Source of the DNA: an uncultured Coriobacteriia bacterium
Lineage (GTDB): Bacteria > Actinomycetota > Coriobacteriia > Anaerosomatales > CAVYJL01
NCBI GenBank assembly: GCA_963768865.1
Contig: CAVYJL010000008.1
Location: forward strand, 139,580 to 203,579
Reading direction: 5' to 3'
DNA length: 64,000 nt
In this document: in pieces, positions 1 to 64,000 of the stretch
How positions within the stretch are numbered: position 1 is the stretch's first letter
Layout: the number at the start of each line of letters is the position of its first letter
Position numbers and translations under genes: made by a program
Notes under the pieces: generated by a model
Told to the model about the DNA's origin: nothing
Databases searched by the model: none
What the model saw: only the letters and a program-made list of their open reading frames with translations

Positions 1-476
1 TCATCATCGGGTCGCTGGTGTTCGCCCTGCACATCCTCCCCTTCTGCGTGAAGGTCATGGAGGAGGCGATCCGTGCCGTGCCTCAGAGCTACCGGTCGGG
101 CGCGGCGGCGCTGGGCATGACGCGCTGGCGGACGATCAGGAAGGTCATCCTCCCCGCCGCGACGCCCGGACTCATCACGGCGACCGTGCTGGGGCTGGGC
201 ATCGTCGTGGGCGACACGGCCATCGTGATCCTGGCCGTGGGTGCCTCCGTGGAGATCAGCGGCGCGACCGCGTGGTGGCTCCCGTGGAACTGGCTGCCCG
301 CGCTGCTGGGCGGCGGACCCACGCTCACCACCTTCATCTACAACATGTCGCCTGCGGGCGAGTACAACTCGCCGATGCTCGCCTACGGCGCGGCCCTGGT
401 CCTCATCGTCGTCGTCTTGGGGCTCAACCTCGCGATCGCCTTCATCGGCCGCTCGGCCCGGGGCCACGAGTCGTGA
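1..476 (+). CDS. pstA: Phosphate ABC transporter permease PstA, C-terminal part (5' end lies outside the window)
   Basis: ORF 18..476 stays open to the window edge. It has a permease EAA-loop-like stretch (EEAIRAVPQSYRSGAAALGMTRWRTIRKVILPAATPG) and C-terminal TM helices. pstB follows 18 nt downstream. Confidence 0.85.
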   Translation, partial: IIGSLVFALHILPFCVKVMEEAIRAVPQSYRSGAAALGMTRWRTIRKVILPAATPGLITATVLGLGIVVGDTAIVILAVGASVEISGATAWWLPWNWLPALLGGGPTLTTFIYNMSPAGEYNSPMLAYGAALVLIVVVLGLNLAIAFIGRSARGHES

Positions 477-493
477 GCCACCCCTCCTCAGCC

Positions 494-1831
494 ATGCCGA
501 GGCCCGGCGATCCCACGCAAGGAGACTCCGTGAACCCGATCGAAGACACCTTGGCGCCCGAAGACGACCCCATCCGCATCCCCGCGCCGCCCGCACCGGC
601 CGCGCCCGTGCCCGAGGGCGCGGCGCAGCATGCCGAGCCGCCGGCGGCGCCCGCCCCCGACCCGACGGTCCCGCCTTCCGTGTATCCGTGGCGGTCCGCC
701 GGCACGGCGCAGCAGACCCCGCAGGCGGCCCCGGACCCTGCCGGCCGATACGCGCCGCCGGCTGCCGCCTACGCCGCGGGGCACCCGGCCGCGCCCTCCC
801 CGGCTCGAGGCCGCGCATACCCCGGGTACGCCCAGCGCGGATACGCGCACCCGGCGTACCCGCCCCACGGGTACGCGCCGCGCCCGCACCCCGGCTACTA
901 CGCGCCCGCCGGGCACCCCTACCCGTATCCCGCGCCCGGCGCTCCCGCCCGCCCGGCCTCCCCCGGCTTCGCGCCCCAGCCCGGTGGCGCTCCGGCCGGC
1001 TACCCCATGGCCCGCGGGCGGACCTTCGCGGGGCCGTCGGCGCCGGCGGCCAAACCGCCGCGTCCCGTGCCGGCGCGCACCAAGATCGAGTCGCGCGGCC
1101 TGTGCTCGTGGTACGGGAAGAAGCAAGCGCTGGACAACATCGACCTGGCGATAGGCGAGAGGTCCATAACCGCGCTCGTCGGGCCCTCGGGCTGCGGCAA
1201 GAGCACCTACCTGCGGTGCATCAACCGCATGAACGACCTGGTCCGCGGCTTTCGCGTGGAGGGCTCCGTGACCATCGAAGGCCACGAGGTCTACTCGCGC
1301 GACACCGACCTGCCCAGCCTGCGACGCAACGTGGGGATGGTGTTCCAGCACCCGAACCCGTTCCCGATGAGCATCTACGACAACATCGCGCTCGCGGTGA
1401 AGGAGCACGCGCCGCGCACCCGCAAGGCCGAGCTCGACGAGGTCGTGGAGCGCTCGCTGCGCCAAGCGAACCTCTTCGACGAGGTGAAGGACCAGATCCA
1501 CCAGTCCGCGTTCGCGATCTCGGGCGGGCAGCAGCAGCGCCTGTGCATCGCCCGCGCGCTCGCGATCACGCCGGACGTCCTCATGCTCGACGAGCCCTGC
1601 GCGTCGCTGGACCCGGTCTCGACCGCACGCATCGAGGAGCTGCTCCTGGAGCTCGAGCGTGACTACACGATCGTGATCGTGACGCACAACCTCGCCCAGG
1701 CACGCCGCATCTCTGACCAGATGGCGTTCTTCCTCATGGGCCGCCTCGTGGAGCACGGCCCCACCTGGCACATGCTCGAGCACGCGCGCTTCCCGGAGAC
1801 CCGGGACTACCTCGCCGGAGCGTTCGGCTAG
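494..1831 (+). CDS. pstB: Phosphate import ATP-binding protein PstB with a ~190-aa Pro/Tyr/Ala-rich N-terminal extension
   Basis: Walker A GPSGCGKST, ABC signature SGGQQQRL, Walker B LMLDEP and a PstB-type C-terminus (RDYLAGAFG). ATG 494 lies 18 nt after the pstA stop. Third-codon positions in the extension are almost all G/C, which fits real coding. An alternative start at ATG 1006 would remove the extension. Confidence 0.85.
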   Translation: MPRPGDPTQGDSVNPIEDTLAPEDDPIRIPAPPAPAAPVPEGAAQHAEPPAAPAPDPTVPPSVYPWRSAGTAQQTPQAAPDPAGRYAPPAAAYAAGHPAAPSPARGRAYPGYAQRGYAHPAYPPHGYAPRPHPGYYAPAGHPYPYPAPGAPARPASPGFAPQPGGAPAGYPMARGRTFAGPSAPAAKPPRPVPARTKIESRGLCSWYGKKQALDNIDLAIGERSITALVGPSGCGKSTYLRCINRMNDLVRGFRVEGSVTIEGHEVYSRDTDLPSLRRNVGMVFQHPNPFPMSIYDNIALAVKEHAPRTRKAELDEVVERSLRQANLFDEVKDQIHQSAFAISGGQQQRLCIARALAITPDVLMLDEPCASLDPVSTARIEELLLELERDYTIVIVTHNLAQARRISDQMAFFLMGRLVEHGPTWHMLEHARFPETRDYLAGAFG

Positions 1832-1900
1832 CCGCGAAGGATACCCGGGATCCATGGCGCCCGGTCTTGCCGAGGACGCCGAGCACGTTGGAGGAGACCA

Positions 1901-3560
1901 TTGACCGAATCGAACGACACGAACCGCCAGCAGCCGTGGGAGAACGCTGCCGGACCGGCGCCTTGGCCGCCGGCCTCTCGCGGCCTCGGAGCCGTGGCTC
2001 GGCGACCAGGACGCGACGGCGGTGATGGACCCCGTCTACCAGGCGCGCGAACCGGGCGCCGCGCTGTGGGACTCGCCGCCTCGGGACTTCTGGATGCCGG
2101 GCGACCCGGCTCCCGCGTGGGACGAGGCCGCCTGGTCGGTGGAGGCCCCGCCGGCTCCCACGTGGCCCGCACCCGCGCCGGCAGGCTATCCGGACCCGGG
2201 CGCGGGCATCATGCCGCTGGACCCCTACGCCGGGTACCCCGCGCCCTACGACCCGTATGCGGCCTACGGTGACCCCGGGTTCCCGCCGTTGCCGGCGCCT
2301 CGGCAGATGCCCATCGTGTCGCCGTACGACACGGACATGAAGCGCGGCATGCCGATGTGGCACATCCCGCTGCTCATCACCTTCAGCCTCATCAGCCTGG
2401 TCGCGTTCGCGATGGGGGGCTACACGTTCGGGCGCTGGGGTGGCGGCTCGGCCACGCCCATGGCCTACGGTGTCGCTCCCGTCGCGGCATCCACGGTGGC
2501 AACGGCCGCCGCCGCCGACACGTCCTCCACGGCCGAGACATCCTCGACCGCCGATACCACGAGCACGGCCGACACCGGCAGCAACGGCCCGGCGCCCTCG
2601 GTAGAGCAGGCGACCAAGGACATCGCCAAGGCGCCCATCGTGGCGCAGGCGTCGATGGTCGCGTACCGCTCGGGCGGCTACTTCTGGGTAGCCAACGAGC
2701 AGGGCGGCTCGCCCAAGAAGCTCATCCCTGCGGCGAGCACCAACTCGCTGTTCACGATATCGCCGGACGGCAAGTGGCTCGCGGTCGCAGACGGCGACAA
2801 CGGCGTCTTCCACGTCGTGAACACGGGCACCGGCGCCGACACCAAGGCCGCGGGCGCAGCCGACACGGTCAAGCCGTCCTGGGCGCCCAACAGCTCGTTC
2901 GTCGTCTACTGCGGCACCGACGCCGACAAGCGCACCGTCAAGCAGGTGAAGACCGACGGGAGCAAGCCGATCGTGCTCGCGTACGGGACCGCCCCGCGCG
3001 TGGCGCCGGACGGCAAGACCATCTACTTCATCCAGGACCCGGAGGGCAACGGCTACGGACCTATCGCGCTCGTGAACGCCGGCACGGCCAACGGGAAGAC
3101 CACGGTGGTCGTGAAGGGCAACGCGTACGAGGTCGCCGTCGTGCAGAAGGGCATCGTGTACGCCGCGGCGGACGCGAACGGCGACGCGACCAGGCAGTCG
3201 CTGTGGAAGGCGAACCTCGACGGCAGCTCCCCGGCGGTGCTGGTGGCGGTGCCCAAGATCGACGGCGCCAACTCGTTCGCGAGCATATTCGTGACACGCG
3301 ACGGGAAGATGATCGCCTACGACGTGTCCGGGGCTCAGGGCTTCGCCCGACTAGGTGTCATAGCGTTCGAAGGCGGCACCGCCAAGGACGTATCGGCCGG
3401 CAAGGACTCATACAACCTGGGGTGGCTCTCGGATGGGTCCGCCCTCACGTACACCACCGGCAACGTCTCCGCGGACCCCAACTCTGCCACGTCGGACCTG
3501 CACGCCGTGGGTGCCGACGGCTCCAGCGACCGGGTGCTCGTGTCCGGAGGCGGCCAATAG
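1901..3560 (+). CDS. Membrane-anchored TolB/PD40-like beta-propeller protein with a W/P-rich N-terminus; apparent +1 frameshift near 1971-1976
   Basis: TTG 1901 sits 4 nt after GGAGGAG. The N-terminal piece (ORF 1901..2272, MTESNDTNRQQPWENAAGPAPWPPA) continues the same W/P periodicity as ORF 2022..3560 (SEPWLGDQD..ALWDSPPRDFW..PAWDEAAWS..PTWPAP) once one base is removed in CCGCCGGCC. After that come one TM helix (IPLLITFSLISLVAFAMGGY), an S/T-rich linker and repeated SPDGKWLA / APDGKTIYF type PD40 blades. Confidence 0.6.
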
Positions 3561-3649
3561 CGGGGCGCAGTCCGCGGTCCGCGGACCCTCGGCTCGCCTC
3601 GGGGGCTGGGTGCTCCGCCGCCCCCGATCATCCGCGCACGCTCGCGATG

Positions 3650-3883
3650 CTAGCGAAGCGACCCGTAGACCGGGCGCATGTCGCTCACGCGAAGGCTTCG
3701 GCGCACGGCGGCTACCACCCGGCTCGGGGTGCACCCCTTGAGGTCGTCCTGGTAGATCCAGACGACGCGGTCCGTCAGGAGGGAGGTCACGATGATCGCG
3801 CGGCGCTCCCAAAGGACCCGCATACGGTAGTGCTCCGGAAGAAGGGACCGCAGCACCTCATACCATGTCGACAGCTCATCCAT
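3650..3883 (-). CDS. Hypothetical small protein (77 aa)
   Basis: ATG 3883 is preceded by AGGAGG at 6-nt spacing, and the amino-acid composition is non-repetitive (MDELSTWYEVLRSLLPEHYRMRVLWERRAIIV..). I recognise no family. Confidence 0.5.
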   Translation of the reverse strand: MDELSTWYEVLRSLLPEHYRMRVLWERRAIIVTSLLTDRVVWIYQDDLKGCTPSRVVAAVRRSLRVSDMRPVYGSLR

Positions 3884-4495
3884 CCTGACCTCCTAGGGTC
3901 CGGGTGCCGGCTGTGACGGTGTCGGGCGGGGGCCCGACGGGGTGCGAGGCACCGGTATGATGCACGCCCTCGCGCACAGTGTGCCTCCCCCGGAGGCCCC
4001 CGAACGACATTCAATGAAGAAGTAACCGCGGTGTCTCATGCCGTTAGCAATACGGCGTTCACGTTCGTTCGCACCGATGTCACGAACTTCTTGCGCGCAA
4101 CTTTCGCGCGTGCAACCTTCGCCCGGCCTCGGCACGGCACAGTGTCCATCGTCCACCCACCCGGACAGGGAGTCAGACCGCCACCAAGGCGGCGTGGGCG
4201 GTCATCGACTACGACGGCGACTTCATGGCGAGCCGAGGCGTATAGCCTCCGAGCGCGCCGGGTTCGCGAGCCCTCGCACCCGGGCTCGCAAGCCCCTTCG
4301 CCCGGCAGCGGGTCCTTCGCCTCAGGCGGAGGACCCGCTGCTCCTTTCCCGCCCGAGGTGCCGGCCGGGGGCTCCGGGCAGTCGGGCTCCACGCACTCAG
4401 CCCCGCGTGAGCCCTCGATCCTGATCGCGGGAGGTTGCTCATCGAAGGCCGTACAATGGAAGATGAGGCATCCGGTTTGCCTGAACAGTGCAAAC

Positions 4496-4573
4496 GCCCT
4501 CGTAGCTCAGAGGATAGAGCGGTGGTTTCCTAAACCATGTCTGTCGCAGGTTCGAATCCTGCCGGGGGCACCA
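4496..4573 (+). tRNA. tRNA-Arg (anticodon CCT), CCA encoded
   Basis: Cloverleaf folded by hand: acceptor GCCCTCG/CGGGGGC, D stem GCTC/GAGC, anticodon stem GTGGT/ACCAT with loop TTCCTAA (U33, CCT, A37), T arm GCAGG-TTCGAAT-CCTGC, discriminator A, CCA. The variable region is 7 nt, which is unusually long and may itself contain an indel. Confidence 0.85.
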
Positions 4574-4586
4574 ACTTGATGCGCGC

Positions 4587-4616
4587 GGGGCCGGCCTCGA
4601 GAGGCCGGCCCTTTCT
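4587..4616 (+). terminator. Intrinsic terminator after the tRNA
   Basis: GGGCCGGCC-TCGAGA-GGCCGGCCC hairpin followed by TTTCT. Confidence 0.6.
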
Positions 4617-4624
4617 CGACCAAG

Positions 4625-4666
4625 CCGTCGAAAAGGAAGGGGCCGGTCCTTTCGGACCGGCCCCCC
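4625..4666 (-). terminator. Intrinsic terminator after the cytochrome-CWB2 gene
   Basis: On the minus strand, a GGGGCCGGTCC-GAAA-GGACCGGCCCC hairpin is followed by TTCCTTTTC, ~55 nt after the reconstructed stop at 4720. Confidence 0.6.
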
Positions 4667-4719
4667 TTCGTCTACAGCATCGAGGAGTTCGCGCTGAACT
4701 CCTCTCTAGGTCCTGTGAC

Positions 4720-7700
4720 CTAGAGGTTGAAGATGTCGTAGATCGCCTCGAAGACGTTGCCGTCACAGCGCCCGATCCACCGTTGATGATCACCTCGGTG
4801 ATCGTGCTCTTGTGGTCGGTGAGGAACGTCGCGGCCGAGATGGACAGCGTCATCTTCTCCGTGAGGAGCATCACGCCGCCGTTCTTGCCGATCGCCGCCC
4901 AGGCGCTGAGCCCGTCGGGGAAGTCCTCACCCGTGACGATGCCGACGAAGCCTGCACTAGTGCCAGGCGCGTTGGTAAGAGCCCACGTAGCGAAGTCGGC
5001 CGAGCGGACGTACAGATCGGACGCGCCAACGATGCGCGTTGCCGTGACGCCGGTGAGGCCGTTCAGGCTCGTCACAACGCTGTTGCTCACGTTGCCCGTA
5101 CTACCGACCACGTACACGGTGTCGATGCCGTTACCCGTGATTGCGGCCGACGTGAAGGAGTTCAACGCCGTCGGCTGCGTCAGGATGACCGGCCACTTCT
5201 GCTTGTACGAGACCGGACCCACCGTCAGGGCGTCTTGGAAGGTGGTGCCGTCCACGACGAACGCCTTATCGGCGAACGCCCCGCCCATCATGGTGTGGAC
5301 CTCGTCGGCCACAGCCTGGGATGTACCGTAGCGGTTCGCTCCGGCGAGCCGGTGCGTGTCGCCGCCGGTGATGCCGGTACCTGCCTGGATCGCAGCAACG
5401 ACCGCGTTCGGGATGACCGGTGCCGCCGTCGATCCGGTGCCACCGACTACCCACAGGACGGGAGTGCCGGTCTTGATGCGGTTGATCTCATCAATGACCG
5501 CGTTGATCGAGGCCGGGTTCGTACCGCCCGTCGTGTACGCCGGAACCAGCAGGACCGGGCTGCCCGCGGCACCGGAAAGACCGGCGGCCGAGAGTGCGTC
5601 CGGGAAGTTCTGGCCCGTCGCGATGACGATGTTCTCGATCGTCCCGGTCGCGAACTGCGACTGGGACACCTTGATGGCCGTCTGGTAGCGGTTGATGCCG
5701 GCGATGCGCATCGGGACGATGCCCGCGCCACCGATGGTCACCTGGACCGGCGTGCTCGTGTAGATGAGCGCACCGGGATCGCCACGAACGACCCACGCCG
5801 CACGGAAGAACGTGGTGGCGCTGATCGTGCCACCGCTTCCGAGATAGGCGCCGGTGCCGTCAGCCGTGACCGTGCTCACGTTGGAGTACGGGCCACCGAC
5901 GACGGAGGCCTTCTGGATCACGATCGTCGCGCCCGCCGCGGGCACAGAGGTCGCACCGTTGGAGGCCATGCCGAACATGCTGACGGTGTCGCTCGGCGTG
6001 ACGACCATGGACGACGGAACGCCGGTCACCGAACCGCCGATGGCGTTGGCGTACTTGGTGGCCACAGCGAGACCGGCTGCGAGGTACGGCGGGTTGTGAA
6101 CGCCGTTCGAACCCTCAGCTGCGGAGAACGCCTGGTTCCAAGCGCCGATCTTGTAGGCGATCGATCTCGGGGTCGGTGCTCGTCGTCGTCTGAATGCTGG
6201 ACGACCAACCCTTGCGGGTACGGGCCGCGGTCAGCGCGGCGGAAGCCGCTGAGTTCTCAGACGTGAAGTCCGACTGCCAACCGTCGATCTTCGTCTGCAG
6301 GTTGGTCAGGCTCAGGCTCTGGTGGCATGTCTGCTGGCAGGAGTCCTGGCCGCCATTGGCGATGACGCCCCATGTCTGCGCATTACCCGGCAGCATCGGC
6401 AGGAAGCTGTGGGTAGGCCGACCGGCGCGCGTCTGCACCATATGGCACTGCTGGCACTCGACGCCCTCCATGAACTCCCCGGCGTCGGCGACGTCGACCA
6501 TGCCGGTACCGGCGACGGTCTCACGCGTCGGATGGGAAGCGATGTGGCTGCCGAGCGGGTAGCCCGTAGCGAACGCCGCGGCGCTCGGGGGCTGGGTCTC
6601 CAGCACCTGGAACTGCCAGTTGTGGCAGTCCGCGCAGCCGGCGCCTTCGCGCAGGCCCAGACCGCCGGTAACGGTGTTCTCGGTGGAGCTGTGGGCCGTA
6701 TGGCACACCTGGCACGTGACGCCGGCGATGGGCGTGGACGTGGGATCGGTGCCCGCGAAGTCCGTCTCCACATAGGAGGACTGGCTGACGATGTTCTTGC
6801 CGTTCACCGGGTCCAGGGTGGTCCCGATGTAGTTCATGCGACCGTCACCCGAGTGGCAGCGCATGCACTTGGCATTGCCGCGACCCTTGGCAGCGATCCA
6901 CGGGTTGATGTGGCCACGGCCGCCCGGAACCGGCGTGATGCCGACCGTACGGGTCGTGTCCCAAGGGCCGGTATTGCCGCCGGCCGTCTGGTCGACAGCG
7001 CTGACCCACTCGTTGAAGTAGCCGTGGTTCATGCCCTTGTTGGCACCGTTCGGATAGAACGCGTAGCCGGAGGCCGGCCACACCGCGTTCGTCGTGTCGA
7101 TGGTCTTGATATCGAAGAAGGTCAGAAGAGAGTTCTGACCAGGCACAAGACCGGTGCCCACGTTATTGGTGGTGAACCCGAGCGGGCTCGAGAAGTTCGA
7201 GCTGGCCGAGTCGTACCGCTTGACGTATGCGGTGTCGGAAGCCAGCGCGGAGCCGGTCGCGTGGCACTGGCCACAGACGCCGGCCTGCAAGATGAGCTTC
7301 TTCGTGATCGAGCTGCTGCCCGACGGCGCGCCGGTGCCGGCACCGCCGTTGACATAACCGACGAAGCTGACGCCTTCGCCCGCATGGCTGTTGCTCGTAG
7401 GCGTGTTGCCCACGTTGCCCGTGCCGTGGCAGGTCTCACACTGGATGGAGAGACCGGACTGCCACTCCGTCGGCGTCGCCGATGGGTCGATGGAGCCCGT
7501 GATCGGGAAGATCCTTGGCGCCCTGGCCGGGATAGTTCGGCTTGGTGACGCCCACGTTGTGGCAGGAGCCGCAACGCTGGAAGTACGGGACCAGCGAGAC
7601 CTTGGCCTCCAGCAACCATTCGCCGGTGACCGGGTCATAGCTCGTGCCGTCGATCAGCGGATACTCGTTGCCGAGCCCGTTGGTCGCGGCTGCGGCCATC

Positions 7701-8158
7701 GTGGCCGTACCGGAGTAGTCGGGACCGGAAGCCGTCGGAAGGACGCTACCGGGGACTCCCACCCATTCCTTGGTGAAGCCCTCGCCGCCGACCTCGAACT
7801 GGACGTTGCTCGGGTTGAACCGCAGGCCATTGTCGAGGCCCGGCGCCGGCCACATGTTCGTGGCGCCTGACGTGGGCTCGAGGGCCCCGAGGTTGCCCGG
7901 GATGCTCGTGACCATACTGGAGTGCGCGTTCGGATCGGTGACGAACGGGCCCGGAGTACCTACCGTCCAGCCCGCCGCGTCATCTGAGTGACACCCACCG
8001 CCTGTTGCATTGCAGCTGTTGGCGGTGAAGTCGGTCGTGTCGTTGATGCCGGAGTACGTACGGCCGAACGAGTTGGTCGTCGCCGCGGACGCGATACCGG
8101 CGCTCAACAGCACGAGTGCGCCTACCAGGATGATCGCCAAGAGATGCCTTGGCTTCAT
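4720..8158 (-). CDS. Secreted multihaem c-type cytochrome fused to three CWB2 cell-wall-binding repeats (~1,145 aa); interrupted as sequenced by 3 single-base frameshifts
   Basis: The ORF pieces 7436..8158, 6115..7638 and 4530..6065 join smoothly. The junctions read ..NYPGQGAK|IFPITGSIDP.. at ~7513, ..STDPEI|AYKIGAWNQAFSAAEGSNGVHNPPY.. at 6159-6166, and ..IINGGSGAV|GNVFEAIYDIFNL* at ~4763. The N-terminus is a Sec signal (MKPRHLLAIILVGALVLLSAGIASA). Haem motifs are CGSCH, CETCH, CGQCH, CMRCH, CQVCH, CADCH, CQQCH, CQQTCH (CX3CH) and a possible CNATGGGCH. The three CWB2 repeats start at RIAGINRYQTAIK.., RLAGANRYGTSQAVA.. and RIVGASDLYVRSADFA.., each with a G.dFPDAL/QDAL core. Confidence 0.8.
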
Positions 8159-8756
8159 AGAATTCTCCCCCTCTGTCGCTTACGCTTTCTCGATCCGGCG
8201 CGGCACGTTCCCGGCACCACCACCTCCTCTGACGCCGCGACGGCTCTGTTTCGAAAGTCGGGCGCGACGGGCCTACGGCCCACGCGCGATATGGCCGGAC
8301 GCTCCCCTCGGGAGCGGGATCGCGGCGGCCGTCACAGCCGTCCGACCCGGACCCGCAGCATCCGGCCCTGTTAAGTGCATAGCCCTTTGTCTATGGGCAA
8401 GTTGAGCGTGCGCCAAGCCTACGACGCGACCAGCGGCGTTGTTCGAGATCCCCGTAGACATGGGCCCCCGTCCACGTCCGAAGAATTGCAGGTGCCGCGA
8501 GACGGGCACCCGGACCGCGGCACACGGTCACTCCTGTGGTTTACCCGAACCCGGTGTGAACGTTGCATCACATTCTGTGGAATGTGCCCCCTGCCTGCGG
8601 CGCTTCCAGCCGACGCGCACCGGCCAAGACCGCGCGCCCGAGTGTACGGGCGGGCTCACGCGCGCGAGACGAGCGCAGCGGGGTCGGCGAGAAGCCCGGC
8701 CCTGCGGGGTCTGCGAGCGTCCGAACGCGCTTCCGGGGGACAGGACTCCGGCCGAG

Positions 8757-9503
8757 TCAGGCGCGGCGCCAACGCGAGGCGCGCGCCTCGATGGCCTCGA
8801 GCGCCTCGTAGAGGATCACGCCCAGGAGGGCCATGGCCACGATCCCGGCGTACATGGCCGGGTAGTCGATCCGACTCCAGGCGTCGAGGATGTACCAGCC
8901 CAGGCCGTTCTGACCGGCAACGGTCTCAGAGAAGAAGAGCACCGCTATGGCGGTGCCCACCGAGATCCGCAGTGCGGTGAAGATCTCGGGCAGCGCCGCC
9001 GGCACCACGACATGCCGGTATACGTCCAACCTGCCGGCCCCCAATGACCGTACCGAGAGCACCGAATCGGCGGGGATCGACTTCGCGGCATCCCGCGCCG
9101 TCACGAGGATCTGGAAGAAAAGGATGAGCGCGATCAGCGCCACCTTGGTCAGGTCGCCGATGCCCAGCAGCACCAGCAGGACCGGCAGGAAGACGATCTT
9201 CGGGATCGGATAGGTGAGGTAGACGAAGGGGGCCAGCACGGCATCGGCACGGGGAGAGCGGCCCACCACCAGGCCGATGGGCACCGCCACCAGCGAGACC
9301 GCGAGCGCCGCGAGCACCCTCAGCGCGCTCACGAGCGTGTTGGGCCACAACTCGGACGGGAACAGCCGCACGAAATCGGCCAGGACGATCCCGGGTCCGG
9401 GCAGAGCCGGAGAAGCCACGGCCAGCGACAGCAGCCACCACATCGCCAACAGCGCGGCCCCCGCGGCGACGTAGCCGAGCGCCCTGCGCGCCAGCGGGCT
9501 CAC
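8757..9503 (-). CDS. ABC transporter permease, NitT/TauT (nitrate/sulfonate/bicarbonate) family
   Basis: Six-TM BPD-type permease with an EAA-like loop (ARDAAKSIPADSVLSVRSLGAGRLDVYRHVVVPAALPEIFTALR). It overlaps the upstream ATPase stop by 4 nt. Confidence 0.85.
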   Translation of the reverse strand: MSPLARRALGYVAAGAALLAMWWLLSLAVASPALPGPGIVLADFVRLFPSELWPNTLVSALRVLAALAVSLVAVPIGLVVGRSPRADAVLAPFVYLTYPIPKIVFLPVLLVLLGIGDLTKVALIALILFFQILVTARDAAKSIPADSVLSVRSLGAGRLDVYRHVVVPAALPEIFTALRISVGTAIAVLFFSETVAGQNGLGWYILDAWSRIDYPAMYAGIVAMALLGVILYEALEAIEARASRWRRA

Positions 9504-10312
9504 GATACCGGCCCCGCGGGCGAGTCCACCACGGCGCCGTGAAGGGCGCCCTCGGCGGCGAGAAGTCGGCGCAGCTCCGCGGTGCGCTCGAAGAACGCGG
9601 TGGACTGACGGTAGCCCTCAGAGCCCATGCCCGGGTTGTCCACGACGTGCGCGACCCTTCCGGGCCTGGGAGACATGACCACGACCCGCCGGCCGAGGAA
9701 CGCCGCCTCCTCTATCGAATGCGTGACCAGGAGCATGGTGTGGCCGCGCTCGGTCCACAGAGCGAGCAGAAGGTCCTGCAGGTCCTCACGCGTGAGGGCG
9801 TCGAGCGCGGACAGCGGCTCATCCATGAGCAACAGGTCCGCGTCGAGCGCGAGCGCGCGGGCGATCGCCACGCGCTGCCGCATGCCGCCTGACAGCTGCG
9901 CGGGGTACGCGTCCGCGAAATCGGCCAGGCCCACGCCGGCCAGCGCCCGCCCGCCCGCCGCGCGGCGCTCGCGGACCGGGAGGCGCCGGATCGTAAGGCC
10001 CAGCTCCACGTTGTGGCGCACGGTCTTCCACGGCAACAGGCCGAAGTCCTGGAGGATCAAAGCGGTGCGACGCCGAGGCCCGGCTACCGGTTCGCCCGCC
10101 ACGGCCAGCTCCCCCGACGTGGGCGACACGAGGCCGGCCACGGCCAGCAGAAGCGAGGACTTGCCGCACCCGCTGGGCCCGATGATCGCGACCGGCTCCC
10201 CCTCGGCTACGTGGAGGTCGAGGCCGTCGAGAGCGCGCGTCTCACGCGCGCCGGTCCCCCCTCGGGGCGCCCGGTACACGAGCCCCAGTCCTGACGCTTT
10301 GACCTCGGCCAT
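9500..10312 (-). CDS. ABC transporter ATP-binding protein, NitT/TauT family
   Basis: Walker A GPSGCGKSS, signature LSGGMRQRVAIARAL, Walker B LLLMDEP and H-loop VTHS. Confidence 0.9.
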   Translation of the reverse strand: MAEVKASGLGLVYRAPRGGTGARETRALDGLDLHVAEGEPVAIIGPSGCGKSSLLLAVAGLVSPTSGELAVAGEPVAGPRRRTALILQDFGLLPWKTVRHNVELGLTIRRLPVRERRAAGGRALAGVGLADFADAYPAQLSGGMRQRVAIARALALDADLLLMDEPLSALDALTREDLQDLLLALWTERGHTMLLVTHSIEEAAFLGRRVVVMSPRPGRVAHVVDNPGMGSEGYRQSTAFFERTAELRRLLAAEGALHGAVVDSPAGPVS

Positions 10313-10352
10313 GCCCCCCGCGTCCCTTGGCCGCGCGCCCCGCGGAGCGCGC

Positions 10353-11394
10353 TTACTTCTCGCGAGTCCAGGTGAGCGTGGTGTAGTTCACCGGCGTCGT
10401 GCCCAGGAGCTTGTTGTCCGTCATCCACTTGAGCACGTTGTCCACCTGCTGCTGGGTGGGCAGCTGGGCGGTCGGATACTGGTTGATCTCATAGCTGCTC
10501 GCGATGGGGGCGGGAAGACGGGCCTTGTCCACGAGCAGGGCACGGTACGCGTCCGGCTTGACGTCGATCGCGGCCACGGCCCGGTCCCAGATGCCGAGCA
10601 GCGTCTCGACGCTCTCCTTGCCGCCGGGCTTGGCAAGGTACGCGTCGGAGACCATGAGGATGGTCTGAGAGATGTTCAGCCGGCCCCTTGCTGTCGTCGG
10701 CCAGGACCTTGAGGCCGTCCTTGACGCCCAGCGAGAAGAAGGGCTCGGGGAGCACCGCGGCGGGCACCTTGCCTTGGCTGAGCAGCTGGTAGCGCACGGG
10801 GAGCTTCTTGACCTCTTCGCGCTTGACCGCGCGGGGGTCCACGCCGGCCTGAAGGATCAGGCGGTCCGCGGCGTATGCCGGCAGCGTGCCGGACGACTGC
10901 GCAAGCGCCCCGCCGGACTTGGCGAGGTCGTTGAGCGAGTTGATGCCGCTGTTCTTGGCGGCGAGTATGCCGAACCGCCCCTGCTCCGGCGTGGCGCCCA
11001 GCTCCAGCGTCACGATCTTGACCGGGAAGCCATGGCTCGTGAGCAGCGCCGCGGCGATGATGTCGGCGCTCGCCGCGTCGATGGAGCCGGCCTGCAGCGC
11101 GGCGTCGCGCTCGGCGGCCGAGGGGAACAGGGTGAGCGTCACGGAGAGCCCGGCCTTCTGGAACAAGCCGGCCTGCTCGGCGACGAACAGCGGCAGCGAA
11201 TCCTCGTTGGGCAGCACGCCTATCCTGATCGGGATGGGCTTGTTCACAGGCTCGCCGGTACGCGTGCCCGTCTCAGAGCCTGTCGTGCTCGTGGTGGAGG
11301 TCTGCGACGAGGCGCAGCCGCCTAGGGCGAGGAGGGCCAGCGACACGGCGAGCGCGACGGCTACCACCGGGACGAGTCTGCGTAGCTTCTTCAT
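10353..11394 (-). CDS. ABC substrate-binding lipoprotein (NMT1/THI5-like, NitT/TauT family); one frameshift near 10681-10689
   Basis: Lipoprotein signal LALLALGGCASS. ORFs 10489..11394 and 10353..10655 join as ..KVLADDSKG|LNISQTILMVSDAYLAKPGG.. after removing one base in GGGGCCGGC. Confidence 0.8.
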
Positions 11395-11507
11395 GCGTTC
11401 CTCCTGGTGGGGCCGGCGGGGGCGACGGCGCTGGTCACGGTGGGCGGGCGAGGCGTGGCGGGCGTGGCGAGCGTGCTATGCGGCGGCGTGCCGCTCGAAG
11501 CGCGGGG

Positions 11508-12137
11508 CTAGTCGGCGGACACGGGACGGCGCAGCCGCACCTCGTCCCTGATGGGGATCCCGGCGAAGCCGGGCACGGCCGCTCCCATGCGATCGGCCAT
11601 GGCGCCGAGCGCGATGTCGGTGATGACGAAGCCGTTGCGCTGATAGAAGTAGAGCGACGAGATGTCGTCGTTGGACACGGCCGCCCGGATGAAGGGGAGC
11701 CGGCGCGCCTTCGCACGCTCGAACACCGCGTCCAGCAGCGACTTCCCTATCCCGCCGCCCTGGTGCTCCGGATACACCGAGAGCAGCACGATAGCGAGCT
11801 CACCTTGGTGGATCGCGAGCGACACCATGCCGGCGAGCTGGCCGTCCACCTCGGCAAGGAGGTTGTCGCTGGACAGCACGTCGAACGTGCGGCCCAGCGT
11901 GTCGATCTCGGTCTCGCCCCAGGCGCGGTCGCACAGCTCCTCCACGGCGTGGCGGTCGGCGTCGCTCGCGGGACGGATGGTGAACGCCTCGTGGACCTCG
12001 TTGGGCTGGTGCTTGGCGCACGTGACGGTGATGCGCGCCTCGGTGAGCGGCAGCGCCTCGCCGTCCACGGGGCAGCGGTAGTGCGGGTAGGGCAGGTCCA
12101 TCGCCCCGACCATGTCGAGCTCGCTGTCCTGATCCAT
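11508..12137 (-). CDS. GNAT family N-acetyltransferase
   Basis: GNAT motif A (VYPEHQGGGIGKSLLDAVFERAK) with a YFYQRNGF tail. ATG 12137 has GGAGG 5 nt upstream; ATG 12149 is also possible. Confidence 0.8.
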   Translation of the reverse strand: MDQDSELDMVGAMDLPYPHYRCPVDGEALPLTEARITVTCAKHQPNEVHEAFTIRPASDADRHAVEELCDRAWGETEIDTLGRTFDVLSSDNLLAEVDGQLAGMVSLAIHQGELAIVLLSVYPEHQGGGIGKSLLDAVFERAKARRLPFIRAAVSNDDISSLYFYQRNGFVITDIALGAMADRMGAAVPGFAGIPIRDEVRLRRPVSAD

Positions 12138-12243
12138 GGGGGCCTCCATCGGTCAGCCGCCATCGGCGGCGGATTCGTATCCTGATTCGGTGCCGGGCCG
12201 AGGGGACCCGTCCCGGGCGCTCCGGGCGCGCAGCCCGGAAGAC

Positions 12244-13284
12244 TCACATAATAGCGCTCCGCAGGCGCTCCGCGGCCCGGTCGGAGCCGGTGGAGTTGAT
12301 GCCCATGGCGGTGCCCACCTCGAAGCCTGCCGCGCAGCTGAAGCGGGGCACCAGCTCCACGTGCCAGTGGAACGGCAGCGCCCCGGTGCGCTCCACCGCG
12401 AAGGGGGCCGTGTGCACCACCAGGTTGAACGCCACCGCCGGGCCGAGGGCTCCCGCGTAGGCGCGGGCCGCGGCCGTGAGTGCGACCGCGAGCGAATCGC
12501 GCTCGGGGTCGTCCGCGTCCGCGAACGTGTGCGCACAGCGATGCGGCACGATGCGCATCTGGTAGGGCGACGTGGCCGCCCACGGTGACACGAGGCGCGT
12601 GATGCCGTCGTCCCAGACCGTGAGCCCCGCCTCGTCGTCCGCGGCGGTCGCGTCGCACAGCAGACAGCGGCCGGTATGGGCCTCGGCATAGGTGGTCATG
12701 TTGCCGATCTCGCGCACGATGATGTCGGGCACCCGCGGAAGCGCGATGAGCTGCGTGTGCGCGTGCGCGAGCGAGGCGCCGGACAGCGAGCCCTGGTTGC
12801 GGAAGAGCACGACCACGGCGGTGCGCCCGTCGTCGCGCCAGTACCGCAGACGCTCCGCGAACGCATCCACGACGAGGCGCGCGTGCCGGTCCGAGAAGTC
12901 CGCCAGCCCTTCTTCGTGCCTAGGCGTCTCCACCACGACCTCGTGCCCGCCGAAGCCGGTCACCGCCTCGTAGGGACCGGGCGCGGGGAGCGGCTCCGAG
13001 CCCTCGGCAGTGTCGGGGGCCGAGAGCGCCGGGTACAGGTTGGGCACGACTCGCACCGTCCAGGGCAGCCCGGCCGCGGCGTCGTCGCCGGCGATGGCCC
13101 GGAAGACCTCCGGCGGCGTGCGGTCCTCGCGGCCCGGGCAGAACGGGCAGCCGGCGGCATCGGCCATGGGCGGCGCGGAGTTGTCCGGCGTGAAGTCCAC
13201 CGGGCGCGTCTCGCGCACCGGCGCCAGGATGGTCCAGGAACCCGTGAGCGCGTCGCGGCGCAGCTCTGAAGCGTGATCGGTCAT
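12244..13284 (-). CDS. galT: Galactose-1-phosphate uridylyltransferase-family (GalT/HIT branch) nucleotidyltransferase
   Basis: Zn-site CPFCPGRE, active-site HAHTQL (HxHxQ) and a second half-domain. ATG 13284 is preceded by GGGGAGGG. The true substrate is uncertain. Confidence 0.75.
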   Translation of the reverse strand: MTDHASELRRDALTGSWTILAPVRETRPVDFTPDNSAPPMADAAGCPFCPGREDRTPPEVFRAIAGDDAAAGLPWTVRVVPNLYPALSAPDTAEGSEPLPAPGPYEAVTGFGGHEVVVETPRHEEGLADFSDRHARLVVDAFAERLRYWRDDGRTAVVVLFRNQGSLSGASLAHAHTQLIALPRVPDIIVREIGNMTTYAEAHTGRCLLCDATAADDEAGLTVWDDGITRLVSPWAATSPYQMRIVPHRCAHTFADADDPERDSLAVALTAAARAYAGALGPAVAFNLVVHTAPFAVERTGALPFHWHVELVPRFSCAAGFEVGTAMGINSTGSDRAAERLRSAIM

Positions 13285-13368
13285 GCGGCCCTCCCCGGCC
13301 TCGGCACTGTGGGCCGCCCGCACGGCTCGGGCGGGCTGTCCCGGCAGGTTGGATGGTAGCATCGGCCC

Positions 13369-14269
13369 ATGACATCTCCGGTTCCCCTGCTCACTGACGA
13401 CCCGCGCGCCGCGGCGGTGCTGGCCGGCGCGCGGATCCTTTACACCGACCTGGACGGCACCCTTCTAGGCCGAGGCGGTTCGCTCCTCAGCGACCACGAC
13501 GGCACGCCCACGCTCGTCATGGCGGACGCCGTGGTGGACCTGAATCGGGCGCAGCTGCCCGTGGTCATCGTGTCGGGACGCAACTCGCTGCAGCTCGTGG
13601 AGATCACCCGCATGCTGGGCTGGACCGGCTTCATCGGCGAGGTGGGCGCGGTGTTCGTGCGCGACCGCGGCGCCGAGATCACGTACAACCTGGGGCAGTG
13701 GGCCGCGGACGCCGTGCCCGAAGGAACCACGCCCTACCAGGTGATCGCCGATTCCGGCGCCGCCGAGCGCCTCATGGCCGCCTTCCCGGGCCTCATCGAG
13801 TATCACGACCCTTTCCACCTGAACCGGCTGGCATCGCACGTCATGCGCGGGAACGTGGACATCGCGGCCGCGCAGCGGATCGTGGACGAAGACGGCGGCC
13901 ACCCGCCCATCGACATCGTGGACAACGGCATCATCCACCCGTGGCGCCACACCCTTGTGGGTGTGGATCGAGATCCACATCTATCACCTGCTGCCCCGCG
14001 GCGTGAACAAGGCGCAGGCGGTGGCGGCGGACATGGTGGCGCGCGGCATCTCGCGCGACGAGGCCATCGCCGCCGGCGACTCGATCGCGGACCTGCGCAT
14101 GGCCGAGGCCGTGGGGCTGATGACACTCGTCGCCAACGGCCTGGACTCCTCGGTGACGGCGGACGCCGCCGAGCGGCTGGACAACCTCGTCGTCACAGAG
14201 CAGCGCCAGGGCCACGGCTGGGCCGAGCTCGCGCAGGCGTGGCTCAGCGCTCGAGGCGAGCGCGCGTGA
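13369..14269 (+). CDS. HAD-superfamily (Cof/sugar-phosphatase-like) hydrolase; one frameshift near 13965-13975
   Basis: HAD motif I is YTDLDGTLL, motif II is VIVSGR, and the C-terminal GDSIADLRMAE is motif IV. ORF 13369.. and ORF 13955..14269 join at ..HTLVGV|(I)EIHIYHLLPRGVNK.. within GGATCGAGATCC. Confidence 0.75.
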
Positions 14270-14829
14270 GCGACGAGGGCGCCCCCGAGCGGCGGCGCAG
14301 CCCCGCGACCGTCTGGGCGGCCGTGGTCGCGGTAGTCGCCATCATCGTGATCGTCGTAGGGGGGCTGCTCGCTTGGCGCATGCTGGCGCCGGCGCCCCAA
14401 GTCGCCGCACCGGCGGGGGGCGGGGACGCGGCCACCGCGTCAGCCCAGGCCAGGGCTGTCGCGGACCTCATCGCCGCGTGGGCCGCGGACGACCGGGCGG
14501 CCATCGAGAGCCACGTGACCTCGGCATCGCTGCCTTGGACGGCACCGCCGCCGGGCCTGCCGCCCGGCATCTCCCGCGGGCTCGTGGCCACGCTCGCGCA
14601 GCCGTACCAGTCGGGCCTGTCGTGGGTCGTGGGCGACCCGAGCTACGCGCAGGTGACGCTCACAGCGGACGGCAAGTCGCCCGACGGCACGGTGACTGCG
14701 CAGATCATCGTGGGCAACGGCACGCCCCGCGCAGCGTCGTTCGGCGTGGTGCTCGAGCACGGCGCATGGAAGGCCGCCACCATGGACGGGCTGCCGGTGG
14801 CCCAGGGCCTCCAGCGACTCCTCCAGTAG
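14266..14829 (+). CDS. Hypothetical N-terminally membrane-anchored protein (187 aa)
   Basis: GTG 14266 overlaps the HAD stop (GTGA). It has one TM helix (VWAAVVAVVAIIVIVVGGLLAW) and then a small extracytoplasmic domain. I recognise no family. Confidence 0.55.
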   Translation: MSDEGAPERRRSPATVWAAVVAVVAIIVIVVGGLLAWRMLAPAPQVAAPAGGGDAATASAQARAVADLIAAWAADDRAAIESHVTSASLPWTAPPPGLPPGISRGLVATLAQPYQSGLSWVVGDPSYAQVTLTADGKSPDGTVTAQIIVGNGTPRAASFGVVLEHGAWKAATMDGLPVAQGLQRLLQ

Positions 14830-14887
14830 CGGCGGCCTTCACGGGGGCCTCGGACGTCGCGCGGCCTCGCGGCGTCGCGCCCGCCTG

Positions 14888-15778
14888 CTACTCCTTGGGC
14901 TTGCGCGCCGACACCGCCACGCTCGCGAACGAGGTCGCGGCGGCCTCGAGCTCGGCCCGGCTCGCGCCGGTGGACTTGGCGAACTCGGCGATGAGGTCCT
15001 CGGCAAGGACGTCGTTGACGCTGAACGTCTGCTTCTTGGTCACGGTCACGTCGGTGAATCCCGCGCGCTCGATCGCGCCGAGGTAGTCGTCGAGCTGGGC
15101 CGCTCCGGCGAGGCAGGCCACGTAGGCCTCCACGGAGGTCAGGATCGCGTCCGGCACCGGCCCGAGCAGCACGATGTCGGAGACGCTGAGGCGTCCGTCC
15201 GCAGCGAGCACGCGGAAGGCGTCGCGGAAGACGGCACCCTTGTCGGGCACCAGATTCACCACGCAGTTGCTGATGACGGCGTCCGCCGTGCCGTCGGCCA
15301 CGGGCAGGTGCTCGATCTCGCCCAGCCGGAACTCGACGTTGGTGATGCCGGCGTCGGCCGCGTTGCCGCGCGCCCGGTCGAGCATCTCCGGTGTCATGTC
15401 CACGCCTATAACGCGGCCGGCCGGTCCCACGCGCCGGGCCGCGAGGAAGCAGTCGATCCCGGCGCCGCTGCCCAGGTCCACGACGGTCTCGCCCTCCTTG
15501 AGCTCGAGCATCGCGAGCGGGTTGCCGCACCCCAGGCCGAGGTCCGCCCCTTCCGGGATGGCGGCGAGGTCGGCCGCGTCGTACCCGAGCGCCTCGCTTG
15601 CCGAGGAGGTCGTCGCCGCGCCTGCGCCCCCGCAGCCGCAACCCGCGGTGGAGGCGGCCGCCTTCGCGGAGCCGAGCGTCGCTGCGCCCCCCGACGGTCC
15701 GCAGCACGACGTGCCCTGCGTCACGTGGCCGGCGTAGCGCTCCCGCACGGCGGTCTTGATGTCCTGATCCTCATGCAT
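14888..15778 (-). CDS. arsM: Arsenite S-adenosylmethionine methyltransferase ArsM
   Basis: N-terminal Cys pair (TSCCGPSG), further CGCG cysteines, SAM motif VVDLGSGAGID, the conserved VISNCVVNL, and the ArsM-type C-terminal domain. Confidence 0.9.
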   Translation of the reverse strand: MHEDQDIKTAVRERYAGHVTQGTSCCGPSGGAATLGSAKAAASTAGCGCGGAGAATTSSASEALGYDAADLAAIPEGADLGLGCGNPLAMLELKEGETVVDLGSGAGIDCFLAARRVGPAGRVIGVDMTPEMLDRARGNAADAGITNVEFRLGEIEHLPVADGTADAVISNCVVNLVPDKGAVFRDAFRVLAADGRLSVSDIVLLGPVPDAILTSVEAYVACLAGAAQLDDYLGAIERAGFTDVTVTKKQTFSVNDVLAEDLIAEFAKSTGASRAELEAAATSFASVAVSARKPKE

Positions 15779-15897
15779 GGCGATCCCTTCTCCCTGTAGG
15801 TGGCTGTCGCCGGCCGGGCTGCGGGCGGGTCACCCGAGTCCGAGCCGGTCCGGGTCCACCAACTACTTTGATGATGGTCGAACTACTCTCCGGCCGC

Positions 15898-15921
15898 TAT
15901 AATACTTCGATAGGTATCGAA
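15898..15921 (+). promoter_or_regulatory. arsR promoter -10 box plus palindromic operator
   Basis: A perfect TATAAT lies at 15898..15903. It is immediately followed by the inverted repeat TTCGATA-GG-TATCGAA (15906..15921), ~25 nt upstream of the arsR ATG and within the divergent arsM-arsR intergenic region. Confidence 0.55.
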
Positions 15922-15943
15922 CTTGTCAACCCCGGAGTCGTTC

Positions 15944-16339
15944 ATGCCCGCTGAATCGCAGAACACCGACCGGATGGACCTCGTCTTCCGTGCTCTGGCG
16001 TCCAAGCCCAGGCGTGAGATCCTGCGCGTGCTGGCCACGTCCGGCGCCCCCGGCGGGACCTCGTGCTGCTCGGGCGATGAGGTCTGCGCCTGCGATCTCG
16101 TGGAGAAGCTGGGCCTGTCGGCGCCCACGGTCTCCCACCACATGAAGGCGCTCATCGACGCGGGGCTCGTCACCGCCCAGAAGCGCGGACTGTGGGTCTA
16201 CTACGCGCTGCGCGCAGACACGGTTGCCGAGGTCGCCACGGAGCTCATGTCGCTCGCCGGCTGCTCGCCCGGGCCGTGCGTGCCCGCGAGCCCGGTACCG
16301 GCCTCGGCCACGACCGGGGACTCAGAAGCGACGTCATGA
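15944..16339 (+). CDS. arsR: ArsR/SmtB family metalloregulator
   Basis: wHTH with a metal/As(III)-binding cysteine cluster ([13 protein letters not shown]) and the recognition helix [15 protein letters not shown] 15944 is preferred over TTG 15923. Confidence 0.9.
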
Positions 16340-16731
16340 CGGCTCTGGCTGCCCTGAAGGAGCGGGCACGGGCGCTGAAGCGGGAGACCTACGCTCTGTA
16401 CCTTGCGGCGCGCGACCCGGGGACACCCTGGTACGCGAAAGCCGTGGCCGTAGCCGTCGTCGCCTACGCGGTGAGCCCCATCGACCTGATCCCGGACTTC
16501 ATCCCGGTACTGGGCTACCTGGACGATCTGATCTTGCTCCCCGCCGGGATCGCGCTCGCGATCAAGCTCGTGCCGGCCGAGGTCCTTGCCGAGTGTCACG
16601 GCCGCGCCGACCGGGCCCTGGAGACGGGCGCCGCGGGAGGTCGCACGGCGGCGGTCGTGGTCGTCGTCATATGGGTGACCCTTGGCGCGCTCGTGGCCGC
16701 CTGGCTCATCACGAGACTCCGGCCCGGGTAG
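16336..16731 (+). CDS. DUF1232 (YkvA-like) membrane protein
   Basis: Signature [28 protein letters not shown]. Its ATG overlaps the arsR stop (ATGA). Confidence 0.8.
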
Positions 16732-16884
16732 CCGGCGAGGCGCCTCGCCTCGCCTCGGCAACGAGCTTTACACCGTACAGCGGCGGCGCCGTGGACATGA
16801 CGCCCGGAGCTTCAGGGTTGCCCCGCCGGGTATACCGAGCCTACAATGGCCGGTGCGCCGTTGGCGCGATTTGACAACACGAAG

Positions 16885-17070
16885 ATCTCATCCGTTAGGC
16901 GCGGCTCCTGTCGCGAACACAGGCCACTGCCCGGAAATGTCGAGAGACGCCAATGGGTAGAACAGCCCTCGCCGGCTTAAGGCGAAGGCTAAGGTGGCTG
17001 GCCCCGGACCTCCCTGAGGCGGGACTACCTACGTCCGACAGTGCCAAAACCGATGACGAGGGACGAGATC
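16885..17070 (+). promoter_or_regulatory. M-box (ykoK-type) Mg2+ riboswitch aptamer
   Basis: Block-by-block match to the B. subtilis mgtE leader as I remember it: GTTAGGCGCGGCTCCTGT, CTGCCCGGAAATGTCGAGAGACGCCAATGGGTAGAACAG, TTAAGGCGA, GCTGG and ACAGTGCCAAAACCGATGACGA. P1 is formed by CTCATCC / GGGACGAG. Confidence 0.9.
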
Positions 17071-17163
17071 GATGCGGTGCAGGACAGGCCTCGGGTCTGC
17101 TTCGCCGCGTCTTGGTGCGCTCGGGGTCCGGCCAATGGCCGTGGCCGCGCCGCGCCGCTCTCT

Positions 17164-17212
17164 GACGACCCCTCGTCCCGGCACTGAAGCCTGATGGACC
17201 TGGGGTCTTTTC
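17164..17212 (+). terminator. Candidate M-box expression-platform terminator
   Basis: GACCCC (17167-17172) pairs with GGGGTC (17202-17207) and is followed by TTTTCG. CTCGTCCC (17172-17179) is complementary to the P1 3' strand GGGACGAG, which allows an antiterminator alternative. The long loop makes the fold uncertain. Confidence 0.35.
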
Positions 17213-17423
17213 GTGTCGTCGGACCTGTAACCGATCGAAGAGGACTCGATGTATCACAGTCGCTAGGTCCCGGAGCCTCCCATGCGTGACAGCTGTCCGG
17301 CTCCAGGGACCATGACCCGACGGGACCCCGCCGTATAGGCCGGTCCCGTGAGCTCGACCCGACAGCTATCGGCCGGCGCGGACGCTCGATGCGGCCGCGA
17401 ACGGAACGCATACGGAGGATGCC

Positions 17424-19304
17424 ATGCTCTACCTCACCCGCATGGTGGGCAAGCCGGTGGTGGACGCCGCCGGAACGGAGATAGGGACCATACGCGACGT
17501 CGCCATCGCGACCGGGGAAGTCTTCCCTCGCGTGACTTCGCTCGCCTTCACCGGGCCCGACAAGACGCCCTTCATGCTGTCTTGGCGCAAGTACGTGGAG
17601 TCTGTGGACCCCGACAGGATCGCGCTCAACGCCGCCCGCCAGGACCTTCGCTTCAGCTACCAGCAGCCCGACGAGGTCCTGCTCGCGCGTGACCTGCTCA
17701 ACAAGCAGATCGTGGACACGCAGGGCATGAAGGTCGTGCGCGTGAACGACCTCAAACTCGCGGAGTCCCGCAACCAGCTTCGCCTCCTGGGCGCGGATGT
17801 GGGAGTCACCGGGCTTCTGCGCGCGCTGTCCCCCGCGCTCGAGCGCGCGGCCGTGAGCCTGTCCAAGGCAGTGGGACGCCCGCTCAAGGAAGACCTCATC
17901 GCCTGGAACTACATGGACCTCCTCGACCGCGACCTGTCGCAGGTGCGTCTGTCCGTCACCCACAAGCGCCTGCACGAGCTGCACCCCGCCGACATGGCCG
18001 ACATCCTCGAGCAGCTCACGCCTGCTCAGCGCGCGGCCGTCTTCAGCCAGCTGGACATCAACCAGGCGGCCGAGACCATGTCCGAACTCGAAGACGAGTA
18101 CCAGGCCGAGGTCGTGGACGACCTGGACAACGAGCGCGCCTCGGACATCTTGGAGCTCATGGACCCCGACGACGCGGCGGACGTCGTGGGCGACCTGCCC
18201 TACACCAAGGCGGAGCAGCTGCTCAGGCTCATGGGCGTCAAGGAGCAGGCTCAGATCAGGGCGTTGCTCGGCTATCGGGACAAGACCGCCGGCGGCATCA
18301 TGACCTCCGAGGTCACCACGGTCACGCCGGAGATGAGCGTGGCGCAGATCATCGAGTACCTGCGCGGCGAGGCGTCGGAGTTCGAGAACATCTACTACGT
18401 CTACGTGGTGGACGAGTCTCGCCACCTGCTCGGCGTCGTCTCGCTGCGCGACCTCGTGGTCGCCCAGCCCAACACATGCATCGAGTCCGTCTACAAGCGC
18501 GACGTGATCACCGTGGACCCCGACGACGACCAGGAAGAGGTCGCCGACACGATGTCCAAGTACGACCTGCTCGCGCTCCCGGTCGTGGACGAGAGCGGCG
18601 TGATCTTGGGCATGGTCACGGTCGACGACGCATTGGACGTCATGGAAGAGGAGTCTGCCGAGGACCTCGCACTCGCGACGGGATCCACGGAGACGTTCGA
18701 TCCCACGGGCGGGATCTGGAAGTGGGTGGGCCGCCACGGATGGCTCTGGGTCTGGATCCCGCTCGGGGTCTTCGCCGCACTCCTGGCGCGCTATCAGTCG
18801 TTCGTGCGCAGCACCGGAGCGTTCGGTGCGGCACCGGGCTTCCTCATCGTGGCGACGCTGAGTCTGCCGCTGCTCGTGCTCGCGCCGGTACTCCTGCGTT
18901 TCTCCGAAGACATCGCCGCACGCACCGTGGCGCGGCTCATCGAGGAGTCCGACGAGGAAGAGGTGCCGGCCTGGTGGTTCACCCTGGGCTCCGACGCGCT
19001 GGGTGGACTCGTACTGGGCGTGATCCTGGCAGCCATCGTGTTCGTTCTCGTGGAGCTCACCAACTATGGGACCGCGCTCCAGTCGATGGGAGGCGCAGGC
19101 GTGATCGCCGCGGTCAGCGGCCTGACGGTGCTGCTCGTCGCGGTTGCCGGCACCGCCGTGGGCGGATGGGCCCGCTGGATGACCGGACGCGACCGTCGCG
19201 TCTCGGCCAGCATGGTCTACATCGTCCTCATGGCTGTGGCCGCCGTCCTCTACGCCGCTCTCGCGATGGTCGCGGTCGTCGCGGCATACCCCTACCCGCG
19301 CTAG
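17424..19304 (+). CDS. PRC-barrel + MgtE-N + CBS-pair protein with a divergent C-terminal membrane domain
   Basis: N-terminal PRC barrel (LTRMVGKPVVDAAGTEIGTIRDV; NKQIVDTQGMKVVRVNDL). The MgtE_N helices follow (HPADMADILEQLTPAQRAAVFSQL..DDAADVVGDLP), then two CBS motifs (IMTSEVTTVTPEMSV..; VITVDPDDDQEEV..LPVVDESGVILGMVTVDDALDV). About 5 TM helices at the C-terminus do not look like the canonical MgtE pore. RBS is ACGGAGGA. Confidence 0.75.
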   Translation: MLYLTRMVGKPVVDAAGTEIGTIRDVAIATGEVFPRVTSLAFTGPDKTPFMLSWRKYVESVDPDRIALNAARQDLRFSYQQPDEVLLARDLLNKQIVDTQGMKVVRVNDLKLAESRNQLRLLGADVGVTGLLRALSPALERAAVSLSKAVGRPLKEDLIAWNYMDLLDRDLSQVRLSVTHKRLHELHPADMADILEQLTPAQRAAVFSQLDINQAAETMSELEDEYQAEVVDDLDNERASDILELMDPDDAADVVGDLPYTKAEQLLRLMGVKEQAQIRALLGYRDKTAGGIMTSEVTTVTPEMSVAQIIEYLRGEASEFENIYYVYVVDESRHLLGVVSLRDLVVAQPNTCIESVYKRDVITVDPDDDQEEVADTMSKYDLLALPVVDESGVILGMVTVDDALDVMEEESAEDLALATGSTETFDPTGGIWKWVGRHGWLWVWIPLGVFAALLARYQSFVRSTGAFGAAPGFLIVATLSLPLLVLAPVLLRFSEDIAARTVARLIEESDEEEVPAWWFTLGSDALGGLVLGVILAAIVFVLVELTNYGTALQSMGGAGVIAAVSGLTVLLVAVAGTAVGGWARWMTGRDRRVSASMVYIVLMAVAAVLYAALAMVAVVAAYPYPR

Positions 19305-19314
19305 GAAGCCGGCC

Positions 19315-20580
19315 GTGACCCCCGCGTCCAAGATCAGGAAGACCCTGTCCACACGCAGGACCGCCTTCATGGCGGGCCTCGCCGTGCTCGGCCCAGGCAT
19401 CATCGCGGCCTCGGCAGGTAACGACGCCGGCGGAATCTCCACGTATTCCGCCGCGGGCGCGCGCTTTGGCTACCAGATGCTGTGGATGATCTTCGTGATG
19501 ACGTTCTCGCTGGTCATCGTGCAGGAGATGGCGGCGCGCATGGGCGCCGTCACGGGCAAGGGCTTTGCCGCGCTGATCCGCGAGCAGTTCGGCGTGAAGC
19601 TGGCGTTGTTCGCGATGTTCTGCCTGCTCGCGAGCAACGCCGCGACGAGCGTGGCCGAGTTCGCAGGCGTGGGCGCTTCGTTGGAGCTGTTCGGCATATC
19701 CAAGTACATCTCGGTGCCAGTGATAGCGATCGTGGTTTGGGTGCTCGTCACCCGCGGCAACTTCAGCGCCGTGGAGAAGGTGCTCCTGGCGTTGTCGGCC
19801 GTGTTCTTGAGCTACATCATCGCAGGGTTCATGGCCAAGCCGGACTGGGGCACCGTCATCAAGGCCACGTTCATCCCGCAGTTCACGTGGTCGGGGCCGT
19901 TCGTGTCGCTGGTGATCGCGACGATAGGCACGACCATCGCGCCTTGGATGCAGTTCTTCGTCCAGAGCAACATGGTGGACAAGGGCGCGACGGTGGAAGA
20001 GCTCAGGCTGCAGCGGGTGGACGTCGTGGGCGGCGCCATCTCGGCCAACGTCGTCGCGTGGTTCATCATCATGACCACAGGAACGGTGCTCTACCCGGAG
20101 GGCATCAAGGCCACGACGGCCACCCAGGCGGCGCAGGCGCTGGCGCCGCTGGCGGGGCAGTTCGCGACGGTGCTGTTCGCCGTGGGGCTCTTCGGCGCGT
20201 CGATGCTGGCTGCCGCGGTGCTGCCTCTGACCGCCGCCTACGCGATCTGCGAGGCGTTCGGGTGGGAGGCCGGCGTGAACAGGTCGTGGTCCGAAGCCCC
20301 CGCGTTCAACATCATCTTCACCTTCGTCATCTTCTTCGGCGCCGCGGTGATCCTGATCCCCAACGTGAACCTCGTCGGGATCATGATCTTCTCGCAGGTC
20401 ATCAACGGCGTTCTCCTGCCGTTCCTGCTCATCTTCATGATGCTGCTCATCAACGACCGCCGCCTCATGGGCGAGCACGTGAACGGACGCGTCTACAATG
20501 CGATCTCGTGGGCCACGATCGTGGTCGTGCTGGGCCTGTCCGTCGTGCTCATCGTCATGACCGTCCTGGGTATGGCCTAG
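19315..20580 (+). CDS. NRAMP/SLC11-family transporter of the NRMT (NRAMP-related Mg2+ transporter) type
   Basis: NRAMP fold (GPGIIAASAGNDAGGISTYS..MLWMI..QEMAARMG). TM1 reads DAGG instead of DPGN, and TM6 reads TTIAPW instead of A..MPH. These are the N->G, A->T and M->A substitutions I recall as diagnostic of NRMTs. Confidence 0.75.
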   Translation: MTPASKIRKTLSTRRTAFMAGLAVLGPGIIAASAGNDAGGISTYSAAGARFGYQMLWMIFVMTFSLVIVQEMAARMGAVTGKGFAALIREQFGVKLALFAMFCLLASNAATSVAEFAGVGASLELFGISKYISVPVIAIVVWVLVTRGNFSAVEKVLLALSAVFLSYIIAGFMAKPDWGTVIKATFIPQFTWSGPFVSLVIATIGTTIAPWMQFFVQSNMVDKGATVEELRLQRVDVVGGAISANVVAWFIIMTTGTVLYPEGIKATTATQAAQALAPLAGQFATVLFAVGLFGASMLAAAVLPLTAAYAICEAFGWEAGVNRSWSEAPAFNIIFTFVIFFGAAVILIPNVNLVGIMIFSQVINGVLLPFLLIFMMLLINDRRLMGEHVNGRVYNAISWATIVVVLGLSVVLIVMTVLGMA

Positions 20581-20582
20581 GC

Positions 20583-21164
20583 ATGAACGCGAACGATCCC
20601 AAGCGTGAGCTCCGCTCCACCGTGCGCGCCGCACGGGCCGGGCTCTCCTCTTCGCAGCGCGAGGCGGCCGCGGACGCGGTGGCCGAGCGGGCCTCGGCGC
20701 TGCCTGAGACCGCGGGCGTGCGTGTGGTCCTGGGCTACCACGCCCTTGCCGAGGAGCTGGACCCCGCGCCGCTGCTGGAGACGCTGCGCGCTCAAGGCGC
20801 GCGGGTCGCGCTCCCGCGCGTGGCCGGTGAGGGGATGCTCACGTTCCACTGGGTCGATGACCCTGCCGCGCTCGTGACGGGGTCGATGGGCATCATGGAG
20901 CCGCGCGCCGGCTCGCCGGGCCCCGAGCTCGAGGAAGTGGACCTCGTCCTGGTGCCGGGGGTGGCCTTTGACGAGCGCTGTTGCAGACTGGGTTTCGGCG
21001 GTGGCTTCTACGACCGGCTCCTGGCCGAGCTGCCGGCGCGCACGGCGCTCGTGGGCCTCGCCTACGACGTGCAGATAGTCCCCGAGATCCCGATGGCGGA
21101 GCACGATCGCCCCGTGCACATGATCGTCACGCCCAGCGGCGTCTACCGGTCAGCTAGGGGCTAG
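20583..21164 (+). CDS. 5-formyltetrahydrofolate cyclo-ligase
   Basis: Family motifs LRSTVRAAR.., LVLVPGVAFDERCCRLGFGGGFYDR and DRPVHMIVTP. Confidence 0.85.
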   Translation: MNANDPKRELRSTVRAARAGLSSSQREAAADAVAERASALPETAGVRVVLGYHALAEELDPAPLLETLRAQGARVALPRVAGEGMLTFHWVDDPAALVTGSMGIMEPRAGSPGPELEEVDLVLVPGVAFDERCCRLGFGGGFYDRLLAELPARTALVGLAYDVQIVPEIPMAEHDRPVHMIVTPSGVYRSARG

Positions 21165-21225
21165 GACGTCCCCCAGGGACGGGACCGGGCCGCCGGACAC
21201 AAGGCCCCGCCCGGCCGCGGCGGGC

Positions 21226-22435
21226 CTACCTCTTGGCCGCCGCGGAGACCGCGTAGAGCTGGTCCATGGTCACGAACTGGTAGCCCTGCGCGCGCAGCCG
21301 CTGGATGATCACCGGCAACGCGGCCACCGTGTTGGTGCGGTCCCCTCCGCCGTCGTGCATGAGCACGACCCGGCCCGGGCGCGCCGCGTTCACGACACGA
21401 TCCGCGATGACGGCCGCGGGCGGGCGTCGCCAATCCATCGGGTCCACGTCCCATAGCACGAGGTGCACCTTGGCGTCCGCGGCCTGCGCATAGACGCTCC
21501 CGTTCACGGCGCCGTACGGGGGCCTGAACCAGATCGGCCAGGCGCCGGTGATCTTCTGCAGCTCGTCCTCGGCGGACCGGATTCTCCCACGAGACCGCGG
21601 CCGGAGGCGCTTTGGCCAGGTCGCGGTGGTCCCAGGTGTGCGTGCCGATGGCACTGCCCTGCTGCTTCACGTCCTTGACGACCTGCGGGTATCGCTTGGC
21701 CTGCTGGCCCAGCATGAAGAAGGTGGCCCTTACGTTGTTCTGCTTGAGGATGGCCAGGATGGCCTCGGTGCTCTTGGGCCACGGGCCGTCGTCGAACGTG
21801 AGCGCGATCAGCTTGCCCACCCCGCCTGGCCGGGTGCGCAGGAACACGGCCGGCGTGGCCTTGACCAGCGTCCGCGAGGACACGATCTCGCCCGAGACGC
21901 GGCCGCGGGTCTGGTCCGCGAGGCCCACGCTGCCGGGCGCGGTCATGAACACGAGCGGGCCGCTGCCCTGGAACTCCGAGCGGATGGGCAGTGCCACGCG
22001 CGTGGTCACCACGGATTCGACCGCGTCCGTCCCGTTCATGCTGATCACAGGCGTCCACGGCCATACACGAGTGGACGGGATCGCCGGCTTGCCGGCGACC
22101 GTGACGACCGCGCGTGTCCCGCCGTTCTCCCGCAAGATCCTGTGCCGCTTGACCGACAGCAGCCGGCCGTTGTGAACGCTGATGTAGTGCTGGTCGGTGA
22201 GCTTGGCCACGGTGACGCCGATGGGCGCGCTCTGCGCCTTGCCGTCGATGGTCACCGGGACCTTCAAGAAGAGGACGGCGGCCACACCCAGGATCACGAT
22301 GGCGACCAGGGCGCCGCCCAGGGCCGCGGCCCAGGTGAGCGCGCGGCTGTGGCGCGGTCCGTCGGATCCGCTCGCGTGTCCGCTCGTGGCCGACGGTCCC
22401 CCGTGGGGAGGTATCTGTTCCTGGTGCGAAGGCAT
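21226..22435 (-). CDS. Membrane-anchored polysaccharide deacetylase (NodB/PgdA family); one frameshift near 21580-21585
   Basis: One TM helix is followed by a beta-rich spacer and then the NodB motifs LTFDDGP and HTWDHRDL. The C-terminal ORF 21226..21654 contributes FRPPYG and VVLMHDGG. The junction reads ..AAVSWE|IRSAEDELQKITG.. after removing one base in GAGAATCC. Confidence 0.8.
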
Positions 22436-22440
22436 GGTGC

Positions 22441-22936
22441 TCAGGCCTGCGATATCCGTGCCACGCGCCCGCCGGTCACGGCCATGAGCTGGTCGATCGT
22501 CAGGTGCACCATCGAGTTGGGCGTACCGCCGGCCGTGTAGACTTCGCCGAATCTCGAGAAGGAATCGTCCACCAGCACCGTGAGGTGCGCGGGGAGGTCG
22601 AACGGGCTCACGCCGCCTATCGCATAGCCGGTCGCCTCTCGCACCGTGTCCGCGTCTGCGAACCTCACCTCGCCCAAGCCCGCCTCGGCGGCGATAGCGG
22701 CGGGGTCGCCGCGGCGGTCGCCGGCAACTAGCGCGAGCACCGGAGCGCCGGCCTCGATCCACGAACACGAGCGACTTCACGATCTGGCCGAGCTCACAGC
22801 CCACCGCGTCGGCAGCGAGCTGAGCGGTCTTGGTGGATTCCTCGAACGTGACCACTCGGTCCGCGAGCCCGTGCTCGGAGAGGTAAGCGGTCACGCGCTC
22901 CAGCGAGTTCCGCTTGCGCGGTCCGGTATCAGCCAT
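22441..22936 (-). CDS. YbaK/EbsC-type aminoacyl-tRNA deacylase; one frameshift near 22755-22762
   Basis: N-terminal piece is ..LSEHGLADRVVTFEESTKTAQLAADAVGCELGQIVKSLVFV. The C-terminal ORF 22441..22740 reads ..LALVAGDRRGD..ATGYAIGGVSPF. The junction lies within GTGGATCGAG. Confidence 0.75.
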
Positions 22937-23033
22937 GGTTCACCTCGGGTGCGACGAAGAGTGCGACGGTGCAGGCGGGGTCCTGACGAGTCTACGTCAG
23001 TTCACGGCAACAGCGAAAACGGCATACCGCTCG

Positions 23034-23672
23034 TTACGTGGAGGTCGCGTTGGTGGACGCGCCCGGCACACGCTGCGGCGTCAGCCGCAAGGTCACGGCC
23101 TCGAGCGCCGCCTCGAACGTGTCGTTCCAGGCCTCGAGCGCCTCGAGCTCCATCCGCAGGAGCGGCACGTCCGGATTGGGGCGCACCACCGTGAAGCCGT
23201 GGCGGAGCAGGAAGTTGGCCGTGATGTACGGCGAGTCCTCGCCGGTGGGCTCCACCGACCCGTAGGCCTCCACGATGCGCTCCCCTCGGCTGCGCAGGTC
23301 CGACAGCGCCGCCTGCAACAGCAACGTCCCCAGGCCGAGGTTGCGCGCCTCTTCGCGTATGTGGAGGCAGGCGATCAGAACGGCGTCGGTGGACGCGGGC
23401 CCCGCGGGCAGCGCGCCTCCGGCGCGGCGGAAGTAGCGCGTGGGCGCGTACTTGATGAAGCCCAGCGCCTCCCTATCCTGGTACGCGATACGCCCCGGGT
23501 CGCCCCACTCGTCGCGGACCGTGCGGTACCAGGCTTCCTGCACGTCGCTGCGCTTCAGCGATCCGCAACGATGCTTGGCGGGAGCGCCTTCCTCCCAGAA
23601 ACGGCAGCGCGCGCACTCGTCGTAGAGGTCCTCGGCACGAGTGAACGTGAGCGGTCTGAGTTTGCGGGCCAT
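23034..23672 (-). CDS. GNAT-family acetyltransferase with an N-terminal Cys motif
   Basis: ATG 23672 (MARKLRPLTF..), then CARCRFWEE..HRCGS and GNAT motif A (REEARNLGLGTLLLQAALSDLRSRG). Confidence 0.7.
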   Translation of the reverse strand: MARKLRPLTFTRAEDLYDECARCRFWEEGAPAKHRCGSLKRSDVQEAWYRTVRDEWGDPGRIAYQDREALGFIKYAPTRYFRRAGGALPAGPASTDAVLIACLHIREEARNLGLGTLLLQAALSDLRSRGERIVEAYGSVEPTGEDSPYITANFLLRHGFTVVRPNPDVPLLRMELEALEAWNDTFEAALEAVTLRLTPQRVPGASTNATST

Positions 23673-23685
23673 GGACCATGCCCTC

Positions 23686-24435
23686 TCAGTCGTCGTCGTC
23701 CTGGCGCTTCTCGAAATCTTCGAGCCCCTTGAGGGCGGCCTTGCGCGTGCCCCCGATGAGCTTGCCGATGCTGCGGCCCACCTTGTCGGGGTCGTACGCC
23801 TTCGCGGCGGCCTTGGCCGCCTTGGACTCCGAGACCGCCTTGTTCGCCTTGTCCACGATCCGTTCGCCGTGGACCTTCGCGTACGCGGACGCGGCGCCCG
23901 CCAGCTGTGCCGCCCCGCCGGCCAGCTCGCCGGCATCCAGCCCCTCCACGGTCACGACCACGGCCGCGCCGTCGAAGCCCTTCACGTGAGAACCGTCGAT
24001 GACGGTGGCGCCCACGGCGACATCCTTCGTTGGCCCGCTCGAGATCACGAGCGAGCGCACGGTGCCTTTGCGCCGGCCGAAGCCCACGTCCTTGACCCAG
24101 CCCTCGCGCTCGCCGTGCGGGTCGTTGACCGGCATCCCCCGCCACACGACGGTCGTGTGGTAGTCGAAGCCGAGCTCCTTCTTCGCCTGCCTGTCCCTCA
24201 TTAGCTTGTCCACGTCGGCCCGGATCGCCTTGCCGGCGATGACCTCGTGCGCGCTGGGGAACGGGACGAATCGCGGCTTGAGCAGCTTCACGACCCCGCC
24301 CACCTTGGGCGGATGCACCAAGAAGCCTACGACGCGCGGCTCGCTGGGATGGAAGAGGACCTCGGCTATGGTGCCCAGGGCACTACCGTCGGCGGCCACC
24401 ACCTTGGCGTCTTCTATCTCGGAGATCCTGGGCAT
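23686..24435 (-). CDS. PRC-barrel domain protein
   Basis: Two PRC-like barrels (AKVVAADGSALGTIAEVLFHP..; WVKDVGFGRRKGTVRSLVIS) followed by a Lys/Ala-rich acidic tail. Confidence 0.65.
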   Translation of the reverse strand: MPRISEIEDAKVVAADGSALGTIAEVLFHPSEPRVVGFLVHPPKVGGVVKLLKPRFVPFPSAHEVIAGKAIRADVDKLMRDRQAKKELGFDYHTTVVWRGMPVNDPHGEREGWVKDVGFGRRKGTVRSLVISSGPTKDVAVGATVIDGSHVKGFDGAAVVVTVEGLDAGELAGGAAQLAGAASAYAKVHGERIVDKANKAVSESKAAKAAAKAYDPDKVGRSIGKLIGGTRKAALKGLEDFEKRQDDDD

Positions 24436-24516
24436 GGCTCGATTCTACCCGCGACGCGAAGGCGGCCGCGGGCTCGAGGAGCCGCGGCCGCCGTTCGGTG
24501 CGTTGTGACGGGGACG

Positions 24517-25092
24517 CTACTGGGCGGCCGGCTTGGGTGTGGCGGGAGCCTTGAGGTCGGCGCCGGGCAGCGACTCGGAGACCTTGGGCGCGGCGTCCTT
24601 GGGAGCCGTGTCCTTTGCGGCCTTGAGGTCCTCGGGCGCGGCCTTGGCCACGTCCTGGAGCGTAGCGGCGCCCTGCTGGATGCCGGCGCCCGCCTTCTGC
24701 GCGGCGCTCGAGACCTCGGTCGCGGCGGTCTTGACGCCCTCGGTAGCGGCCTGCAGATGCGGCGTGACGCTCTCGGAGGTCTGGCCCACCTGCGCGCGCA
24801 GACGCTCGCGTGCCTCGTCGATCTTGGTCTTGATCTCGTCGGCCTTCTCGGAGTACTGAGACTTGCCCTGGTCCATGGCTTCCTGGATCTTGGCGGAGTT
24901 CTCGTCGTAGACGCCCTTGCCCTTCTCGACAAGGTCGTCCATCTGGGCCTGGATCATCTTGCGGCTCTCCTCGCCGGAACGCGGCGCGAAGAGGATGCCC
25001 AGCACGGCTCCGATGAGGCCGCCCAGCAGGAACGCAAGCAGCACGGCGAGACCGTTGCCTCCGCCGCCACCGCGGTAGTAACCATCATTCAT
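24517..25092 (-). CDS. YtxH-domain general-stress-type membrane protein
   Basis: N-terminal helix plus the YtxH signature (LLGGLIGAVLGILFAPRSGEESR), then long amphipathic Lys/Ala/Glu-rich repeats. Confidence 0.75.
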   Translation of the reverse strand: MNDGYYRGGGGGNGLAVLLAFLLGGLIGAVLGILFAPRSGEESRKMIQAQMDDLVEKGKGVYDENSAKIQEAMDQGKSQYSEKADEIKTKIDEARERLRAQVGQTSESVTPHLQAATEGVKTAATEVSSAAQKAGAGIQQGAATLQDVAKAAPEDLKAAKDTAPKDAAPKVSESLPGADLKAPATPKPAAQ

Positions 25093-25340
25093 GGCCGATC
25101 ACTCCTCCCTCTCCAAGGGTCGTACGAATAGAACGGCCCTCTAGGGCCGAGGCCATCCCGCAAGCAGGAACATACCCAGAGCCTGCCGCGCGCACACTGG
25201 TGACTGCCGAGGCGGCCGGTGGCTCTGACCTGCTGTGTCGTGCCTCCGAGTATGGCAGATGCTTACATGGCGGGCGAGCCACGCGGAGGCAACGGCGCGC
25301 GGGCAGGAGCCGGCGGCCGCCAAGGTCTCTGGCGCACGGC

Positions 25341-26294
25341 CTATCGCCTGCTCAGGGCCGCCTTCACGAGAAGGTCGCAGACCTGGGCGAAGGTGAGGCC
25401 TTGAGCCTCCACCGCCATGGGCAGCAGCGAGGTCTCGGTCATGCCGGGGCTCGTGTTGCACTCTATGACGACCGGCGTGCCGTCGTCCGTGAGGATGAGG
25501 TCGGTGCGCGAGACGTCGCGGCACCCCAGGATCGTGTGGACCTTCAAGGCGGCGTCGCGGACCGCGGCGTCCTGCTCCGGCGTGAGCCGAGCCGGCGCGA
25601 AGTACTCGACCGCGTCGGGCTCGAAACGCGCCTCGTAGGCGAAGACGCCGCCCCGGGCTACGATCTCCACGGGCGGAAGGGCGCACGGCCCCTCCCCGCC
25701 GCAGTCGTCGAGCACGGACACGGCGAGCTCGATGCCCTCCACGCGGTGCTCCACGAGCACCTTCGTGTCGAAGCCCAGCGCGCTGACGATGGCGTCGGCC
25801 AGCCCGGCCGGCTCGTCCACGCGCGCGAGGCCCAGCGCGGAGCCTTGCCGAGCCGGCTTCACGATGGCGGGCAATCCGCCTATCGCATCCGGGATGAGGT
25901 CGAGCGACCGGGCCGCGCCCATCTCCTTCACACCGTCCACGGACAACGCCACCGACGCCGGGACCGCCACGCCCTGAGCGGCGATGATGCGCTTGGACAG
26001 GTCCTTGTCCCAGGCCAGCGCGCTCGCGAGGACGCCGGGACCGGTGTACGGGATGCCCAGGAACTCGAGCATCTCCTGGATGGTGCCGTCCTCGCCGAGC
26101 TTGCCGTGCAGGGCGATGAACACCGCATCGGGCTTCTCGGAACGCAGCGTGTCCACGAGCTCGGGTATGAGGTCCAGCGCCACCACGTGGTAGCCCGACT
26201 CGCGCAGAGCGGACACCACGTGCGCACCGCTAGCCAGCGAGACCTCTCGCTCGAGGCTTCGTCCACCGGCCAGGACCGCGATCTTCTCGCTCAC
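25341..26294 (-). CDS. ddl: D-alanine--D-alanine ligase
   Basis: KIAVLAGGRSLEREVSLASG, ATP-grasp core and C-terminal ECNTSPGMTETSL. GTG 26294 overlaps the aminotransferase stop (GTGA) and has GAGGGGGA upstream. Confidence 0.9.
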   Translation of the reverse strand: MSEKIAVLAGGRSLEREVSLASGAHVVSALRESGYHVVALDLIPELVDTLRSEKPDAVFIALHGKLGEDGTIQEMLEFLGIPYTGPGVLASALAWDKDLSKRIIAAQGVAVPASVALSVDGVKEMGAARSLDLIPDAIGGLPAIVKPARQGSALGLARVDEPAGLADAIVSALGFDTKVLVEHRVEGIELAVSVLDDCGGEGPCALPPVEIVARGGVFAYEARFEPDAVEYFAPARLTPEQDAAVRDAALKVHTILGCRDVSRTDLILTDDGTPVVIECNTSPGMTETSLLPMAVEAQGLTFAQVCDLLVKAALSRR

Positions 26295-27604
26295 GAGCCG
26301 TCCCCCTCGGAAGTAGAACCTGCAGTCACGGGCGCCGGACCGCCCGCGCCCTCGTCGGCGATGGCTCCCGCCGACACGAACGCACGGTACACCTCCAGGC
26401 GGTCTTCGAGCACCTCGCCCAGACGCCGGATACCCTCGGTGATCTGCTCGGGCTCCGCGTAACAGAACGCGAGCCTCATCGAGCTGCTGCCGCGGCCGTC
26501 CGCGAAGAAGTCGTCGCCGGGCACGAAGGTCACGCCGTTCTCCACCGCCTCGGCAAGGACGGCGCCGGTGTCGACGTGCTTGGGCAGCGTGACCCACACG
26601 AAGAAGCCGCCCTCGGGGCGGGTCCAGCTCGCCTCGGCGGGGAAGTGCTCGGCCAGCGCGGCCAGCATCGCGTCGCGGCGCTCACGGTAGACGTCGGTCA
26701 GGTCGCGAAGCACCGCGCGCCAGCGTTCGTGGGCGAAGTAGTGGAGCACGACCGACTGGGTGAAGTTGCTGCCGCACAGGTCGGCGCCCTGCTTCGCGAG
26801 CAGGACGCGCGCGCGCACCGCGGCCGGTGCGGCCATCCACCCCAAGCGCAGGCCCGGCGCGAAGATCTTGGAGAACGTGCCGAGGTAGATGACGTCCGGG
26901 TCGATGGCCTTGAGCGGGAGGATGTGGCCGCCCTCGAAACGCAGGCGGCCGTACGGGTCATCCTCCACGACGAGAACCCGGTACTCGCGCGCAAGCTCCA
27001 GAAGGCGGCGCCGGCGATCGGGGGTCATGGTGACGCCCGCGGGGTTCTGGAAGTTCGGGATCGTGTAGATGAACTTGGCGCCGCCGGGCCCCAGCGCCGC
27101 GAGCTCGGCTTCGAGCAGGTCCATGCGCATGCCGTGCTCGTCCATCTCCACGGAGACGATATGCGGCTGATAGGCGCTGAAGGCCTGCAGCGCGCCCACG
27201 TACGTGGGGCCTTCGCAGATGATGGTGTCGCCCGGGTCCACCAGCGTCTTGGCCAGCAGGTCGAGCCCCTGCTGCGCGCCGGCCGTGACCACGATGTCGG
27301 CGGCCTTCACGCGCACGCCCGACTCGGCCATGAGCGCGACGATGCGTTCGCGCAGCCCCGGCACCCCGTCTGAGGAGCCGTACTGCAGCGCGGTGCCGGC
27401 GTCCTGGGCAAGGGCCTCTTGCAGGGCGCGGTTCACGGCATCGGTGGGGATGCGGCGTACATCGGGCATGCCGCCCGACAGCGAGATGACGTCGGGACGC
27501 GACGCCGCGGCGAACAGGTCCCTGACGGCGCTGCTGCGCATCGCGGTCATCCGCTCCGCGTAGCTGTCTTCCCATCGGTCGAAGGTGATCCTCGCGGTAC
27601 CCAT
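26291..27604 (-). CDS. PLP-dependent aminotransferase, class I/II fold (LysN/ARO8-like); specificity unknown
   Basis: SLSGGMPD.., NPAGVTM and PLP-lysine region GTFSKIFAPGLRLGW. ATG 27604 has GAGGAG 7 nt upstream. Confidence 0.85.
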   Translation of the reverse strand: MGTARITFDRWEDSYAERMTAMRSSAVRDLFAAASRPDVISLSGGMPDVRRIPTDAVNRALQEALAQDAGTALQYGSSDGVPGLRERIVALMAESGVRVKAADIVVTAGAQQGLDLLAKTLVDPGDTIICEGPTYVGALQAFSAYQPHIVSVEMDEHGMRMDLLEAELAALGPGGAKFIYTIPNFQNPAGVTMTPDRRRRLLELAREYRVLVVEDDPYGRLRFEGGHILPLKAIDPDVIYLGTFSKIFAPGLRLGWMAAPAAVRARVLLAKQGADLCGSNFTQSVVLHYFAHERWRAVLRDLTDVYRERRDAMLAALAEHFPAEASWTRPEGGFFVWVTLPKHVDTGAVLAEAVENGVTFVPGDDFFADGRGSSSMRLAFCYAEPEQITEGIRRLGEVLEDRLEVYRAFVSAGAIADEGAGGPAPVTAGSTSEGDGS

Positions 27605-27654
27605 CGTGTGCTCCTCGCACGAGGTTCCCGGGCCGGCTTCACGCCACATTCTGC

Positions 27655-27950
27655 CCAAGAACAGACAAACGCCCCCTCACCTCTGATAGGGCGAGGGGGC
27701 ATCGCGGTACCACCTATCTTCGCCCCTGCCGGATTCGCGCCGCGCCCCCTGAGGGGTGCCGCTCCGGCAGAGACCTTGTTGCCCGGATAACGGTCGGGAC
27801 CGTCCCGCTTCCGGTCCTCGGCCCTGCGGCCGCGACCCTGGCGGGGGACCTAGGAGGGGTGGCTGGGCCGCTCACGCGAGCCCTCTTCCCTCACGTCCGT
27901 GCTGTCGCTGTGCGGTTGTAAGACCCGTGCCGAATGCAACTCGCCGGGTG
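27655..27950 (-). promoter_or_regulatory. T-box riboswitch leader (transcription-termination type)
   Basis: On the minus strand the T-box sequence AAGATAGGTGGTACCGCG lies at 27703-27720 and the F-box CCGTTA lies upstream of it. A Stem III hairpin (CCGGA..TCCGG) is present, as is an AG-box-like AAGAGG with a GTGA-containing distal loop. The antiterminator stem is GGGCGA/TCGCCC. It competes with the terminator GCCCCCTC..GAGGGGGC (27671-27700), which is followed by GTTTGTCTGTTCTT. Confidence 0.75.
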
Positions 27951-27956
27951 TCGGGG

Positions 27957-27986
27957 ACGGTAGCACGGCACGCCGCCGCAGGTCAA
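27957..27986 (-). promoter_or_regulatory. Candidate promoter of the T-box leader
   Basis: On the minus strand, TTGACC (27986..27981), 18 nt, then TACCGT (27962..27957, TAnnnT type). It sits just downstream of the preceding lipoprotein gene. Confidence 0.45.
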
Positions 27987-28012
27987 CGCCCCTTCTGCCG
28001 CTACCGGCCAGA

Positions 28013-28771
28013 CTACGGCTTCACCTGTTGCATCGTGTTCGCGATCACCAGAAGCTGGTCCGGGTCCTGCACCCACGACAGGAGCTCGTAGCGCACGCCC
28101 GACTCCACCCATTGAAGTATGGATGGATCCGGCTGCCGAGAGCCAGCTCCCTGCTCGGCGGGTCCCCGGGTCCTTGCGAAGCCGGGATTTCCCCTTATGG
28201 TGACCTTGCTCCACCGAGGTGCGACCTGCCCTGGCACGTACCGGCTGGGCTCGGGACCGAAATCCGAGGGGTTCGTCGGGGGCGTGAGAGTGCTGGTCGG
28301 ATACTCGGACACTAGGCTCGCGCCGTAGAGAAGCTCGCGGTCCGGATAGACCGCCGCAAAGCCGTGCTTTCGCGCGCCCCCCTTTCCGGCGACCAGCGAC
28401 CGGTCCGCGATCGCGCTCGCCTGTCCCACGACCGCCGGATCCGGGATCCAGAACGGGTGACCCGTCTTCTGAGCCGTGGACTGGGCCGCGTCCTTCAGGG
28501 TCGTGGGCGGGTGGACCAGGGATTCAGGCATGAACTCGTAGTTGACCACCGAGGGCGCCGACGCGAGTATCGAGCGTTTCTCCTCCAGCACCTTGATGGC
28601 CGCCGCCGCCGCCGCCGACACGGAGGCGGGCGGGACCGTGGACGTCTTGGACGACGGCGTCTTGGCCGAGGGCGGTGCAGGGGGTACAGGTGGCGCGACC
28701 GGCTGGCACCCTGCGAGGACTACAGCGCCCAAGCAGAGTGCGGCCAGGGTCAGCGCGGCGGGTCGGCTCAT
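28013..28771 (-). CDS. Hypothetical lipoprotein
   Basis: Lipobox LAGC after a signal peptide, then a Pro/Ser linker and a ~200-aa domain ending ..YELLSWVQDPDQLLVIANTMQQV. This loosely resembles DUF4367-type domains; the family call is weak. Confidence 0.6.
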   Translation of the reverse strand: MSRPAALTLAALCLGAVVLAGCQPVAPPVPPAPPSAKTPSSKTSTVPPASVSAAAAAAIKVLEEKRSILASAPSVVNYEFMPESLVHPPTTLKDAAQSTAQKTGHPFWIPDPAVVGQASAIADRSLVAGKGGARKHGFAAVYPDRELLYGASLVSEYPTSTLTPPTNPSDFGPEPSRYVPGQVAPRWSKVTIRGNPGFARTRGPAEQGAGSRQPDPSILQWVESGVRYELLSWVQDPDQLLVIANTMQQVKP

Positions 28772-28873
28772 CGCGACCTCCAGGGAACGCGTTTACGACG
28801 GTCGGGGTACCGAGTGTACGGCCTTTGGAGCCGCTGTGACCAGCTCCGATGCCTCGTGTGCAGGGCCCGGGAG

Positions 28874-30187
28874 CTACTTGCGCGGGTCGTTCACGACGCC
28901 CGCGAAGAGCACGCAGCCGCTGTCGTCGTCCACGATCGCGAAGACGAACGGCTGGTCCGCGGTGACCTTGATCGGTGCCGAGGGGACCTGCACCGCGCCG
29001 GCCATCATCTCCACGGAGGTTGCTGCCGCCGCCTCCGTCCCCTTCTCGTTCACGTCGATCGCGGTCGCGTGCTCGACGTCGCCTATCCAGATCTGGGGCG
29101 TGGGCCCGACCCGCATCGCCGAGAAATCCGCCCGCTTGCGGTCGAACGCCACCGGCATGCCCATCGCCGACAGGGCCTCGTTCAGGCTGCTGGAGTAGGA
29201 GGTCTTGAAGCGCGGAAGGGTGAGGTCGGCCCCGCGTGCCCGCAGAAGCGTCGACTGGTTCCGCGTGGCGGTCTGAGTCTCCAGCCAAGCCGGGACCACA
29301 GCCGCCACCTGGGCCGGCGTGCTGTCGGCCTTGGGCACGAAAACGTACATGGACGTCCGGTACGGGCGGGTGCTCGACCCTAGGTCCTTGTACGGGATCC
29401 GGGCCGCGGCGAACCGCTGGGTCTCGTAGCCGGAGAGCCCCTCGAGCCCGTGCATCATAGGGACCTCGGCGGTCGACCCGTCCGCGAGGTGGAACGGCTG
29501 GTCATGGGTGGAGCTCGGCTCGAAGGGGGTCTCCCAGTCGTTCTTGAAGTACACCGCGTTGAGCAGGAACAGGACGGCTCCCGTGTCGACCCTGCTTACG
29601 AGGTGCTGGATCTTACCCGCGGTCTGCGAAGCCACCCACGAGTTCATCAGGTCGGCGGCGCCGGGCGCTGCCAGGTCCAGACTCTGGATCTGCGCGCCGA
29701 AGCAGTCCCGGTCCGTGGCCAGGAACGGCTTGGACCACTGCACGCCGGGGTCGGCGAAAAGCGCGTTGGCGACTCGCACCGTTGCCGCCTTGGTCCCGGT
29801 AGGTATCTGTGAGAGGAACCGAGCGTACGCACGGTCGGCGCTCTCCAGGTGCGACGGCTCCTCGCCCAGCACCGCCGCCATCTGTCGCCGGGTCTCGCCG
29901 GCGGCGCCGTTGGCGGTCATGGTCAGGGCCGTGTGCACCGAGAGGGGCGAGACCACCACGTTGTCCCCGCCGCGCCGCGAAAGCTCGCCGAGCAGTCTGA
30001 ACCCGAACGAGTCGATGGCTCGACTGAGGTCTTCCGAGGACGAGGGCGGGGCGCTCGCGCGCGCTTCGGCAGGCGCCGCGGCAGGCACAATGACCGCGCT
30101 CGGAGGCAGGGGGCGGGGCACGACGGAGCACCCGTAGACGCTCGAAGTGAGAAGTGCGGCGAACAGCGCGACAAGTACTCGGGTCAT
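28874..30187 (-). CDS. Serpin (serine protease inhibitor) lipoprotein
   Basis: ATG 30187 follows AAGGGAGAG. Lipobox is SSVYGC. Serpin hallmarks are NAVYFKNDWETPF, the hinge EKGTEAAAATSVEMMAG and the C-terminal FVADQPF-like VTADQPFVFAIVD. Confidence 0.85.
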   Translation of the reverse strand: MTRVLVALFAALLTSSVYGCSVVPRPLPPSAVIVPAAAPAEARASAPPSSSEDLSRAIDSFGFRLLGELSRRGGDNVVVSPLSVHTALTMTANGAAGETRRQMAAVLGEEPSHLESADRAYARFLSQIPTGTKAATVRVANALFADPGVQWSKPFLATDRDCFGAQIQSLDLAAPGAADLMNSWVASQTAGKIQHLVSRVDTGAVLFLLNAVYFKNDWETPFEPSSTHDQPFHLADGSTAEVPMMHGLEGLSGYETQRFAAARIPYKDLGSSTRPYRTSMYVFVPKADSTPAQVAAVVPAWLETQTATRNQSTLLRARGADLTLPRFKTSYSSSLNEALSAMGMPVAFDRKRADFSAMRVGPTPQIWIGDVEHATAIDVNEKGTEAAAATSVEMMAGAVQVPSAPIKVTADQPFVFAIVDDDSGCVLFAGVVNDPRK

Positions 30188-30261
30188 CGGGGCTCTCCCT
30201 TGTCGGTTCCCCCTACACAGGTTCGACGCGCGCTTTAGAGAGATGGTTCGCGAGTGCGCCC

Positions 30262-31689
30262 CTAGTATGCTCCGCGCCCGTGGACCACGGCGCCCACCGT
30301 GCGGGCCATGATCGAGAAGTCGAGCCACGGAGACCAGTTCCAGATGTAGTTGAGATCGAGAGACACCATCTCGTCGAAGGTGAGCTCGCTGCGCCCGAGC
30401 ACCTGCCACAGCCCGGTGATGCCGGGGGTCACACGCAGACGCTTGGTGTCCCAGTCCGTGTATTCGGCGACCTCCCGAGGCAGCGGCGGTCGTGGTCCCA
30501 CCAGGCTCATGTCGCCCTTGAGCACGTTGTAGATCTGGGGGAGCTCGTCCAGGCTGAACCGCCGGATGAAGCGGCCTACCCTGGTCACGCGCGGGTCGGA
30601 CTGCATCTTGAATATGGGCCCGGTGGCCTCGTTGAGCTTGAGCAGCTCGTCCTTCTTCCTGCCGGCGCCGTTCACCATGGAGCGGAACTTGTACATCGTG
30701 AAGGGCCTACCGTCCTTGCCGATGCGCTCCTGGCCGTGAAGGATGGGGCCCGGCGTGTCCAGCACGATCGAGACCGCGACGACCGCCTGGACCGGCAGGG
30801 ACACGATCAGGATCAGCGTGCCCAGCACCAGGTCCATGGCCCGCTTCGCGAAAGCGAGACCGGGGGTGAGGGTGGTGCGCTGGAGCGTCATCACCGGCAC
30901 GCCCTCGATCTCGTCGGTCTTGGGGTCGGCCGCCGAGATCTCGAAGAACCTCGGCACGACGGAAACGTCCACGCCGCAGTCGCAGCAGCGCTCGATGATC
31001 TCGAAGATCTTGCAGAATCCGTCGGACGAGAACGCGACGAGAGCGTGGTTGACCTGTTCGTTGCGCAGGATGCGCTCGAGGTCGCGCACGTCCGTGTACA
31101 TGGGCAGGCCGAGCTTGTCTCGCTCGGGCAACGTCATGGGGTCCGGGTCCAGGAAGCCCACCGGCGTCAGGCCCAGACGCGGGTTGCGGATCATCTTGTC
31201 GGCCATGAGGACGGCCACGTGCCCGGCTCCGATGATGAGGGTGCGCTTCTCGGTGGCGCCCCGCAGGCGAGCTCGACTCTGCAGATAGCGCACGATCATC
31301 CGCTCCACCGGCAGCAGGACCAGCGCCATAGCCCAAGCCAGCACCGCGACCTGGTAGCCCAGGAGGTTGTCCTGTCCCAAAAGGCCGCTGGCCAGGATCA
31401 CGACCGTGAGCCGGAGCATCGTGGCGACACTGACGCCCGCCGCGAGCTTGGGCCACTGGTCGATGACCGAGAGATCGATCTTGCGGTCGTACAGGCCTAT
31501 GGCCCAGAAGACGAGCGGCCAGATAGCGACCGCCCAGAACGCCTGGGTGAGGTACAGCGGCAGGACCGAGGAAGCGGCCCCGCCGGCACGGTACACGAAA
31601 GCCGTGGCGATCTCGTATGCCGCCACGACCGCCAGCGTGTCCCCGACGACGAGGGCCGTGGTGACCACGGCCATCGAACGTTCGGACAT
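30262..31689 (-). CDS. Polyprenyl-phosphate hexose-1-phosphate transferase (WbaP/PssY-type priming sugar transferase)
   Basis: N-terminal TM bundle, a central Rossmann-like region and a C-terminal bacterial sugar-transferase domain (KRAMDLVLGTLILIVSLPV..; PGPILHGQERIGKDGRPFTMYKFRSM; DELPQIYNVLKGDMSLVGPRP). The start is uncertain (31689, 31728 or 31779). Confidence 0.85.
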   Translation of the reverse strand: MSERSMAVVTTALVVGDTLAVVAAYEIATAFVYRAGGAASSVLPLYLTQAFWAVAIWPLVFWAIGLYDRKIDLSVIDQWPKLAAGVSVATMLRLTVVILASGLLGQDNLLGYQVAVLAWAMALVLLPVERMIVRYLQSRARLRGATEKRTLIIGAGHVAVLMADKMIRNPRLGLTPVGFLDPDPMTLPERDKLGLPMYTDVRDLERILRNEQVNHALVAFSSDGFCKIFEIIERCCDCGVDVSVVPRFFEISAADPKTDEIEGVPVMTLQRTTLTPGLAFAKRAMDLVLGTLILIVSLPVQAVVAVSIVLDTPGPILHGQERIGKDGRPFTMYKFRSMVNGAGRKKDELLKLNEATGPIFKMQSDPRVTRVGRFIRRFSLDELPQIYNVLKGDMSLVGPRPPLPREVAEYTDWDTKRLRVTPGITGLWQVLGRSELTFDEMVSLDLNYIWNWSPWLDFSIMARTVGAVVHGRGAY

Positions 31690-31925
31690 CGCCGCCGCTC
31701 GGTCGGATTCTTTGCATCTGCGTGCCATGATGGCCCTCGGCCTTCCCTTTGCCGGCTCTCGGCCGTGCCCAGCGGGCACCTGCCTGGTCGAGATCCTTCA
31801 CGACCTATATCGAGAGATGCGGCGTGGGAGTTGAGCGCCGTCGCCGAGTGGACGCGACGGGAGGCCGCTGCAGCGCGTGGAACGGCGGCCCCATCGGGCC
31901 TTGCGAGAGGCCCTGGGCGGGCCTA

Positions 31926-31966
31926 GAATGACTGACGGTCGGTCAATGACCGACCGTCAGTCATTC
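31926..31966. promoter_or_regulatory. 41-bp perfect palindrome, probable TetR operator
   Basis: GAATGACTGACGGTCGGTCA-a-TGACCGACCGTCAGTCATTC has 20-bp arms with zero mismatches. It lies 20 nt upstream of the TetR start, in the divergent intergenic region. Confidence 0.6.
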
Positions 31967-31985
31967 AGACGGAGGCACGCCCCCA

Positions 31986-32687
31986 GTGAGTCGAGTTGTC
32001 AAAGACGCCGGCGTCCGCCGCAAGGAGCTCCTGGACACCGCGATGCGCCTGTTCATCGAGGTGGGCTACGAGCACACCTCCATCGAGATGATCACGGCCG
32101 CGGTGGGCGTGTCCAAGGGCAACTTCTACCACTACTTCGACTCCAAGCAGGACCTGCTGGCCGAGCTCGCGACGTCATGGGCCGACGAGCTCTTCGAGCA
32201 TGCCGAGGGACTCATCCGCACCTCGACGGACAGCGCCGCCGTCAGGCTGGGCCTGCTCCTGCGCACGAGCGCCGCGTGGAAGGCCGAGCGAAGCGACGCC
32301 GCCATGGCGTTCGCCCGATCGCTCTACTCGGAGGAGAACCTGCGGCTCCGCTCCAAGATCATGACGACGTGGATGGACCGCTTGAACGGCCTGCTCGCGG
32401 ACCTGATAGCCGAGGGCGCCGCCGAGGGCTCGTTCGACGTCCACGATCCGGGGTGGACCGCGGACGTGCTCACGTCGCTCTGGGTGGGTTGGGCGGACCG
32501 GCACGCGGCGGAGATGGTCGCCGCGCTCGAAGGTCCGCCCGAGCTCCTGCCGCGCATCGCGGATGGGCTCGCGGAGATCGAGACCGCGATGGAGCGCATC
32601 TTGGGAGTCACGCCCGGCAGCCTGGACTTGGGGTTCCGAGGCGCCCTGGACGCGTTCGCGGAGAACCGGCCGGCGGCGAGCGCCTAG
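31986..32687 (+). CDS. TetR/AcrR family transcriptional regulator
   Basis: N-terminal HTH (RRKELLDTAMRLFIEVGYEHTSIEMITAAVGVSKGNFYHYFDSKQDLL). GTG start follows GACGGAGG. Confidence 0.9.
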   Translation: MSRVVKDAGVRRKELLDTAMRLFIEVGYEHTSIEMITAAVGVSKGNFYHYFDSKQDLLAELATSWADELFEHAEGLIRTSTDSAAVRLGLLLRTSAAWKAERSDAAMAFARSLYSEENLRLRSKIMTTWMDRLNGLLADLIAEGAAEGSFDVHDPGWTADVLTSLWVGWADRHAAEMVAALEGPPELLPRIADGLAEIETAMERILGVTPGSLDLGFRGALDAFAENRPAASA

Positions 32688-32763
32688 AGATGGACGGTTT
32701 CGAGACAGTCAGAACGGATCGCGGCCGCACATGGGGCGGCCCAATCGACGCTAGGGGGATCGC

Positions 32764-34056
32764 GTGAAGAACCGCCGTGGCCTTATCGCCATCATCGTGC
32801 TCGTCGTGCTGGCACTCATCGTGGCAGGGGTGTGGTTCTTCGCCAGCGCCAACCAAAAGGCCACGGTAAAGACCGCCAAGGTCACAAGCGAGCCCCTCTC
32901 GGTGTCGGTGAGCGCCTCTGGCAAGGTCTCTGCCGACAAGAAGTCCGACGTCTTCCCGCCCACACAAGGCACGCTGTCCGCCGTGATCGTGCCCGACGGG
33001 TCCCTCGTGCACGCCGGGGACTCCCTCGCCACGCTGGACACCGACCCGCTCCAGATCCAGGCCGCCCAGGCCAACGCGGGCATCGCCGCGGCCAACGCCC
33101 AGTCCGCCCAGGCGCAAGACTCCATGCCTTCGTGCGCGGACGTCGCCGCCGCCAACGCCGCGGTGTCGGCCACCCAGTACCAGTACAACCTGGCCAATAG
33201 CGCCTACCAAGCGCTGCTGACCGCGTACGACTCCGCTCCCGCCACCGTGCAGCCTTCGATGGAGGCGAGCCTGTCCGCGGCCAAGCTGGCCAAGCTGCAG
33301 ACCTACGCCAGCTACAAGTCCTCGGTGGCCACCCGCGTCAAGCTGTCTCGCACCAGTGGGGCCGAAGCTTCCCAAGACGCCGCGGACGCCGCAGCGACAC
33401 AGAACGCCAAGTCGCTCGCCTACACCGAAAAGCAGCTCGAGGCCTCCGACATGAAGTCCCCGATCGACGGCTACGTGGTCTATAACGCCCTGGGCGTGCC
33501 CGCCGCCGACGGCACCACTCCCAAAGCGGGCCCCGGCGCGGCGGTGTCCCCGGCCGCGGCACCCTTCACCGTGTATGCGCTCAACCAGACCTTCTTCGCC
33601 GCCGAGGTAGACGAGACCGACATCGCCAAGGTGCGCACGGGTCAGGGCGCCGACGTGACCCTTGACGCCTTCCCGGGCTCCACGTTCACCGGGAAAGTCA
33701 CCCGCATCTCCCCGCTGGCGATCCTTACAACGTCCGGCGGCACCGCTTTCGACGTCTACATCCCGCTTGCGAGTGTGAAGTCCCCGGTGCGCATAGGCAT
33801 GCAGGGCAACACCGACATCCACATCTCCGAGATCGCCGATGCCACCACCATCCCGATCGAGGCGCTGTTCGACGAGGGCGGCAAGTCCTACGTCTACGTC
33901 GTGGGCCCGGGCAACAAGCTCGCCAAGACCGAGGTCACGGTAGGCACCGTCACCGACACCCGCGCCCAGATCAAGTCCGGGGTCAAGGCCGGAGACACGG
34001 TGGCCCTGTCGGGCACCGTCAAGCTCACCGACGGCCTCGTCATCAACCCGCAGTAG
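32764..34056 (+). CDS. Efflux adaptor (HlyD/MacA-type membrane fusion protein)
   Basis: N-terminal anchor, lipoyl-like hairpin (GTLSAVIVPDGSLVHAGDSLATLD), a long Ala/Gln coiled coil, and a beta-barrel (FTGKVTRISP..) with C-terminal GDTVALSG. Confidence 0.85.
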   Translation: MKNRRGLIAIIVLVVLALIVAGVWFFASANQKATVKTAKVTSEPLSVSVSASGKVSADKKSDVFPPTQGTLSAVIVPDGSLVHAGDSLATLDTDPLQIQAAQANAGIAAANAQSAQAQDSMPSCADVAAANAAVSATQYQYNLANSAYQALLTAYDSAPATVQPSMEASLSAAKLAKLQTYASYKSSVATRVKLSRTSGAEASQDAADAAATQNAKSLAYTEKQLEASDMKSPIDGYVVYNALGVPAADGTTPKAGPGAAVSPAAAPFTVYALNQTFFAAEVDETDIAKVRTGQGADVTLDAFPGSTFTGKVTRISPLAILTTSGGTAFDVYIPLASVKSPVRIGMQGNTDIHISEIADATTIPIEALFDEGGKSYVYVVGPGNKLAKTEVTVGTVTDTRAQIKSGVKAGDTVALSGTVKLTDGLVINPQ

Positions 34057-34074
34057 CGGGGCGGAGGTAGCGTG

Positions 34075-34878
34075 ATGAGCGACGACGCGACACCCTCGGC
34101 GGGGCAAGAAGAGTCGACGGAAGGAAACCGGACGATGCCCATCGTGCGCGTGGAGAACCTGACCAAGATCTACGGGAGCGGCCCCACCGCCGTGACCGCG
34201 CTGGACGGCACCTCCTTCTCCGTGGACACCGGCGAGTTCGTGGCCATCATGGGGCCGAGCGGCTGCGGCAAGTCCACGATGCTGCACTTGCTGGGCGGGC
34301 TCGACAGGCCCGACGACGGCAGCGTCACCATCGACGAGCACGACCTGTCCAAGCTCACGGACGCCGAGCTCACGCGCCTGCGCCGGCGCGAGATCGGGTT
34401 CGTCTTCCAGTTCTTCAACCTGATCCCCGTGCTCTCGGCCACCGAGAACGCCGCGCTGCCGCTCGTGCTGGACGGCGTGGGCCAGAAGGAAGCCGACGCG
34501 AAGGCGAGCGAGTGGCTCGTGAAGGTCGGGCTGGGCGAACGCCTGAACAACCGGCCCGACGAGCTCTCGGGCGGTCAGCAGCAGCGGGTCGCGATCGCGC
34601 GCGCGCTCGTGGCCGAGCCCAAGCTCGTACTGGCGGACGAGCCAACGGGCAACCTGGACTCCAAGTCCGCCGACGAGGTCGCCGGCCTGCTCAAGCAGGT
34701 CGCAGCGGAATGGGAGCGCGCGGTGGTCATGGTCACGCACGACCCGAGGATCGCGGCGTACGCGCACCGGCTCATCGTGATGAAGGACGGGCGCATCGTG
34801 TCGGACCAGAAGACCGAAGGAGACGGCTCCGCGGCCGCGGACGCGGCCAGGCTGCTCGTGGAGCAGACGGGGCTATAG
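34075..34878 (+). CDS. MacB/LolD-type ABC ATP-binding protein
   Basis: Walker A GPSGCGKST, Q-loop FVFQFFNL, signature LSGGQQQRVAIARAL, Walker B LVLADEPTGNLD. GTG 34072 is an alternative start. Confidence 0.9.
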   Translation: MSDDATPSAGQEESTEGNRTMPIVRVENLTKIYGSGPTAVTALDGTSFSVDTGEFVAIMGPSGCGKSTMLHLLGGLDRPDDGSVTIDEHDLSKLTDAELTRLRRREIGFVFQFFNLIPVLSATENAALPLVLDGVGQKEADAKASEWLVKVGLGERLNNRPDELSGGQQQRVAIARALVAEPKLVLADEPTGNLDSKSADEVAGLLKQVAAEWERAVVMVTHDPRIAAYAHRLIVMKDGRIVSDQKTEGDGSAAADAARLLVEQTGL

Positions 34879-34896
34879 AGGACACCGGAGCGCGGC

Positions 34897-37423
34897 ATGT
34901 TCCCCGAATTCACACTCGACGTAAGGCTCGCGGCCCGCTACCTGTGGGGGCGCAAGCTGCGCACCGTCCTGACGATCCTCGCCATCAGCCTCTCGATCAT
35001 GCTCGTGTTCGGGCTGAACGGCGTCCTCCCGGCGATGCTCAACGCGCTGCAGAACAACTTCTTGGCCGCCACGGGCCAGGTGGATATCACGGTCTCGAGC
35101 GTGAGCAACGACACGTTCGGCACCGACGTGCTGGGCCGTGTGAGCAGCACGCCGGGGGTCGCGGTCGTCACGCCTTCGCTGCAGCGTCTGGACCTCCTCG
35201 GCAAGGACGCGCCGGCGACCTCGGTCAACGTGGCGGGCGTGGACCCGACGACCTACCTGAACGTGCACACGCTGGGGATGCAGTCGGGCAGGTTCCTGAC
35301 GCCGGGCGACAGCGGCGCGATCGTCCTTCCCAGCACGCTGGCGCAGCGCGCGAACCTGAGCGTGGGCCAGCAGTTCGAGCTCCCGGGCGCGAGCGGCTCC
35401 GTGAAGTACCGGATCGTCGGGATCGCCGCGGTGCCGGGGGCCCCGGGCGCCGAGTCCGTGTACATCACCCTGCCCAACGCGCAGCAGCTCTTCTTGCAGG
35501 GCGGCAAGATCAACGTCATCGACGCCAAGGTGGCGCCCGGCGCCGACAAGACCGCCGTGGCCGACGCGGTTCAGCGGCGCCTGGGCTCCGGGTTCAAGAT
35601 CGGCGGGCTGGGATCACTCGAGCCAGCTGCTCGCGAGCCTGCAGCTCTCCGAGAACGCGATCAACCTCTTTGGCCTGTTCGCCCTGGCCATGGGCGCGTT
35701 CATCATCCTCAACACCTTCCGCACGGCCGTCTCCGAGCGCCGCCGCGACATAGGCATGCTGCGAGCGATAGGCTCGAGCCGGCGAACCATCCTGGGGATG
35801 TTCCTTGCCGAGGCCACGGTCGAGGGCGTGGCGGGAACCGCCATAGGGCTGGCCCTGGGCTACGCCTTGGCGTGGGCGGGGCTCGCGGCGCTCAACCCCA
35901 TCGTGAAGCAGTTCCTGCAGTTCAGCATCGGCGGCCCCGAGTTCCCCGTCACCACCTGGGTCGTCTCCATCGTCGTGGGCCTCGGGATGACCATCGTCGG
36001 CGGCATGTGGCCGGCGATCCAGGCCAGCCGCCTCACGCCCATCGAGGCCCTGCGCCCGCAGGCCGCCGAGGTGACCTCGGCTTCGGTCACGTGGGGCACT
36101 ATCGCGGGCATCGTGCTCGTGGGGGTCTCGGCCATCGCGCTCGTGTCGCACAACGTGCAGCTGGCCTCGGCTGGAGTGCTCGTCTTCCTGGTGGGGCTGG
36201 TCATGGTGGCGCCGGTGCTCGTGGTGCCGGCGGCGCGCGTGCTGTCGGCCGCGGCGACCCTCTTCTTCCCGACCGAGGGGTTCGTGGCCGCGCGCAACGC
36301 CGAGCGCCAGCCGTCGCGGGCGGCGGTCACCGTGTCCGTGATGATGATCGGGCTGTCCATCATCGTGGGGATCGTCGGGATCATCACCAGCGTGAACGTC
36401 GGCTTCCTGAGCTACCTCGACCGGTCGCTGGGCGCCGACTACCTGGTGGTCCCGCAGTCGATCCTGCTCTCGGGCGGCAACGCCGGCGCGGGTCCCGGGC
36501 TGCTCAACTCCGTCAAGGCGGCCCCCGGCATCCAGGACGCGACCTCGCTGCGAGCCGCGCAGTCGGTCGTGAACGACACCGCGATGCAAGTGATAGGCGT
36601 GGACCCGACGGTGTATCCCAAGGTCGGCGGCCTCGTGTTCACGCAGGGCGACGCGAACCAGGCATGGGACGCGCTCAACGCCGGCCGAGGCATCATCCTC
36701 AACGGGATCTTCGCGGCACAGCACCCTACGCAGCTAGGCGACTACATCACGCTGCAGACCGCTCAGGGCGAACGCCGCTACAAGGTGGTGGGTGTGGCCA
36801 ACGACTATCTGAACGCGAAGCTGTCCACCGGCTACATCTCCCAGGCCAACCTGGCCAAGGACTTCAACGAGAGCACGGACCTTCTCATCCTCGCCAACCG
36901 CAAGCCCGGCGCCGACCCGACCCGCACCAAGCTCGAGCTTCGCAAGATCGTCTCGGACTACCCGACGTTCACCCTCTACGACTTCGCGGACTGGCGCACG
37001 TCCCAGCTGGACATCCTTCAGTCCACCATCAGCGTCTACTACATCCTGGCGGCGATAATCGCCCTGCCAAGCCTGCTGGCGCTCATAAACACGCTGGCGA
37101 TGGCCGTGCTCGAGCGCACACGTGAGATAGGCATGATGCGGGCCGTGGGCACCACGCGCGGTCAGATGAGCACGATGATCCTCGCCGAGTCGCTGATGCT
37201 CTCCACGATGGGCACGATCCTGGGCCTGCTCGGCGGCGTGTGGATCGCCTACGCGCTCGTGGGCGCGCTGTCCACGTCCGGGTTCCCGCTCACGTTCTTC
37301 TTCCCGTGGGAGGGGCTCGCCGCGGGCCTGGTCATAGGCATCCTGGTGGGCGTGCTCGCCGCCCTGCTTCCCGCGCGCACCGCGGCCCGGCTCAAGATCG
37401 TGGACGCCCTGAGCTACGAGTAG
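34897..37423 (+). CDS. FtsX/MacB-type ABC permease with two FtsX domains (~840 aa); one frameshift near 35610-35616
   Basis: ORF 34897.. (LAARYLWGRKLRTVLTILAISLSIMLV..) and ORF 35690..37423 join as ..FKIGGL|DHSSQLLASLQLSENAINLFGLFALAMGAF.. after removing one G in CTGGGATC. It has two RRRDIGMLRAIG / REIGMMRAVG FtsX cores. Confidence 0.8.
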
Positions 37424-37441
37424 GCCCAGGGACGCACGGCA

Positions 37442-37942
37442 CTAGGACCTGCGCCGAGGGCGGAGCCGCGGTTCCCGCTCGCGCCGGTGCAGCGACCTGA
37501 GGTGCGTCACGATCCGCTGGGGGTCGCCGGGCCGCTCGCCCGCCGCCAAGGCGTTCACCGCCCCGATGGCCTCCTTGAGCGCACCGACTGCCACGACGTC
37601 GTCGGGGCAGTCCAGCGTCACGCGGAACACCCCTGCTCCGTCGCGCTCGAAGTCCCACGACGTGTCCCCGCGAAGACGCCCGCGAATGCCGGCGCGACGG
37701 ATGAGATCGAGGGCAACGTGCTCGGCGAGATGCGCGATCTCGGTGTCGGGGAGCTCGGTGGCGAACGGGACGTCCCCAGGGTTGTCGCACGAGTGCGCGG
37801 TCAGGCCGGGAAGCCAGTCCAGCGCCCCGCGCGCGAGTCCCGGATATGCCGAGGTCCGCATCGGCCCGCTCACGCGGACGAGCGCCTGGAGACGATCCGA
37901 GAAGACCGTCACCGAGGCCACGGTGAGCGGCGCCCCGGTCAT
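37442..37942 (-). CDS. Hypothetical protein (166 aa)
   Basis: ATG 37942 (MTGAPLTVASVTVFSDRL..). The central ..TEIAHLAEHVALDLIRRAG.. is reminiscent of cyanophycin-synthetase N-domain-like folds. No clear RBS; the start is uncertain. Confidence 0.45.
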   Translation of the reverse strand: MTGAPLTVASVTVFSDRLQALVRVSGPMRTSAYPGLARGALDWLPGLTAHSCDNPGDVPFATELPDTEIAHLAEHVALDLIRRAGIRGRLRGDTSWDFERDGAGVFRVTLDCPDDVVAVGALKEAIGAVNALAAGERPGDPQRIVTHLRSLHRREREPRLRPRRRS

Positions 37943-37970
37943 GCCCGGGCGAGGGACTCGCGTCCCGAGG

Positions 37971-38279
37971 TCAGCGCTTGAGAGGCTGGCATCCGGGCGG
38001 GCACCACGGCTCGGCGAGACGCTTGGCGGTGGAGCGGCCCACGAGGTAGGCCACCGACATGCCCACCACGACGGCTCCGATCGCGACACCGATGAGCACG
38101 GTCCGGTTGGACTTGAGCTGCTCGTCCACCGTAGCCTTGATGCCCTCCGTCGCGGCAGTGCGCACCGCCTCGGCGTGGCGCTTGATGTCCTCGACCGTGA
38201 CGGCCTCGGAGCCGAGGGTCTCGTTGGGCCCGCCGGGCAGCACTGCCGGGTCGCCGGGCTTGGGGGTCGACGGCGTCAT
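37971..38279 (-). CDS. Small tail-anchored membrane protein (102 aa)
   Basis: Amphipathic N-terminal helices and one C-terminal TM helix (VLIGVAIGAVVVGMSVAYLV). The ATG lies 4 nt after the upstream gene's stop. Confidence 0.55.
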   Translation of the reverse strand: MTPSTPKPGDPAVLPGGPNETLGSEAVTVEDIKRHAEAVRTAATEGIKATVDEQLKSNRTVLIGVAIGAVVVGMSVAYLVGRSTAKRLAEPWCPPGCQPLKR

Positions 38280-38283
38280 GAGC

Positions 38284-38880
38284 TCACTTCCTGGGAGGGT
38301 TCGGCGGGGCGGTGCGCAGCGGCAGCGTAGGGACCGGTGCCGAGGTGCCGGCCGTGGGTGCGCTCGGCGGCCTGTTCACCGACCGTAACGCGGCGGCGCG
38401 CTGCATCTTCTGCGCGTTCTTGCCCACCTGCCGCACCTTGATGGTCATGAAGACGCCCGCTCCCACGAGGAACACGAGGCCGACCAGCAGGAACGCCAGC
38501 GGCACGCCTATCAGCTGCGACAGGAACACGAGCGCCGCGACAGCGATGAAGATCAGGCCCAGGACCAGCAAGAACGCGGCCGCGGACAGCGAGCCCACGG
38601 CGATCCCCACGTCCTGGAGTGGCTGCCCGATCTGCTCGCGGACGATGCCTTCGGTCTCCTGCTTGATCCAGTCACGCGTGGTGACGAGCAGATCGGCGCC
38701 CGAGTCGATGATCCTCTGTAAGGGATCGTCGCTCGCGCTCCCTGCCGAGGCCGGAGGCGGCGGCATGGTCGCGCCCGGCGCGACGCCGTCGGGCGGCGCG
38801 GGCGCGGGACCCGTGGTTGCGGACCGAGCTGCCCCGGCATCCTGTCCCGAAGCGCCACCCGGTGCGGTCGGCTCGGCCAT
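38284..38880 (-). CDS. Holin-X/DUF1469-like membrane protein
   Basis: ATG 38880 follows GGGAGGG. A Pro/Ala-rich N-terminus is followed by two long TM helices (GSLSAAAFLLVLGLIFIAVAALVFL; PLAFLLVGLVFLVGAGVFMTI), the typical layout of so-called actinobacterial phage holin family proteins. Confidence 0.55.
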   Translation of the reverse strand: MAEPTAPGGASGQDAGAARSATTGPAPAPPDGVAPGATMPPPPASAGSASDDPLQRIIDSGADLLVTTRDWIKQETEGIVREQIGQPLQDVGIAVGSLSAAAFLLVLGLIFIAVAALVFLSQLIGVPLAFLLVGLVFLVGAGVFMTIKVRQVGKNAQKMQRAAALRSVNRPPSAPTAGTSAPVPTLPLRTAPPNPPRK

Positions 38881-39038
38881 CTGACCCTCCCAGCGAATGA
38901 CGAGTGCGTTGAAGTGCGGGGACACCCTCGGCGCCCCGCACGATAATGTACCCGAACCGGACGCGGACGCTCACCTGCACGACACGGGCCGCCTCGATCG
39001 AGGCGGCCCGCTCAAGACTGGAACGATGCGGCCGAGCG

Positions 39039-39908
39039 CTAGTTGAGCACCCGCCAGCGGAGGTAATCCACGCCGTCGAAGCCCAGCGCGTTGGCCGTGC
39101 CCGGGCCGAGGTCGAACTCGCGCCCCGCCGTGTAGGGGCCGCGGTCGGCGACCGTGGCCACGCACGTGTGCCCGTTGTACTCGAACTGCACGCGGGTGCC
39201 CAGAGGCAGCGTCTTGTGAGCGACGACCATGGAATCGGCCTGAAGCGTGTCGCCGTTGGCCATGCCCTGACCCACGAGCCCGTCTCCGATGCCGAAGGTG
39301 GAGCACTGCGCGGTGTTCCAACCTCCGCCGCCGGACGGGCCGCTATCCACCGAGCTGCCGGATGAGCCGCTGGACGAGCCGCTGGACGACGAGCCGCCGG
39401 AGCTGGCGACCGCGACCGAAGAGGTGGACTTCTTGGCCGCCGGCTTCTTGGCGACCGGCTTGGGCTTGGGCTTGGGAAGTGCCTTGGGAGACACCATGGC
39501 CACCGTGACGGCGGCGGACTTGAAGTCGCGAGCGGGCGCGATGCCGCGGATGCGGAGCTCGCCGGTGGACCTGGCGGCGATCTGAGAGAGCGTGGCGGGG
39601 CGGGCGGCCACGCCGAGAGAGGCTTCGACGGGGGTGATCCCGGAAGGAGCGACGGCCGCGCTGACCGGCGCCGTACGGAACGCCGTGGCCCCGATAGCGC
39701 CTGCGGTGGCGACTATCGCCACCGCTACCAGCGCGGTGACGAGCACGGGGCGACGGGTCTTGCTTCGAGGTCTCAAGTCATTCTCCGGGGGCCGGCAATA
39801 GGACTGCGGCGTGCCGGAGTGAGAGCGCACATGAGCGCTTCTCGAGACAGCTGGGCTAGGAAAGAAGGGTGACTGGCTGTCGGTCACATCCGGCGCCGGG
39901 GGCTTCAC
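39039..39908 (-). CDS. RlpA-like double-psi beta-barrel (DPBB) cell-wall protein
   Basis: C-terminal DPBB (CSTFGIGDGLVGQGMANGDTLQADSMVVAHKTLPLGTRVQFEYNGHTCVATVADRGPY). It has an N-terminal anchor and a Ser/Gly/Lys/Pro-rich linker. The GTG 39908 start is uncertain. Confidence 0.75.
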   Translation of the reverse strand: MKPPAPDVTDSQSPFFPSPAVSRSAHVRSHSGTPQSYCRPPENDLRPRSKTRRPVLVTALVAVAIVATAGAIGATAFRTAPVSAAVAPSGITPVEASLGVAARPATLSQIAARSTGELRIRGIAPARDFKSAAVTVAMVSPKALPKPKPKPVAKKPAAKKSTSSVAVASSGGSSSSGSSSGSSGSSVDSGPSGGGGWNTAQCSTFGIGDGLVGQGMANGDTLQADSMVVAHKTLPLGTRVQFEYNGHTCVATVADRGPYTAGREFDLGPGTANALGFDGVDYLRWRVLN

Positions 39909-40055
39909 GCCGCCGCGGCCGAAAAAGCGATTTGCTCTTTTGGCGGATGGACCGGTAACAGTGGCACTCGTTGGGCTGGTTCATCCTCGACCCCGGTCCG
40001 GGGCGACGGAGCGTCTCATCAACGCCGCGCCGAGGATGCCCTTGGCTCGTTGTGG

Positions 40056-40087
40056 ATTCTACCACACAGGAACCATCGGACCGTCAA
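40056..40087 (-). promoter_or_regulatory. Candidate promoter of the rlpA-like gene
   Basis: On the minus strand, TTGACG (40087..40082) and an extended -10 TGgTAGAAT (-10 at 40061..40056). The 20-nt spacing to the -35 is long, so the -35 call is weak. Confidence 0.35.
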
Positions 40088-40162
40088 CGGCACGGCTTGA
40101 GCCGCACTCCTCGGGTGCGCTCGCTCAAGCTTGTGACCTGCGGTTATCCCGCTCGGCAGGCG

Positions 40163-43100
40163 CTACGGCCCGGTCGTCGATGTGCTTGCCGAGGAGGCGG
40201 GGGCAGCCAAGCGGTTCAGCACCACCCCGAGCTGCTGGATAAGGCTGCCGTACGTCGCGAAGTCGCCGGCCTTGAGCGCCGCCTGGGCCCTTTGGAAGAG
40301 CTGATTGGCGAGCACTGCGTCACTCGTGGCCGCTGCGCCCCCACCGGTGCCGGTGGTCGCGCCGCTTGGCGTCGCCTGGTTCGGACCGCCGGTCTGGGTG
40401 ACCGGGGTACCCGCTCCGCCTCCCGTGCCCGCCGGCACCGCAGCCGCGGCCTGCGGGCCGAAGATCTTGACCAACGCGGTCTCAAGATCAGGCTCCATCA
40501 CGACCTTGTCCGCGTACGAGACGATCACCCGAGTGAGCTCGGGGATCGCCGTCTGCTCGGCCTGGAGGTAGAGGGGCTGGACATACACGATCGAGTTGCG
40601 GATCGGGATCACGAGCATATTGCCGTAGATGACCGAGCTGCCCCGCTGGTTCCACAGCGAGAGCTGGGGCGAGATCACAGGGTCCTGGTTCAGGCGCGCC
40701 GAGACCTGGTTGGGCCCAAGAGTCAGGCGTTGCTTGGGGAACTGGTAGACGACTCGTTCCCCGTAGTTGGCCGGATCGGACTTGGCCGCCATCCAGCCGA
40801 TCATGTTGTCCTTGCCCACCGGGGTGAACGGGACCATGAGGATGAAGTCCTCTTTCGTCTCGTTGGGCAGGCGCATGAGCACGTAGAACGGCGCCATGGG
40901 CGAGCCCGCAGCCTCACCGGGCAGGGACCACTGGTCCTCTTTGTTGTAGAAGACCCTGGGATCGGTCATGTGGTACGTCGTGTAGACGTCGGCCTGCACG
41001 CTGAAGAGGCCCTCCGGATAACGCAGGTGGGCGCGGGTCTCCGCGGGCATCGCGGACATGGGGGTGAGCAGGCCGGGGTAGATCTTGCCCCACGTCTGCA
41101 GCACCGGGTCCTTGGGGTCGAACGCGTATATGTGCGTGGTGCCGTCGTAGGCGTCCACCGTGCACTTCACCGAGTTGCGTATGTAGTTGTAGCTCTGGCC
41201 GTTGGCCGGCTCCGAGTACGGGAAGTAGCTCGTGGTCGTGTAGCCGTCCACGATCCAGACGAGGCGGCCGCCGATGACCGTGATGTACGGGTCCTTGTCT
41301 AGCGTGAGCCAGTTCGCAAGCATGCCTATCCGCTCTTGGATGCCGCGATTGAACAGGACCCGGCTGGTGGGCTTCAGGTAGCCCGAGAACAGGAAATCAC
41401 TGGCGTTGTACCGCAGCCAGAACAGGATCCGACCGAACACCCCGCCGATGGGCACCCCGGTCTTACCGGAGAACAGGGTCTGCGCGTTCGCGTTGCCTAG
41501 CGGGTAGTCGAACTCCTTGAGATTGGTGTCGACGACCACGTAGTCGCGCTCGTCCTCGCCGAAGTAGACGCCGGGCTGAGTCACCGAGATCTCGGTGGAA
41601 CGCGGCGGCACGTCGCGGATGATGAAGTTGGGCAGTCCCTGCGCGCTGGACTGGTTCACCGGGCTCATGCACACGCCGTAGCCGTGGGTGTAGACGAGAT
41701 GCGTGTTCACCCAGGTCTGCGCGCGGTCGGCCAGGTTGGTGGTGTTGAGCTCGCGGGCGGAGACGAGGACTTCTTGCTTGGGAGTGGCGAACCCGTTGCC
41801 GTTAACGGTGCCGGGCGGCAGGGTCGCCGTGGACTCGGGCTGCCCCGAGTGGTGCATCGCATACCTATCGATGTCCACGTCCTTGAACTCGTAATACGGC
41901 CGCAAGCCCTGGAGCTGCTGGTACGTCTGCTTCACGACCGCGGGGCCCCAGAGGCGCACGTTGTCGAGCGTGTCCTTGTTGGCCACGAGCTGGGTCGCTG
42001 ACAGGTCCTCGGTGGCCGCGAACGGGCGGCCGATGACGTCCGTGAGCCCGAACGCCTCGCGAGTCATGTCGATGTTGCGCTTGATGTAGGGCGCCTCGAG
42101 GGTGACCTCGTTGGGGGCGACCACGAACGTCTGCATCGCCCACGGGAACAGGCCGCCCACGAGGATCGACGCTCCCACCCACACCGCCAGCGCGACTATG
42201 GGCAGCCTCCAGCCACGCGAGCGGATGTTTGCGATGAAGATGAGCCCGACCACTACGGCGACGACCGTGAGGATGTAGAGGGCGGGCAGCGACGCGTGGA
42301 CGTCGGTGTACGTCGCTCCCACTACCTGGCCGCGAGCCGAGAAGTCGAGCTCGTACGTTTGCAGGTACGTGCTGGCGGCGGTGACGAAGAACCACAAGCC
42401 GGCGAGCACCGACAGATGCGCCTTCACGTGCGGTGCGAACACGTTGCCCTTGTTCCACGGCCGGATGGCGCCGTCTAGCAGGTGAACCGCGGCCGTGACG
42501 ATGAGCACGACGATGAGCGAGCCCGACAGCCAGTCCACGGCGGCGCGAAGCGCGGGCAACCAGAACACGAAGAAGCCGATATCCAGGCCGAACTGCGGGT
42601 CGTTCATATGGAACGAGCTGGCGTGGAGCGCAGCCTGGAAGAGCTGCCAGTCGCCGGACATGCCCGCGCCCGCGATCCAGGCGAGCACAAGACACAAGGC
42701 GAGCAGCGCCCACCCCAGCCACTTCGAGCCGAACTCGCGGACCTGGCTCACGGCCTGCATCCAGGCGGGATCGCCCGCGCTCGGCCCGGCCAGGCGCACC
42801 TTGGGAGCCAGCGCCCGCGCGATGCGCACGTTGACGTAGACGATCACGAAGAAGACCACCGCGAACGCGAACCCGACGATCCAGGGGGACAGGGCGTTGA
42901 CCCAGAACACGTTGGTGTGGCCCAGGTCGGTGTACCACCCGTAGTCGGTGATGACAGTGGCCAGCCAGTTGACCCAGCCCAGGCCGAAGATGACGAAGAG
43001 CACGACCAGGGCGGCGATGATGCGCCCAGGGCGAAGCCATTTGCGCAGGTCGGGGAGCTGTGGCGTCCCGCCTCGGCCAGCTGTGGGGAAGTGGAAGTCG

Positions 43101-43222
43101 GGAATGACCTGTGGCTCCTCACGGCCCTCACGGCCGGCGCCGGTAGAGCCCGACCCGTTCGCGCGCGGGCGCGGCTCCTCGTCGCTGCCCGACCTTGTGC
43201 CTTTGTCGTCGTTCTGATCCAC
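40163..43222 (-). CDS. UPF0182 family large integral membrane protein (1,019 aa)
   Basis: Characteristic N-terminal multi-TM region (..ITDYGWYTDLGHTNVFW..) and a large extracytoplasmic body with VNTHLVYTHGYG and YVLMRLP motifs. The size is typical of UPF0182. Confidence 0.85.
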   Translation of the reverse strand: MDQNDDKGTRSGSDEEPRPRANGSGSTGAGREGREEPQVIPDFHFPTAGRGGTPQLPDLRKWLRPGRIIAALVVLFVIFGLGWVNWLATVITDYGWYTDLGHTNVFWVNALSPWIVGFAFAVVFFVIVYVNVRIARALAPKVRLAGPSAGDPAWMQAVSQVREFGSKWLGWALLALCLVLAWIAGAGMSGDWQLFQAALHASSFHMNDPQFGLDIGFFVFWLPALRAAVDWLSGSLIVVLIVTAAVHLLDGAIRPWNKGNVFAPHVKAHLSVLAGLWFFVTAASTYLQTYELDFSARGQVVGATYTDVHASLPALYILTVVAVVVGLIFIANIRSRGWRLPIVALAVWVGASILVGGLFPWAMQTFVVAPNEVTLEAPYIKRNIDMTREAFGLTDVIGRPFAATEDLSATQLVANKDTLDNVRLWGPAVVKQTYQQLQGLRPYYEFKDVDIDRYAMHHSGQPESTATLPPGTVNGNGFATPKQEVLVSARELNTTNLADRAQTWVNTHLVYTHGYGVCMSPVNQSSAQGLPNFIIRDVPPRSTEISVTQPGVYFGEDERDYVVVDTNLKEFDYPLGNANAQTLFSGKTGVPIGGVFGRILFWLRYNASDFLFSGYLKPTSRVLFNRGIQERIGMLANWLTLDKDPYITVIGGRLVWIVDGYTTTSYFPYSEPANGQSYNYIRNSVKCTVDAYDGTTHIYAFDPKDPVLQTWGKIYPGLLTPMSAMPAETRAHLRYPEGLFSVQADVYTTYHMTDPRVFYNKEDQWSLPGEAAGSPMAPFYVLMRLPNETKEDFILMVPFTPVGKDNMIGWMAAKSDPANYGERVVYQFPKQRLTLGPNQVSARLNQDPVISPQLSLWNQRGSSVIYGNMLVIPIRNSIVYVQPLYLQAEQTAIPELTRVIVSYADKVVMEPDLETALVKIFGPQAAAAVPAGTGGGAGTPVTQTGGPNQATPSGATTGTGGGAAATSDAVLANQLFQRAQAALKAGDFATYGSLIQQLGVVLNRLAAPASSASTSTTGP

Positions 43223-43245
43223 CTCGTGGTCCTTCCCTGGTACGG

Positions 43246-44634
43246 CTAGAGGTAGTCCTCAACGTCTATGCCCGACGCCTTGGCGTCTACGCAGCCTACG
43301 ATCGCCAGCCCGGCGGCTTGCGGGGAGGCGAGCTCGATCTGCAAAGGCGCCGGCGCCAGCGACCCGTCCGCGGCGGCGAAGATGCGCACGACCGGGAGCG
43401 CGGGGTCGCGCCCGTCGACCGCGCTCACGACCGCCAGCTCACCGCTCGTGAGGCGCACGACGCAGCGTGGCGGGTACACGCCCAACACCCTTATGAACAA
43501 GCGCACGAGCCGAGCGTCGAACGACGTGCCCGCGCAGCTGGCGAGCACCCCGAGCGCCTCGTCCGGAAGCCGCGCAGCCGAGTATGAGCGCTCTGAGGTC
43601 ATCGCGTCGTACGAATCGGCGATCGCCACCATGCGTCCCGCGAGCGACTGCCGGTGCCCCGGTGTCGCGACCGGGTAGCCGGACCCGTCCAAGCGCTGGT
43701 GGTGTTCGTAGACGATGACGATGACGGAGCGGTCGATCCCGCCCAGTCGGGCGACGGCCTCGGCACTGTAGACGGGGTGCTCACGCATGACCTCCCATTC
43801 CTCGGCGGTCAGCGTGCCCTCCTTTTGCAGGATGTCGAGGCCCACGTAGAGCTTGCCGATGTCGTGCAGCAGCCCTCCCACGGCAAGGCTGACGAGGAAG
43901 CGCCGGTCGTTGGTCACCGCGGCGCCGAGCGCGAGTGCGAGTATCGCGGTGTTCACCGAGTGATAGAAGGTGTATTCGTCGTGGTCTTTGAGCGTGGACA
44001 GCTCCAGGATCGCGGGGCCGTTGTCCATGGCGTTGTCTACCAGGCTGTTGGCCACCTTGCGGATGGGCGCGACGTCCAGGCTTCTGCCCCGCGCGACGGA
44101 GGCGTCGAGATCTCGCAGCACGTCCAGGGCGCCGTCGTAGGTCGCCTTCGCGGCGACCTTGGGATCGGTGTCGAGGGATGGCTCCTCAGGCACGTAGACG
44201 GTCACCGCCGCGAATTCCGCGTGGATGATGCCCGCTGCCGTCGCGGCGGCCGCCAGGCCGCCCGACTCGTGCAGCGTCGGTTCGTCCCTCGCGAGAATCC
44301 CGACCAGAGCGCTCAGCTCGGCAACACCCATCCCGCGGCGGATCGTGACGCTGTCGGCGCCGATCTGGGTCAGGTCGCGCTGAAGCTGATCGAACAGCAC
44401 GCTCTCCTCGGTGAGCACGGTGTCTCCCAGGAGGATCTCGCCTTCGTTGAAGGTGAGCTCGACATCGCGGCCCTCGGCGAAGTACGCGTCGAGCGTTCGC
44501 TTGAGGTCCGCCACGAGGGCTTGGACGGCGGGATGGTGGACGGGGTAGAAGCGGGCACCGCGCAGCGCGGCCGCCAGCCTCGTGAGCAGCTCGCGCGCGC
44601 GTTGCACCTGGGAAGGCGAGTACCGGGCGGTCAT
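43246..44634 (-). CDS. HD-GYP domain phosphodiesterase-family protein (cassette 1)
   Basis: HD (LLHDIGK), HHQRLDGSGYP, and a C-terminal GVYPPRCVVRLTSGELAVV. The N-terminal ~140 aa carry the FYPVHHP motif shared with the upstream HEAT protein. Its ATG overlaps the upstream stop (ATGA). Confidence 0.85.
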   Translation of the reverse strand: MTARYSPSQVQRARELLTRLAAALRGARFYPVHHPAVQALVADLKRTLDAYFAEGRDVELTFNEGEILLGDTVLTEESVLFDQLQRDLTQIGADSVTIRRGMGVAELSALVGILARDEPTLHESGGLAAAATAAGIIHAEFAAVTVYVPEEPSLDTDPKVAAKATYDGALDVLRDLDASVARGRSLDVAPIRKVANSLVDNAMDNGPAILELSTLKDHDEYTFYHSVNTAILALALGAAVTNDRRFLVSLAVGGLLHDIGKLYVGLDILQKEGTLTAEEWEVMREHPVYSAEAVARLGGIDRSVIVIVYEHHQRLDGSGYPVATPGHRQSLAGRMVAIADSYDAMTSERSYSAARLPDEALGVLASCAGTSFDARLVRLFIRVLGVYPPRCVVRLTSGELAVVSAVDGRDPALPVVRIFAAADGSLAPAPLQIELASPQAAGLAIVGCVDAKASGIDVEDYL

Positions 44635-46814
44635 CGGGCCGCACCCCCCGGCGCATCCCTGCGCTGCCGGGCCTCGATGGCCGCGAGCGCGCGCTCCGCG
44701 GCCGGCGCCAGCTCCTTGCCCCTGCCCATAGCGCGCAGACCGCGCACTCGCGCGAGCGACTCCAGCAACGGGATGGACGAGGATCGCCGATCCGGCCCAG
44801 CGCGTCTATCGCCTCGGCACGGGGGCCGAGCTCTCGGTTGCCCTTCCCTTCGCCCGCGGCGGTGCGCTGCAGCACGCCCACCGCCGAGATGACCCGGCGG
44901 CTGCCTAGGGCGCGGGCCGCCAGCTGCACGTTGGCGGCGTCGGGATCGTCCAGAGCTGCGACGAGGAAGTCCACGCAGCGCGGGTCGGGCAGCGCCTCCA
45001 GCGCGCGGATCGCCTCGCGCCTGACCCTGGGCTCCGGGTAGCGCGCGGCGCGGGCGACAGCCGGGAACGCGGCCGGGTCTCTCGTACGGCCGAGGACGTA
45101 GACCACGTTGCGCACAAGGTACCAGCGGGGGTCGGCGACCCAGCGCGAAAGCTCCGGGATGAACCCGGAAGCGACATCGGCCAGCGCGTCCACGAGAGCC
45201 TTGCGCGTCGCCATGTCCGCCTGGTCGGCGATGACCTTGAGGATGGTCTCGAGCGACTCGGCGCCCAGGCGGCGTAGCAGCCGACGACAGGACGCCTGCT
45301 CGGGAGACCCGGGCGGATAGAGCCGCACCGCCGCCGCCACAGCCTCGATGGAGTGCTCGTCCGAGATCCACCTCAAGACGTTCTCGAGCGCCTTGCGCTT
45401 GATCGGGCGGGCGTCCTTCGTCGTGTGCCGCCGCGATGAGCGCCTCGGCGGCGTCGGCGGCGTCGGCGAAGTGCTGGCCCTCCAAGAGCAGCACCACGCT
45501 GTCCTCCAGGACGTTGACCGCGTGCGCGAACTCCTCCGGGCGGCGTTCGTGCGTTGCCACGGCCACGAGCGTGGCCAGGACCGTACCGTCGTCGATACCC
45601 AGGCGCGCCTCGTCGCGCAGCTGAGCCAGGTCCGCGTCGGTACCGTCCGGGAGGAGCGGGACCGCCGCCGCGAACTGGACGACCTCGATGGCGCTGGCTA
45701 CGGACGGGTCCTCGGGACGCGCAGGCGTCGCGACCGTGACCGATGACGGCATCGCCTCCGAGATGATGGAGGCGATGGTCTCGCTCGACGCGCCCTTGTG
45801 AGCGAGCCGTGCGCTGAACGCGGTCTCCACCTCGTCGCGAGGATGCACTCCCAGCATCTCGAGGTTGTGCAGCGCCCTGGCCAAGCCGGAGCGCGTGCGG
45901 GCGGCCGCGGCGTCCTGCTGAGTGGGGTCGAAGTCGGCGATCACGGCCTCGGCGAGCTGGGCGGTGTCCATGTGCGCGATCACCGCGGCGGTGGCCGGCT
46001 CGCGCCTGGCGGCCGGAAGAAGGCGCTCCACCAGGACCGAGCGCCGCTCCTCGCCCGCCAACGACAGAACGGTCTCGGCAAGCGACTGTTGGAGTTGCTC
46101 GCGATCCTCGTCGGGCTCGGTCGCCACTGCGCGAGCGAGTGCGGAGACGCGGCCCGCGAGCAAAGCGTCGGGCGGGGTGACTCCCCGCGCGGCGTCGCTG
46201 GCCCGCAGGTACTCGAAGATCACGTCGCGGTCCAGCACGACGCGCATGAGCAGGCGTCGCGTCCCGGGGCGGGACGCCGCGGGCCCCATGAGCGCGTCGT
46301 CGATGTCCTCGGGCGTGGGCGGCCACGCCTCTTGGGTCTCCTCGGTCACGACCTCGGCCGCGTCCACGATGCGCGCGGAGATCTCCTTGACGGTGATGCC
46401 GGTGACGCCCAGGTCCCACAGTCGCGACGCGAAGCCGCCGGCTGCGCGCAGCTCGTCGGGGTTGGGCACGAGCAGGCTCAGGAACTCGACCAGCTCGTGA
46501 GCGGTCACCCCCACATGGAAGACGACGGAGTCCACGTTGCGGCTGTAGAACTCGCGCGCGAACTCCACGTACGCGTCGCTGCCGGGGAACACGGGGTCGG
46601 GCCCGAACCAGATCCCGTCCCGGGCGAAGTGGAGCTGCATGGCCGGCTGGCTCTGATGCGCGGTCTTGAGCACGGCGAGCAGCGCGGCGGCGCGCTCTTT
46701 GGGCATGTTGCTGGCGGCCGGATACAGCCTCACGGCCTTCGCCGTGATGTACAGCTGCTTCACGAAGCGATCCACCACCGCAGGGACCCTGCCGGCTGAT
46801 GCGCCCTCGGCCAA
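44631..46814 (-). CDS. HEAT-repeat protein with LYPAAS N-terminal domain (cassette 1, ~727 aa); two frameshifts near 45401 and 44781
   Basis: TTG 46814 follows GGGGAGG. ORF 44631..46814 (N-terminal part and last 60 aa) and ORF 44186..45376 (PBS-lyase-type HEAT repeats: DPRWYLVRNVVYVLGRTRDP, EPRVRREAIRALEALPDP, DPDAANVQLAARALG) join. The junctions read ..DEGRPP|IKRKALENVLRWISDEHS.. and ..IDALGRIGDP|SSIPLLESLARV... Confidence 0.7.
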   Translation of the reverse strand: MAEGASAGRVPAVVDRFVKQLYITAKAVRLYPAASNMPKERAAALLAVLKTAHQSQPAMQLHFARDGIWFGPDPVFPGSDAYVEFAREFYSRNVDSVVFHVGVTAHELVEFLSLLVPNPDELRAAGGFASRLWDLGVTGITVKEISARIVDAAEVVTEETQEAWPPTPEDIDDALMGPAASRPGTRRLLMRVVLDRDVIFEYLRASDAARGVTPPDALLAGRVSALARAVATEPDEDREQLQQSLAETVLSLAGEERRSVLVERLLPAARREPATAAVIAHMDTAQLAEAVIADFDPTQQDAAAARTRSGLARALHNLEMLGVHPRDEVETAFSARLAHKGASSETIASIISEAMPSSVTVATPARPEDPSVASAIEVVQFAAAVPLLPDGTDADLAQLRDEARLGIDDGTVLATLVAVATHERRPEEFAHAVNVLEDSVVLLLEGQHFADAADAAEALIAAAHDEGRPPDQAQGARERLEVDLGRALHRGCGGGGAALSARVSRAGVLSSAATPPGRRVARDHPQGHRRPGGHGDAQGSRGRAGRCRFRVHPGAFALGRRPPLVPCAQRGLRPRPYERPGRVPGCRPRRALPGAQGQARGDPRAGGAARPALRGLPRRSSGRSRRRQRAAGGPRPRQPPGHLGGGRAAAHRRGRREGQPRARPPCRGDRRAGPDRRSSSIPLLESLARVRGLRAMGRGKELAPAAERALAAIEARQRRDAPGGAAR

Positions 46815-46971
46815 CCACGCCTCCCCACGGTGTCACGGCTTTGAGCGGCGCCTCCCCGCCACTCCCGCGAGCGGGGGCGCGCCGTGCGTGTAAGTATGAA
46901 ACTGTCGCGAGCGCGGTGCTATCATCCCACCCATGTGTGCCGCTCACCCTGCCGAGGCCCGCCACACGCGC

Positions 46972-47628
46972 ATGGTCTTGGCTTCCGCGTCGCCCAGGCG
47001 ACGCCGGCTTTTCGCCTGGTACGGAGTGCCGTTCGAAACCGCCGCAGTGGACGTCGACGAGACGCCCGACCCTGCCGTGGGCTCAGACGCGCGCGCGATC
47101 GCCGGCGACATCGCCTCGCGCAAAGCCAGAGCCGCCGCGGCCGCCTACCCGGGGGACGTCGTCGTCTCGTGCGACACCCTGGTGTGGCTGGACGGCGAGA
47201 TCCTGGGCAAGCCCGCCGACATCCAGGACGCCTACCGCATGCTCGAAGCGCTGTCCGGCCGGGAGCACCAGGTGGTCACCGCGGTGGCGATCATGCGACC
47301 TGGAGACGCGGACCCGGTGAACCTGGCCGTGGTCACCAACGTGCATATGCGGGGGCTGACCGAGGAGGACGTCGCGACGTGGGTGGAGGAGGGCGAGCTC
47401 CTGGGTTGCGCCGGCGCCTACAACATCGAACGCCACCTCGCCTACGTGGACGACGACGAGTGCTACCAGAACGTGGCGGGCCTGCCGCTGTGTCACCTGT
47501 ACCTGCTGTTGGCGTCGTTCGCCGAGATTCCGGCGGGAGTGACGTTCGACCGCCCCGACGCAGCGTGCGACGCGTCTCGGGGGGCGTTCTGCAAGCTGGG
47601 GCCCTGCATGCTCGGCCACTGCTGCTGA
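46972..47628 (+). CDS. maf: Maf-like nucleoside-triphosphate pyrophosphatase with a Cys-rich C-terminal tail
   Basis: MVLASASPRRRRL.., SCDTLVWLDGEILGKP, AGAYNIE. The last ~45 aa contain 6 Cys (..CDASRGAFCKLGPCMLGHCC). ATG 46933 is an alternative start. Confidence 0.8.
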   Translation: MVLASASPRRRRLFAWYGVPFETAAVDVDETPDPAVGSDARAIAGDIASRKARAAAAAYPGDVVVSCDTLVWLDGEILGKPADIQDAYRMLEALSGREHQVVTAVAIMRPGDADPVNLAVVTNVHMRGLTEEDVATWVEEGELLGCAGAYNIERHLAYVDDDECYQNVAGLPLCHLYLLLASFAEIPAGVTFDRPDAACDASRGAFCKLGPCMLGHCC

Positions 47629-47693
47629 CCTCCAGGCACCGCTAGCACCCACAGGGGACTTCCCCGCGCCCTGGACACCTCGGCGAAGAATCA

Positions 47694-47720
47694 TATAATC
47701 ACGTTAGTGATTTGGTGATT
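47694..47720 (+). promoter_or_regulatory. fic promoter -10 box with overlapping AATCAC/GTGATT operator repeats
   Basis: A perfect TATAAT lies at 47694..47699. It overlaps the palindrome AATCAC-GTTA-GTGATT (47697..47712), which is followed by a third GTGATT (47715..47720). This is an AT-rich patch, with RBS AAGGGAG before ATG 47744. Confidence 0.5.
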
Positions 47721-47743
47721 ATTCGCCAAGGGAGTGGCCCCGC

Positions 47744-48913
47744 ATGTACAGGTACACGATCAGCCCGGCGACTCAAGCAGCCCTCGGCCGCATCGAGCAG
47801 CTTCGAGTCTCTCTCGACGCGCAAGGCCCGCTGCCTCGGGTCTGGCTGGGCAGGACTCGCCGAGACCTCGAGGCGGAAGCCATCGCCGCATCGACCATCC
47901 TCGAGGGCGTTAACATCACAGTCGACGAGGCCCGCCGCATCCTGGCCGACGACCGCCCGACAGGGGTCTCGGCACAAGACGCGGCTCTAGTCGACGGATA
48001 CCGCGACGCTATGCGGTACGTGCTGGCGCGCGCCGACGCTCCTGCCTTCTCCTGGCAAAGCGAACTGCTCCTGGCCCTCCACCATCGTGTCCTTGCAGGA
48101 TCCCATGCTTCCGGAGCGGGCCGATTCCGCGACAGCCAGAATCGGCTGACGAACCGCGCCACCGGCTTGCAGGTCTACCTTCCGCCCCCGCCGGATCAGG
48201 TGCCCGGCGCGGTAGTCGACACGATGGACTGGCTCGACTCCTCCGCCGAGCCCGCACCGGTGACAGCCGCCCTGGCGCACGTATCCGTCGCGGGCATACA
48301 TCCGTTCCGCGACGGCAACGGCCGCACCGCTCGGATCACGGCTTCGCTGGCGATGTACCGCGGCGGCTACAAGGCCCCCCAGTTCACTAGTCTCGAGGAG
48401 TGGTGGGGGCGGCACGCCGTCGACTACTACGAGGCTTTCGAGTGCCTCGGGGACCACTGGGACCCGAGCGTCGACGTCACCCCGTTCATCGACGCGCACA
48501 CCGGCGCCCAAGTGACCCAGCTTGAAGCTCTTTCGCTTCGCAACGCCACCGATCGAGCTCTCTGGACGGTCCTGGAGGACGTCGCGGTCCACGACCTGGG
48601 CTTGCGCGAGCGCACCACGAACGCGCTCTACGACGCCTTCTTTGGCCGGGAGGTCACCAACCGCTACTACCGCAACGTGGCTGACGTATCGGATGTCACG
48701 GCCGCGCACGATCTCGCGAAGCTCGTGTCCTCCGGCCTACTCGAGAGCAGGGGTGCGGGGAGAAGCGCACACTACGTGGGCACCGAGGCGCTGATCGAAC
48801 GCGTTGCCGTGGCAAGCGAGCTCGGCCCGGAATGGCGCTCGCCGGGCGCGCCCTTGTCCGACCAGAGGGGCCTCGTCGTGGCCGGACTGGCTGCGCGGCT
48901 TCAAGCAGGGTGA
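47744..48913 (+). CDS. fic: Fic/DOC family protein (class II, intrinsic inhibitory helix) with C-terminal wHTH
   Basis: Fic motif HPFRDGNGRTAR. The N-terminal (S/T)xxxE(G/N) inhibitory motif is STILEG. The C-terminal wHTH-like region reads LVSSGLLESRGAGRSAHY. Confidence 0.9.
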   Translation: MYRYTISPATQAALGRIEQLRVSLDAQGPLPRVWLGRTRRDLEAEAIAASTILEGVNITVDEARRILADDRPTGVSAQDAALVDGYRDAMRYVLARADAPAFSWQSELLLALHHRVLAGSHASGAGRFRDSQNRLTNRATGLQVYLPPPPDQVPGAVVDTMDWLDSSAEPAPVTAALAHVSVAGIHPFRDGNGRTARITASLAMYRGGYKAPQFTSLEEWWGRHAVDYYEAFECLGDHWDPSVDVTPFIDAHTGAQVTQLEALSLRNATDRALWTVLEDVAVHDLGLRERTTNALYDAFFGREVTNRYYRNVADVSDVTAAHDLAKLVSSGLLESRGAGRSAHYVGTEALIERVAVASELGPEWRSPGAPLSDQRGLVVAGLAARLQAG

Positions 48914-48929
48914 GGGCCCGCGCCGCCGT

Positions 48930-49747
48930 CTAGCCTCGCCGCGCGGTGACGATCAGGCTCTCGTCGGTCATGGCGTCGAAGGCTTTGCCCGAGTGGTCCC
49001 CGTAGGTGGCGACATCCACGAAGCCGGCGCCGTCAGCCCATCCTCGAGCGCGCGCGAGGTGATCACCGTGTGCGGCCCCCTGTGGGCGGTAGCGGCCCAG
49101 CCCAGTTCCTCGTCGCCGGCCAGCGCGAGCGCCGCGTCCTTGGTGGCCGTCATGAACTCTATCCAGATCCGCACAGGGGCCTCGGGGGGCTCGAACTCGA
49201 GGAGCCGAAGGTACACCGCGGTCCCGCCCGGGACGTCTCGGACCTTCACCGGGAGGAAGCGCGGCCGCAGCTCCAAGAGGCGGTCGTGGTTGAGCAGGTG
49301 GAGCACCAGCGCCCCGCCGGGCCGCAGCACAGCGGCGAAGTCGGCGAGCGCGGCCGCAAGGCCGTCCGCGCCGTCCACGTGCGGCAACGCGTTTCCGGTA
49401 CAGGTCACGGCGTCCACTCGGCCCACTCCGAGCTGGGCCAGTCCGCCGAACCCGCCCTCGAGGAACCGCACGTCCACATCGCGCGAGGCGGCGTTTGCCC
49501 GCGCCGCAGCGAGCATGTCCTCGGCGGGATCCACGCCCGTGACCTCGAATCCTCGCTGCGAGAACGCGATGGCGTGGCGTCCGGTCCCGCATCCCACGTC
49601 CACGATCGTGCGCACCCCGGCGTTCTCGAACAGGCGCTCGAAGAAAGGCAGCTCCCGCGCGAGCCTGACGTCCCAATCCACCATCAGGTCGTAGTCCGAC
49701 CGGCGGTGCTGATGGATGTGGCCGGAGCCGTCCTGTTCAGAGCTCAT
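48930..49747 (-). CDS. Class I SAM-dependent methyltransferase; one frameshift near 49030-49040
   Basis: SAM motif I IVDVGCGTGRHA, post-I GVDPAEDML, and LRPGGALVL. The C-terminus is recovered from ORF 48930..49676 (..DGAGFVDVATYGDHSGKAFDAMTDESLIVTARRG*). Its ATG overlaps the upstream stop (ATGA). Confidence 0.75.
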
Positions 49748-50418
49748 GCGCTTCCCTTCCGTCTGATGCCAAGCCGACCCCAATCGCTGTTCAGGATGGG
49801 GTCGACAACGAAGTACGCGATCGCCACGAGCCACCACATGTTCGACGCCCAAGTCGGACTCCACAAGGCCACGATCATGGACGTGCCGAACACGGTGGGC
49901 GTGATGAAGGACTTGATGACGGCGACGCGCCGGTCGGCTCCGGGTGCCGTGAGCCCCGATGAGTACGCGTACAGCAGCATGAACAGCACGGCGATCCCGG
50001 TGAGCGTCATCGCGCCGGCGTAGATCTCGACGCCCAGCAGCGTGTTGCCGTAGTCGGCCACGACTTGGGTCGGGAACGGAAGCAGGGCGACGAAGAACAG
50101 CACCAGCAGATTGAGCCACAACATCCGTGTGTCGAAGCGATCCACGAAGTTGTACAGGCGATGATGCGCCACCCAGTACCCGCCGATCACGACGAACGAG
50201 AGCGCGAACGCGAAGAAGTTGGGCACGAGCGCCGCCAGCTGCGGACCCAAGGCAGGGCTTGCGCTGGTGGCGTCCAGCGCCGGCAGGCGCACGTCGAGGG
50301 CCAGCAGGGTGATCGCGATAGCGAAGACGGCGTCGGAGAAGTTGACGAGCCGGTCGAGGGAACGCTGGCCCCTCTTGCGGTCGGCGACGCTCTCGCGAGC
50401 TGCACCCGCCTCGGCCAC
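49744..50418 (-). CDS. TMEM175/DUF1211 family potassium channel
   Basis: Signature RLVNFSDAVFAIAITLLALD in TM1, with six predicted TM helices. Confidence 0.85.
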   Translation of the reverse strand: MAEAGAARESVADRKRGQRSLDRLVNFSDAVFAIAITLLALDVRLPALDATSASPALGPQLAALVPNFFAFALSFVVIGGYWVAHHRLYNFVDRFDTRMLWLNLLVLFFVALLPFPTQVVADYGNTLLGVEIYAGAMTLTGIAVLFMLLYAYSSGLTAPGADRRVAVIKSFITPTVFGTSMIVALWSPTWASNMWWLVAIAYFVVDPILNSDWGRLGIRRKGSA

Positions 50419-50428
50419 TTCGGTCCCC

Positions 50429-51346
50429 CTAGTCGTCGATGCGGAAGATCCTCGCCGCGTTTCCCCTCAGGACCTTGTCACGGTCGCCGTCCGAAACGCC
50501 CAGCTCCTCAAGGATGCGGCGCTGCTGGAACGTGATCCACTTGCGGTACGGGGCCGTCGTACCCGAATCCGTGCCGAAGAGGATCCTGTCGGGGCCTAAT
50601 GCGATGAGCGCGGCCTCGAAGACCTCGGGCAACGTCATCCGGGGCACGTAGTTGTCCAGCCAGTTGTTGGTGCCCGAGGTGTCCACGCACACGTTCTTGC
50701 ACTGGTACGCGAGCTTGAGCACCGAGTCGATCCACCCCGCGCCGAAGTGCGCGATCACGAACGAGCTCTCGGGATAGTCGCGGGCCACCGGCGACAGGTC
50801 TATGGGGTCGGCGAAACGCAGGTCGCCCGTGGGGTCCACCGTGACGCCGTAGTGGATGATGAAGCTCATCCCCAGCTCGCAGGCCGCATCGAAGAACGGC
50901 CGCGCGCCGGAGTCGGAGAGGCGGTAGCACCGGTTCACCGGGTAGAGCTTGAAGCCCTTGAAGCCATCAGCGTGGGCGCGCCGGACCTGGTCCGCCACGT
51001 CCGGCGCGAACGGGTCAAGCGACGCCAGGACGCTCACCTTGCCCGCCGACTCGCGGATGAAGTCCACCATGTACTGGGACGGCCCCGTGGCCACGACGAT
51101 CCCTTTGGTGATGCCGGCGTCGTTCAGCCGTTCGGAGTACCACTCAGCCATCTGCGCGGGGTCGAGCTCGGGCAGGTTGAAGTTCTCGCCGCGCCGGCCC
51201 CACTTGCGGTCCTTGACCGCCCGCTGGAAGCGCTCGGCCTGCGGCATCGCGGCGATCATCTCTTCCATGATCGCCAGCGTGAACAGGTGCATGTGAGCGT
51301 CTACGACGTCTCCGGGCTTGGTGGGAGGGACGGTCTTGGACGACAT
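50429..51346 (-). CDS. Amidohydrolase-2 (TIM-barrel metal-dependent hydrolase) family protein
   Basis: N-terminal metal motif VVDAHMHLF, later IAHFGAGW and the LFGTDSG Asp motif. ATG is at 51346. Confidence 0.75.
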   Translation of the reverse strand: MSSKTVPPTKPGDVVDAHMHLFTLAIMEEMIAAMPQAERFQRAVKDRKWGRRGENFNLPELDPAQMAEWYSERLNDAGITKGIVVATGPSQYMVDFIRESAGKVSVLASLDPFAPDVADQVRRAHADGFKGFKLYPVNRCYRLSDSGARPFFDAACELGMSFIIHYGVTVDPTGDLRFADPIDLSPVARDYPESSFVIAHFGAGWIDSVLKLAYQCKNVCVDTSGTNNWLDNYVPRMTLPEVFEAALIALGPDRILFGTDSGTTAPYRKWITFQQRRILEELGVSDGDRDKVLRGNAARIFRIDD

Positions 51347-51384
51347 AGAGGTCGTGGCTCCTTCTGCTCGGCTCGTTGCGTCGG

Positions 51385-52724
51385 TCACAGGCCCGATCCT
51401 TCTCCTGCCGAGGAGTCGGACTTGCGCGGCACCTGGTCCGGCACGATACGCGTGACGCGCAGGCGCGCGATACGGCGCCTGCGCACGTTGGCGACCCGGA
51501 TCCGCCACTCGGCATGCTCGAGGGTCTCACCCGGCTCCGGTATGTGCCCCAACTCGGCAAGGACCCATCCCGCGACCGTCTCGTACTCTTCGCTCTCCGG
51601 GATCTCGAGGCCGAGCTTCTCGTTGGCCTCCTCCACGGGGAGGCGCCCGTCCACGAGCCAGTCGCCGGCGCGCAGCGGTTGCACATAGCGCCGGACGCGG
51701 TCGGACTCGTCGGCGACCTCGCCCACGACCTCCTCGATGATGTCCTCGAGCGTGACCAGGCCTTCCGTACCGCCGTGCTCGTCCACGACGATCGCCATCT
51801 GGTCGTGCGACGTGCGCATCTCGCCCAGGAGGTCGATCACGCGCTTGGTCTCCGGCACGAACACGGCGTTGCGAACGTAGTCGCCGATGAGGTCGCACTG
51901 CCGCTCGTCCATGACGCACGGAAGCGTGTCTTTGAGCAGGAGCACGCCCACGATGCTGTCGCGATCCTCGTGGTAGACCGGCAACCGCGAGAACCCGGTG
52001 CCCTGGAAGACCTCGAGCGCTCGCGGCAAGGGCGTGGTGTCCTCGAGCATGACCATGTCCACCCGGGGCACCATGACCTCGCGCGCGGTCGTGTCGCCGA
52101 GCTCGAAGACCTCGGCGATCATGCGCTTCTCTTCGTCCAGCAGGGTGCCCTGCTCGGTCACGAGGAGCTTGAGCTCCTCCTCGGTGACCCCCGGCTTGCC
52201 GCCGGCGTGCAGGCCTATGACGCGCCCCATGACGTCCGCCGAGCGGGCGAGCAGCCAAGTGAGCGGTGCGGCGGCGGCCGCGATCAACGCGATCGGGCGC
52301 GCGACGACCACGGAGACGGACTCGGCACGCTGGAGACCCAAGCGCTTGGGCGTGAGCTCGCCGAACACGAGAGAGATGTAGCTCACGAGCGTCGTGGTCA
52401 CCACCACGGCGAGGCCGCCGGTGATGCTCTTGGGGACGTCCCACGCCCGCGAGCCAGACCGCGAGAACCTCCGCGAGGCTGACGGCGGCGACTGCGCTCG
52501 CGAGGAAGCCCACGAGCGTCATCCCCACCTGCACGGCGGCGAGCAGTCGCGAGGGGTCGGCCAGAAGGTCCAGCGCCACGCGCGCGCCCGCCTCCCCCTC
52601 CTCGGCCCGCCGACGCAGCAACGGGCGGCTCGCCGAGATCGAGCGCGATCTCAGCCGCAGCGAAGAAGCCGCCGATCAGGACGAGGACGAATATGCCGAT
52701 GATCTCGAGCAGGTAGGCACTCAT
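51385..52724 (-). CDS. CorC/HlyC (DUF21-CBS-CorC_HlyC) family protein; two frameshifts near 52640 and 52430
   Basis: The pieces 52398..52724 (MSAYLLEIIGIFVLVLIGGFFAAAEIAL), 51527..52621 (ISASRPLLRRRAEEGEAGARVALDLLADPSRLLAAVQVGMTLVGF..) and 51385..52407 (..LVFGELTPKRLG.., CBS pair, C-terminal transporter-associated domain) join in order. Confidence 0.8.
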
Positions 52725-52846
52725 GGACTAGAGCTTACCGCTACGGACGCCGTCACCTGCGCCGGGGGGCGCACGAGGGTGACGGCCGCCCTGGTGTGAG
52801 GTGCCGGAAAACCTTACCATCTGACGGGGCGTGTGGAGGGGGTAAG

Positions 52847-54875
52847 GTGCCAGCCGAGGATCACGACAGGAAGCGCGCAGCGGAGGCCGCTGTACGCGGC
52901 ATAGCCAGCGCTTTCAAGACACTGCGCCTCTATCCCGCCGCGAGTCCGATCCCGCGCCAGGCGGCGGACACCGCCGCGGACGAGGTCATGCGCCTGCTGG
53001 ACGGACGCGACTTCGCCGCGCTGCACGTGGAGCGCGATGGGCTGTCGTTCGACGGCGTCGCGATCCCCGGCATCGTTCCCGGCGCCGCCGACGTCGCGGA
53101 CCTGCTGCGAAGCCATGGTGTGGCGGACGTCGCGTTCACCGCCCCCTGCTCGGCCGACGACGTGCTCGCCTTCGTGACCGCACTGGCTCGCGAGCCCTCC
53201 GACCTGCGCGCGAGTGGCGGGTTGGGCCCGGTGCTGGACGGCGCGGGCGTGGGCTCCATCCAGGTGTCCGACATCGCGATCCTGCTCACCGCCCACAGCG
53301 CGGGCTCCGACGCGCCCGCCGCCGACGCCGCGGGCGGCCCCGTCGACGCCGAGCCCTCGGCCCTGGATGCCGAGGCCTCGGCGATGCTCCGCTCCGTGGC
53401 CAACGACCCCAACCGCCTGGCCGCCTGGATCTCCGGCGTCGCCCCCGAGCGCGACTCGCTGGACCAGGGGCTGTTGCAGCTGTCTTCTGCGATCGGCGGC
53501 GCAGACGCCTTCGGCGCGTCGCTGGCCGGCGCGTTCCCCAGGCTCACCGCGTTCGACCGCGATGCCCTTCTCGCGCTCGCCGTGGACCCGGGCGCGTCCG
53601 ACGGCGTCACCCGGGCGTTCGTGTCCATGCTCCCCGACGACGAGCTCGCCCAGGCGCTGACCAGCGGCCGCTCGGGAGAGAACATGCTGGCTCTGTCCAA
53701 CGCGCTCGCGTGCCTGCCTTTGGGCGGCCGGCTGGGACGAGTGATGGAGAGCGTCAAGGGGCTGCTGCCCTCGCTCGGGCACGGGGACAAGGAGATGCGC
53801 TTCCTCGAACACATGGTGGAAGTGCGCACCGCGGGCGGCCCGGACGAGCCCATCACCGACGCGGAACCCGACCTGGGCGAGATCGCCCTCGCGGTCAAGT
53901 CGCTGTCCGACGACTTCTCGGCCCAACACGCCGAGGTCGCGAGCGCACGTGCCGGAGGCTCCGAGCGAGCCATAGCCACGATGCTCACGCTGCTCGAACA
54001 GCAGCAAGACTTCGCGCTGTATTGCGAGACCCTGGACCGGATCACGGCCATGGTTCCCGGGCTCATCGGCGCCGGCGAGCTGGGGCTCGCGGCGCGGCTG
54101 CTCGACGAGCTCAGCACGCGCGTGACGGCCTCGCAGGGAGCCTGGCCGGGCGTGCGCGAACGTGCCGAGGGTGCCGTTCATCGGGCGCTGCGGCCCGACA
54201 CCATACGGGCGCTGCTGGACGCGGTGCTCGCCCAGGGTGACGACTCGCTGCCCGCCGCCCGCGAGATCGATGCGGTACGGCGACGAGGCGGCCGTGCACT
54301 CCCTCATGGAGATCGCGCTCGCCTCGGGCGACGGCCGCAACTTCGCCGCCGCCGAGCAACTCGTGGGCAGGCGCATGCTCGACGAGCTGTGCCGCGCCGC
54401 CGGGACCGTGCCCGCCAGCGGCGTCGCCGCGGTCGCGCGCAGGCTGGCGGCGGCCAGCTCCGAGCCCCGCTGCGCGGCGGCGCTGGACACGCTCGCGGCG
54501 CGGCCCGACCCGGCCTCCCGCCGCGAGCTCGCGGCGTCGGTGGCCCGCGTGGACACCCAGTACGCCGTGACCCTCTCCGAACAGCTGCTCTCCGACCGCG
54601 ACGCCGAGGTCTCCGTCACGGCGGCGCGCGGCCTGGGACAGAATCCGAGCGACGGAGCGTCCAGGGCCCTCGCGCAGCGCCTGTCGCAGCTGGACGTGGA
54701 CGGACGGGACTTCCCGCTCGCCCGCGAGATCGTCCTGTCCCTGGCCCGCCATCACGATCCGATAGCCATCGGCGCTTTGGACCGGCTGGCGGCTCGCCGA
54801 TCGCTCATCAAGCGCGCGAACTTCACCGCGCTGCAGGAGATCGTCCGTCAGGCCCAACACATGCAACGGCGGTGA
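52847..54875 (+). CDS. HEAT-repeat protein with LYPAAS N-terminal domain (cassette 2, ~675 aa); one frameshift near 54267
   Basis: GTG 52847 follows GGAGGGGG. The N-terminus reads ..FKTLRLYPAASPIPRQAAD... ORF 52796..54907 joins ORF 54162..54875 as ..LPAAREI|MRYGDEAAVHSLMEIALASGDG... The C-terminal repeats (DRDAEVSVTAARGLG, DFPLAREIVLSLARHHDP) are HEAT-like. Confidence 0.7.
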
Positions 54876-54903
54876 CGATGTCGGACCCTCGGAAAGGCCA
54901 ACG

Positions 54904-56223
54904 ATGAACGAGTCCGCCGAGCTTGTGGTGGGCGCGCTGGCGGCCGCGAGAAAGGCCGGGCAGCTGTACCCGGCCGCGCATCCCGCATACATAGAGGCGG
55001 CCCAGGCTCTCGCCGAGGCCGTGGCCGAGGCCGCCGGCACGGGGCCGTTCTCGCTCACGCTGTACCAGGGCAGGCTCTACTCGGGGAGCGAGCCGCTGTC
55101 GGACGACACTCCCGCCGCGGCCACCCTGTCGGGGGCGCTGGAGGCGCGCGGAATCGAAAGCCTCACGTTCGCGCCCGGATTCACCCTCACCGACGCGGAT
55201 GCGCTCACCGCGGTGCTGAACCTGCGAACGAGCATGACCCTGGACCCTGCCGCCGAGCTCGCCTCGCGTGGCGCGCGCGGCGTCGGGATCGCCGCCGTGG
55301 CCCGCTCCGCGACCAACGACCGGGAGCGGCGCGGACGGCAACGCGAGCAGGACCGCGCACTATACCAGCGCCTGCTGGGGCAGCTGCGCAACGTCTCCAG
55401 GCAGGTCGCCGCCCGCGACACGCCCGACGTCCGCGACGCGAACGCGATGGTGGGCTCCGTCCTGTCCCGGCTGCTGGAAGACGAGTCGGCAGTGCTGGGC
55501 CTGGCCACGATCCGCGCCCAAGGCGAGGCCGAGCTCTTCCACGCCGTGAACGTGATGATCTACTCGATGGCCCTGGGGCGGCAGCTGGGACTGCCCGAAG
55601 CCGACCTCACGGCGTTGGGAGTCTCGGCGCTGCTCCACGACATCGGCAAGGCGCAGTTCGACCAGGCCACGCCGCAAGGTGCCGAGGCCGCGCGCCTGGG
55701 CCACCCCTCGGCGGGCGCCTCGGTGCTCGCTGGGCTGCCCGAGGGCGAGCGCGAACCGCTGCTCGTGGCGTACGAGCACCACATGGGCGTGGACGGCTCC
55801 GGCTGGCCGCGACCCGCGACCGGATACCGGCCGCACCCCTTCGGTCGCATCGTCGCGGTGGGCAACCGGTACGACAACCTCGTGAAGCCTCTCACGGGAG
55901 ACGAGCCCATGCCGCCCGAGCGCGCGGTCGCCCGGCTCATGGCCGAGGCCGAAGGGCCGCTGGACCCCGTATTCGTGCGCCTCTTCATCCGGGCGATAGG
56001 CGTGGTGCCCATCGGGGCGTCCGTGCGCCTGTCCGACGCGTCCGTGGGCGTGGTGTGCGCGGTCGGCGAAGACGTGCTAACCCCCACCGTGCGGCTCGTC
56101 TTCGACGGTTCCGGCGCCGAGGTGGAGGACGCGCAGGACGTTGACCTCACCCGGGATCCGCGGTTCATCGCCGAGGTCCTGGACCCCGAGGAACTGGCGT
56201 TGGACCCGAGCGAGCACCTCTAG
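54904..56223 (+). CDS. HD-GYP-family protein with degenerate GWP motif (cassette 2)
   Basis: LLHDIGK, YEHHMGVDGSGWP, C-terminal GVVPIGASVRLSDASVGVV, and an N-terminal QLYPAAHP domain. Confidence 0.85.
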   Translation: MNESAELVVGALAAARKAGQLYPAAHPAYIEAAQALAEAVAEAAGTGPFSLTLYQGRLYSGSEPLSDDTPAAATLSGALEARGIESLTFAPGFTLTDADALTAVLNLRTSMTLDPAAELASRGARGVGIAAVARSATNDRERRGRQREQDRALYQRLLGQLRNVSRQVAARDTPDVRDANAMVGSVLSRLLEDESAVLGLATIRAQGEAELFHAVNVMIYSMALGRQLGLPEADLTALGVSALLHDIGKAQFDQATPQGAEAARLGHPSAGASVLAGLPEGEREPLLVAYEHHMGVDGSGWPRPATGYRPHPFGRIVAVGNRYDNLVKPLTGDEPMPPERAVARLMAEAEGPLDPVFVRLFIRAIGVVPIGASVRLSDASVGVVCAVGEDVLTPTVRLVFDGSGAEVEDAQDVDLTRDPRFIAEVLDPEELALDPSEHL

Positions 56224-56256
56224 CCCGCCGGCGCGGGCGAGTCCGGCCCGCCTCGC

Positions 56257-56619
56257 TCAGCTCTCGATGCGGAAGGTGCGGTCGATCTTCTCGAGCACAG
56301 CGGCGACGAGCGCCAGTCGCATGCGCTTGTCCGTGCAAGCATCGGCGAAGCGATCAACCGACCTCACGATCTCCGCCGAGGGCTTGTAGCGGATGAGGCC
56401 GCCCGCATTGGACAGGATGTCCGAGCGGCAGAGCTGCTCGAGGTCGTCGTCGAGGTCGTCGGGACGCCTGGCCCACTCGCGCCGCGAGTGCCCTCTTGTC
56501 CAGCACGGCCGACGGGTGCTTCTGGAAGAAGAGGAGATCTCCCAAGCGAGCAGCGTGCGGACGTGCGCGTCAACGAACCGCGCGAGCCCCGGATCCACGA
56601 GCCCTCCCGAACCTTCCAC
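56257..56619 (-). CDS. Small hypothetical wHTH-like protein (~120 aa); two compensating frameshifts (~56535 and ~56465)
   Basis: ORF 56257..56619 loses sense between the residues WEI and RRPDD. In that stretch the -1 frame (ORF 56354..56545) reads a natural LLFFQKHPSAVLDKRALAARVGQ. Confidence 0.5.
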   Translation of the reverse strand: MEGSGGLVDPGLARFVDAHVRTLLAWEISSSSRSTRRPCWTRGHSRREWARRPDDLDDDLEQLCRSDILSNAGGLIRYKPSAEIVRSVDRFADACTDKRMRLALVAAVLEKIDRTFRIES

Positions 56620-56849
56620 GCGCCCCTCCTTTCTCGCCGACGGCGACAGATTGCCGCTATCGGCGAGTCCCTGACCACCTTATATCCGTGGTCTGACAGG
56701 CGCCAGCACGCCGCGCGGGACGGCGCCCGGCGCAACGGCCGCCCGGCTGTCTCGCCGTACGGGTACCATGATGCGACGGCCCTCGAGGCCGGTCCGCAGC
56801 GGAGATCCCGCGCACGCCGCCCGGCGTGCTCGATCCAAGGAGCATGGTG

Positions 56850-57392
56850 ATGGCTGAGAACATCGGTAGGACGGCGGTCGTGCACTACCGGGGCACGCTC
56901 GAAGACGGCAGCGAGTTCGATTCGAGCATCGGCGGCGATCCGCTGGAGTTCGTCGTGGGCGCGGGCGACATCATCCCCGGGTTCGACCGCGCGGTGGCGG
57001 CCATGAACCCGGGCGACAAGACCACCGTCACCATCCCGCCGGACGACGCCTATGGTGAGCGCACCGAAGAGGCCGTCCAGAAGGCGCCGCGCGAGATGTT
57101 CGGCGATCACGAGCCGGTCGAGGGCGAGATGGTGGGCCTCGTGGGCCCCGACGGGCGTCAGCTCGCCGCGACCATCGGCACCGTCGCGGCGGACGGCGTG
57201 GAGCTCGACTTCAACCACCCTCTCGCCGGCAAGACCCTCACGTTCGAGATCGAGCTGCTCGAGCTCATCGACACCGAGGAGATAGACGTCGTTGAGACGC
57301 CCGACGGCATCGTGTTCGAAGAGGTCGACGTCGTGGAGACCAAAGAAGGCAAGACGATCGTCGACACCGTCGACGTCATCGAGGAGGACTGA
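56850..57392 (+). CDS. slyD: FKBP-type peptidyl-prolyl isomerase (SlyD-like) with acidic tail
   Basis: VHYRGTLEDGSEFDSS.., IPGFDRAV, and an IF-domain insert ending LDFNHPLAGKTLTFEIELLEL. AAGGAG lies 7 nt before ATG 56850 (ATG 56844 is also possible). Confidence 0.85.
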   Translation: MAENIGRTAVVHYRGTLEDGSEFDSSIGGDPLEFVVGAGDIIPGFDRAVAAMNPGDKTTVTIPPDDAYGERTEEAVQKAPREMFGDHEPVEGEMVGLVGPDGRQLAATIGTVAADGVELDFNHPLAGKTLTFEIELLELIDTEEIDVVETPDGIVFEEVDVVETKEGKTIVDTVDVIEED

Positions 57393-57430
57393 GCTGAGGC
57401 CCCGAAAGGCGGCTCCGGCCGGTCGGACAC

Positions 57431-57462
57431 GAGGGGGGCGGCGCGCACGCGCCGCCCCCCTC
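57431..57462. terminator. GC-rich hairpin between convergent genes
   Basis: GAGGGGGGCGGCGCG-ca-CGCGCCGCCCCCCTC has perfect 15-nt arms. A weak T-tract (GCTCGTCTTC) follows on the plus strand. Confidence 0.5.
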
Positions 57463-57470
57463 GCTCGTCT

Positions 57471-58207
57471 TCACGCTTTCGCCGCCACGCGCCTGGTGCC
57501 CGACGCGCCGAACGACTCGAAGCCCCGGTCCTCGGCAGGTATCTGGAGGGCGTCGAGGACGGCCCGCATCGGCGTGATCGATCGCCGGTGGCCCGGCGAC
57601 GATGAAGTACCAGCCGTCGTGCGGATCGATGTGGTGCTCCACGAGCCGCGGAGTGATGAAGCCGCGCTCGCCCTCCCAGTCCGGCCGAGGCCGGGCGATG
57701 ACCTCGACCAGGCGGAAGAAGTCCGCTCGGTCCGCGAAGGCTCTGAGCTCGTCGTCGAACGGAACGCAGTCCTGCGTGTTGTTGCCGTAGAAGAGCACGA
57801 GCTCGGCGCTGCCGTCCTCGCGCAGCACGCGGTCGCGGATGATGGCGCGTGCGGGCGCGACGCCTACGCCTCCCATGAGGAACGCGACACGGGTCACGTC
57901 CTGCGGGACACCGAGCCTGCCGCCGGGCCCGGAGACCGTCACCGCGTCGCCGGGCCGGAGGGCCATGAGGGCGTCTTTGAAGGCCGAGCCGGTGAGACGG
58001 GTCGCCAGTATCCATCGTGGGCTCGGATGGAGCGGCTGCGTCGGAGAACGTCTTGGTCTGGGGGCCCTCGCGGGTGTCGAGGGTGAGCCTGAACCACTGG
58101 CCGGGCCGCGCGTGGTAGCCGTCCGGCCGCGCGAAACGGAAGGTGTCAGTCGTGGAGCAGCACGGCTCCCCCGACATGAACGTCGTGGCAAAGGCCGGTA
58201 GAGCCAC
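57471..58207 (-). CDS. Ferredoxin-NADP reductase-like FAD/NAD(P)-binding oxidoreductase; two frameshifts (~58025, ~57567)
   Basis: GTG 58207 lies 6 nt after AAGGAGG. The FAD barrel reads FRFARPDGYHARPGQWFRLTL..KTFS. The NAD domain (ORF 57376..58191) reads VSGPGGRL..VAFLMGGVGVAPARAI..LFYGN..YFIVAGPPA. The C-terminus (ITPMRAVLDALQIPAEDRGFESFG..*) is recovered after removing one base in GCGATCGATCAC. Confidence 0.7.
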
Positions 58208-58300
58208 GGGCGTCCTCCTTGTACGTGATCCCGTTGCGCGTCTTCGTCCGGTGATTCCTACCCGCGCGGGTGAAGACGCGGTCCGCGGGACGGCTGGGCC

Positions 58301-58380
58301 GGGCCGGGCGGCGCGGGTTCGCCGGGGTGGGCGGCGCGGCTGGCCCGGGGCCGGGCGGGCGGTTCGCCGGGGCGGGCCGG
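58301..58380 (+). repeat. Two imperfect ~33-bp G-rich direct repeats with G-quadruplex-type spacing
   Basis: GGGCCGGGCGGCGCGGGTTCGCCGGGGTGGGCGG (58301-58334) and GGGGCCGGGCGGGCGGTTCGCCGGGGCGGGCCGG (58348-58380) lie in the divergent intergenic region. GGG-N2-GGG-N6-GGG-N6-GGGG fits the canonical G3+N1-7 pattern. Confidence 0.6.
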
Positions 58381-58388
58381 CCCTCGGC

Positions 58389-59871
58389 ATGTGGTATGAA
58401 CGGCTCATGGCATCAGACACCTTCACCGTCCACGCGCCGGAGTTCACCGAAGGGCTCGACTGGATCGGCACCGACAGGCCCCTGCGCCTGGCCGAACTGC
58501 GCGGCAAAGCTGGTGCTGCTCGACTTCTGGACGTACGGCTGAATCAACTGCATGCACGTGCTCCCGCGTGTCGGCGGAGCTTGAAGAACGGTTCCAGGAC
58601 GCGCTCGTCGTCATCGGCGTGCACGCCGGCAAGTTCGTCGAGGAGCGACGTACGGCGAACATCCGCCAGGCGTGCGCGCGTCTCGGTGTGGTACACCCGG
58701 TGGTGAACGACCGCCAGTACCGCATCTGGCGTGCGTACGCGGTGCAGGCGTGGCCCACCGTCGCTCTGGTCACGCCGGAGGGCCGCCTCGCGGAGGTGAG
58801 CGCGGGCGAGTTCGACGTCGAGGTCATGTCCTCCACCGTCGTCGCAGGTGCTCGCGCGCGCGGAGACGGACGGCACGCTCGGCGCGGCCCGTTCGACTCG
58901 GCGTGGACGCTCGCTACCCCGCCCGAGCCCGACGGCGTCCTGAGGTTCCCGACGCCGCGTGCTGCCGCCGGGGACAAGCTGTACGTGTCCGACTCAGGCC
59001 ACTTCCGAGTGCTCGAGCTGCAGGTCGAGGGGGAGACGGCGAGGTCTCGCGAACGCTCGGCAGCGGCGAGCCGGGCTTCGCGAACGGAGGAGCCGGACCA
59101 GGCGCGCTTCGTCGAGCCGCAGGGTCTCGCGGTGCGCGACTCCACGCTCTACGTCGCCGACAGGCGCAACCACACGTGCGCGCGGTCGACCTCGAGACCG
59201 GCGAGGTCACGACCGTCGCCGGCACCGGCGAGCTCGGGGACCGCGGCGTGCGCTCGGGCCCGGCGCTCGCCACGCCCCTTCGTTCTCCATGGGGCCTGCT
59301 CGCGCGCGACGGCCGGGTGCTCGTCACCATGGCGGGGACGCACCAGCTGTTCACGCTGGACCCGGCCCGCGGCAAGCTCGAGCTGTACGCCGGCACCGGC
59401 GCCGAGGCTATCGTCGACGGCATGCGGCTTCGCGCGGCACTCGCTCAGCCCACCGGCCTGGCCGGCGACCCGATGAACGTCTACTTCACCGACTGCGAGT
59501 CCTCCTCGGCGCGCCGCCTGGGCGACGGCGCCCTGAGCGCGGTGCACACCATCGTGGGCACCGGCCTGTTCGATCACGGCGACCGCGACGGGACGGGCGA
59601 CGAAGTGCGCCTCCAGCATGCCGAGGACCTGGGCGTGCACCGCCGCTCCCTGGTCGTGGCGGACACCTACAATGGCAAGCTCAAGCGCGTGACCGTGGGC
59701 GACCGGACCAGCGAGGCGTGGCCGGGGGACGCGGGCTCCGGGGACGCGCTCGTCCACCCCGCGGGCATCTGGGCCAACGACGACCGCGTGCTCGTCGCGG
59801 ACACGGGGCAGCATCGGATCGTCGTCGCCGACCCCGCCACCGGCGAGCTCACCGCTCTCGAGATCTCGTAG
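58389..59871 (+). pseudogene. Thioredoxin-like + NHL-repeat beta-propeller protein (NHLRC2-like). As sequenced it is broken by 5-7 frameshifts and an in-frame TGA at the CxxC position
   Basis: Pieces in three frames read as follows: MASDTFTVHAPEFTEGLDWIGTDRPLRLAELRGK | LVLLDFWTYG-TGA-INCMHVLP | VSAELEERFQDALVVIGVHAGKF..WPTVALV.. | NHL blades (GDKLYVSDSGHFRVLEL, PQGLAVRDSTLYVADRRNH, VRAVDLETGEVTTVAGTG, PWGLLARDGRVLVTMAG, PTGLAGDPMNVYFTD, VADTYNGKLKRV, PAGIWANDDRVLVADTGQHRIVV). Confidence 0.7.
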
Positions 59872-59892
59872 ACCCGTCCCCTCGGCCCAGGC

Positions 59893-60607
59893 TCAGTACC
59901 AGATCTCCATCGCGAGGCCTTTGCGGTCGCGCTCCGGCTCCGCGCGGCGGCAGCCTGCGCGCCACTCCCTCGAAGATGCGCGCCGCCGTCCAACAGCACG
60001 CGTGAGCATCGAGCACGTCGTCGAACGACACTGCCGAGGCCGGCCACCCGCCCCGCACGTTGAGCGGGTCGGTGAATCCGGCGTGGACGAGGGCCTCGGC
60101 ACGGTCCTGGATGCCGTTGACCGTGCGCTTGGAGGCGCGCATGGGCCCGCCGGCCATCTCGGTGAAGCTGAGCTCGGGGAAGCACTCGCGCACCGTTTGC
60201 CGGACCTGCCCGCTCATGAGCGCATCGACCTCGGCGATCTTTGGGGCGATGCCCCACGACTGGCGCGACAGGCCTATGCCCGCCGGCGAACTCGCGCGGT
60301 TGGCGGCGTTCGCCTCGTGCCAGCTCGCCGCTCGCAGCGCCGCTCGCACGGGCGGCGAGAACACCGACGTCCCGCGCTTGGGCCCGACGAGCCTGCGCGC
60401 CTCGCGGTCGCACGCGCGCCCGCCGCGCGCGGCGGCGTCGAGCAAGCCGATGGGGATGTCGACCGCGATGACGCGCGGGTTCTCGCGCATGCCCAAGACG
60501 TCGGCGAACGTGGGTTTGAGCAGGTGAAGCGTGCGCCCGCTGGACAGGTCGCGCGCGACGACGAACCAGCCTCCTCGGCACGCGTCGACGCCCGCGACCC
60601 AGGTCAT
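59893..60607 (-). CDS. DUF429 domain protein; one frameshift near 59940
   Basis: MTWVAGVDACRGGWFVV.. and VIAVDIPIGL are DUF429 hallmarks. The C-terminus ..ARRLPP|AEPERDRKGLAMEIWY* is recovered from ORF 59893..60102. Confidence 0.7.
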
Positions 60608-60617
60608 CGCCCGACCC

Positions 60618-61688
60618 CTAGAAGAAGAGCCGGCCGTGCCCTGCCGCTACGGACAGGACGTCGGCACCTGCGTAGCCCGCGAGCAGCGCTACGAGCCACG
60701 GCACGGGCCATCCGCCGGTGGGGGCCGGCGCCGAGGGATGGGCGTGTCCGCCGGACGGCGACCGGGCCGCCACGCGCGTGAGGCCCACGGCCTCGCCCGA
60801 GAGCAACGACCCGTCCAGATCGAGCTCGGCGATACGGGCCTGCCTGAAGCCCGGCGTGTAGTAGTCCTCCCAGGCCAGCTTCCCGGCCGAGACGGTGGGC
60901 GAATAGGCGACGTTCTCGCCGTCGGTCAGTTGCACCGGCTTGAGCGTCTTGAGGTCGCAGCCCCACAGCTCGGCGAGACGGTTGCCGCCGGACGTCTTGG
61001 GCCATGCGGCCCACACGACCGTGTCCCCGTCGATGCACGCCCGTTCGTGGTAGCCGGGCTCAGCGGTGATGGTGGTGATCCGGCCGGTGTCCAGGTCCAT
61101 CGAGTACAGGTTGGACCCGTCCGCGTCGCCCTCCGACCACACGAGCGTGCGGCCCGAGATGGCGGGGTCATGCTGATCGGCCTCCCTGCCCGGGACGGCC
61201 GGTGTCTCGTCGCCCGTGCGAAGGTCCAGGAGCACGATCTCTCCCAGACCCAGCCGAGGCCGGCGCTCGTAGGCGATGGTGTCGCCGGAGATGGAGGGGT
61301 CCAGATGTCCCACGAGGTTGTCGGTGAGCGTCTCCAGCTGGCCGGTCGCGAGGTCGTACATCTGCAGCTCGGGACCGGTGTCGCTAGTGTGGTTCTCGAA
61401 GACGAGGCGCTCTCCGTCCAGGGCCGGGCGCCATCGCGCGCCCACAGACCCGGGGATCACCTTGTCGGAGCCGTCGACGAGATCGCGGAGATGGAGCGTG
61501 TAGCGGCCGTCGTCGAACTGGACGTACGCGAGCCGCGAACCAGCGAGCGCGGGAGTGAAGCTGGTCTGGTCCACGACGATCTGGGCCTCGGCCGCGAGGG
61601 CGGGCTTGGGCAGGGCCAGGGCGGCCAGGAACGCGAGTGCGACCGCACCCGCCAGAAACGACCCTTCGAAGATACGGACCCTCGGCAT
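60618..61688 (-). CDS. Secreted beta-propeller repeat protein with a C-terminal hydrophobic anchor
   Basis: Signal peptide (..AFLAALALPKPALAAEA). There are about six repeats of the form P.ISG..(I/L)(A/V)(Y/W) (PSISGDTIAY, PAISGRTLVW, IDGDTVVW, PTVSAGKLAW). The C-terminus reads PAPTGGWPVPWLVALLAGYAG.., a hydrophobic tail. Confidence 0.65.
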   Translation of the reverse strand: MPRVRIFEGSFLAGAVALAFLAALALPKPALAAEAQIVVDQTSFTPALAGSRLAYVQFDDGRYTLHLRDLVDGSDKVIPGSVGARWRPALDGERLVFENHTSDTGPELQMYDLATGQLETLTDNLVGHLDPSISGDTIAYERRPRLGLGEIVLLDLRTGDETPAVPGREADQHDPAISGRTLVWSEGDADGSNLYSMDLDTGRITTITAEPGYHERACIDGDTVVWAAWPKTSGGNRLAELWGCDLKTLKPVQLTDGENVAYSPTVSAGKLAWEDYYTPGFRQARIAELDLDGSLLSGEAVGLTRVAARSPSGGHAHPSAPAPTGGWPVPWLVALLAGYAGADVLSVAAGHGRLFF

Positions 61689-61811
61689 CGCGAACCCCCT
61701 CGGTGTGCCCAGCGCTCCCCCCGGCGCACCGCTGCTAGATGCTTAAGATACCCTAAGTGGCCTGGGCGGTCATCGTGCCCGAGGGGCCGTTCATCCGCGT
61801 GAGGGACCCGG

Positions 61812-62558
61812 TCACGTGTCCAGCCCAAGCCTCCGGCGAACCGGTTCGCTCGTGAGCTCGCGCAGCACGTCTTTGGCCACCCAGCGAGCGGACCGCGACT
61901 CCGGGTCGCGGCCGTCGCCGGCATCCGCGAGTATCTCCTCGGCCGTCGCCGCCGCGCGCGCGTTGAGCGCGGCGTTGCGCTTGCCGATGTTGCGCAGCGC
62001 CCAGCTCACGGCCTTCTTGACGTAGTTGCGGCCGTCCGAGGCCTGTTCCGCAGCCAGCGGCAGCAGCTCCACGAAGCGCTCGTCGGGAGCCGCGCGGTCG
62101 TGCGACGCGAGCCCCGCCATGAGCGCGAACCCGGCTCGCTTCACGAACTCCTCCGGACGCGACGACCACTCGCGGGCCTTCTCCCAGCCGTACGGGCTCA
62201 CGTCGAACAGGCTAGTTGCGGCCTGGTCGGTGAGATCCCAGGAATCGAAGCCCAGCGCCCATGACTCCATCTGAGCGGGCGTGACCTGGGCAGGGTCGTC
62301 GACGAGTGCCGCGAGGAGCCTGGCCTCGTGGAAGCCCGTCTCCCACAGCGCGGCCGCCAGTGCGTGGTCGCCCCGGTACGGCTTGCCGAGGTCGCGCAAG
62401 GTGGCCACCGAGACGCCGAAAGCCTCGTCCACGTTGATCCCGTACCGGCTCATGCCGGCGCGGTTCTCCTCGCTGCCCAGCGCGCGCACCCGTTCGACGA
62501 TGACGATCGCCTCGGCCTGGGGGTCGGTGACGGGCGTGCGCCTGGGGGTCCTTGCCAA
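61812..62558 (-). CDS. DNA alkylation repair protein (AlkD/AlkC-like HEAT-like repeat family)
   Basis: Family-typical ..NRAGMSRYGIN..FGVSVATLR..LWETGFHEARLLA..FVKRAGFALM..NYVKKAVSWALRNIGKRN. TTG start. Confidence 0.8.
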   Translation of the reverse strand: MARTPRRTPVTDPQAEAIVIVERVRALGSEENRAGMSRYGINVDEAFGVSVATLRDLGKPYRGDHALAAALWETGFHEARLLAALVDDPAQVTPAQMESWALGFDSWDLTDQAATSLFDVSPYGWEKAREWSSRPEEFVKRAGFALMAGLASHDRAAPDERFVELLPLAAEQASDGRNYVKKAVSWALRNIGKRNAALNARAAATAEEILADAGDGRDPESRSARWVAKDVLRELTSEPVRRRLGLDT

Positions 62559-62670
62559 TGGGGCGCCTTTCGCGGGGGATCGGGGCGGCGGTCCGGAAGG
62601 CCCTCGGTTTGGGCCTGTCAGACCTGGCGCTTACGATGTTCCCGTCTTTCGTCACGGAGGGGGAACGTCC

Positions 62671-63924
62671 TTGCCTGGACCGGTGCGCTTCATACACACC
62701 GCCGACCTGCACCTCGGCGCCGCGTTCAAGCGGGTCGACGCGCCGCAGGGGCCCATGCGCGCCATGCTGCGCGACTCCACCCTCGTGGCCCTGGACAACG
62801 TAGTACAGGCCGCGCTGGAACGCGCCGTGCATCTCGTCGTGATCGCCGGCGACGTCTACGAGGACGCCGAGCCCAGCTTGCCGGTGCGCGCGCGCTTCCA
62901 GGGCGCGATGCGCCGGCTGGCGGCCGCGGGCATCCCGGTCTTCATCGTGCGCGGCAATCACGACGCGGATGCGGCCGCGCTGGAGCTCGATCTGCCCGAC
63001 AACGTCACGATCTTCGGAACGTCGGGGGTCGAGCGCGTGGAGTTGGACGCGGACGGCGCAACGGTCGCGCTCTACGGGATCAGCTACGCGCGGCCCCGTG
63101 TCACCCGCGACCTGGCGGCCGCGTACTCGCGCCAGGGCGACGAGGCGCTGGCGATCGGGATCCTCCACACCGCCGTGGGCGCCGACGCGGAGGGTGCGGC
63201 CTACGCGCCCAGCACGCTCGACGACCTGCGCCGCGCCGGCATGGACTACTGGGCCCTGGGCCACATCCACAAACCGCAGGTGCTGCTTGCCGGCGAGCCG
63301 GTCGCGGCGTACCCGGGCTCGCCGCAGGGCCTGACGCCCAACGAGACCGGGACCCATGGCTGCCGCGTGGTAGAGCTGTCCGCCGGCCGATGCGTGGCCG
63401 AGGAGATCGCGTGCGCGGCGTTCGAGTGGGCCCGTCTCGACGTGAACGTCGAGGAGAGCGCCGGGATCGACGACGTGCGCGATGCCGTGCTCGCGGCGCT
63501 CGACGCCGCCCTTCCCAAGGGCGCGGGCCTCGCTTGCAGGGTCACTTTGCGCGGCTCGACGTCCGCGCACGCCGCCTTGCAGCGCGAGACCGGCGAGAAC
63601 CTGGTCGCGACCCTGCGCGATGAGCTGTCGTCGCGCCCGGGGCCTGTGTGGCTCGACGCGCTCACCGACCTCACGACCCCGCCGCGTGATCTCGAGGCGC
63701 TGGGCCGGGACCCCGGGCTCGCCGGCGACGTCGCTCGCGCCGCGGCCGCCCTGACGGACGAACCGGAGCGGGCGGGAGCCCTCGTCGCGGAGACCACGGA
63801 CGCCGCGCTCCGGTCGGTCCCCGGCCTCACCGACGAGGACCGCTCCACCGCGGACCCGCTCGAGCTCGTGACCCGCGCGCGGGACCTCGCCCTCGACCTG
63901 CTGCTGCGAGAGGACGCGTCGTGA
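62671..63924 (+). CDS. sbcD: SbcD/Mre11-like metallophosphoesterase (DNA repair exonuclease)
   Basis: Motifs FIHTADLHLG, VIAGDVYED, IVRGNHD and LGHIHK. TTG 62671 follows GGAGGGGG. Confidence 0.8.
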   Translation: MPGPVRFIHTADLHLGAAFKRVDAPQGPMRAMLRDSTLVALDNVVQAALERAVHLVVIAGDVYEDAEPSLPVRARFQGAMRRLAAAGIPVFIVRGNHDADAAALELDLPDNVTIFGTSGVERVELDADGATVALYGISYARPRVTRDLAAAYSRQGDEALAIGILHTAVGADAEGAAYAPSTLDDLRRAGMDYWALGHIHKPQVLLAGEPVAAYPGSPQGLTPNETGTHGCRVVELSAGRCVAEEIACAAFEWARLDVNVEESAGIDDVRDAVLAALDAALPKGAGLACRVTLRGSTSAHAALQRETGENLVATLRDELSSRPGPVWLDALTDLTTPPRDLEALGRDPGLAGDVARAAAALTDEPERAGALVAETTDAALRSVPGLTDEDRSTADPLELVTRARDLALDLLLREDAS

Positions 63925-64000
63925 GGCTGCGACGCATAGAGGCCGAGCGATACGGGGCCCTCGCCGAGGCGCGCTTGGGCGAACTGGGCGACGGTCTCAC
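63921..64000 (+). CDS. SbcC/YhaN-like AAA ATPase, N-terminal fragment (continues beyond the window)
   Basis: GTG overlaps the sbcD-like stop (GTGA). VRLRRIEAERYGALAEARLGELGDGL matches the usual N-terminus of Rad50/SbcC-type partners. Confidence 0.55.
   Translation, partial: MRLRRIEAERYGALAEARLGELGDGL

Follow-up and report, generated by a model that had tools for sequence, protein, structure and literature searches.

A truncated T-box leader likely places an aminotransferase–ddl operon of uncultured Coriobacteriia under tRNA-Ala control

How is the level of D-alanine--D-alanine ligase set in an uncultured member of the Coriobacteriia in which the ddl gene lies directly behind an aminotransferase gene and both follow a structured leader? 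The locus sits on the minus strand of a 64,000-nucleotide stretch of DNA (the window), and an earlier note had suggested that the leader is a T-box, perhaps with an alanine specifier. Here we read it as a truncated, actinobacterial-type T-box that is specific for alanine, a variant of a known riboswitch class. It is likely that this leader acts as a tRNA-Ala T-box (specifier GCC, anticodon GGC) that controls the aminotransferase–ddl operon by transcription attenuation.

Followed along the minus strand from 27986 to 27657, the leader presents a promoter, a 5' hairpin, a short Stem I, Stem II, a Stem IIA/B pseudoknot with its F-box, Stem III, a T-box sequence within an antiterminator and, lastly, a competing terminator with a U-tract, which is the canonical order of T-box elements (Table 1). 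Of 49 orthologous leaders, 47 have TTGAC, a spacer of 17-19 nt and TAnnnT at the corresponding position. A simple sigma-70 promoter scan did not pick up this promoter, because its -10 box matches TATAAT at only three of six bases. At the position of P0 a hairpin folds in nearly all of 47 leaders, with sequences that differ widely and a structure that is retained, and it may stabilise the 5' end of the leader. Most of the elements named in the earlier note were recovered where it had placed them, including the TTGACC-N18-TACCGT promoter, the F-box, Stem III and an antiterminator that shares a strand with a mutually exclusive terminator and U-tract. We find none of its 'AG-box/distal-loop-like Stem I elements': Stem I is short with a plain hairpin end, and the stretch 5' of it is the separate, variable hairpin P0.

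Table 1. Positions of leader and operon features in the window.
Feature	Position	Strand	Remark
-35 box TTGACC	27981..27986	-	read directly in the sequence
-10 box TACCGT	27957..27962	-	actinobacterial TAnnnT type, 18 nt past the -35 box
5' hairpin P0	27923..27949	-	between inferred transcription start and Stem I
Short Stem I	27846..27898	-	GGAC/GUCC, GAGGG/CCCUC, internal loop (5' AAGA, 3' A-GCC-A-C), top hairpin GGGC..GCCC
Candidate specifier GCC (Ala)	27861..27863	-	3' side of Stem I internal loop; then A at 27860
Stem II	27804..27845	-	conserved internal loop CAG / GGAAG (S-turn-like)
Stem IIA/B pseudoknot	27782..27803	-	contains F-box CCGUUA
F-box CCGTTA (RNA CCGUUA)	27788-27793	-
Stem III	27722..27775	-	followed by purine run GAAGA
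T-box sequence AGGTGGTACCGCG	27703-27715	-	sole exact copy in the 64-kb window
Antiterminator	27686..27717	-	A1 AUAGG/CCUAU, 7-nt bulge UGGUACC, A2 GCG(A)/(U)CGC
Predicted intrinsic terminator	27657..27703	-	hairpin 27668-27703, U-tract 27657-27667; shares the antiterminator 3' strand
Ribosome-binding site GAGGAG	27611-27616	-	of the aminotransferase gene
Aminotransferase ATG	27602-27604	-	52 nt past the U-tract
Aminotransferase	26291..27604	-	437 aa, fold type I, KAT-II/LysN/MocR-domain branch, without HTH domain
TGA/GTG overlap (GTGA)	26291-26294	-	aminotransferase stop, ddl start
ddl, D-alanine--D-alanine ligase	25341..26294	-	317 aa, GTG start
Terminator-like hairpin	25134..25149	-	from terminator scan, about 190 nt past ddl
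YtxH-like gene	24517-25092		next after the hairpin

The leader is one of a family. Of 80 genome loci, 49 have this leader in front of the orthologous gene, and the same architecture is found in about 92 metagenome contigs. To gauge the structure, the 3' partners of the helices were slid along the sequence and pairing was recounted. Overall, 92-95% of pairs form in the two sets, against 38-53% in the slid controls; for the 47 pairs of the structure named here the figures are 91.6% against 38-51% among the genome leaders, and 94.7% among some 90 metagenome sequences that had not been used in model building. Twenty-five pairs change on both sides in the genome leaders (covariation score 0.227, against at most 0.075 after sliding), as do 25 covarying pairs in the metagenome sequences. 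RNAalifold, which was run independently, recovers most of Stem I, Stem II, part of the IIA/B region, Stem III and the antiterminator, and pairs the top of Stem I differently from the named structure. With our own covariance model (R1), the window leader obtains 126 bits and its relatives obtain 133-176 bits. The comparison of orthologous leaders that the earlier note had called for supports its T-box call, with covariation in Stem I, Stem II, the IIA/B pseudoknot, Stem III and the antiterminator, and a terminator in 50 of 50 leaders.

The lower helix of Stem I covaries (in L032, GAGGG becomes GACGG together with a change of CCCUC to CCGUC), and its top helix shows five double changes in the metagenome set, and beyond the specifier loop nothing more than this 4-7 bp hairpin with a variable loop is present; the AG bulge and distal loop, which as interdigitated T-loops form the tRNA-elbow platform, are absent. 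At the base, inspection reveals a conserved asymmetric internal loop (5' GU, 3' C-R-(Y)-A-N) between GGAC/GUCC and GAGGG/CCCUC, in which, again by inspection only, the tandem G·A pairs of a canonical K-turn could not be placed. The internal loop further up contains the AGCCAC described earlier, opposite AAGA, and the GCC-A within it that had been proposed as an alanine specifier stands out by its conservation. GCC is invariant in the 49 genome leaders and also in 97 metagenome members, in whose retrieval the codon position was treated as a wildcard. The base 3' of it is A everywhere except in L036, where it is G, such that GCC plus purine is invariant in about 146 members, whilst the base 5' of it varies (A in 67, G in 32). 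Known specifiers have C at the third codon position and a purine after the codon, with Stem II reading G34 (PMC7583486), and the specifier region of the leader agrees with each of these rules. No tRNA-Ala gene lies within the 64-kb window.

Downstream of the decoding loop the core elements are tightly constrained. Both the base helix and the upper helix of Stem II covary, and its purine-rich loop strands GGAAG and CAG are invariant, differing in letters from the loop-E consensus AGUA/GAA. The F-box reads CCGUUA or CCGGUA across the leaders, and all four pairs of the IIA/B pseudoknot change on both sides. In Stem III eight of eight pairs covary, and the helix is flanked by purines as in other T-boxes (5'-RRRxG, Stem III, AA-3'), the 3' flank GAAGA being invariant and the 5' flank being (Y)GAGG or AAGG.

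The T-box itself, AGGUGGUACCGCG, is one G shorter than the 14-mer, and conforms to the definition AGGGUGGNACCGCG with a UGGN bulge able to pair with the NCCA end of a tRNA. An exact GGUGGUACCGCG occurs in 48 of 49 genome leaders (that of L011 ends in GUG) and in 89 of 97 metagenome members, the others being three one-base variants and five that are cut by a contig end. tRNA-Ala carries A73, with which the bulge UGGU could pair. The antiterminator is 100% paired, with compensatory changes in helix A1 in 20 and in 3 of 48 genome sequences (UA 28 against CG 20; AU 45 against UA 3) and in 40 and 13 of the metagenome set. It is a weak fold, at -5.2 kcal/mol alone in the window leader and -6.2 kcal/mol on average, against a mean of -20.5 kcal/mol for the terminator. 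At the foot of helix A2 all 48 genome members have a G-C pair; of 81 metagenome members 80 have it too, and the last has G·U. The G·U wobble at this position, regarded as the primary steric sensor of the aminoacyl group (PMC7583486), was found in neither the window leader nor the genome members. The terminator hairpin, for which the terminator scan gives 14 pairs, runs into UGUCUGUUCUU; in 50 of 50 leaders a hairpin with a U-tract overlaps the 3' strand of the antiterminator and lies well upstream of the ribosome-binding site.

What the leader would govern is an operon of two genes. The ligase is firmly assigned (NF002378, 315.5 against a cut-off of 243; TIGR01205, 261.5 against 245.65) and carries both Pfam domains, PF07478 and PF01820. 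The aminotransferase clearly belongs to the class I/II fold (PF00155, 130.7 bits against a cut-off of 19.7), and its closest solved structures, 1x0m/3aov, 1wst, 2egy and 2zc0, match over the full length with E-values of 1e-106 to 1e-76. None of the NCBIfam equivalogs, among them LysN-type 2-aminoadipate transaminase and MppQ, reaches its cut-off, the best being PdxR (264 against 320, enzyme domain only), and the alanine aminotransferase model NF006230 scores 94.7 against 534. Because no named family lies above its cut-off, the alanine role assigned to the enzyme rests on its context, from which we predict that it forms L-alanine from pyruvate. Current annotations of this widespread gene read '2-aminoadipate transaminase' or 'PLP-dependent aminotransferase family protein'. 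As the earlier note had stated, it starts about 50 nt behind the leader, and its stop codon overlaps the GTG of ddl. Such a 4-nt overlap is seen in 27 of 48 T-box loci, and most other junctions measure at most 46 nt, although stop calls are unreliable in a few loci. Wherever the metagenome contigs leave room, the aminotransferase lies downstream of the leader (69 of 69) and so does ddl (40 of 41), and the two genes are paired throughout the class Coriobacteriia. The coupling of leader and ddl proposed earlier therefore appears to hold at the level of the operon, the end of which is likely to be the terminator-like hairpin past ddl.

It might be objected that the leader is not a T-box at all, and that its T-box-like 13-mer has arisen by chance or by convergence in a leader of some other kind. 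The earlier note had itself named a failed covariance-model search as grounds for abandoning the call, and formally the search fails: with Rfam model RF00230 the window leader reaches 15 bits against a gathering threshold of 93, the decoding half, with the Stem I part of the model, is unmatched, and no match is obtained in 20 of 20 orthologous loci tested. We do not accept this as a refutation, because the model was built on T-boxes with a long Stem I and misses every one of those orthologous loci. Moreover, the 15-bit local match (model positions 183-216) falls exactly on the antiterminator, the elements stand in canonical order, and nine of twelve features that define T-boxes are present or compatible, several of them backed by covariation, all of which makes the objection extremely improbable. 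It is also decidedly unlikely, in our judgement, that the hairpin after the T-box is something other than a terminator, with regulation exerted on translation or through RNA stability. This would accord with the described T-boxes of truncated Stem I, which are translational (PMC7583486, PMC7778990), and with the interruptions in the U-tracts (for example UGUCUGUUCU). However, 63 nt separate the end of the hairpin from the start codon in the window, and 26-92 nt do so in relatives, and no alternative helix sequesters the Shine-Dalgarno sequence, since GAGGAG lies outside the terminator hairpin and a U-tract follows the latter; 5-9 U are found within the 10 nt past the hairpin in 50 of 50 leaders, despite a G+C content of 65-77% in these segments.

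If the leader is accepted as a T-box, its specifier could still be CCA (Pro), ACC (Thr) or AGC/GGC (Ser/Gly) in place of an alanine codon. CCA overlaps GCC and is likewise conserved, L036 having CCG, which is still a proline codon. Bacterial tRNA-Pro also carries A73, so the UGGU bulge is equally compatible with it and cannot separate tRNA-Ala from tRNA-Pro. Yet with CCA or ACC the next base would be an invariant C and not the conserved purine; CCA in addition violates the rule of C at the third position (PMC7583486), ACC extends into the paired CCCUC strand and becomes GCC in L036, and for AGC/GGC the A/G variation before GCC would swap serine and glycine. The downstream genes, moreover, concern alanine, and a different specifier seems to us very unlikely. 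A further question is whether the T-box mainly controls the aminotransferase, ddl being largely independent by virtue of a promoter inside the aminotransferase gene. The Eggerthellaceae have this gene pair without a T-box, its gaps being as wide as 266 nt, and ddl can therefore be expressed by other routes; the promoter scan, furthermore, is blind to actinobacterial promoters and missed even that of the leader. Set against this are the overlapping or short junctions of the T-box loci, the lack of a conserved terminator between the two genes and the lack of a second ddl within the 64-kb window, and we consider independent expression of ddl unlikely. Finally, the T-box reading may be right and the enzyme may be a 2-aminoadipate, aromatic, broad-substrate or cell-wall-precursor aminotransferase that does not form alanine, as its JGI family name, '2-aminoadipate transaminase', and the nature of its closest solved relatives (a KAT-II homologue, a multiple-substrate aminotransferase and LysN) would suggest. 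We regard this as somewhat unlikely, given that biosynthetic genes under T-boxes in principle normally match the amino acid of the specifier (PMC2494555), that one close solved relative, 2zc0, is an alanine:glyoxylate aminotransferase, and that the gene is paired with ddl class-wide.

The sequence elements with their conservation and covariation, the mutually exclusive folds and the make-up of the operon are observed in the sequences; for the preferred reading, that of an alanine-specific T-box acting on transcription, we infer a course of tRNA binding, charge sensing, termination and read-through. Transcription would begin at the conserved TTGACC-N18-TAnnnT promoter, and the leader would fold into the 5' hairpin, a truncated Stem I displaying GCC-A in its side loop, Stem II, the IIA/B pseudoknot and Stem III. 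When uncharged tRNA-Ala builds up, its anticodon would pair with GCC and its free 3' end, A73-C-C-A, with the bulge UGGU, steadying the weak antiterminator (about -6 kcal/mol) against the much stronger terminator (about -20) and allowing polymerase to enter the operon. Charged tRNA-Ala would be unable to do so, and transcription would halt at the U-tract. Ddl would be translated from the same mRNA as the aminotransferase, in most members by way of the 4-nt stop/start overlap. Since the aminotransferase is predicted to make L-alanine and shares its mRNA with Ddl, a shortage of alanine would raise both, so that more alanine could be supplied and more D-alanine captured for peptidoglycan precursors.

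Among the closest known counterparts are the ileS T-boxes of Mycobacterium tuberculosis and Nocardia farcinica, members of the same phylum ('class II' in TBDB), and the leader shows the defining feature quoted for such translational actinobacterial T-boxes. Common to both are a Stem I that lacks the elbow-binding double T-loop platform and offers its specifier in a side loop (the 'intermediate' type), Stem II, the IIA/B pseudoknot with the F-box, Stem III and the UGGN bulge. However, the ileS leaders hide the ribosome-binding site, regulate translation of ileS and have an AUC specifier, whereas in the present leader a terminator and U-tract lie well ahead of the ribosome-binding site, the specifier is GCC, a further 5' hairpin is present and the downstream genes are not synthetase genes. 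With the canonical T-boxes that act on transcription in Firmicutes (RF00230), such as those of tyrS and glyQS and the Ala-specific alaS leaders, it shares competition between antiterminator and terminator with a default OFF state, the 7-nt bulge UGGUACC, and a codon with C at its third position and a purine behind it. Unlike them it lacks an AG bulge, a distal loop and any recognisable K-turn, its T-box reads AGGUGG and not AGGGUGG (one G fewer), and the base of A2 is G-C in place of the G·U sensor pair. Through the glyS T-box of Staphylococcus aureus the supply of a cell-wall amino acid is likewise coupled to the status of a tRNA, but in that case it is the synthetase gene that is regulated, and tRNA-Gly used for the pentaglycine bridge provides the connection to the wall (PMC4574755, PMC12256121), whereas here the peptidoglycan-precursor enzyme Ddl is itself inside the regulated operon. 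The solved KAT-II, LysN, multiple-substrate and alanine:glyoxylate aminotransferases (1x0m, 3aov, 1wst, 2egy, 2zc0) belong to the same fold type I branch as the present enzyme, and none of them is reported beside ddl or under a T-box.

Our analysis describes about 140 sequences of a well-conserved T-box lineage to which the standard Rfam model is blind, and censuses of T-boxes in Actinomycetota, which are largely confined to ileS, are therefore incomplete. The elbow platform in Stem I has been described as essential for transcriptional T-boxes (PMC7583486); a leader in which Stem I is truncated and an intrinsic terminator follows is at odds with the current view that fast tRNA capture in such T-boxes needs this platform, and the G-C pair in place of the G·U sensor offers a natural test case for aminoacylation sensing. 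It is possible, if rather doubtful, that the family as a whole represents a transcriptional T-box that dispenses with elbow platform, canonical K-turn and G·U sensor and uses the anticodon clamp of Stem I and Stem II alone, perhaps together with the 5' hairpin; that it is the first case of tRNA-Ala charging directly setting the level of Ddl; and that the aminotransferase is an unrecognised alanine-supplying enzyme of the Coriobacteriia, including the gut Eggerthellaceae. For this widespread gene the alanine specifier suggests a testable function, that of an alanine-forming transaminase. With ddl placed under a tRNA-Ala sensor, the synthesis of cell-wall precursors would be tied to alanine charging, and in this uncultured group of Coriobacteriia a shortage of alanine probably switches on both the supply of alanine and the synthesis of D-Ala-D-Ala.

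The aminotransferase gene of the window is preceded on the minus strand by a leader that we have hardly any doubt is a T-box by its core features (see table). Relatives of the aminotransferase number in the thousands, the closest of them, at ~70% identity, lying in Coriobacteriia MAGs labelled Anaerosomatales, Coriobacteriia or Actinomycetota. Scanning one genome per species gave a set of 80 loci. Almost every locus of the ~70% identity group has the sequence GGTGGTACCGCG 80-100 nt upstream of the aminotransferase gene (one locus, L011, has a one-base variant), whereas no locus of the Eggerthellaceae group (~60% identity) does.

Features of the T-box leader and its operon in the window
Feature	Position	Strand	Detail
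Whole leader	27986 to about 27605	minus	sequence
TTGACC (-35)	27981-27986	minus	followed by 18-nt spacer
TACCGT (-10)	27957-27962	minus	18 nt past TTGACC
5' hairpin	27923-27949	minus	between inferred transcription start and Stem I
Stem I, 53 nt	27846-27898	minus	
Stem II	27804-27845	minus	
IIA/B pseudoknot, compact	27782-27803	minus	ACGGU-CCCG-ACCGU-UAUC-CGGG, with F-box CCGUUA inside
Stem III	27722-27775	minus	
GAAGAUAGGUGGUACCGCG, then antiterminator	27686-27717	minus	after Stem III
Terminator hairpin, then UGUCUGUUCUU	27668-27703	minus	
Ribosome-binding site GAGGAG	27611-27616	minus	ahead of ATG at 27602-27604
Aminotransferase, 437 aa, fold type I	26291-27604	minus	PF00155, 130.7 bits
ddl, D-alanine--D-alanine ligase	25341-26294	minus	above curated cut-offs of NF002378 and TIGR01205
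Terminator-like hairpin 3' of ddl	25134-25149	minus	YtxH-like gene next

Covariation across the orthologous leaders supports this assignment. Given 48 leaders and no prior structure, RNAalifold recovered most of Stem I, the base and top of Stem II, part of IIA/B, Stem III and the antiterminator, with compensatory changes in 22 of the 40 predicted pairs. The named structure, 47 pairs including the pseudoknot, was compared with controls in which the 3' partners were slid by 1-3 columns: in the genome leaders 91.6% of cells are paired, against 38-51% in the controls, 25 pairs show changes on both sides, and the covariation score reaches 0.227 (controls: 0.075 at most), values that no shuffle attains. 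Compensatory forms occur in antiterminator helix A1 (AUAGG/CCUAU, ACAGG/CCUGU, AUUGG/CCAAU), at the base of Stem II (CCGC/GCGG, CCGG/CCGG) and at the base of Stem I (GGAC/GUCC, GAAC/GUUC, AGAC/GUCU), and in one locus (L032) GAGGG/CCCUC of Stem I has become GACGG/CCGUC. R1, a covariance model derived from these leaders, gives the window leader 126 bits and finds exactly one leader per T-box locus, with no further match in the window and no match in the Eggerthellaceae loci. A metagenome scan with the Stem I pattern, its five loop bases set as wildcards, returned 105 stretches, 92 of which matched R1 at 52-176 bits. In these sequences, which are independent of the genome leaders, pairing in the stored structure amounts to 94.7% (slid controls, 38-53%), and the number of covarying pairs is once more 25. 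An earlier note, made from the sequence alone, had described a T-box leader on the minus strand and proposed comparing orthologous leaders for covariation and specifier conservation; the elements are present, the covariation is strong and the specifier triplet, GCC, is invariant.

Some individual leaders deviate. Two metagenome leaders (L123 and L173) carry the T-box variant GGUGGUACAGCG, a C to A change adjoining helix A2 in an otherwise invariant sequence, and a third (L165) has UGGUCCC where the others have UGGUACC. On one MAG contig (L018) the T-box has kept its discriminator half, and the 5' half of Stem I is found in inverted orientation some 260 nt upstream, separated from it by unrelated sequence (1-20, minus, and 278-317, plus), which reflects an inversion or a misassembly.

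The Rfam T-box model, RF00230, falls short of its threshold. At the gathering threshold Rfam matched an M-box and a tRNA in the whole window and no T-box, and RF00230 had no match in 20 orthologous loci. A permissive search (E<=10) of three nested sub-regions yielded a single local match of 15 bits, against a threshold of 93; it spans model positions 183-216, exactly the antiterminator, and the 5' half of the leader gave nothing from this model. The earlier note had named the lack of a covariance-model hit as refuting the T-box call. We do not accept the shortfall as a refutation, because RF00230 describes T-boxes with a long Stem I and the comparative evidence is independent of it. A relaxed T-box motif with up to 2 mismatches was uninformative (13 matches in the window against 15.7 expected), which leaves the exact copy as the one meaningful match; another T-box-like 13-mer, at 684 in one orthologous locus (L062), was dropped as lying inside coding sequence. 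The M-box (magnesium) riboswitch, at 16884-17070 (plus), is a full-length RF00380 match of 124.6 bits, and the tRNA, tRNA-Arg(CCU) at 4496-4573 (plus), is the sole tRNA gene of the window, which holds no tRNA-Ala gene.

In its core features the element is a T-box, yet it fails three usually listed features as well as the Rfam threshold. Stem I has neither an AG bulge nor a distal loop, so the 'AG-box/distal-loop-like' elements of the earlier note are absent. No K-turn could be placed by inspection at the base of Stem I, where there is instead a conserved asymmetric internal loop. The pair at the base of helix A2, described for T-boxes as a conserved G·U acting as sensor of the aminoacyl group (PMC7583486), is here G-C in 48/48 genome and 80/81 metagenome members, the one remaining metagenome member having G·U. 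Actinobacterial ileS T-boxes also have a truncated Stem I but are translational (PMC7583486; TBDB paper), and transcriptional T-boxes generally need an elbow-binding platform (PMC7583486). The 5' hairpin, which is part of none of the described T-box architectures, is present in nearly all of 47 leaders compared, kept in structure and variable in sequence; it comes directly behind the inferred transcription start, with CAAC(C/A)C before it. The loops of this hairpin vary, which makes a role as elbow platform unlikely; that it stabilises the 5' end is a guess. The promoter ahead of it, predicted from sequence, is well supported through conservation: TTGAC and TAnnnT, 17-19 nt apart (18 in most cases), recur in 47 of 49 leaders.

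The specifier is very probably alanine. The internal loop of Stem I has R-GCC-A-C on its 3' side, facing AAGA, and GCC is invariant in 49/49 genome leaders and 97/97 metagenome family members; the following base is A throughout except in one locus (L036), where it is G, still a purine. This supports the tentative GCC-A assignment of the earlier note, placed in AGCCAC opposite AAGAG. By its sequence, GCC-A together with UGGU would fit tRNA-Ala(GGC), which has A73. In T-boxes a purine follows the codon, C at the third position is imposed by Stem II purines that read G34, and the UGGN bulge pairs with the discriminator base and CCA (PMC7583486). Read in other frames, the loop would offer CCA or ACC, each followed by an invariant C, against these rules, or AGC/GGC, which would alternate between Ser and Gly. 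In the RNAalifold prediction GCC itself was taken up in the top helix of Stem I, a register that we dropped for GGGC/GCCC because longer top helices (in the window leader and in L003, L022, L025, L033, L056 and L062) extend the latter inward, single C-to-U changes retain G·U pairs, and the innermost pair (22/51) shows 5 double changes in the metagenome set. Eight metagenome matches with other triplets (CTC, CAG, AAT and others) have no T-box features and are unrelated sequences, not sibling T-boxes.

For the expression platform, transcription attenuation is the strongly favoured prediction. In 50/50 leaders the 3' strand of the antiterminator is used by a second hairpin (mean -20.5 kcal/mol), and 5-9 of the 10 nt behind it are U, in leader segments of 65-77% G+C, as expected from the antiterminator and mutually exclusive terminator with U-tract drawn in the earlier note. 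The hairpin ends 26-92 nt before the start codon in the 50 leaders and does not cover the ribosome-binding site, and in the window it is also called by a terminator consensus scan. Actinobacterial ileS T-boxes, by contrast, use a sequestrator design. The antiterminator alone (-4.5 to -7.6 kcal/mol) is much weaker than the terminator, and the calculated default state is accordingly OFF, as in other T-boxes. Within the aminotransferase coding region a further terminator-like hairpin, CCGCCCCGAGGGCGG then CTTCTTCGTG (26607-26621, minus), is probably a chance occurrence, with 3 such sites in the region against 1.0 ± 1.0 expected.

With a hairpin after ddl and a YtxH-like gene next, the operon looks like leader, aminotransferase, ddl. 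The GTG start of ddl overlaps the TGA stop of the aminotransferase (GTGA), as previously noted, and this 4-nt overlap recurs in 27/48 T-box loci, with at most 46 nt in most others and a few unreliable stop calls. An apparent aminotransferase–Ddl fusion in two loci (L035 and L039) is a search artefact, L035 having a stop and a 40-nt spacer. Where metagenome contigs leave room downstream of the leader, an aminotransferase follows in 69/69 and ddl in 40/41. Since both genes lie downstream, read-through of the leader should express both, and control of ddl by this route is probable, in line with the T-box–ddl coupling first suggested, although an internal promoter may drive ddl. Nearly all of the 80 Coriobacteriia loci keep the gene pair, whether or not a T-box precedes it. 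Eggerthellaceae (Eggerthella, Gordonibacter, Raoultibacter and others; L047-L080) have the pair without a T-box, neither R1 nor Rfam finding one within 3 kb upstream; a gene of about 140 aa lies within a few nt upstream (for example L059 2411-2995, L067 2529-2996) and encodes nothing but a cyanophycin synthase-like N-terminal domain (PF18921, E about 1e-6). In the window, a 252-aa ORF without a Pfam match (28013-28771) separates the leader from a 511-aa serpin ORF (28874-30409, minus; full domain PF00079, 309 bits), which is the second gene upstream of the operon; bacteria seldom have serpins.

Full-text searches turned up no report that places a T-box upstream of ddl or in Coriobacteriia, or an Ala T-box before an aminotransferase gene; published tables may mention such elements. 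Surveys of Actinobacteria list mostly ileS T-boxes (PMC2494555), and the proposed his leader of Corynebacterium is doubted by its own reviewers (PMC3896937). Conceptually, the closest earlier example of a T-box tied to the cell wall is that of staphylococcal glyS (PMC4574755, PMC12256121). The original observation is confirmed and its interpretation supported, except for the Stem I platform.

By family the aminotransferase falls in the KAT-II/LysN/MocR-domain branch, and the nearest proteins of solved structure are a Pyrococcus KAT-II homologue, a Thermococcus multiple-substrate aminotransferase, Thermus LysN and a Thermococcus alanine:glyoxylate aminotransferase. Its relatives P0002-P0120 are named '2-aminoadipate transaminase' throughout by JGI; no curated NCBIfam equivalog matches the protein or supports this name, and the setting, with an Ala T-box and ddl, speaks for another role. 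The specifier of a T-box as a rule corresponds to the amino acid whose pathway is regulated, a principle used in PMC2494555, and the simplest prediction, which we consider somewhat favoured by this analogy, would be an alanine-forming transaminase. Ddl, raised alongside it, would help to sustain D-Ala-D-Ala synthesis when the alanine pool is low.

Follow-up and report, generated by a model that had tools for sequence, protein, structure and literature searches.

The 64,000-nucleotide stretch of DNA analysed here, called the window in the following, carries two two-gene operons, A and B, which to judge from their sequences are ancient paralogues whose gene pairs correspond to each other along their whole length. 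In both operons the first gene encodes a putative scaffold protein of about 660–730 aa, composed of an N-terminal module (N-module), a helical middle region and HEAT repeats, and the second a predicted metal-dependent phosphodiesterase of about 440–460 aa, composed of an N-module, an S-helix, an HD-GYP domain and a small C-terminal beta domain. The explanation that we favour as a whole, with a probability of roughly 55%, is that these are paired ancient HEAT-scaffold/HD-GYP operons in which the N-module mediates pairing, HD-GYP1 of operon A hydrolyses c-di-GMP, HD-GYP2 of operon B acts on another nucleotide, and the frame breaks seen in the HEAT genes are artefacts. Of the three domains of c-di-GMP turnover, HD-GYP, the class II c-di-GMP phosphodiesterase domain, is understood least and, to our knowledge, the signals controlling HD-GYP enzymes are mostly unknown. 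The locus offers an HD-GYP enzyme with a conserved protein partner and, with a canonical A-type enzyme beside a B-type enzyme that has kept the metal site and lost recognition residues, a natural pair for a clean test of HD-GYP substrate choice.

Layout, paralogy and frame breaks of the two operons

Operon B (cassette 2) is encoded on the forward strand and starts with HEAT2 (52847–54875), which has a GTG start codon at 52847 and a GGAGG ribosome-binding site 8 nt upstream. After an intergenic gap of 28 nt it is followed by HD-GYP2 (54904–56223, forward strand), which has an ATG start and encodes a predicted B-type HD-GYP hydrolase of 439 aa. Operon A (cassette 1) lies on the reverse strand and comprises HEAT1 (44631–46814; about 726 aa once corrected by frame plot and three-frame translation) and HD-GYP1 (43246–44634; 462 aa), a canonical A-type HD-GYP with the motifs HHQRLDGSGYP and IADSYDAMTSERSYS, the start of HD-GYP1 overlapping the HEAT1 stop in an ATGA. 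The starts of HEAT1 and HEAT2 are 6,033 nt apart and the intervening block (46933–52724) contains maf and fic on the forward strand and genes for a SAM methyltransferase, a TMEM175-like protein, an amidohydrolase and corC/DUF21-CBS on the reverse strand. Coordinates, strand, gene order, gap and motifs of operon B agree with the original prediction, the strings LRLYPAASPIPRQAAD, GQLYPAAHPAYIEAA, HDIGK and HHMGVDGSGWP all being found there, and the operons face outward as it had stated, A on the reverse and B on the forward strand. A promoter and terminator scan of positions 52300–56700 returned nothing useful.

Both genes of operon B have a paralogue in operon A, as had been proposed. Over 407 aa, HD-GYP1 is 29% identical to HD-GYP2 (E 1e-34). 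For HEAT1 and HEAT2 the plain BLASTP comparison was not significant (E 0.098), so that profile–profile comparison was required, and by this the two are homologous end to end (hhalign probability 100%, E 1.7e-45, 639 columns). The N-modules of the four proteins, likewise anticipated, are homologous in all six pairings (hhalign probability 98–99.9%, E 1e-13 to 6e-33). Since the homology of the N-modules and of HEAT1 and HEAT2 is significant at the profile level, the resemblance is not one of low complexity, a concern that the original prediction had raised. It had also judged the duplication to be old, which is borne out by DNA matches between the cassettes of only 22–34 nt and a protein identity of 20–29%. 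The HEAT_2 family (PF13646) scores 60.2 bits in HEAT1 and 20.2–22.4 bits in HEAT2, against a Pfam cut-off of 27.7; the matching region of HEAT1 aligns with the repeat region of HEAT2, and PF13646 is carried by six of eleven HEAT2 homologues.

The expected length of HEAT2, about 675 aa, was right for the protein, but in the window the gene is not a single open reading frame, and the frameshifts had been missed. The coding frame shifts by +1 at 54269 (forward strand), an extra G directly following a GATC (54265–54268); this base is missing from the Logan contig L001, and in the homologue P0001 the site is spanned by ARDIMRWG. The first segment (52847–54268, forward strand; aa 1–474) contains the N-module and the helical middle region and was delimited by a GC3 frame plot and by its translation, which aligns with the full-length homologues P0001–P0011; the second (54270–54875, forward strand; aa 475–675) contains HEAT-like repeats and was aligned to the HEAT_2-positive C-terminus of HEAT1. 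Skipping base 54269 yields a HEAT2 of 675 aa, exactly the intact open reading frame of L001, a short-read contig 99.9% identical to the window. HEAT1 is interrupted twice in the window, near 45405 and near 44788. Further candidate base-calling errors, perhaps at methylated GATC sites, are the indels at 52641, 56536 and 57580.

These breaks are most likely assembly or base-calling errors and not biology, a reading based on the intact 675-aa frame of the almost identical contig. That they are biological, either as programmed ribosomal frameshifts or as a true pseudogenisation of both HEAT genes, would fit with the finding that the window disrupts the frames of both HEAT paralogues and of neither HD-GYP gene, but it is highly improbable: HEAT1 and HEAT2 are interrupted at non-homologous positions, all three breaks (one in HEAT2, two in HEAT1) abut a GATC, four of the five indels that together with one substitution distinguish L001 from the window over 5.5 kb are located at GATC, and the corC frame is likewise broken at a GATC. 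Moreover, the homologues are single unbroken frames in 11 of 11 database entries and in 60 HEAT2 and 37 HEAT1 homologues from related loci, with lengths of 636–731 aa for the intact HEAT1 homologues in these loci. A programmed ribosomal frameshift was rejected in particular because the orthologues and L001 are single frames and because the sites differ between the paralogues. As a practical warning, GATC-adjacent indels of this assembly disrupt real genes.

Conservation of the double cassette

The loci used for comparison stem from uncultured Coriobacteriia-type genomes. HEAT2 is located immediately upstream of HD-GYP2 in 60 of 61 loci. Of 49 related genomes at species level, 44 have a divergent HEAT1, the two HEAT starts being separated by a median of 5,875 nt, so that the joint conservation of both cassettes in the same divergent layout, proposed earlier as a check, was confirmed. 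The double cassette has been conserved within uncultured Actinomycetota, in a clade of class rank. Single cassettes occur also in Gemmatimonadota and Omnitrophota, and overlaps of 4 nt between the HEAT and HD-GYP genes are found in other phyla. A full-text literature search for HD-GYP together with HEAT repeat retrieved no relevant paper.

The genes between the cassettes had been called unrelated, which is fair with respect to their function but passes over their synteny: the order of maf, the methyltransferase gene, the amidohydrolase gene and corC is retained in about 50 loci. Neither fic nor the TMEM175 gene has a counterpart there, and both are genome-specific. As these housekeeping-like genes are conserved too, the conservation of the A–B neighbourhood could partly reflect general synteny of the clade. 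It is possible, if on the unlikely side, that A and B are independent paralogues without functional link which lie close together in a slowly rearranging region of the core genome; the intervening genes are equally syntenic, and the cassettes are divergently transcribed from separate promoter regions. This is countered by cassettes in HEAT-HDGYP-HEAT-HDGYP tandem with no genes between them in one Nitrospirae MAG and one unclassified bacterial MAG (L075, L080), and by an overlapping tandem pair of relatives carrying GGDEF, AAA_16 and HEAT regions (L083). In crude neighbour-joining trees the two Nitrospirae copies group together and not with the A and B clades; this tandem double cassette may be an independent duplication, a point on which trees of this kind are too crude to decide.

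The shared N-module

By profile comparison the same domain, about 135 residues long and so far without a name, stands at the start of all four proteins. In HEAT2 it spans aa 1–150 (52847–53296, forward strand), includes the motif LRLYPAASP and matches the other three N-modules with an hhalign probability of 99–99.9%. In HD-GYP2 it spans aa 1–134 (54904–55305, forward strand), and the AF2 model (pLDDT 95, pTM 0.89) predicts the element order a1, a2, b1, b2, a3, b3, a4, a5, b4; the domain is a compact alpha/beta fold in which a single loop, LYP, is nearly invariant. The N-module has no match in Pfam (E ≤ 10) or NCBIfam, a profile search of the PDB gave chance matches alone (E 0.3–0.4), and Foldseek with the AF2 model against the PDB found nothing significant; it is thus a shared domain absent from both family collections and without a solved structure. 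The closest layout among known systems is that of the Bd1817/PA4108 family (DUF3391-HD-GYP, COG2206), cytoplasmic one-component proteins that also combine an N-terminal domain of about 120–135 aa, a long S-helix and an HD-GYP domain. In that family DUF3391 is built of four strands followed by two helices (10.1101/2021.11.05.467447), unlike the N-module, which starts with two helices. An identity of the N-module with DUF3391 (PF11871) was rejected on account of this different element order, the lack of a Pfam match at E ≤ 10 and an hhalign probability of 0.2% against the DUF3391-bearing proteins P0102–P0104. For the Bd1817 family we know of no report of a HEAT protein that shares its N-terminal domain with the enzyme.

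The N-module is present in 9,086 cluster representatives, including a class of proteins of about 1,400 aa that combine GGDEF, AAA_16, two tandem N-modules and HEAT. We suggest that the N-module is a pairing domain by which the copy in the scaffold would bind the copy in the hydrolase, so that each HEAT protein could dock, localise or gate its cognate HD-GYP enzyme; such pairing would mirror the two tandem N-modules side by side in the GGDEF-AAA_16-HEAT proteins. Binding of N-module to N-module is inferred, and the same data fit a shared role in ligand sensing. Scaffold and enzyme might instead sense the same small molecule independently, the HEAT protein having a separate output of its own, a reading that appears rather doubtful. 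In HD-GYP proteins the N-terminal domain is commonly taken to be a sensor (10.1101/2021.11.05.467447), and the compact fold with its near-invariant LYP loop and the marginal top Foldseek matches, which are GAF-type domains, would suit this role, but those matches are not significant (E at least 0.36, TM about 0.2), and pairing accounts more simply for the strict adjacency of the N-module proteins and for the tandem N-modules of the GGDEF-AAA_16 proteins. The two roles are not mutually exclusive. The proposed pairing has a functional relative in RpfG, an HD-GYP enzyme that acts via protein–protein contacts with c-di-GMP proteins (10.1101/2021.11.05.467447); there the contact is made between the GYP motif and GGDEF proteins, whereas here it would involve the shared N-module and a HEAT scaffold.

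The recurrence of the N-module in GGDEF cyclases suggests that it may serve these pathways more generally, in assembly or in sensing. Only tentatively, and with clearly less confidence than the pairing model as a whole, this can be extended to an N-module that is a widespread, unrecognised pairing domain of cyclic-dinucleotide signalling, tethering HEAT scaffolds to HD-GYP hydrolases and occurring in tandem in GGDEF-AAA_16-HEAT cyclases, with B-type HD-GYP proteins, their metal site intact and the c-di-GMP base contacts gone, as an enzyme class of their own that acts on a new substrate (e.g., pGpG or another signalling nucleotide), and with A and B together as a two-step or two-signal degradation module. 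The 1,250-aa protein P0232, considered as a HEAT–HD-GYP fusion (Rosetta stone), was excluded from the evidence, since its middle is off-frame junk and the gene call therefore artefactual.

Metal site and substrate recognition of the HD-GYP domains

Both hydrolases exceed the Pfam cut-offs for HD_5 and HD, HD_5 scoring 87 bits in HD-GYP1 and 46 bits in HD-GYP2 (HD 36 bits in the latter). Sequence matches of HD-GYP2 in the PDB are PA4781, V-cGAP3 and PmGH, and Foldseek with its AF2 model (pLDDT 87.5) ranked PA4781, PmGH, Bd1817 and DvhD best (E 3e-6 to 1e-4), Bd1817 giving the longest alignment (285 columns). The HD-superfamily fold with extra C-terminal helices was found. PmGH from Persephonella marina (PDB 4MCW), which shares the HD-GYP fold but has a GAF domain at its N-terminus in place of the N-module, served as reference for residue positions. 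Its eight metal ligands (E185, H189, H221, D222, H250, H276, H277, D305) are all present in HD-GYP1; HD-GYP2 has seven, with H189, H221, D222, H250, H276 and H277 kept in both proteins and N321 (55864–55866, forward strand) replacing D305. The HD dyad of HD-GYP2, H245 and D246 (55636–55641, forward strand), corresponds to PmGH H221/D222. Conservation was counted over 69 HD-GYP2 orthologues of 40–50% identity: H213, H245, D246, H267, H292 and H293 are invariant, E208 at the E185 position is E in 60 and D in 8 (E/D in 68/69), the lysine of HDIGK, K249, is found in 66, and the D305 position is D in 47 and N in 22.

HD-GYP1, with the central tyrosine of the HHExh(D/N)GxGYP motif kept in HHQRLDGSGYP, is by its residues a canonical HD-GYP; it reads RSYS and KEG, so that the contacts to the c-di-GMP bases are partly present, and in its A-type family Y285, D305, D308, R314 and K235 are all 100% conserved. 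In the corresponding HHMGVDGSGWP of HD-GYP2 (H292–P302; 55777–55809, forward strand) W301 takes the position of Y285. The original prediction had called this motif degenerate, which is right in that the tyrosine is replaced but overstated, since this position is W in 24, F in 22, Y in 18 and another residue in 5 of the 69 orthologues; GWP thus reads as a relaxed aromatic position and not as a lesion specific to HD-GYP2, and Bd1817 lacks the GYP tyrosine as well. More telling are differences that had gone unnoticed: besides the replaced D305, RxY[K/R] is lost from the sequence following N321 (RYDNLVKPLTG), the R314 and K317 positions being unconserved across the family, and the loop at the KPG site (K235/G237) is 7 residues shorter, with the KPG contacts missing family-wide (for the roles of these residues see PMC4159591; 10.1101/2021.11.05.467447). 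With six invariant core ligands and the RxxK and KPG contacts gone, HD-GYP2 appears to have kept its metal site and lost the residues recognising the c-di-GMP bases, as would suit an enzyme whose substrate recognition has changed and not a receptor. In PmGH, alanine substitutions at D305 and in GYP keep activity, and substitutions of recognition residues barely lower it in vitro (PMC4159591); as the altered recognition is deduced from just such residues, HD-GYP2 could still cleave c-di-GMP.

Altered specificity, or a receptor rather than an enzyme, had been suggested for HD-GYP2 earlier; the first half of this fits the residues, and the second is not borne out. A catalytically dead pseudo-enzyme, serving as nucleotide receptor or as regulatory partner of HD-GYP1, would agree with the replaced tyrosine, the N at D305 in the window, the missing RxxK and the weaker HD_5 score, and HD-GYP receptors do exist, such as DvhD of Desulfovibrio vulgaris (PDB 9RBZ), a divergent member of the fold with a role outside standard hydrolysis. 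It is nonetheless quite unlikely, as HD-GYP2 retains the six core His/Asp ligands and the HDIGK lysine across its orthologues and the PmGH D305A and GYP alanine mutants are still active, and as DvhD, a c-di-GMP receptor that binds no metal, has exchanged HD for SQ and HH for MN (PMC13090378), the very residues that are invariant in HD-GYP2. Under the favoured reading HD-GYP1 would degrade c-di-GMP or a close cyclic dinucleotide, and HD-GYP2 would still be a hydrolase, but with another nucleotide as its substrate or with looser specificity, for instance for linear pGpG or another cyclic dinucleotide. By signature alone HD-GYP1 also resembles HdgA of Streptomyces venezuelae, both being RxxS variants, and 7 of 12 A-type relatives carry RxxQ; the RxxS and the cGAMP-leaning RxxQ/RxxN signatures are discussed in 10.1101/2021.11.05.467447. 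Unlike HdgA and the cGAMP-leaning HD-GYPs, HD-GYP2 lacks the Arg of these signatures altogether.

Two HEAT plus HD-GYP cassettes and the broken frames of their HEAT genes

The original prediction of a second, inverted HEAT plus HD-GYP cassette agrees with the coordinates, gene order, motifs and Pfam matches found in the window (G+C ~70%). In this cassette B on the + strand, HEAT2 runs from a GTG at 52847, preceded by GGAGG, to a stop at 54875, and its product opens VPAEDHDRKRAAEAAVRGIASAFKTLRLYPAASPIPRQAAD. HD-GYP2 follows after 28 nt (ATG 54904 to 56223, + strand) as a 439-aa ORF holding GQLYPAAHPAYIEAA, HDIGK and HHMGVDGSGWP. Cassette A lies on the - strand and consists of HEAT1 (46814-44631; 727-codon open frame) and HD-GYP1 (44634-43246; 462-aa ORF), the start of which lies on the HEAT1 stop in an ATGA overlap. 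Both HD-GYP proteins match Pfam HD_5 and HD; HEAT_2 is matched strongly by HEAT1 (60 bits) and under the cut-off by HEAT2 (20-22 bits). A UPF0182 membrane protein of 1,019 aa (Pfam 928 bits; 40163-43222, - strand) lies on the strand of HD-GYP1 and begins 23 nt past the stop of that gene, and because this adjacency is repeated in the related locus L049, cassette A and the UPF0182 gene may form a three-gene operon.

HEAT2 had been described as a protein of ~675 aa, which holds for an intact gene on another contig, but its frame is broken in the window, a feature that had been overlooked. GC3 frame plots revealed that the HEAT2 frame moves +1 near 54.2 kb and that the HEAT1 frame changes near 45.4 kb and reverts near 44.8 kb, and beyond these breaks the original frame gives Arg/Gly/Pro-rich nonsense. 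The short-read Logan contig L001 (run ERR12035932) codes for exactly HD-GYP2 with an intact 675-aa gene upstream; it is 99.9% identical to the window, with one substitution and five single-base indels in 5.5 kb (52641, 54269, 56470, 56536, 57580). GATC stands at or beside four of the five indels, three of which are GATC^A -> GATCGA. HEAT2 is broken by an additional G at 54269, immediately 3' of GATC 54265-54268, corC is broken at 52641 in the same GATC-linked manner, and both HEAT1 breaks (~45405, ~44788) adjoin GATC, at 45401 and 44789. Methylated motifs are known sites of systematic long-read errors. Since L001 is intact, the breaks adjoin GATC, their positions in HEAT1 and HEAT2 are non-homologous, and database homologues of the joined HEAT2 are single ORFs (636-665 aa) covering 96-100% of it, we conclude that the breaks in HEAT1, HEAT2 and corC look like a systematic assembly or base-calling error at a methylated motif. 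Frameshifting or gene decay was rejected in view of the intact L001 ORF, the single-ORF homologues and the GATC-linked indels, and any biological origin of the breaks is extremely improbable. Two further irregularities were observed. The corC/DUF21-CBS gene (51385-52724, - strand) has a second frame switch at ~52400-52440, between ORFs 51527-52621 and 51385-52407, just beyond L001 and with no GATC in view; and on the + strand, high GC3 passes to another frame at ~35400-35650 with no stop codon there (open frames 34879-37125 and 35405-37423), which may represent another indel-broken gene.

Homology and conservation of the double cassette

Over a 407-residue alignment that includes the N-termini, HD-GYP1 and HD-GYP2 are 29% identical (E 1e-34). 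HEAT1 and HEAT2 gave no significant match by BLASTP, and hhalign, applied to family alignments made from related loci, matched them over 639 columns (prob 100%, E 1.7e-45). Moreover, the first 135-160 residues of the four families match mutually in 6/6 pairings (prob 98.0-99.9%, E 1.5e-13 to 6.4e-33), with L-Y-P as the sole near-invariant motif of these N-module alignments. At the DNA level the two cassettes share only matches of 22-34 nt. The profile matches together with the near-absent DNA similarity therefore identify the resemblance as genuine and old homology, and bear out the proposal that both genes, each carrying the same N-terminal module, were duplicated long ago.

Relatives of HD-GYP2 number at least 90 at cluster level (40-80% identity, all ~438 aa) and derive from Coriobacteriia, Anaerosomatales and Actinomycetota MAGs. 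Among GTDB species representatives, 80 loci were recovered. A HEAT2 homologue lies directly upstream on the same strand in 60/61 with sufficient flank, and in 44/49 the other strand carries a HEAT1 homologue; both cassettes are thus conserved together. The HEAT start-to-HEAT start distance has a median of 5,875 nt in related loci versus 6,033 nt in the window, and in L049 and L069 an HD-GYP1 homologue is also present after HEAT1. Maf, SAM methyltransferase, amidohydrolase and corC genes keep order and orientation in ~50 loci; fic (47744-48913) and the TMEM175-like gene (49744-50418) have no counterpart in these ~50 loci, and other genomes carry ~1.9 kb extra between amidohydrolase and corC. 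That cassettes A and B are simply unlinked paralogues we regard as the less likely possibility. Single cassettes exist outside the clade, in Longimicrobium, Gemmatimonadales and Omnitrophota MAGs, as an N-module plus HEAT protein (561-784 aa) followed by an HD-GYP1-like (A-type) protein, frequently with 4-nt overlaps. Direct tandems of two cassettes occur in a Nitrospirae MAG (L075) and one other bacterial MAG (L080). The second HD-GYP of L075 reads GFP and IANAYDNL; despite its higher score on the B-type (HD-GYP2-like) HMM (367 versus 281 bits), the two Nitrospirae copies cluster with each other in crude NJ trees. No description of a conserved HEAT-type partner of HD-GYP, or of a conserved A/B double cassette, was found in the literature.

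Active sites of HD-GYP1 and HD-GYP2

HD-GYP enzymes, divergent ones included, are already known. We compared HD-GYP1 and the A-type (12 sequences) with HD-GYP2 and the B-type (69 sequences), using the numbering of the Persephonella marina protein PmGH and residue roles from the PmGH study (PMC4159591) and Galperin and Chou (10.1101/2021.11.05.467447). The six core metal ligands (H189, H221, D222, H250, H276, H277) are conserved in A-type and 100% conserved in B-type proteins, the E185 equivalent is E in 9 and D in 3 A-type and E in 60 and D in 8 B-type sequences, and K225 is kept in 100% and 66/69, respectively. Y285 of GYP, D305, D308, R314 and K235 of the KPG loop are all 100% conserved in A-type proteins. 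In the B-type, D305 is D in 47 and N in 22 (N321 in the window), D308 is variable, no residue is conserved at R314 or K317, and the KPG loop is shorter by 7 residues. The GWP reading of HD-GYP2 had been taken as degenerate; the motif is present, but W is no specific lesion, as position 285 is W in 24, F in 22, Y in 18 and another residue in 5 B-type sequences. K317 is Q in 7, K in 3 and S in 2 A-type proteins. The resulting RxxQ motif of 7/12 A-type proteins (relatives in L070-L081) is a signature tied to cGAMP preference (10.1101/2021.11.05.467447), and HD-GYP1 of the window shares RxxS with Streptomyces HdgA.

The AF2 model of HD-GYP2 (pLDDT 87.5) matches structures of PA4781, PmGH, Bd1817, DvhD and PgpH. 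It had been suggested that HD-GYP2 has altered specificity or is a receptor rather than an enzyme. The loss of base contacts fits the former. A receptor is quite improbable, given the fully conserved core ligands: the proven receptor DvhD has neither HD nor HH (PMC13090378), whereas HD-GYP2 keeps both. The simplest reading of these patterns is that the metal centre works and that substrate recognition has been relaxed or re-targeted, and HD-GYP2 could still act on c-di-GMP because PmGH alanine mutants at corresponding residues stayed active (PMC4159591). No subfamily that keeps the metal site and drops all base contacts was found described in the literature. A small beta-rich domain (GVxPxGxxVRLS...) C-terminal of the HD-GYP domain, modelled confidently at HD-GYP2 aa 373-426 (56020-56181), is kept in both HD-GYP proteins.

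The N-module and its partners

Modelled alone (pLDDT 95, pTM 0.89), the N-module has the element order a1, a2, b1, b2, a3, b3, a4, a5, b4. No description of it was found in the literature, Pfam or NCBIfam, its sequence matched nothing in Pfam (E <= 10), NCBIfam or the PDB, and Foldseek against the PDB gave nothing significant (top match a PelD GAF, E 0.36, TM ~0.2). An assignment to DUF3391 was rejected (hhalign prob 0.2%; topology unlike the Bd1817 description). Of 1.84 billion representatives searched with a balanced profile, 9,086 matched at E <= 1e-3 and 2,977 at E <= 1e-10. The best 146 matches are mostly HEAT-type proteins of 520-800 aa, with some HD-GYPs and 20 proteins > 800 aa. A class of ~1,400 aa combines GGDEF, AAA_16, two tandem N-modules and a HEAT C-terminus (P0176, P0183, P0185, P0188, P0191, P0211, P0212, P0216, P0222, P0225, P0242; P0205 with added SpoIIE), and in L083 (1763-10332) two tandem GGDEF-AAA_16-HEAT genes overlap by 4 nt. 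Judged by these GGDEF-AAA_16 and HD-GYP architectures, the N-module with its HEAT companion is therefore repeatedly wired to domains of c-di-GMP synthesis or breakdown, and N-modules tend to come in twos, either one on each of two neighbouring proteins or both on a single protein.

Together with the anatomy, homology, conservation and residue patterns observed directly here, this is consistent with an overall picture that we hold at roughly 55% probability. We infer that N-modules would pair with one another and that each HEAT scaffold would thereby dock onto, and then control or place, its cognate hydrolase; cassette A would handle c-di-GMP or a close relative and cassette B a different or broader nucleotide. 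That the N-modules act instead as independent sensor domains appears fairly unlikely.

The 1,250-aa metagenomic P0232 resembles a HEAT plus HD-GYP fusion; with off-frame junk for a linker, it probably reflects a frameshift in the gene call. As neither HD nor HH is present in its HD-GYP-like half, a truly degenerate HD-GYP partner may exist in some cassettes.
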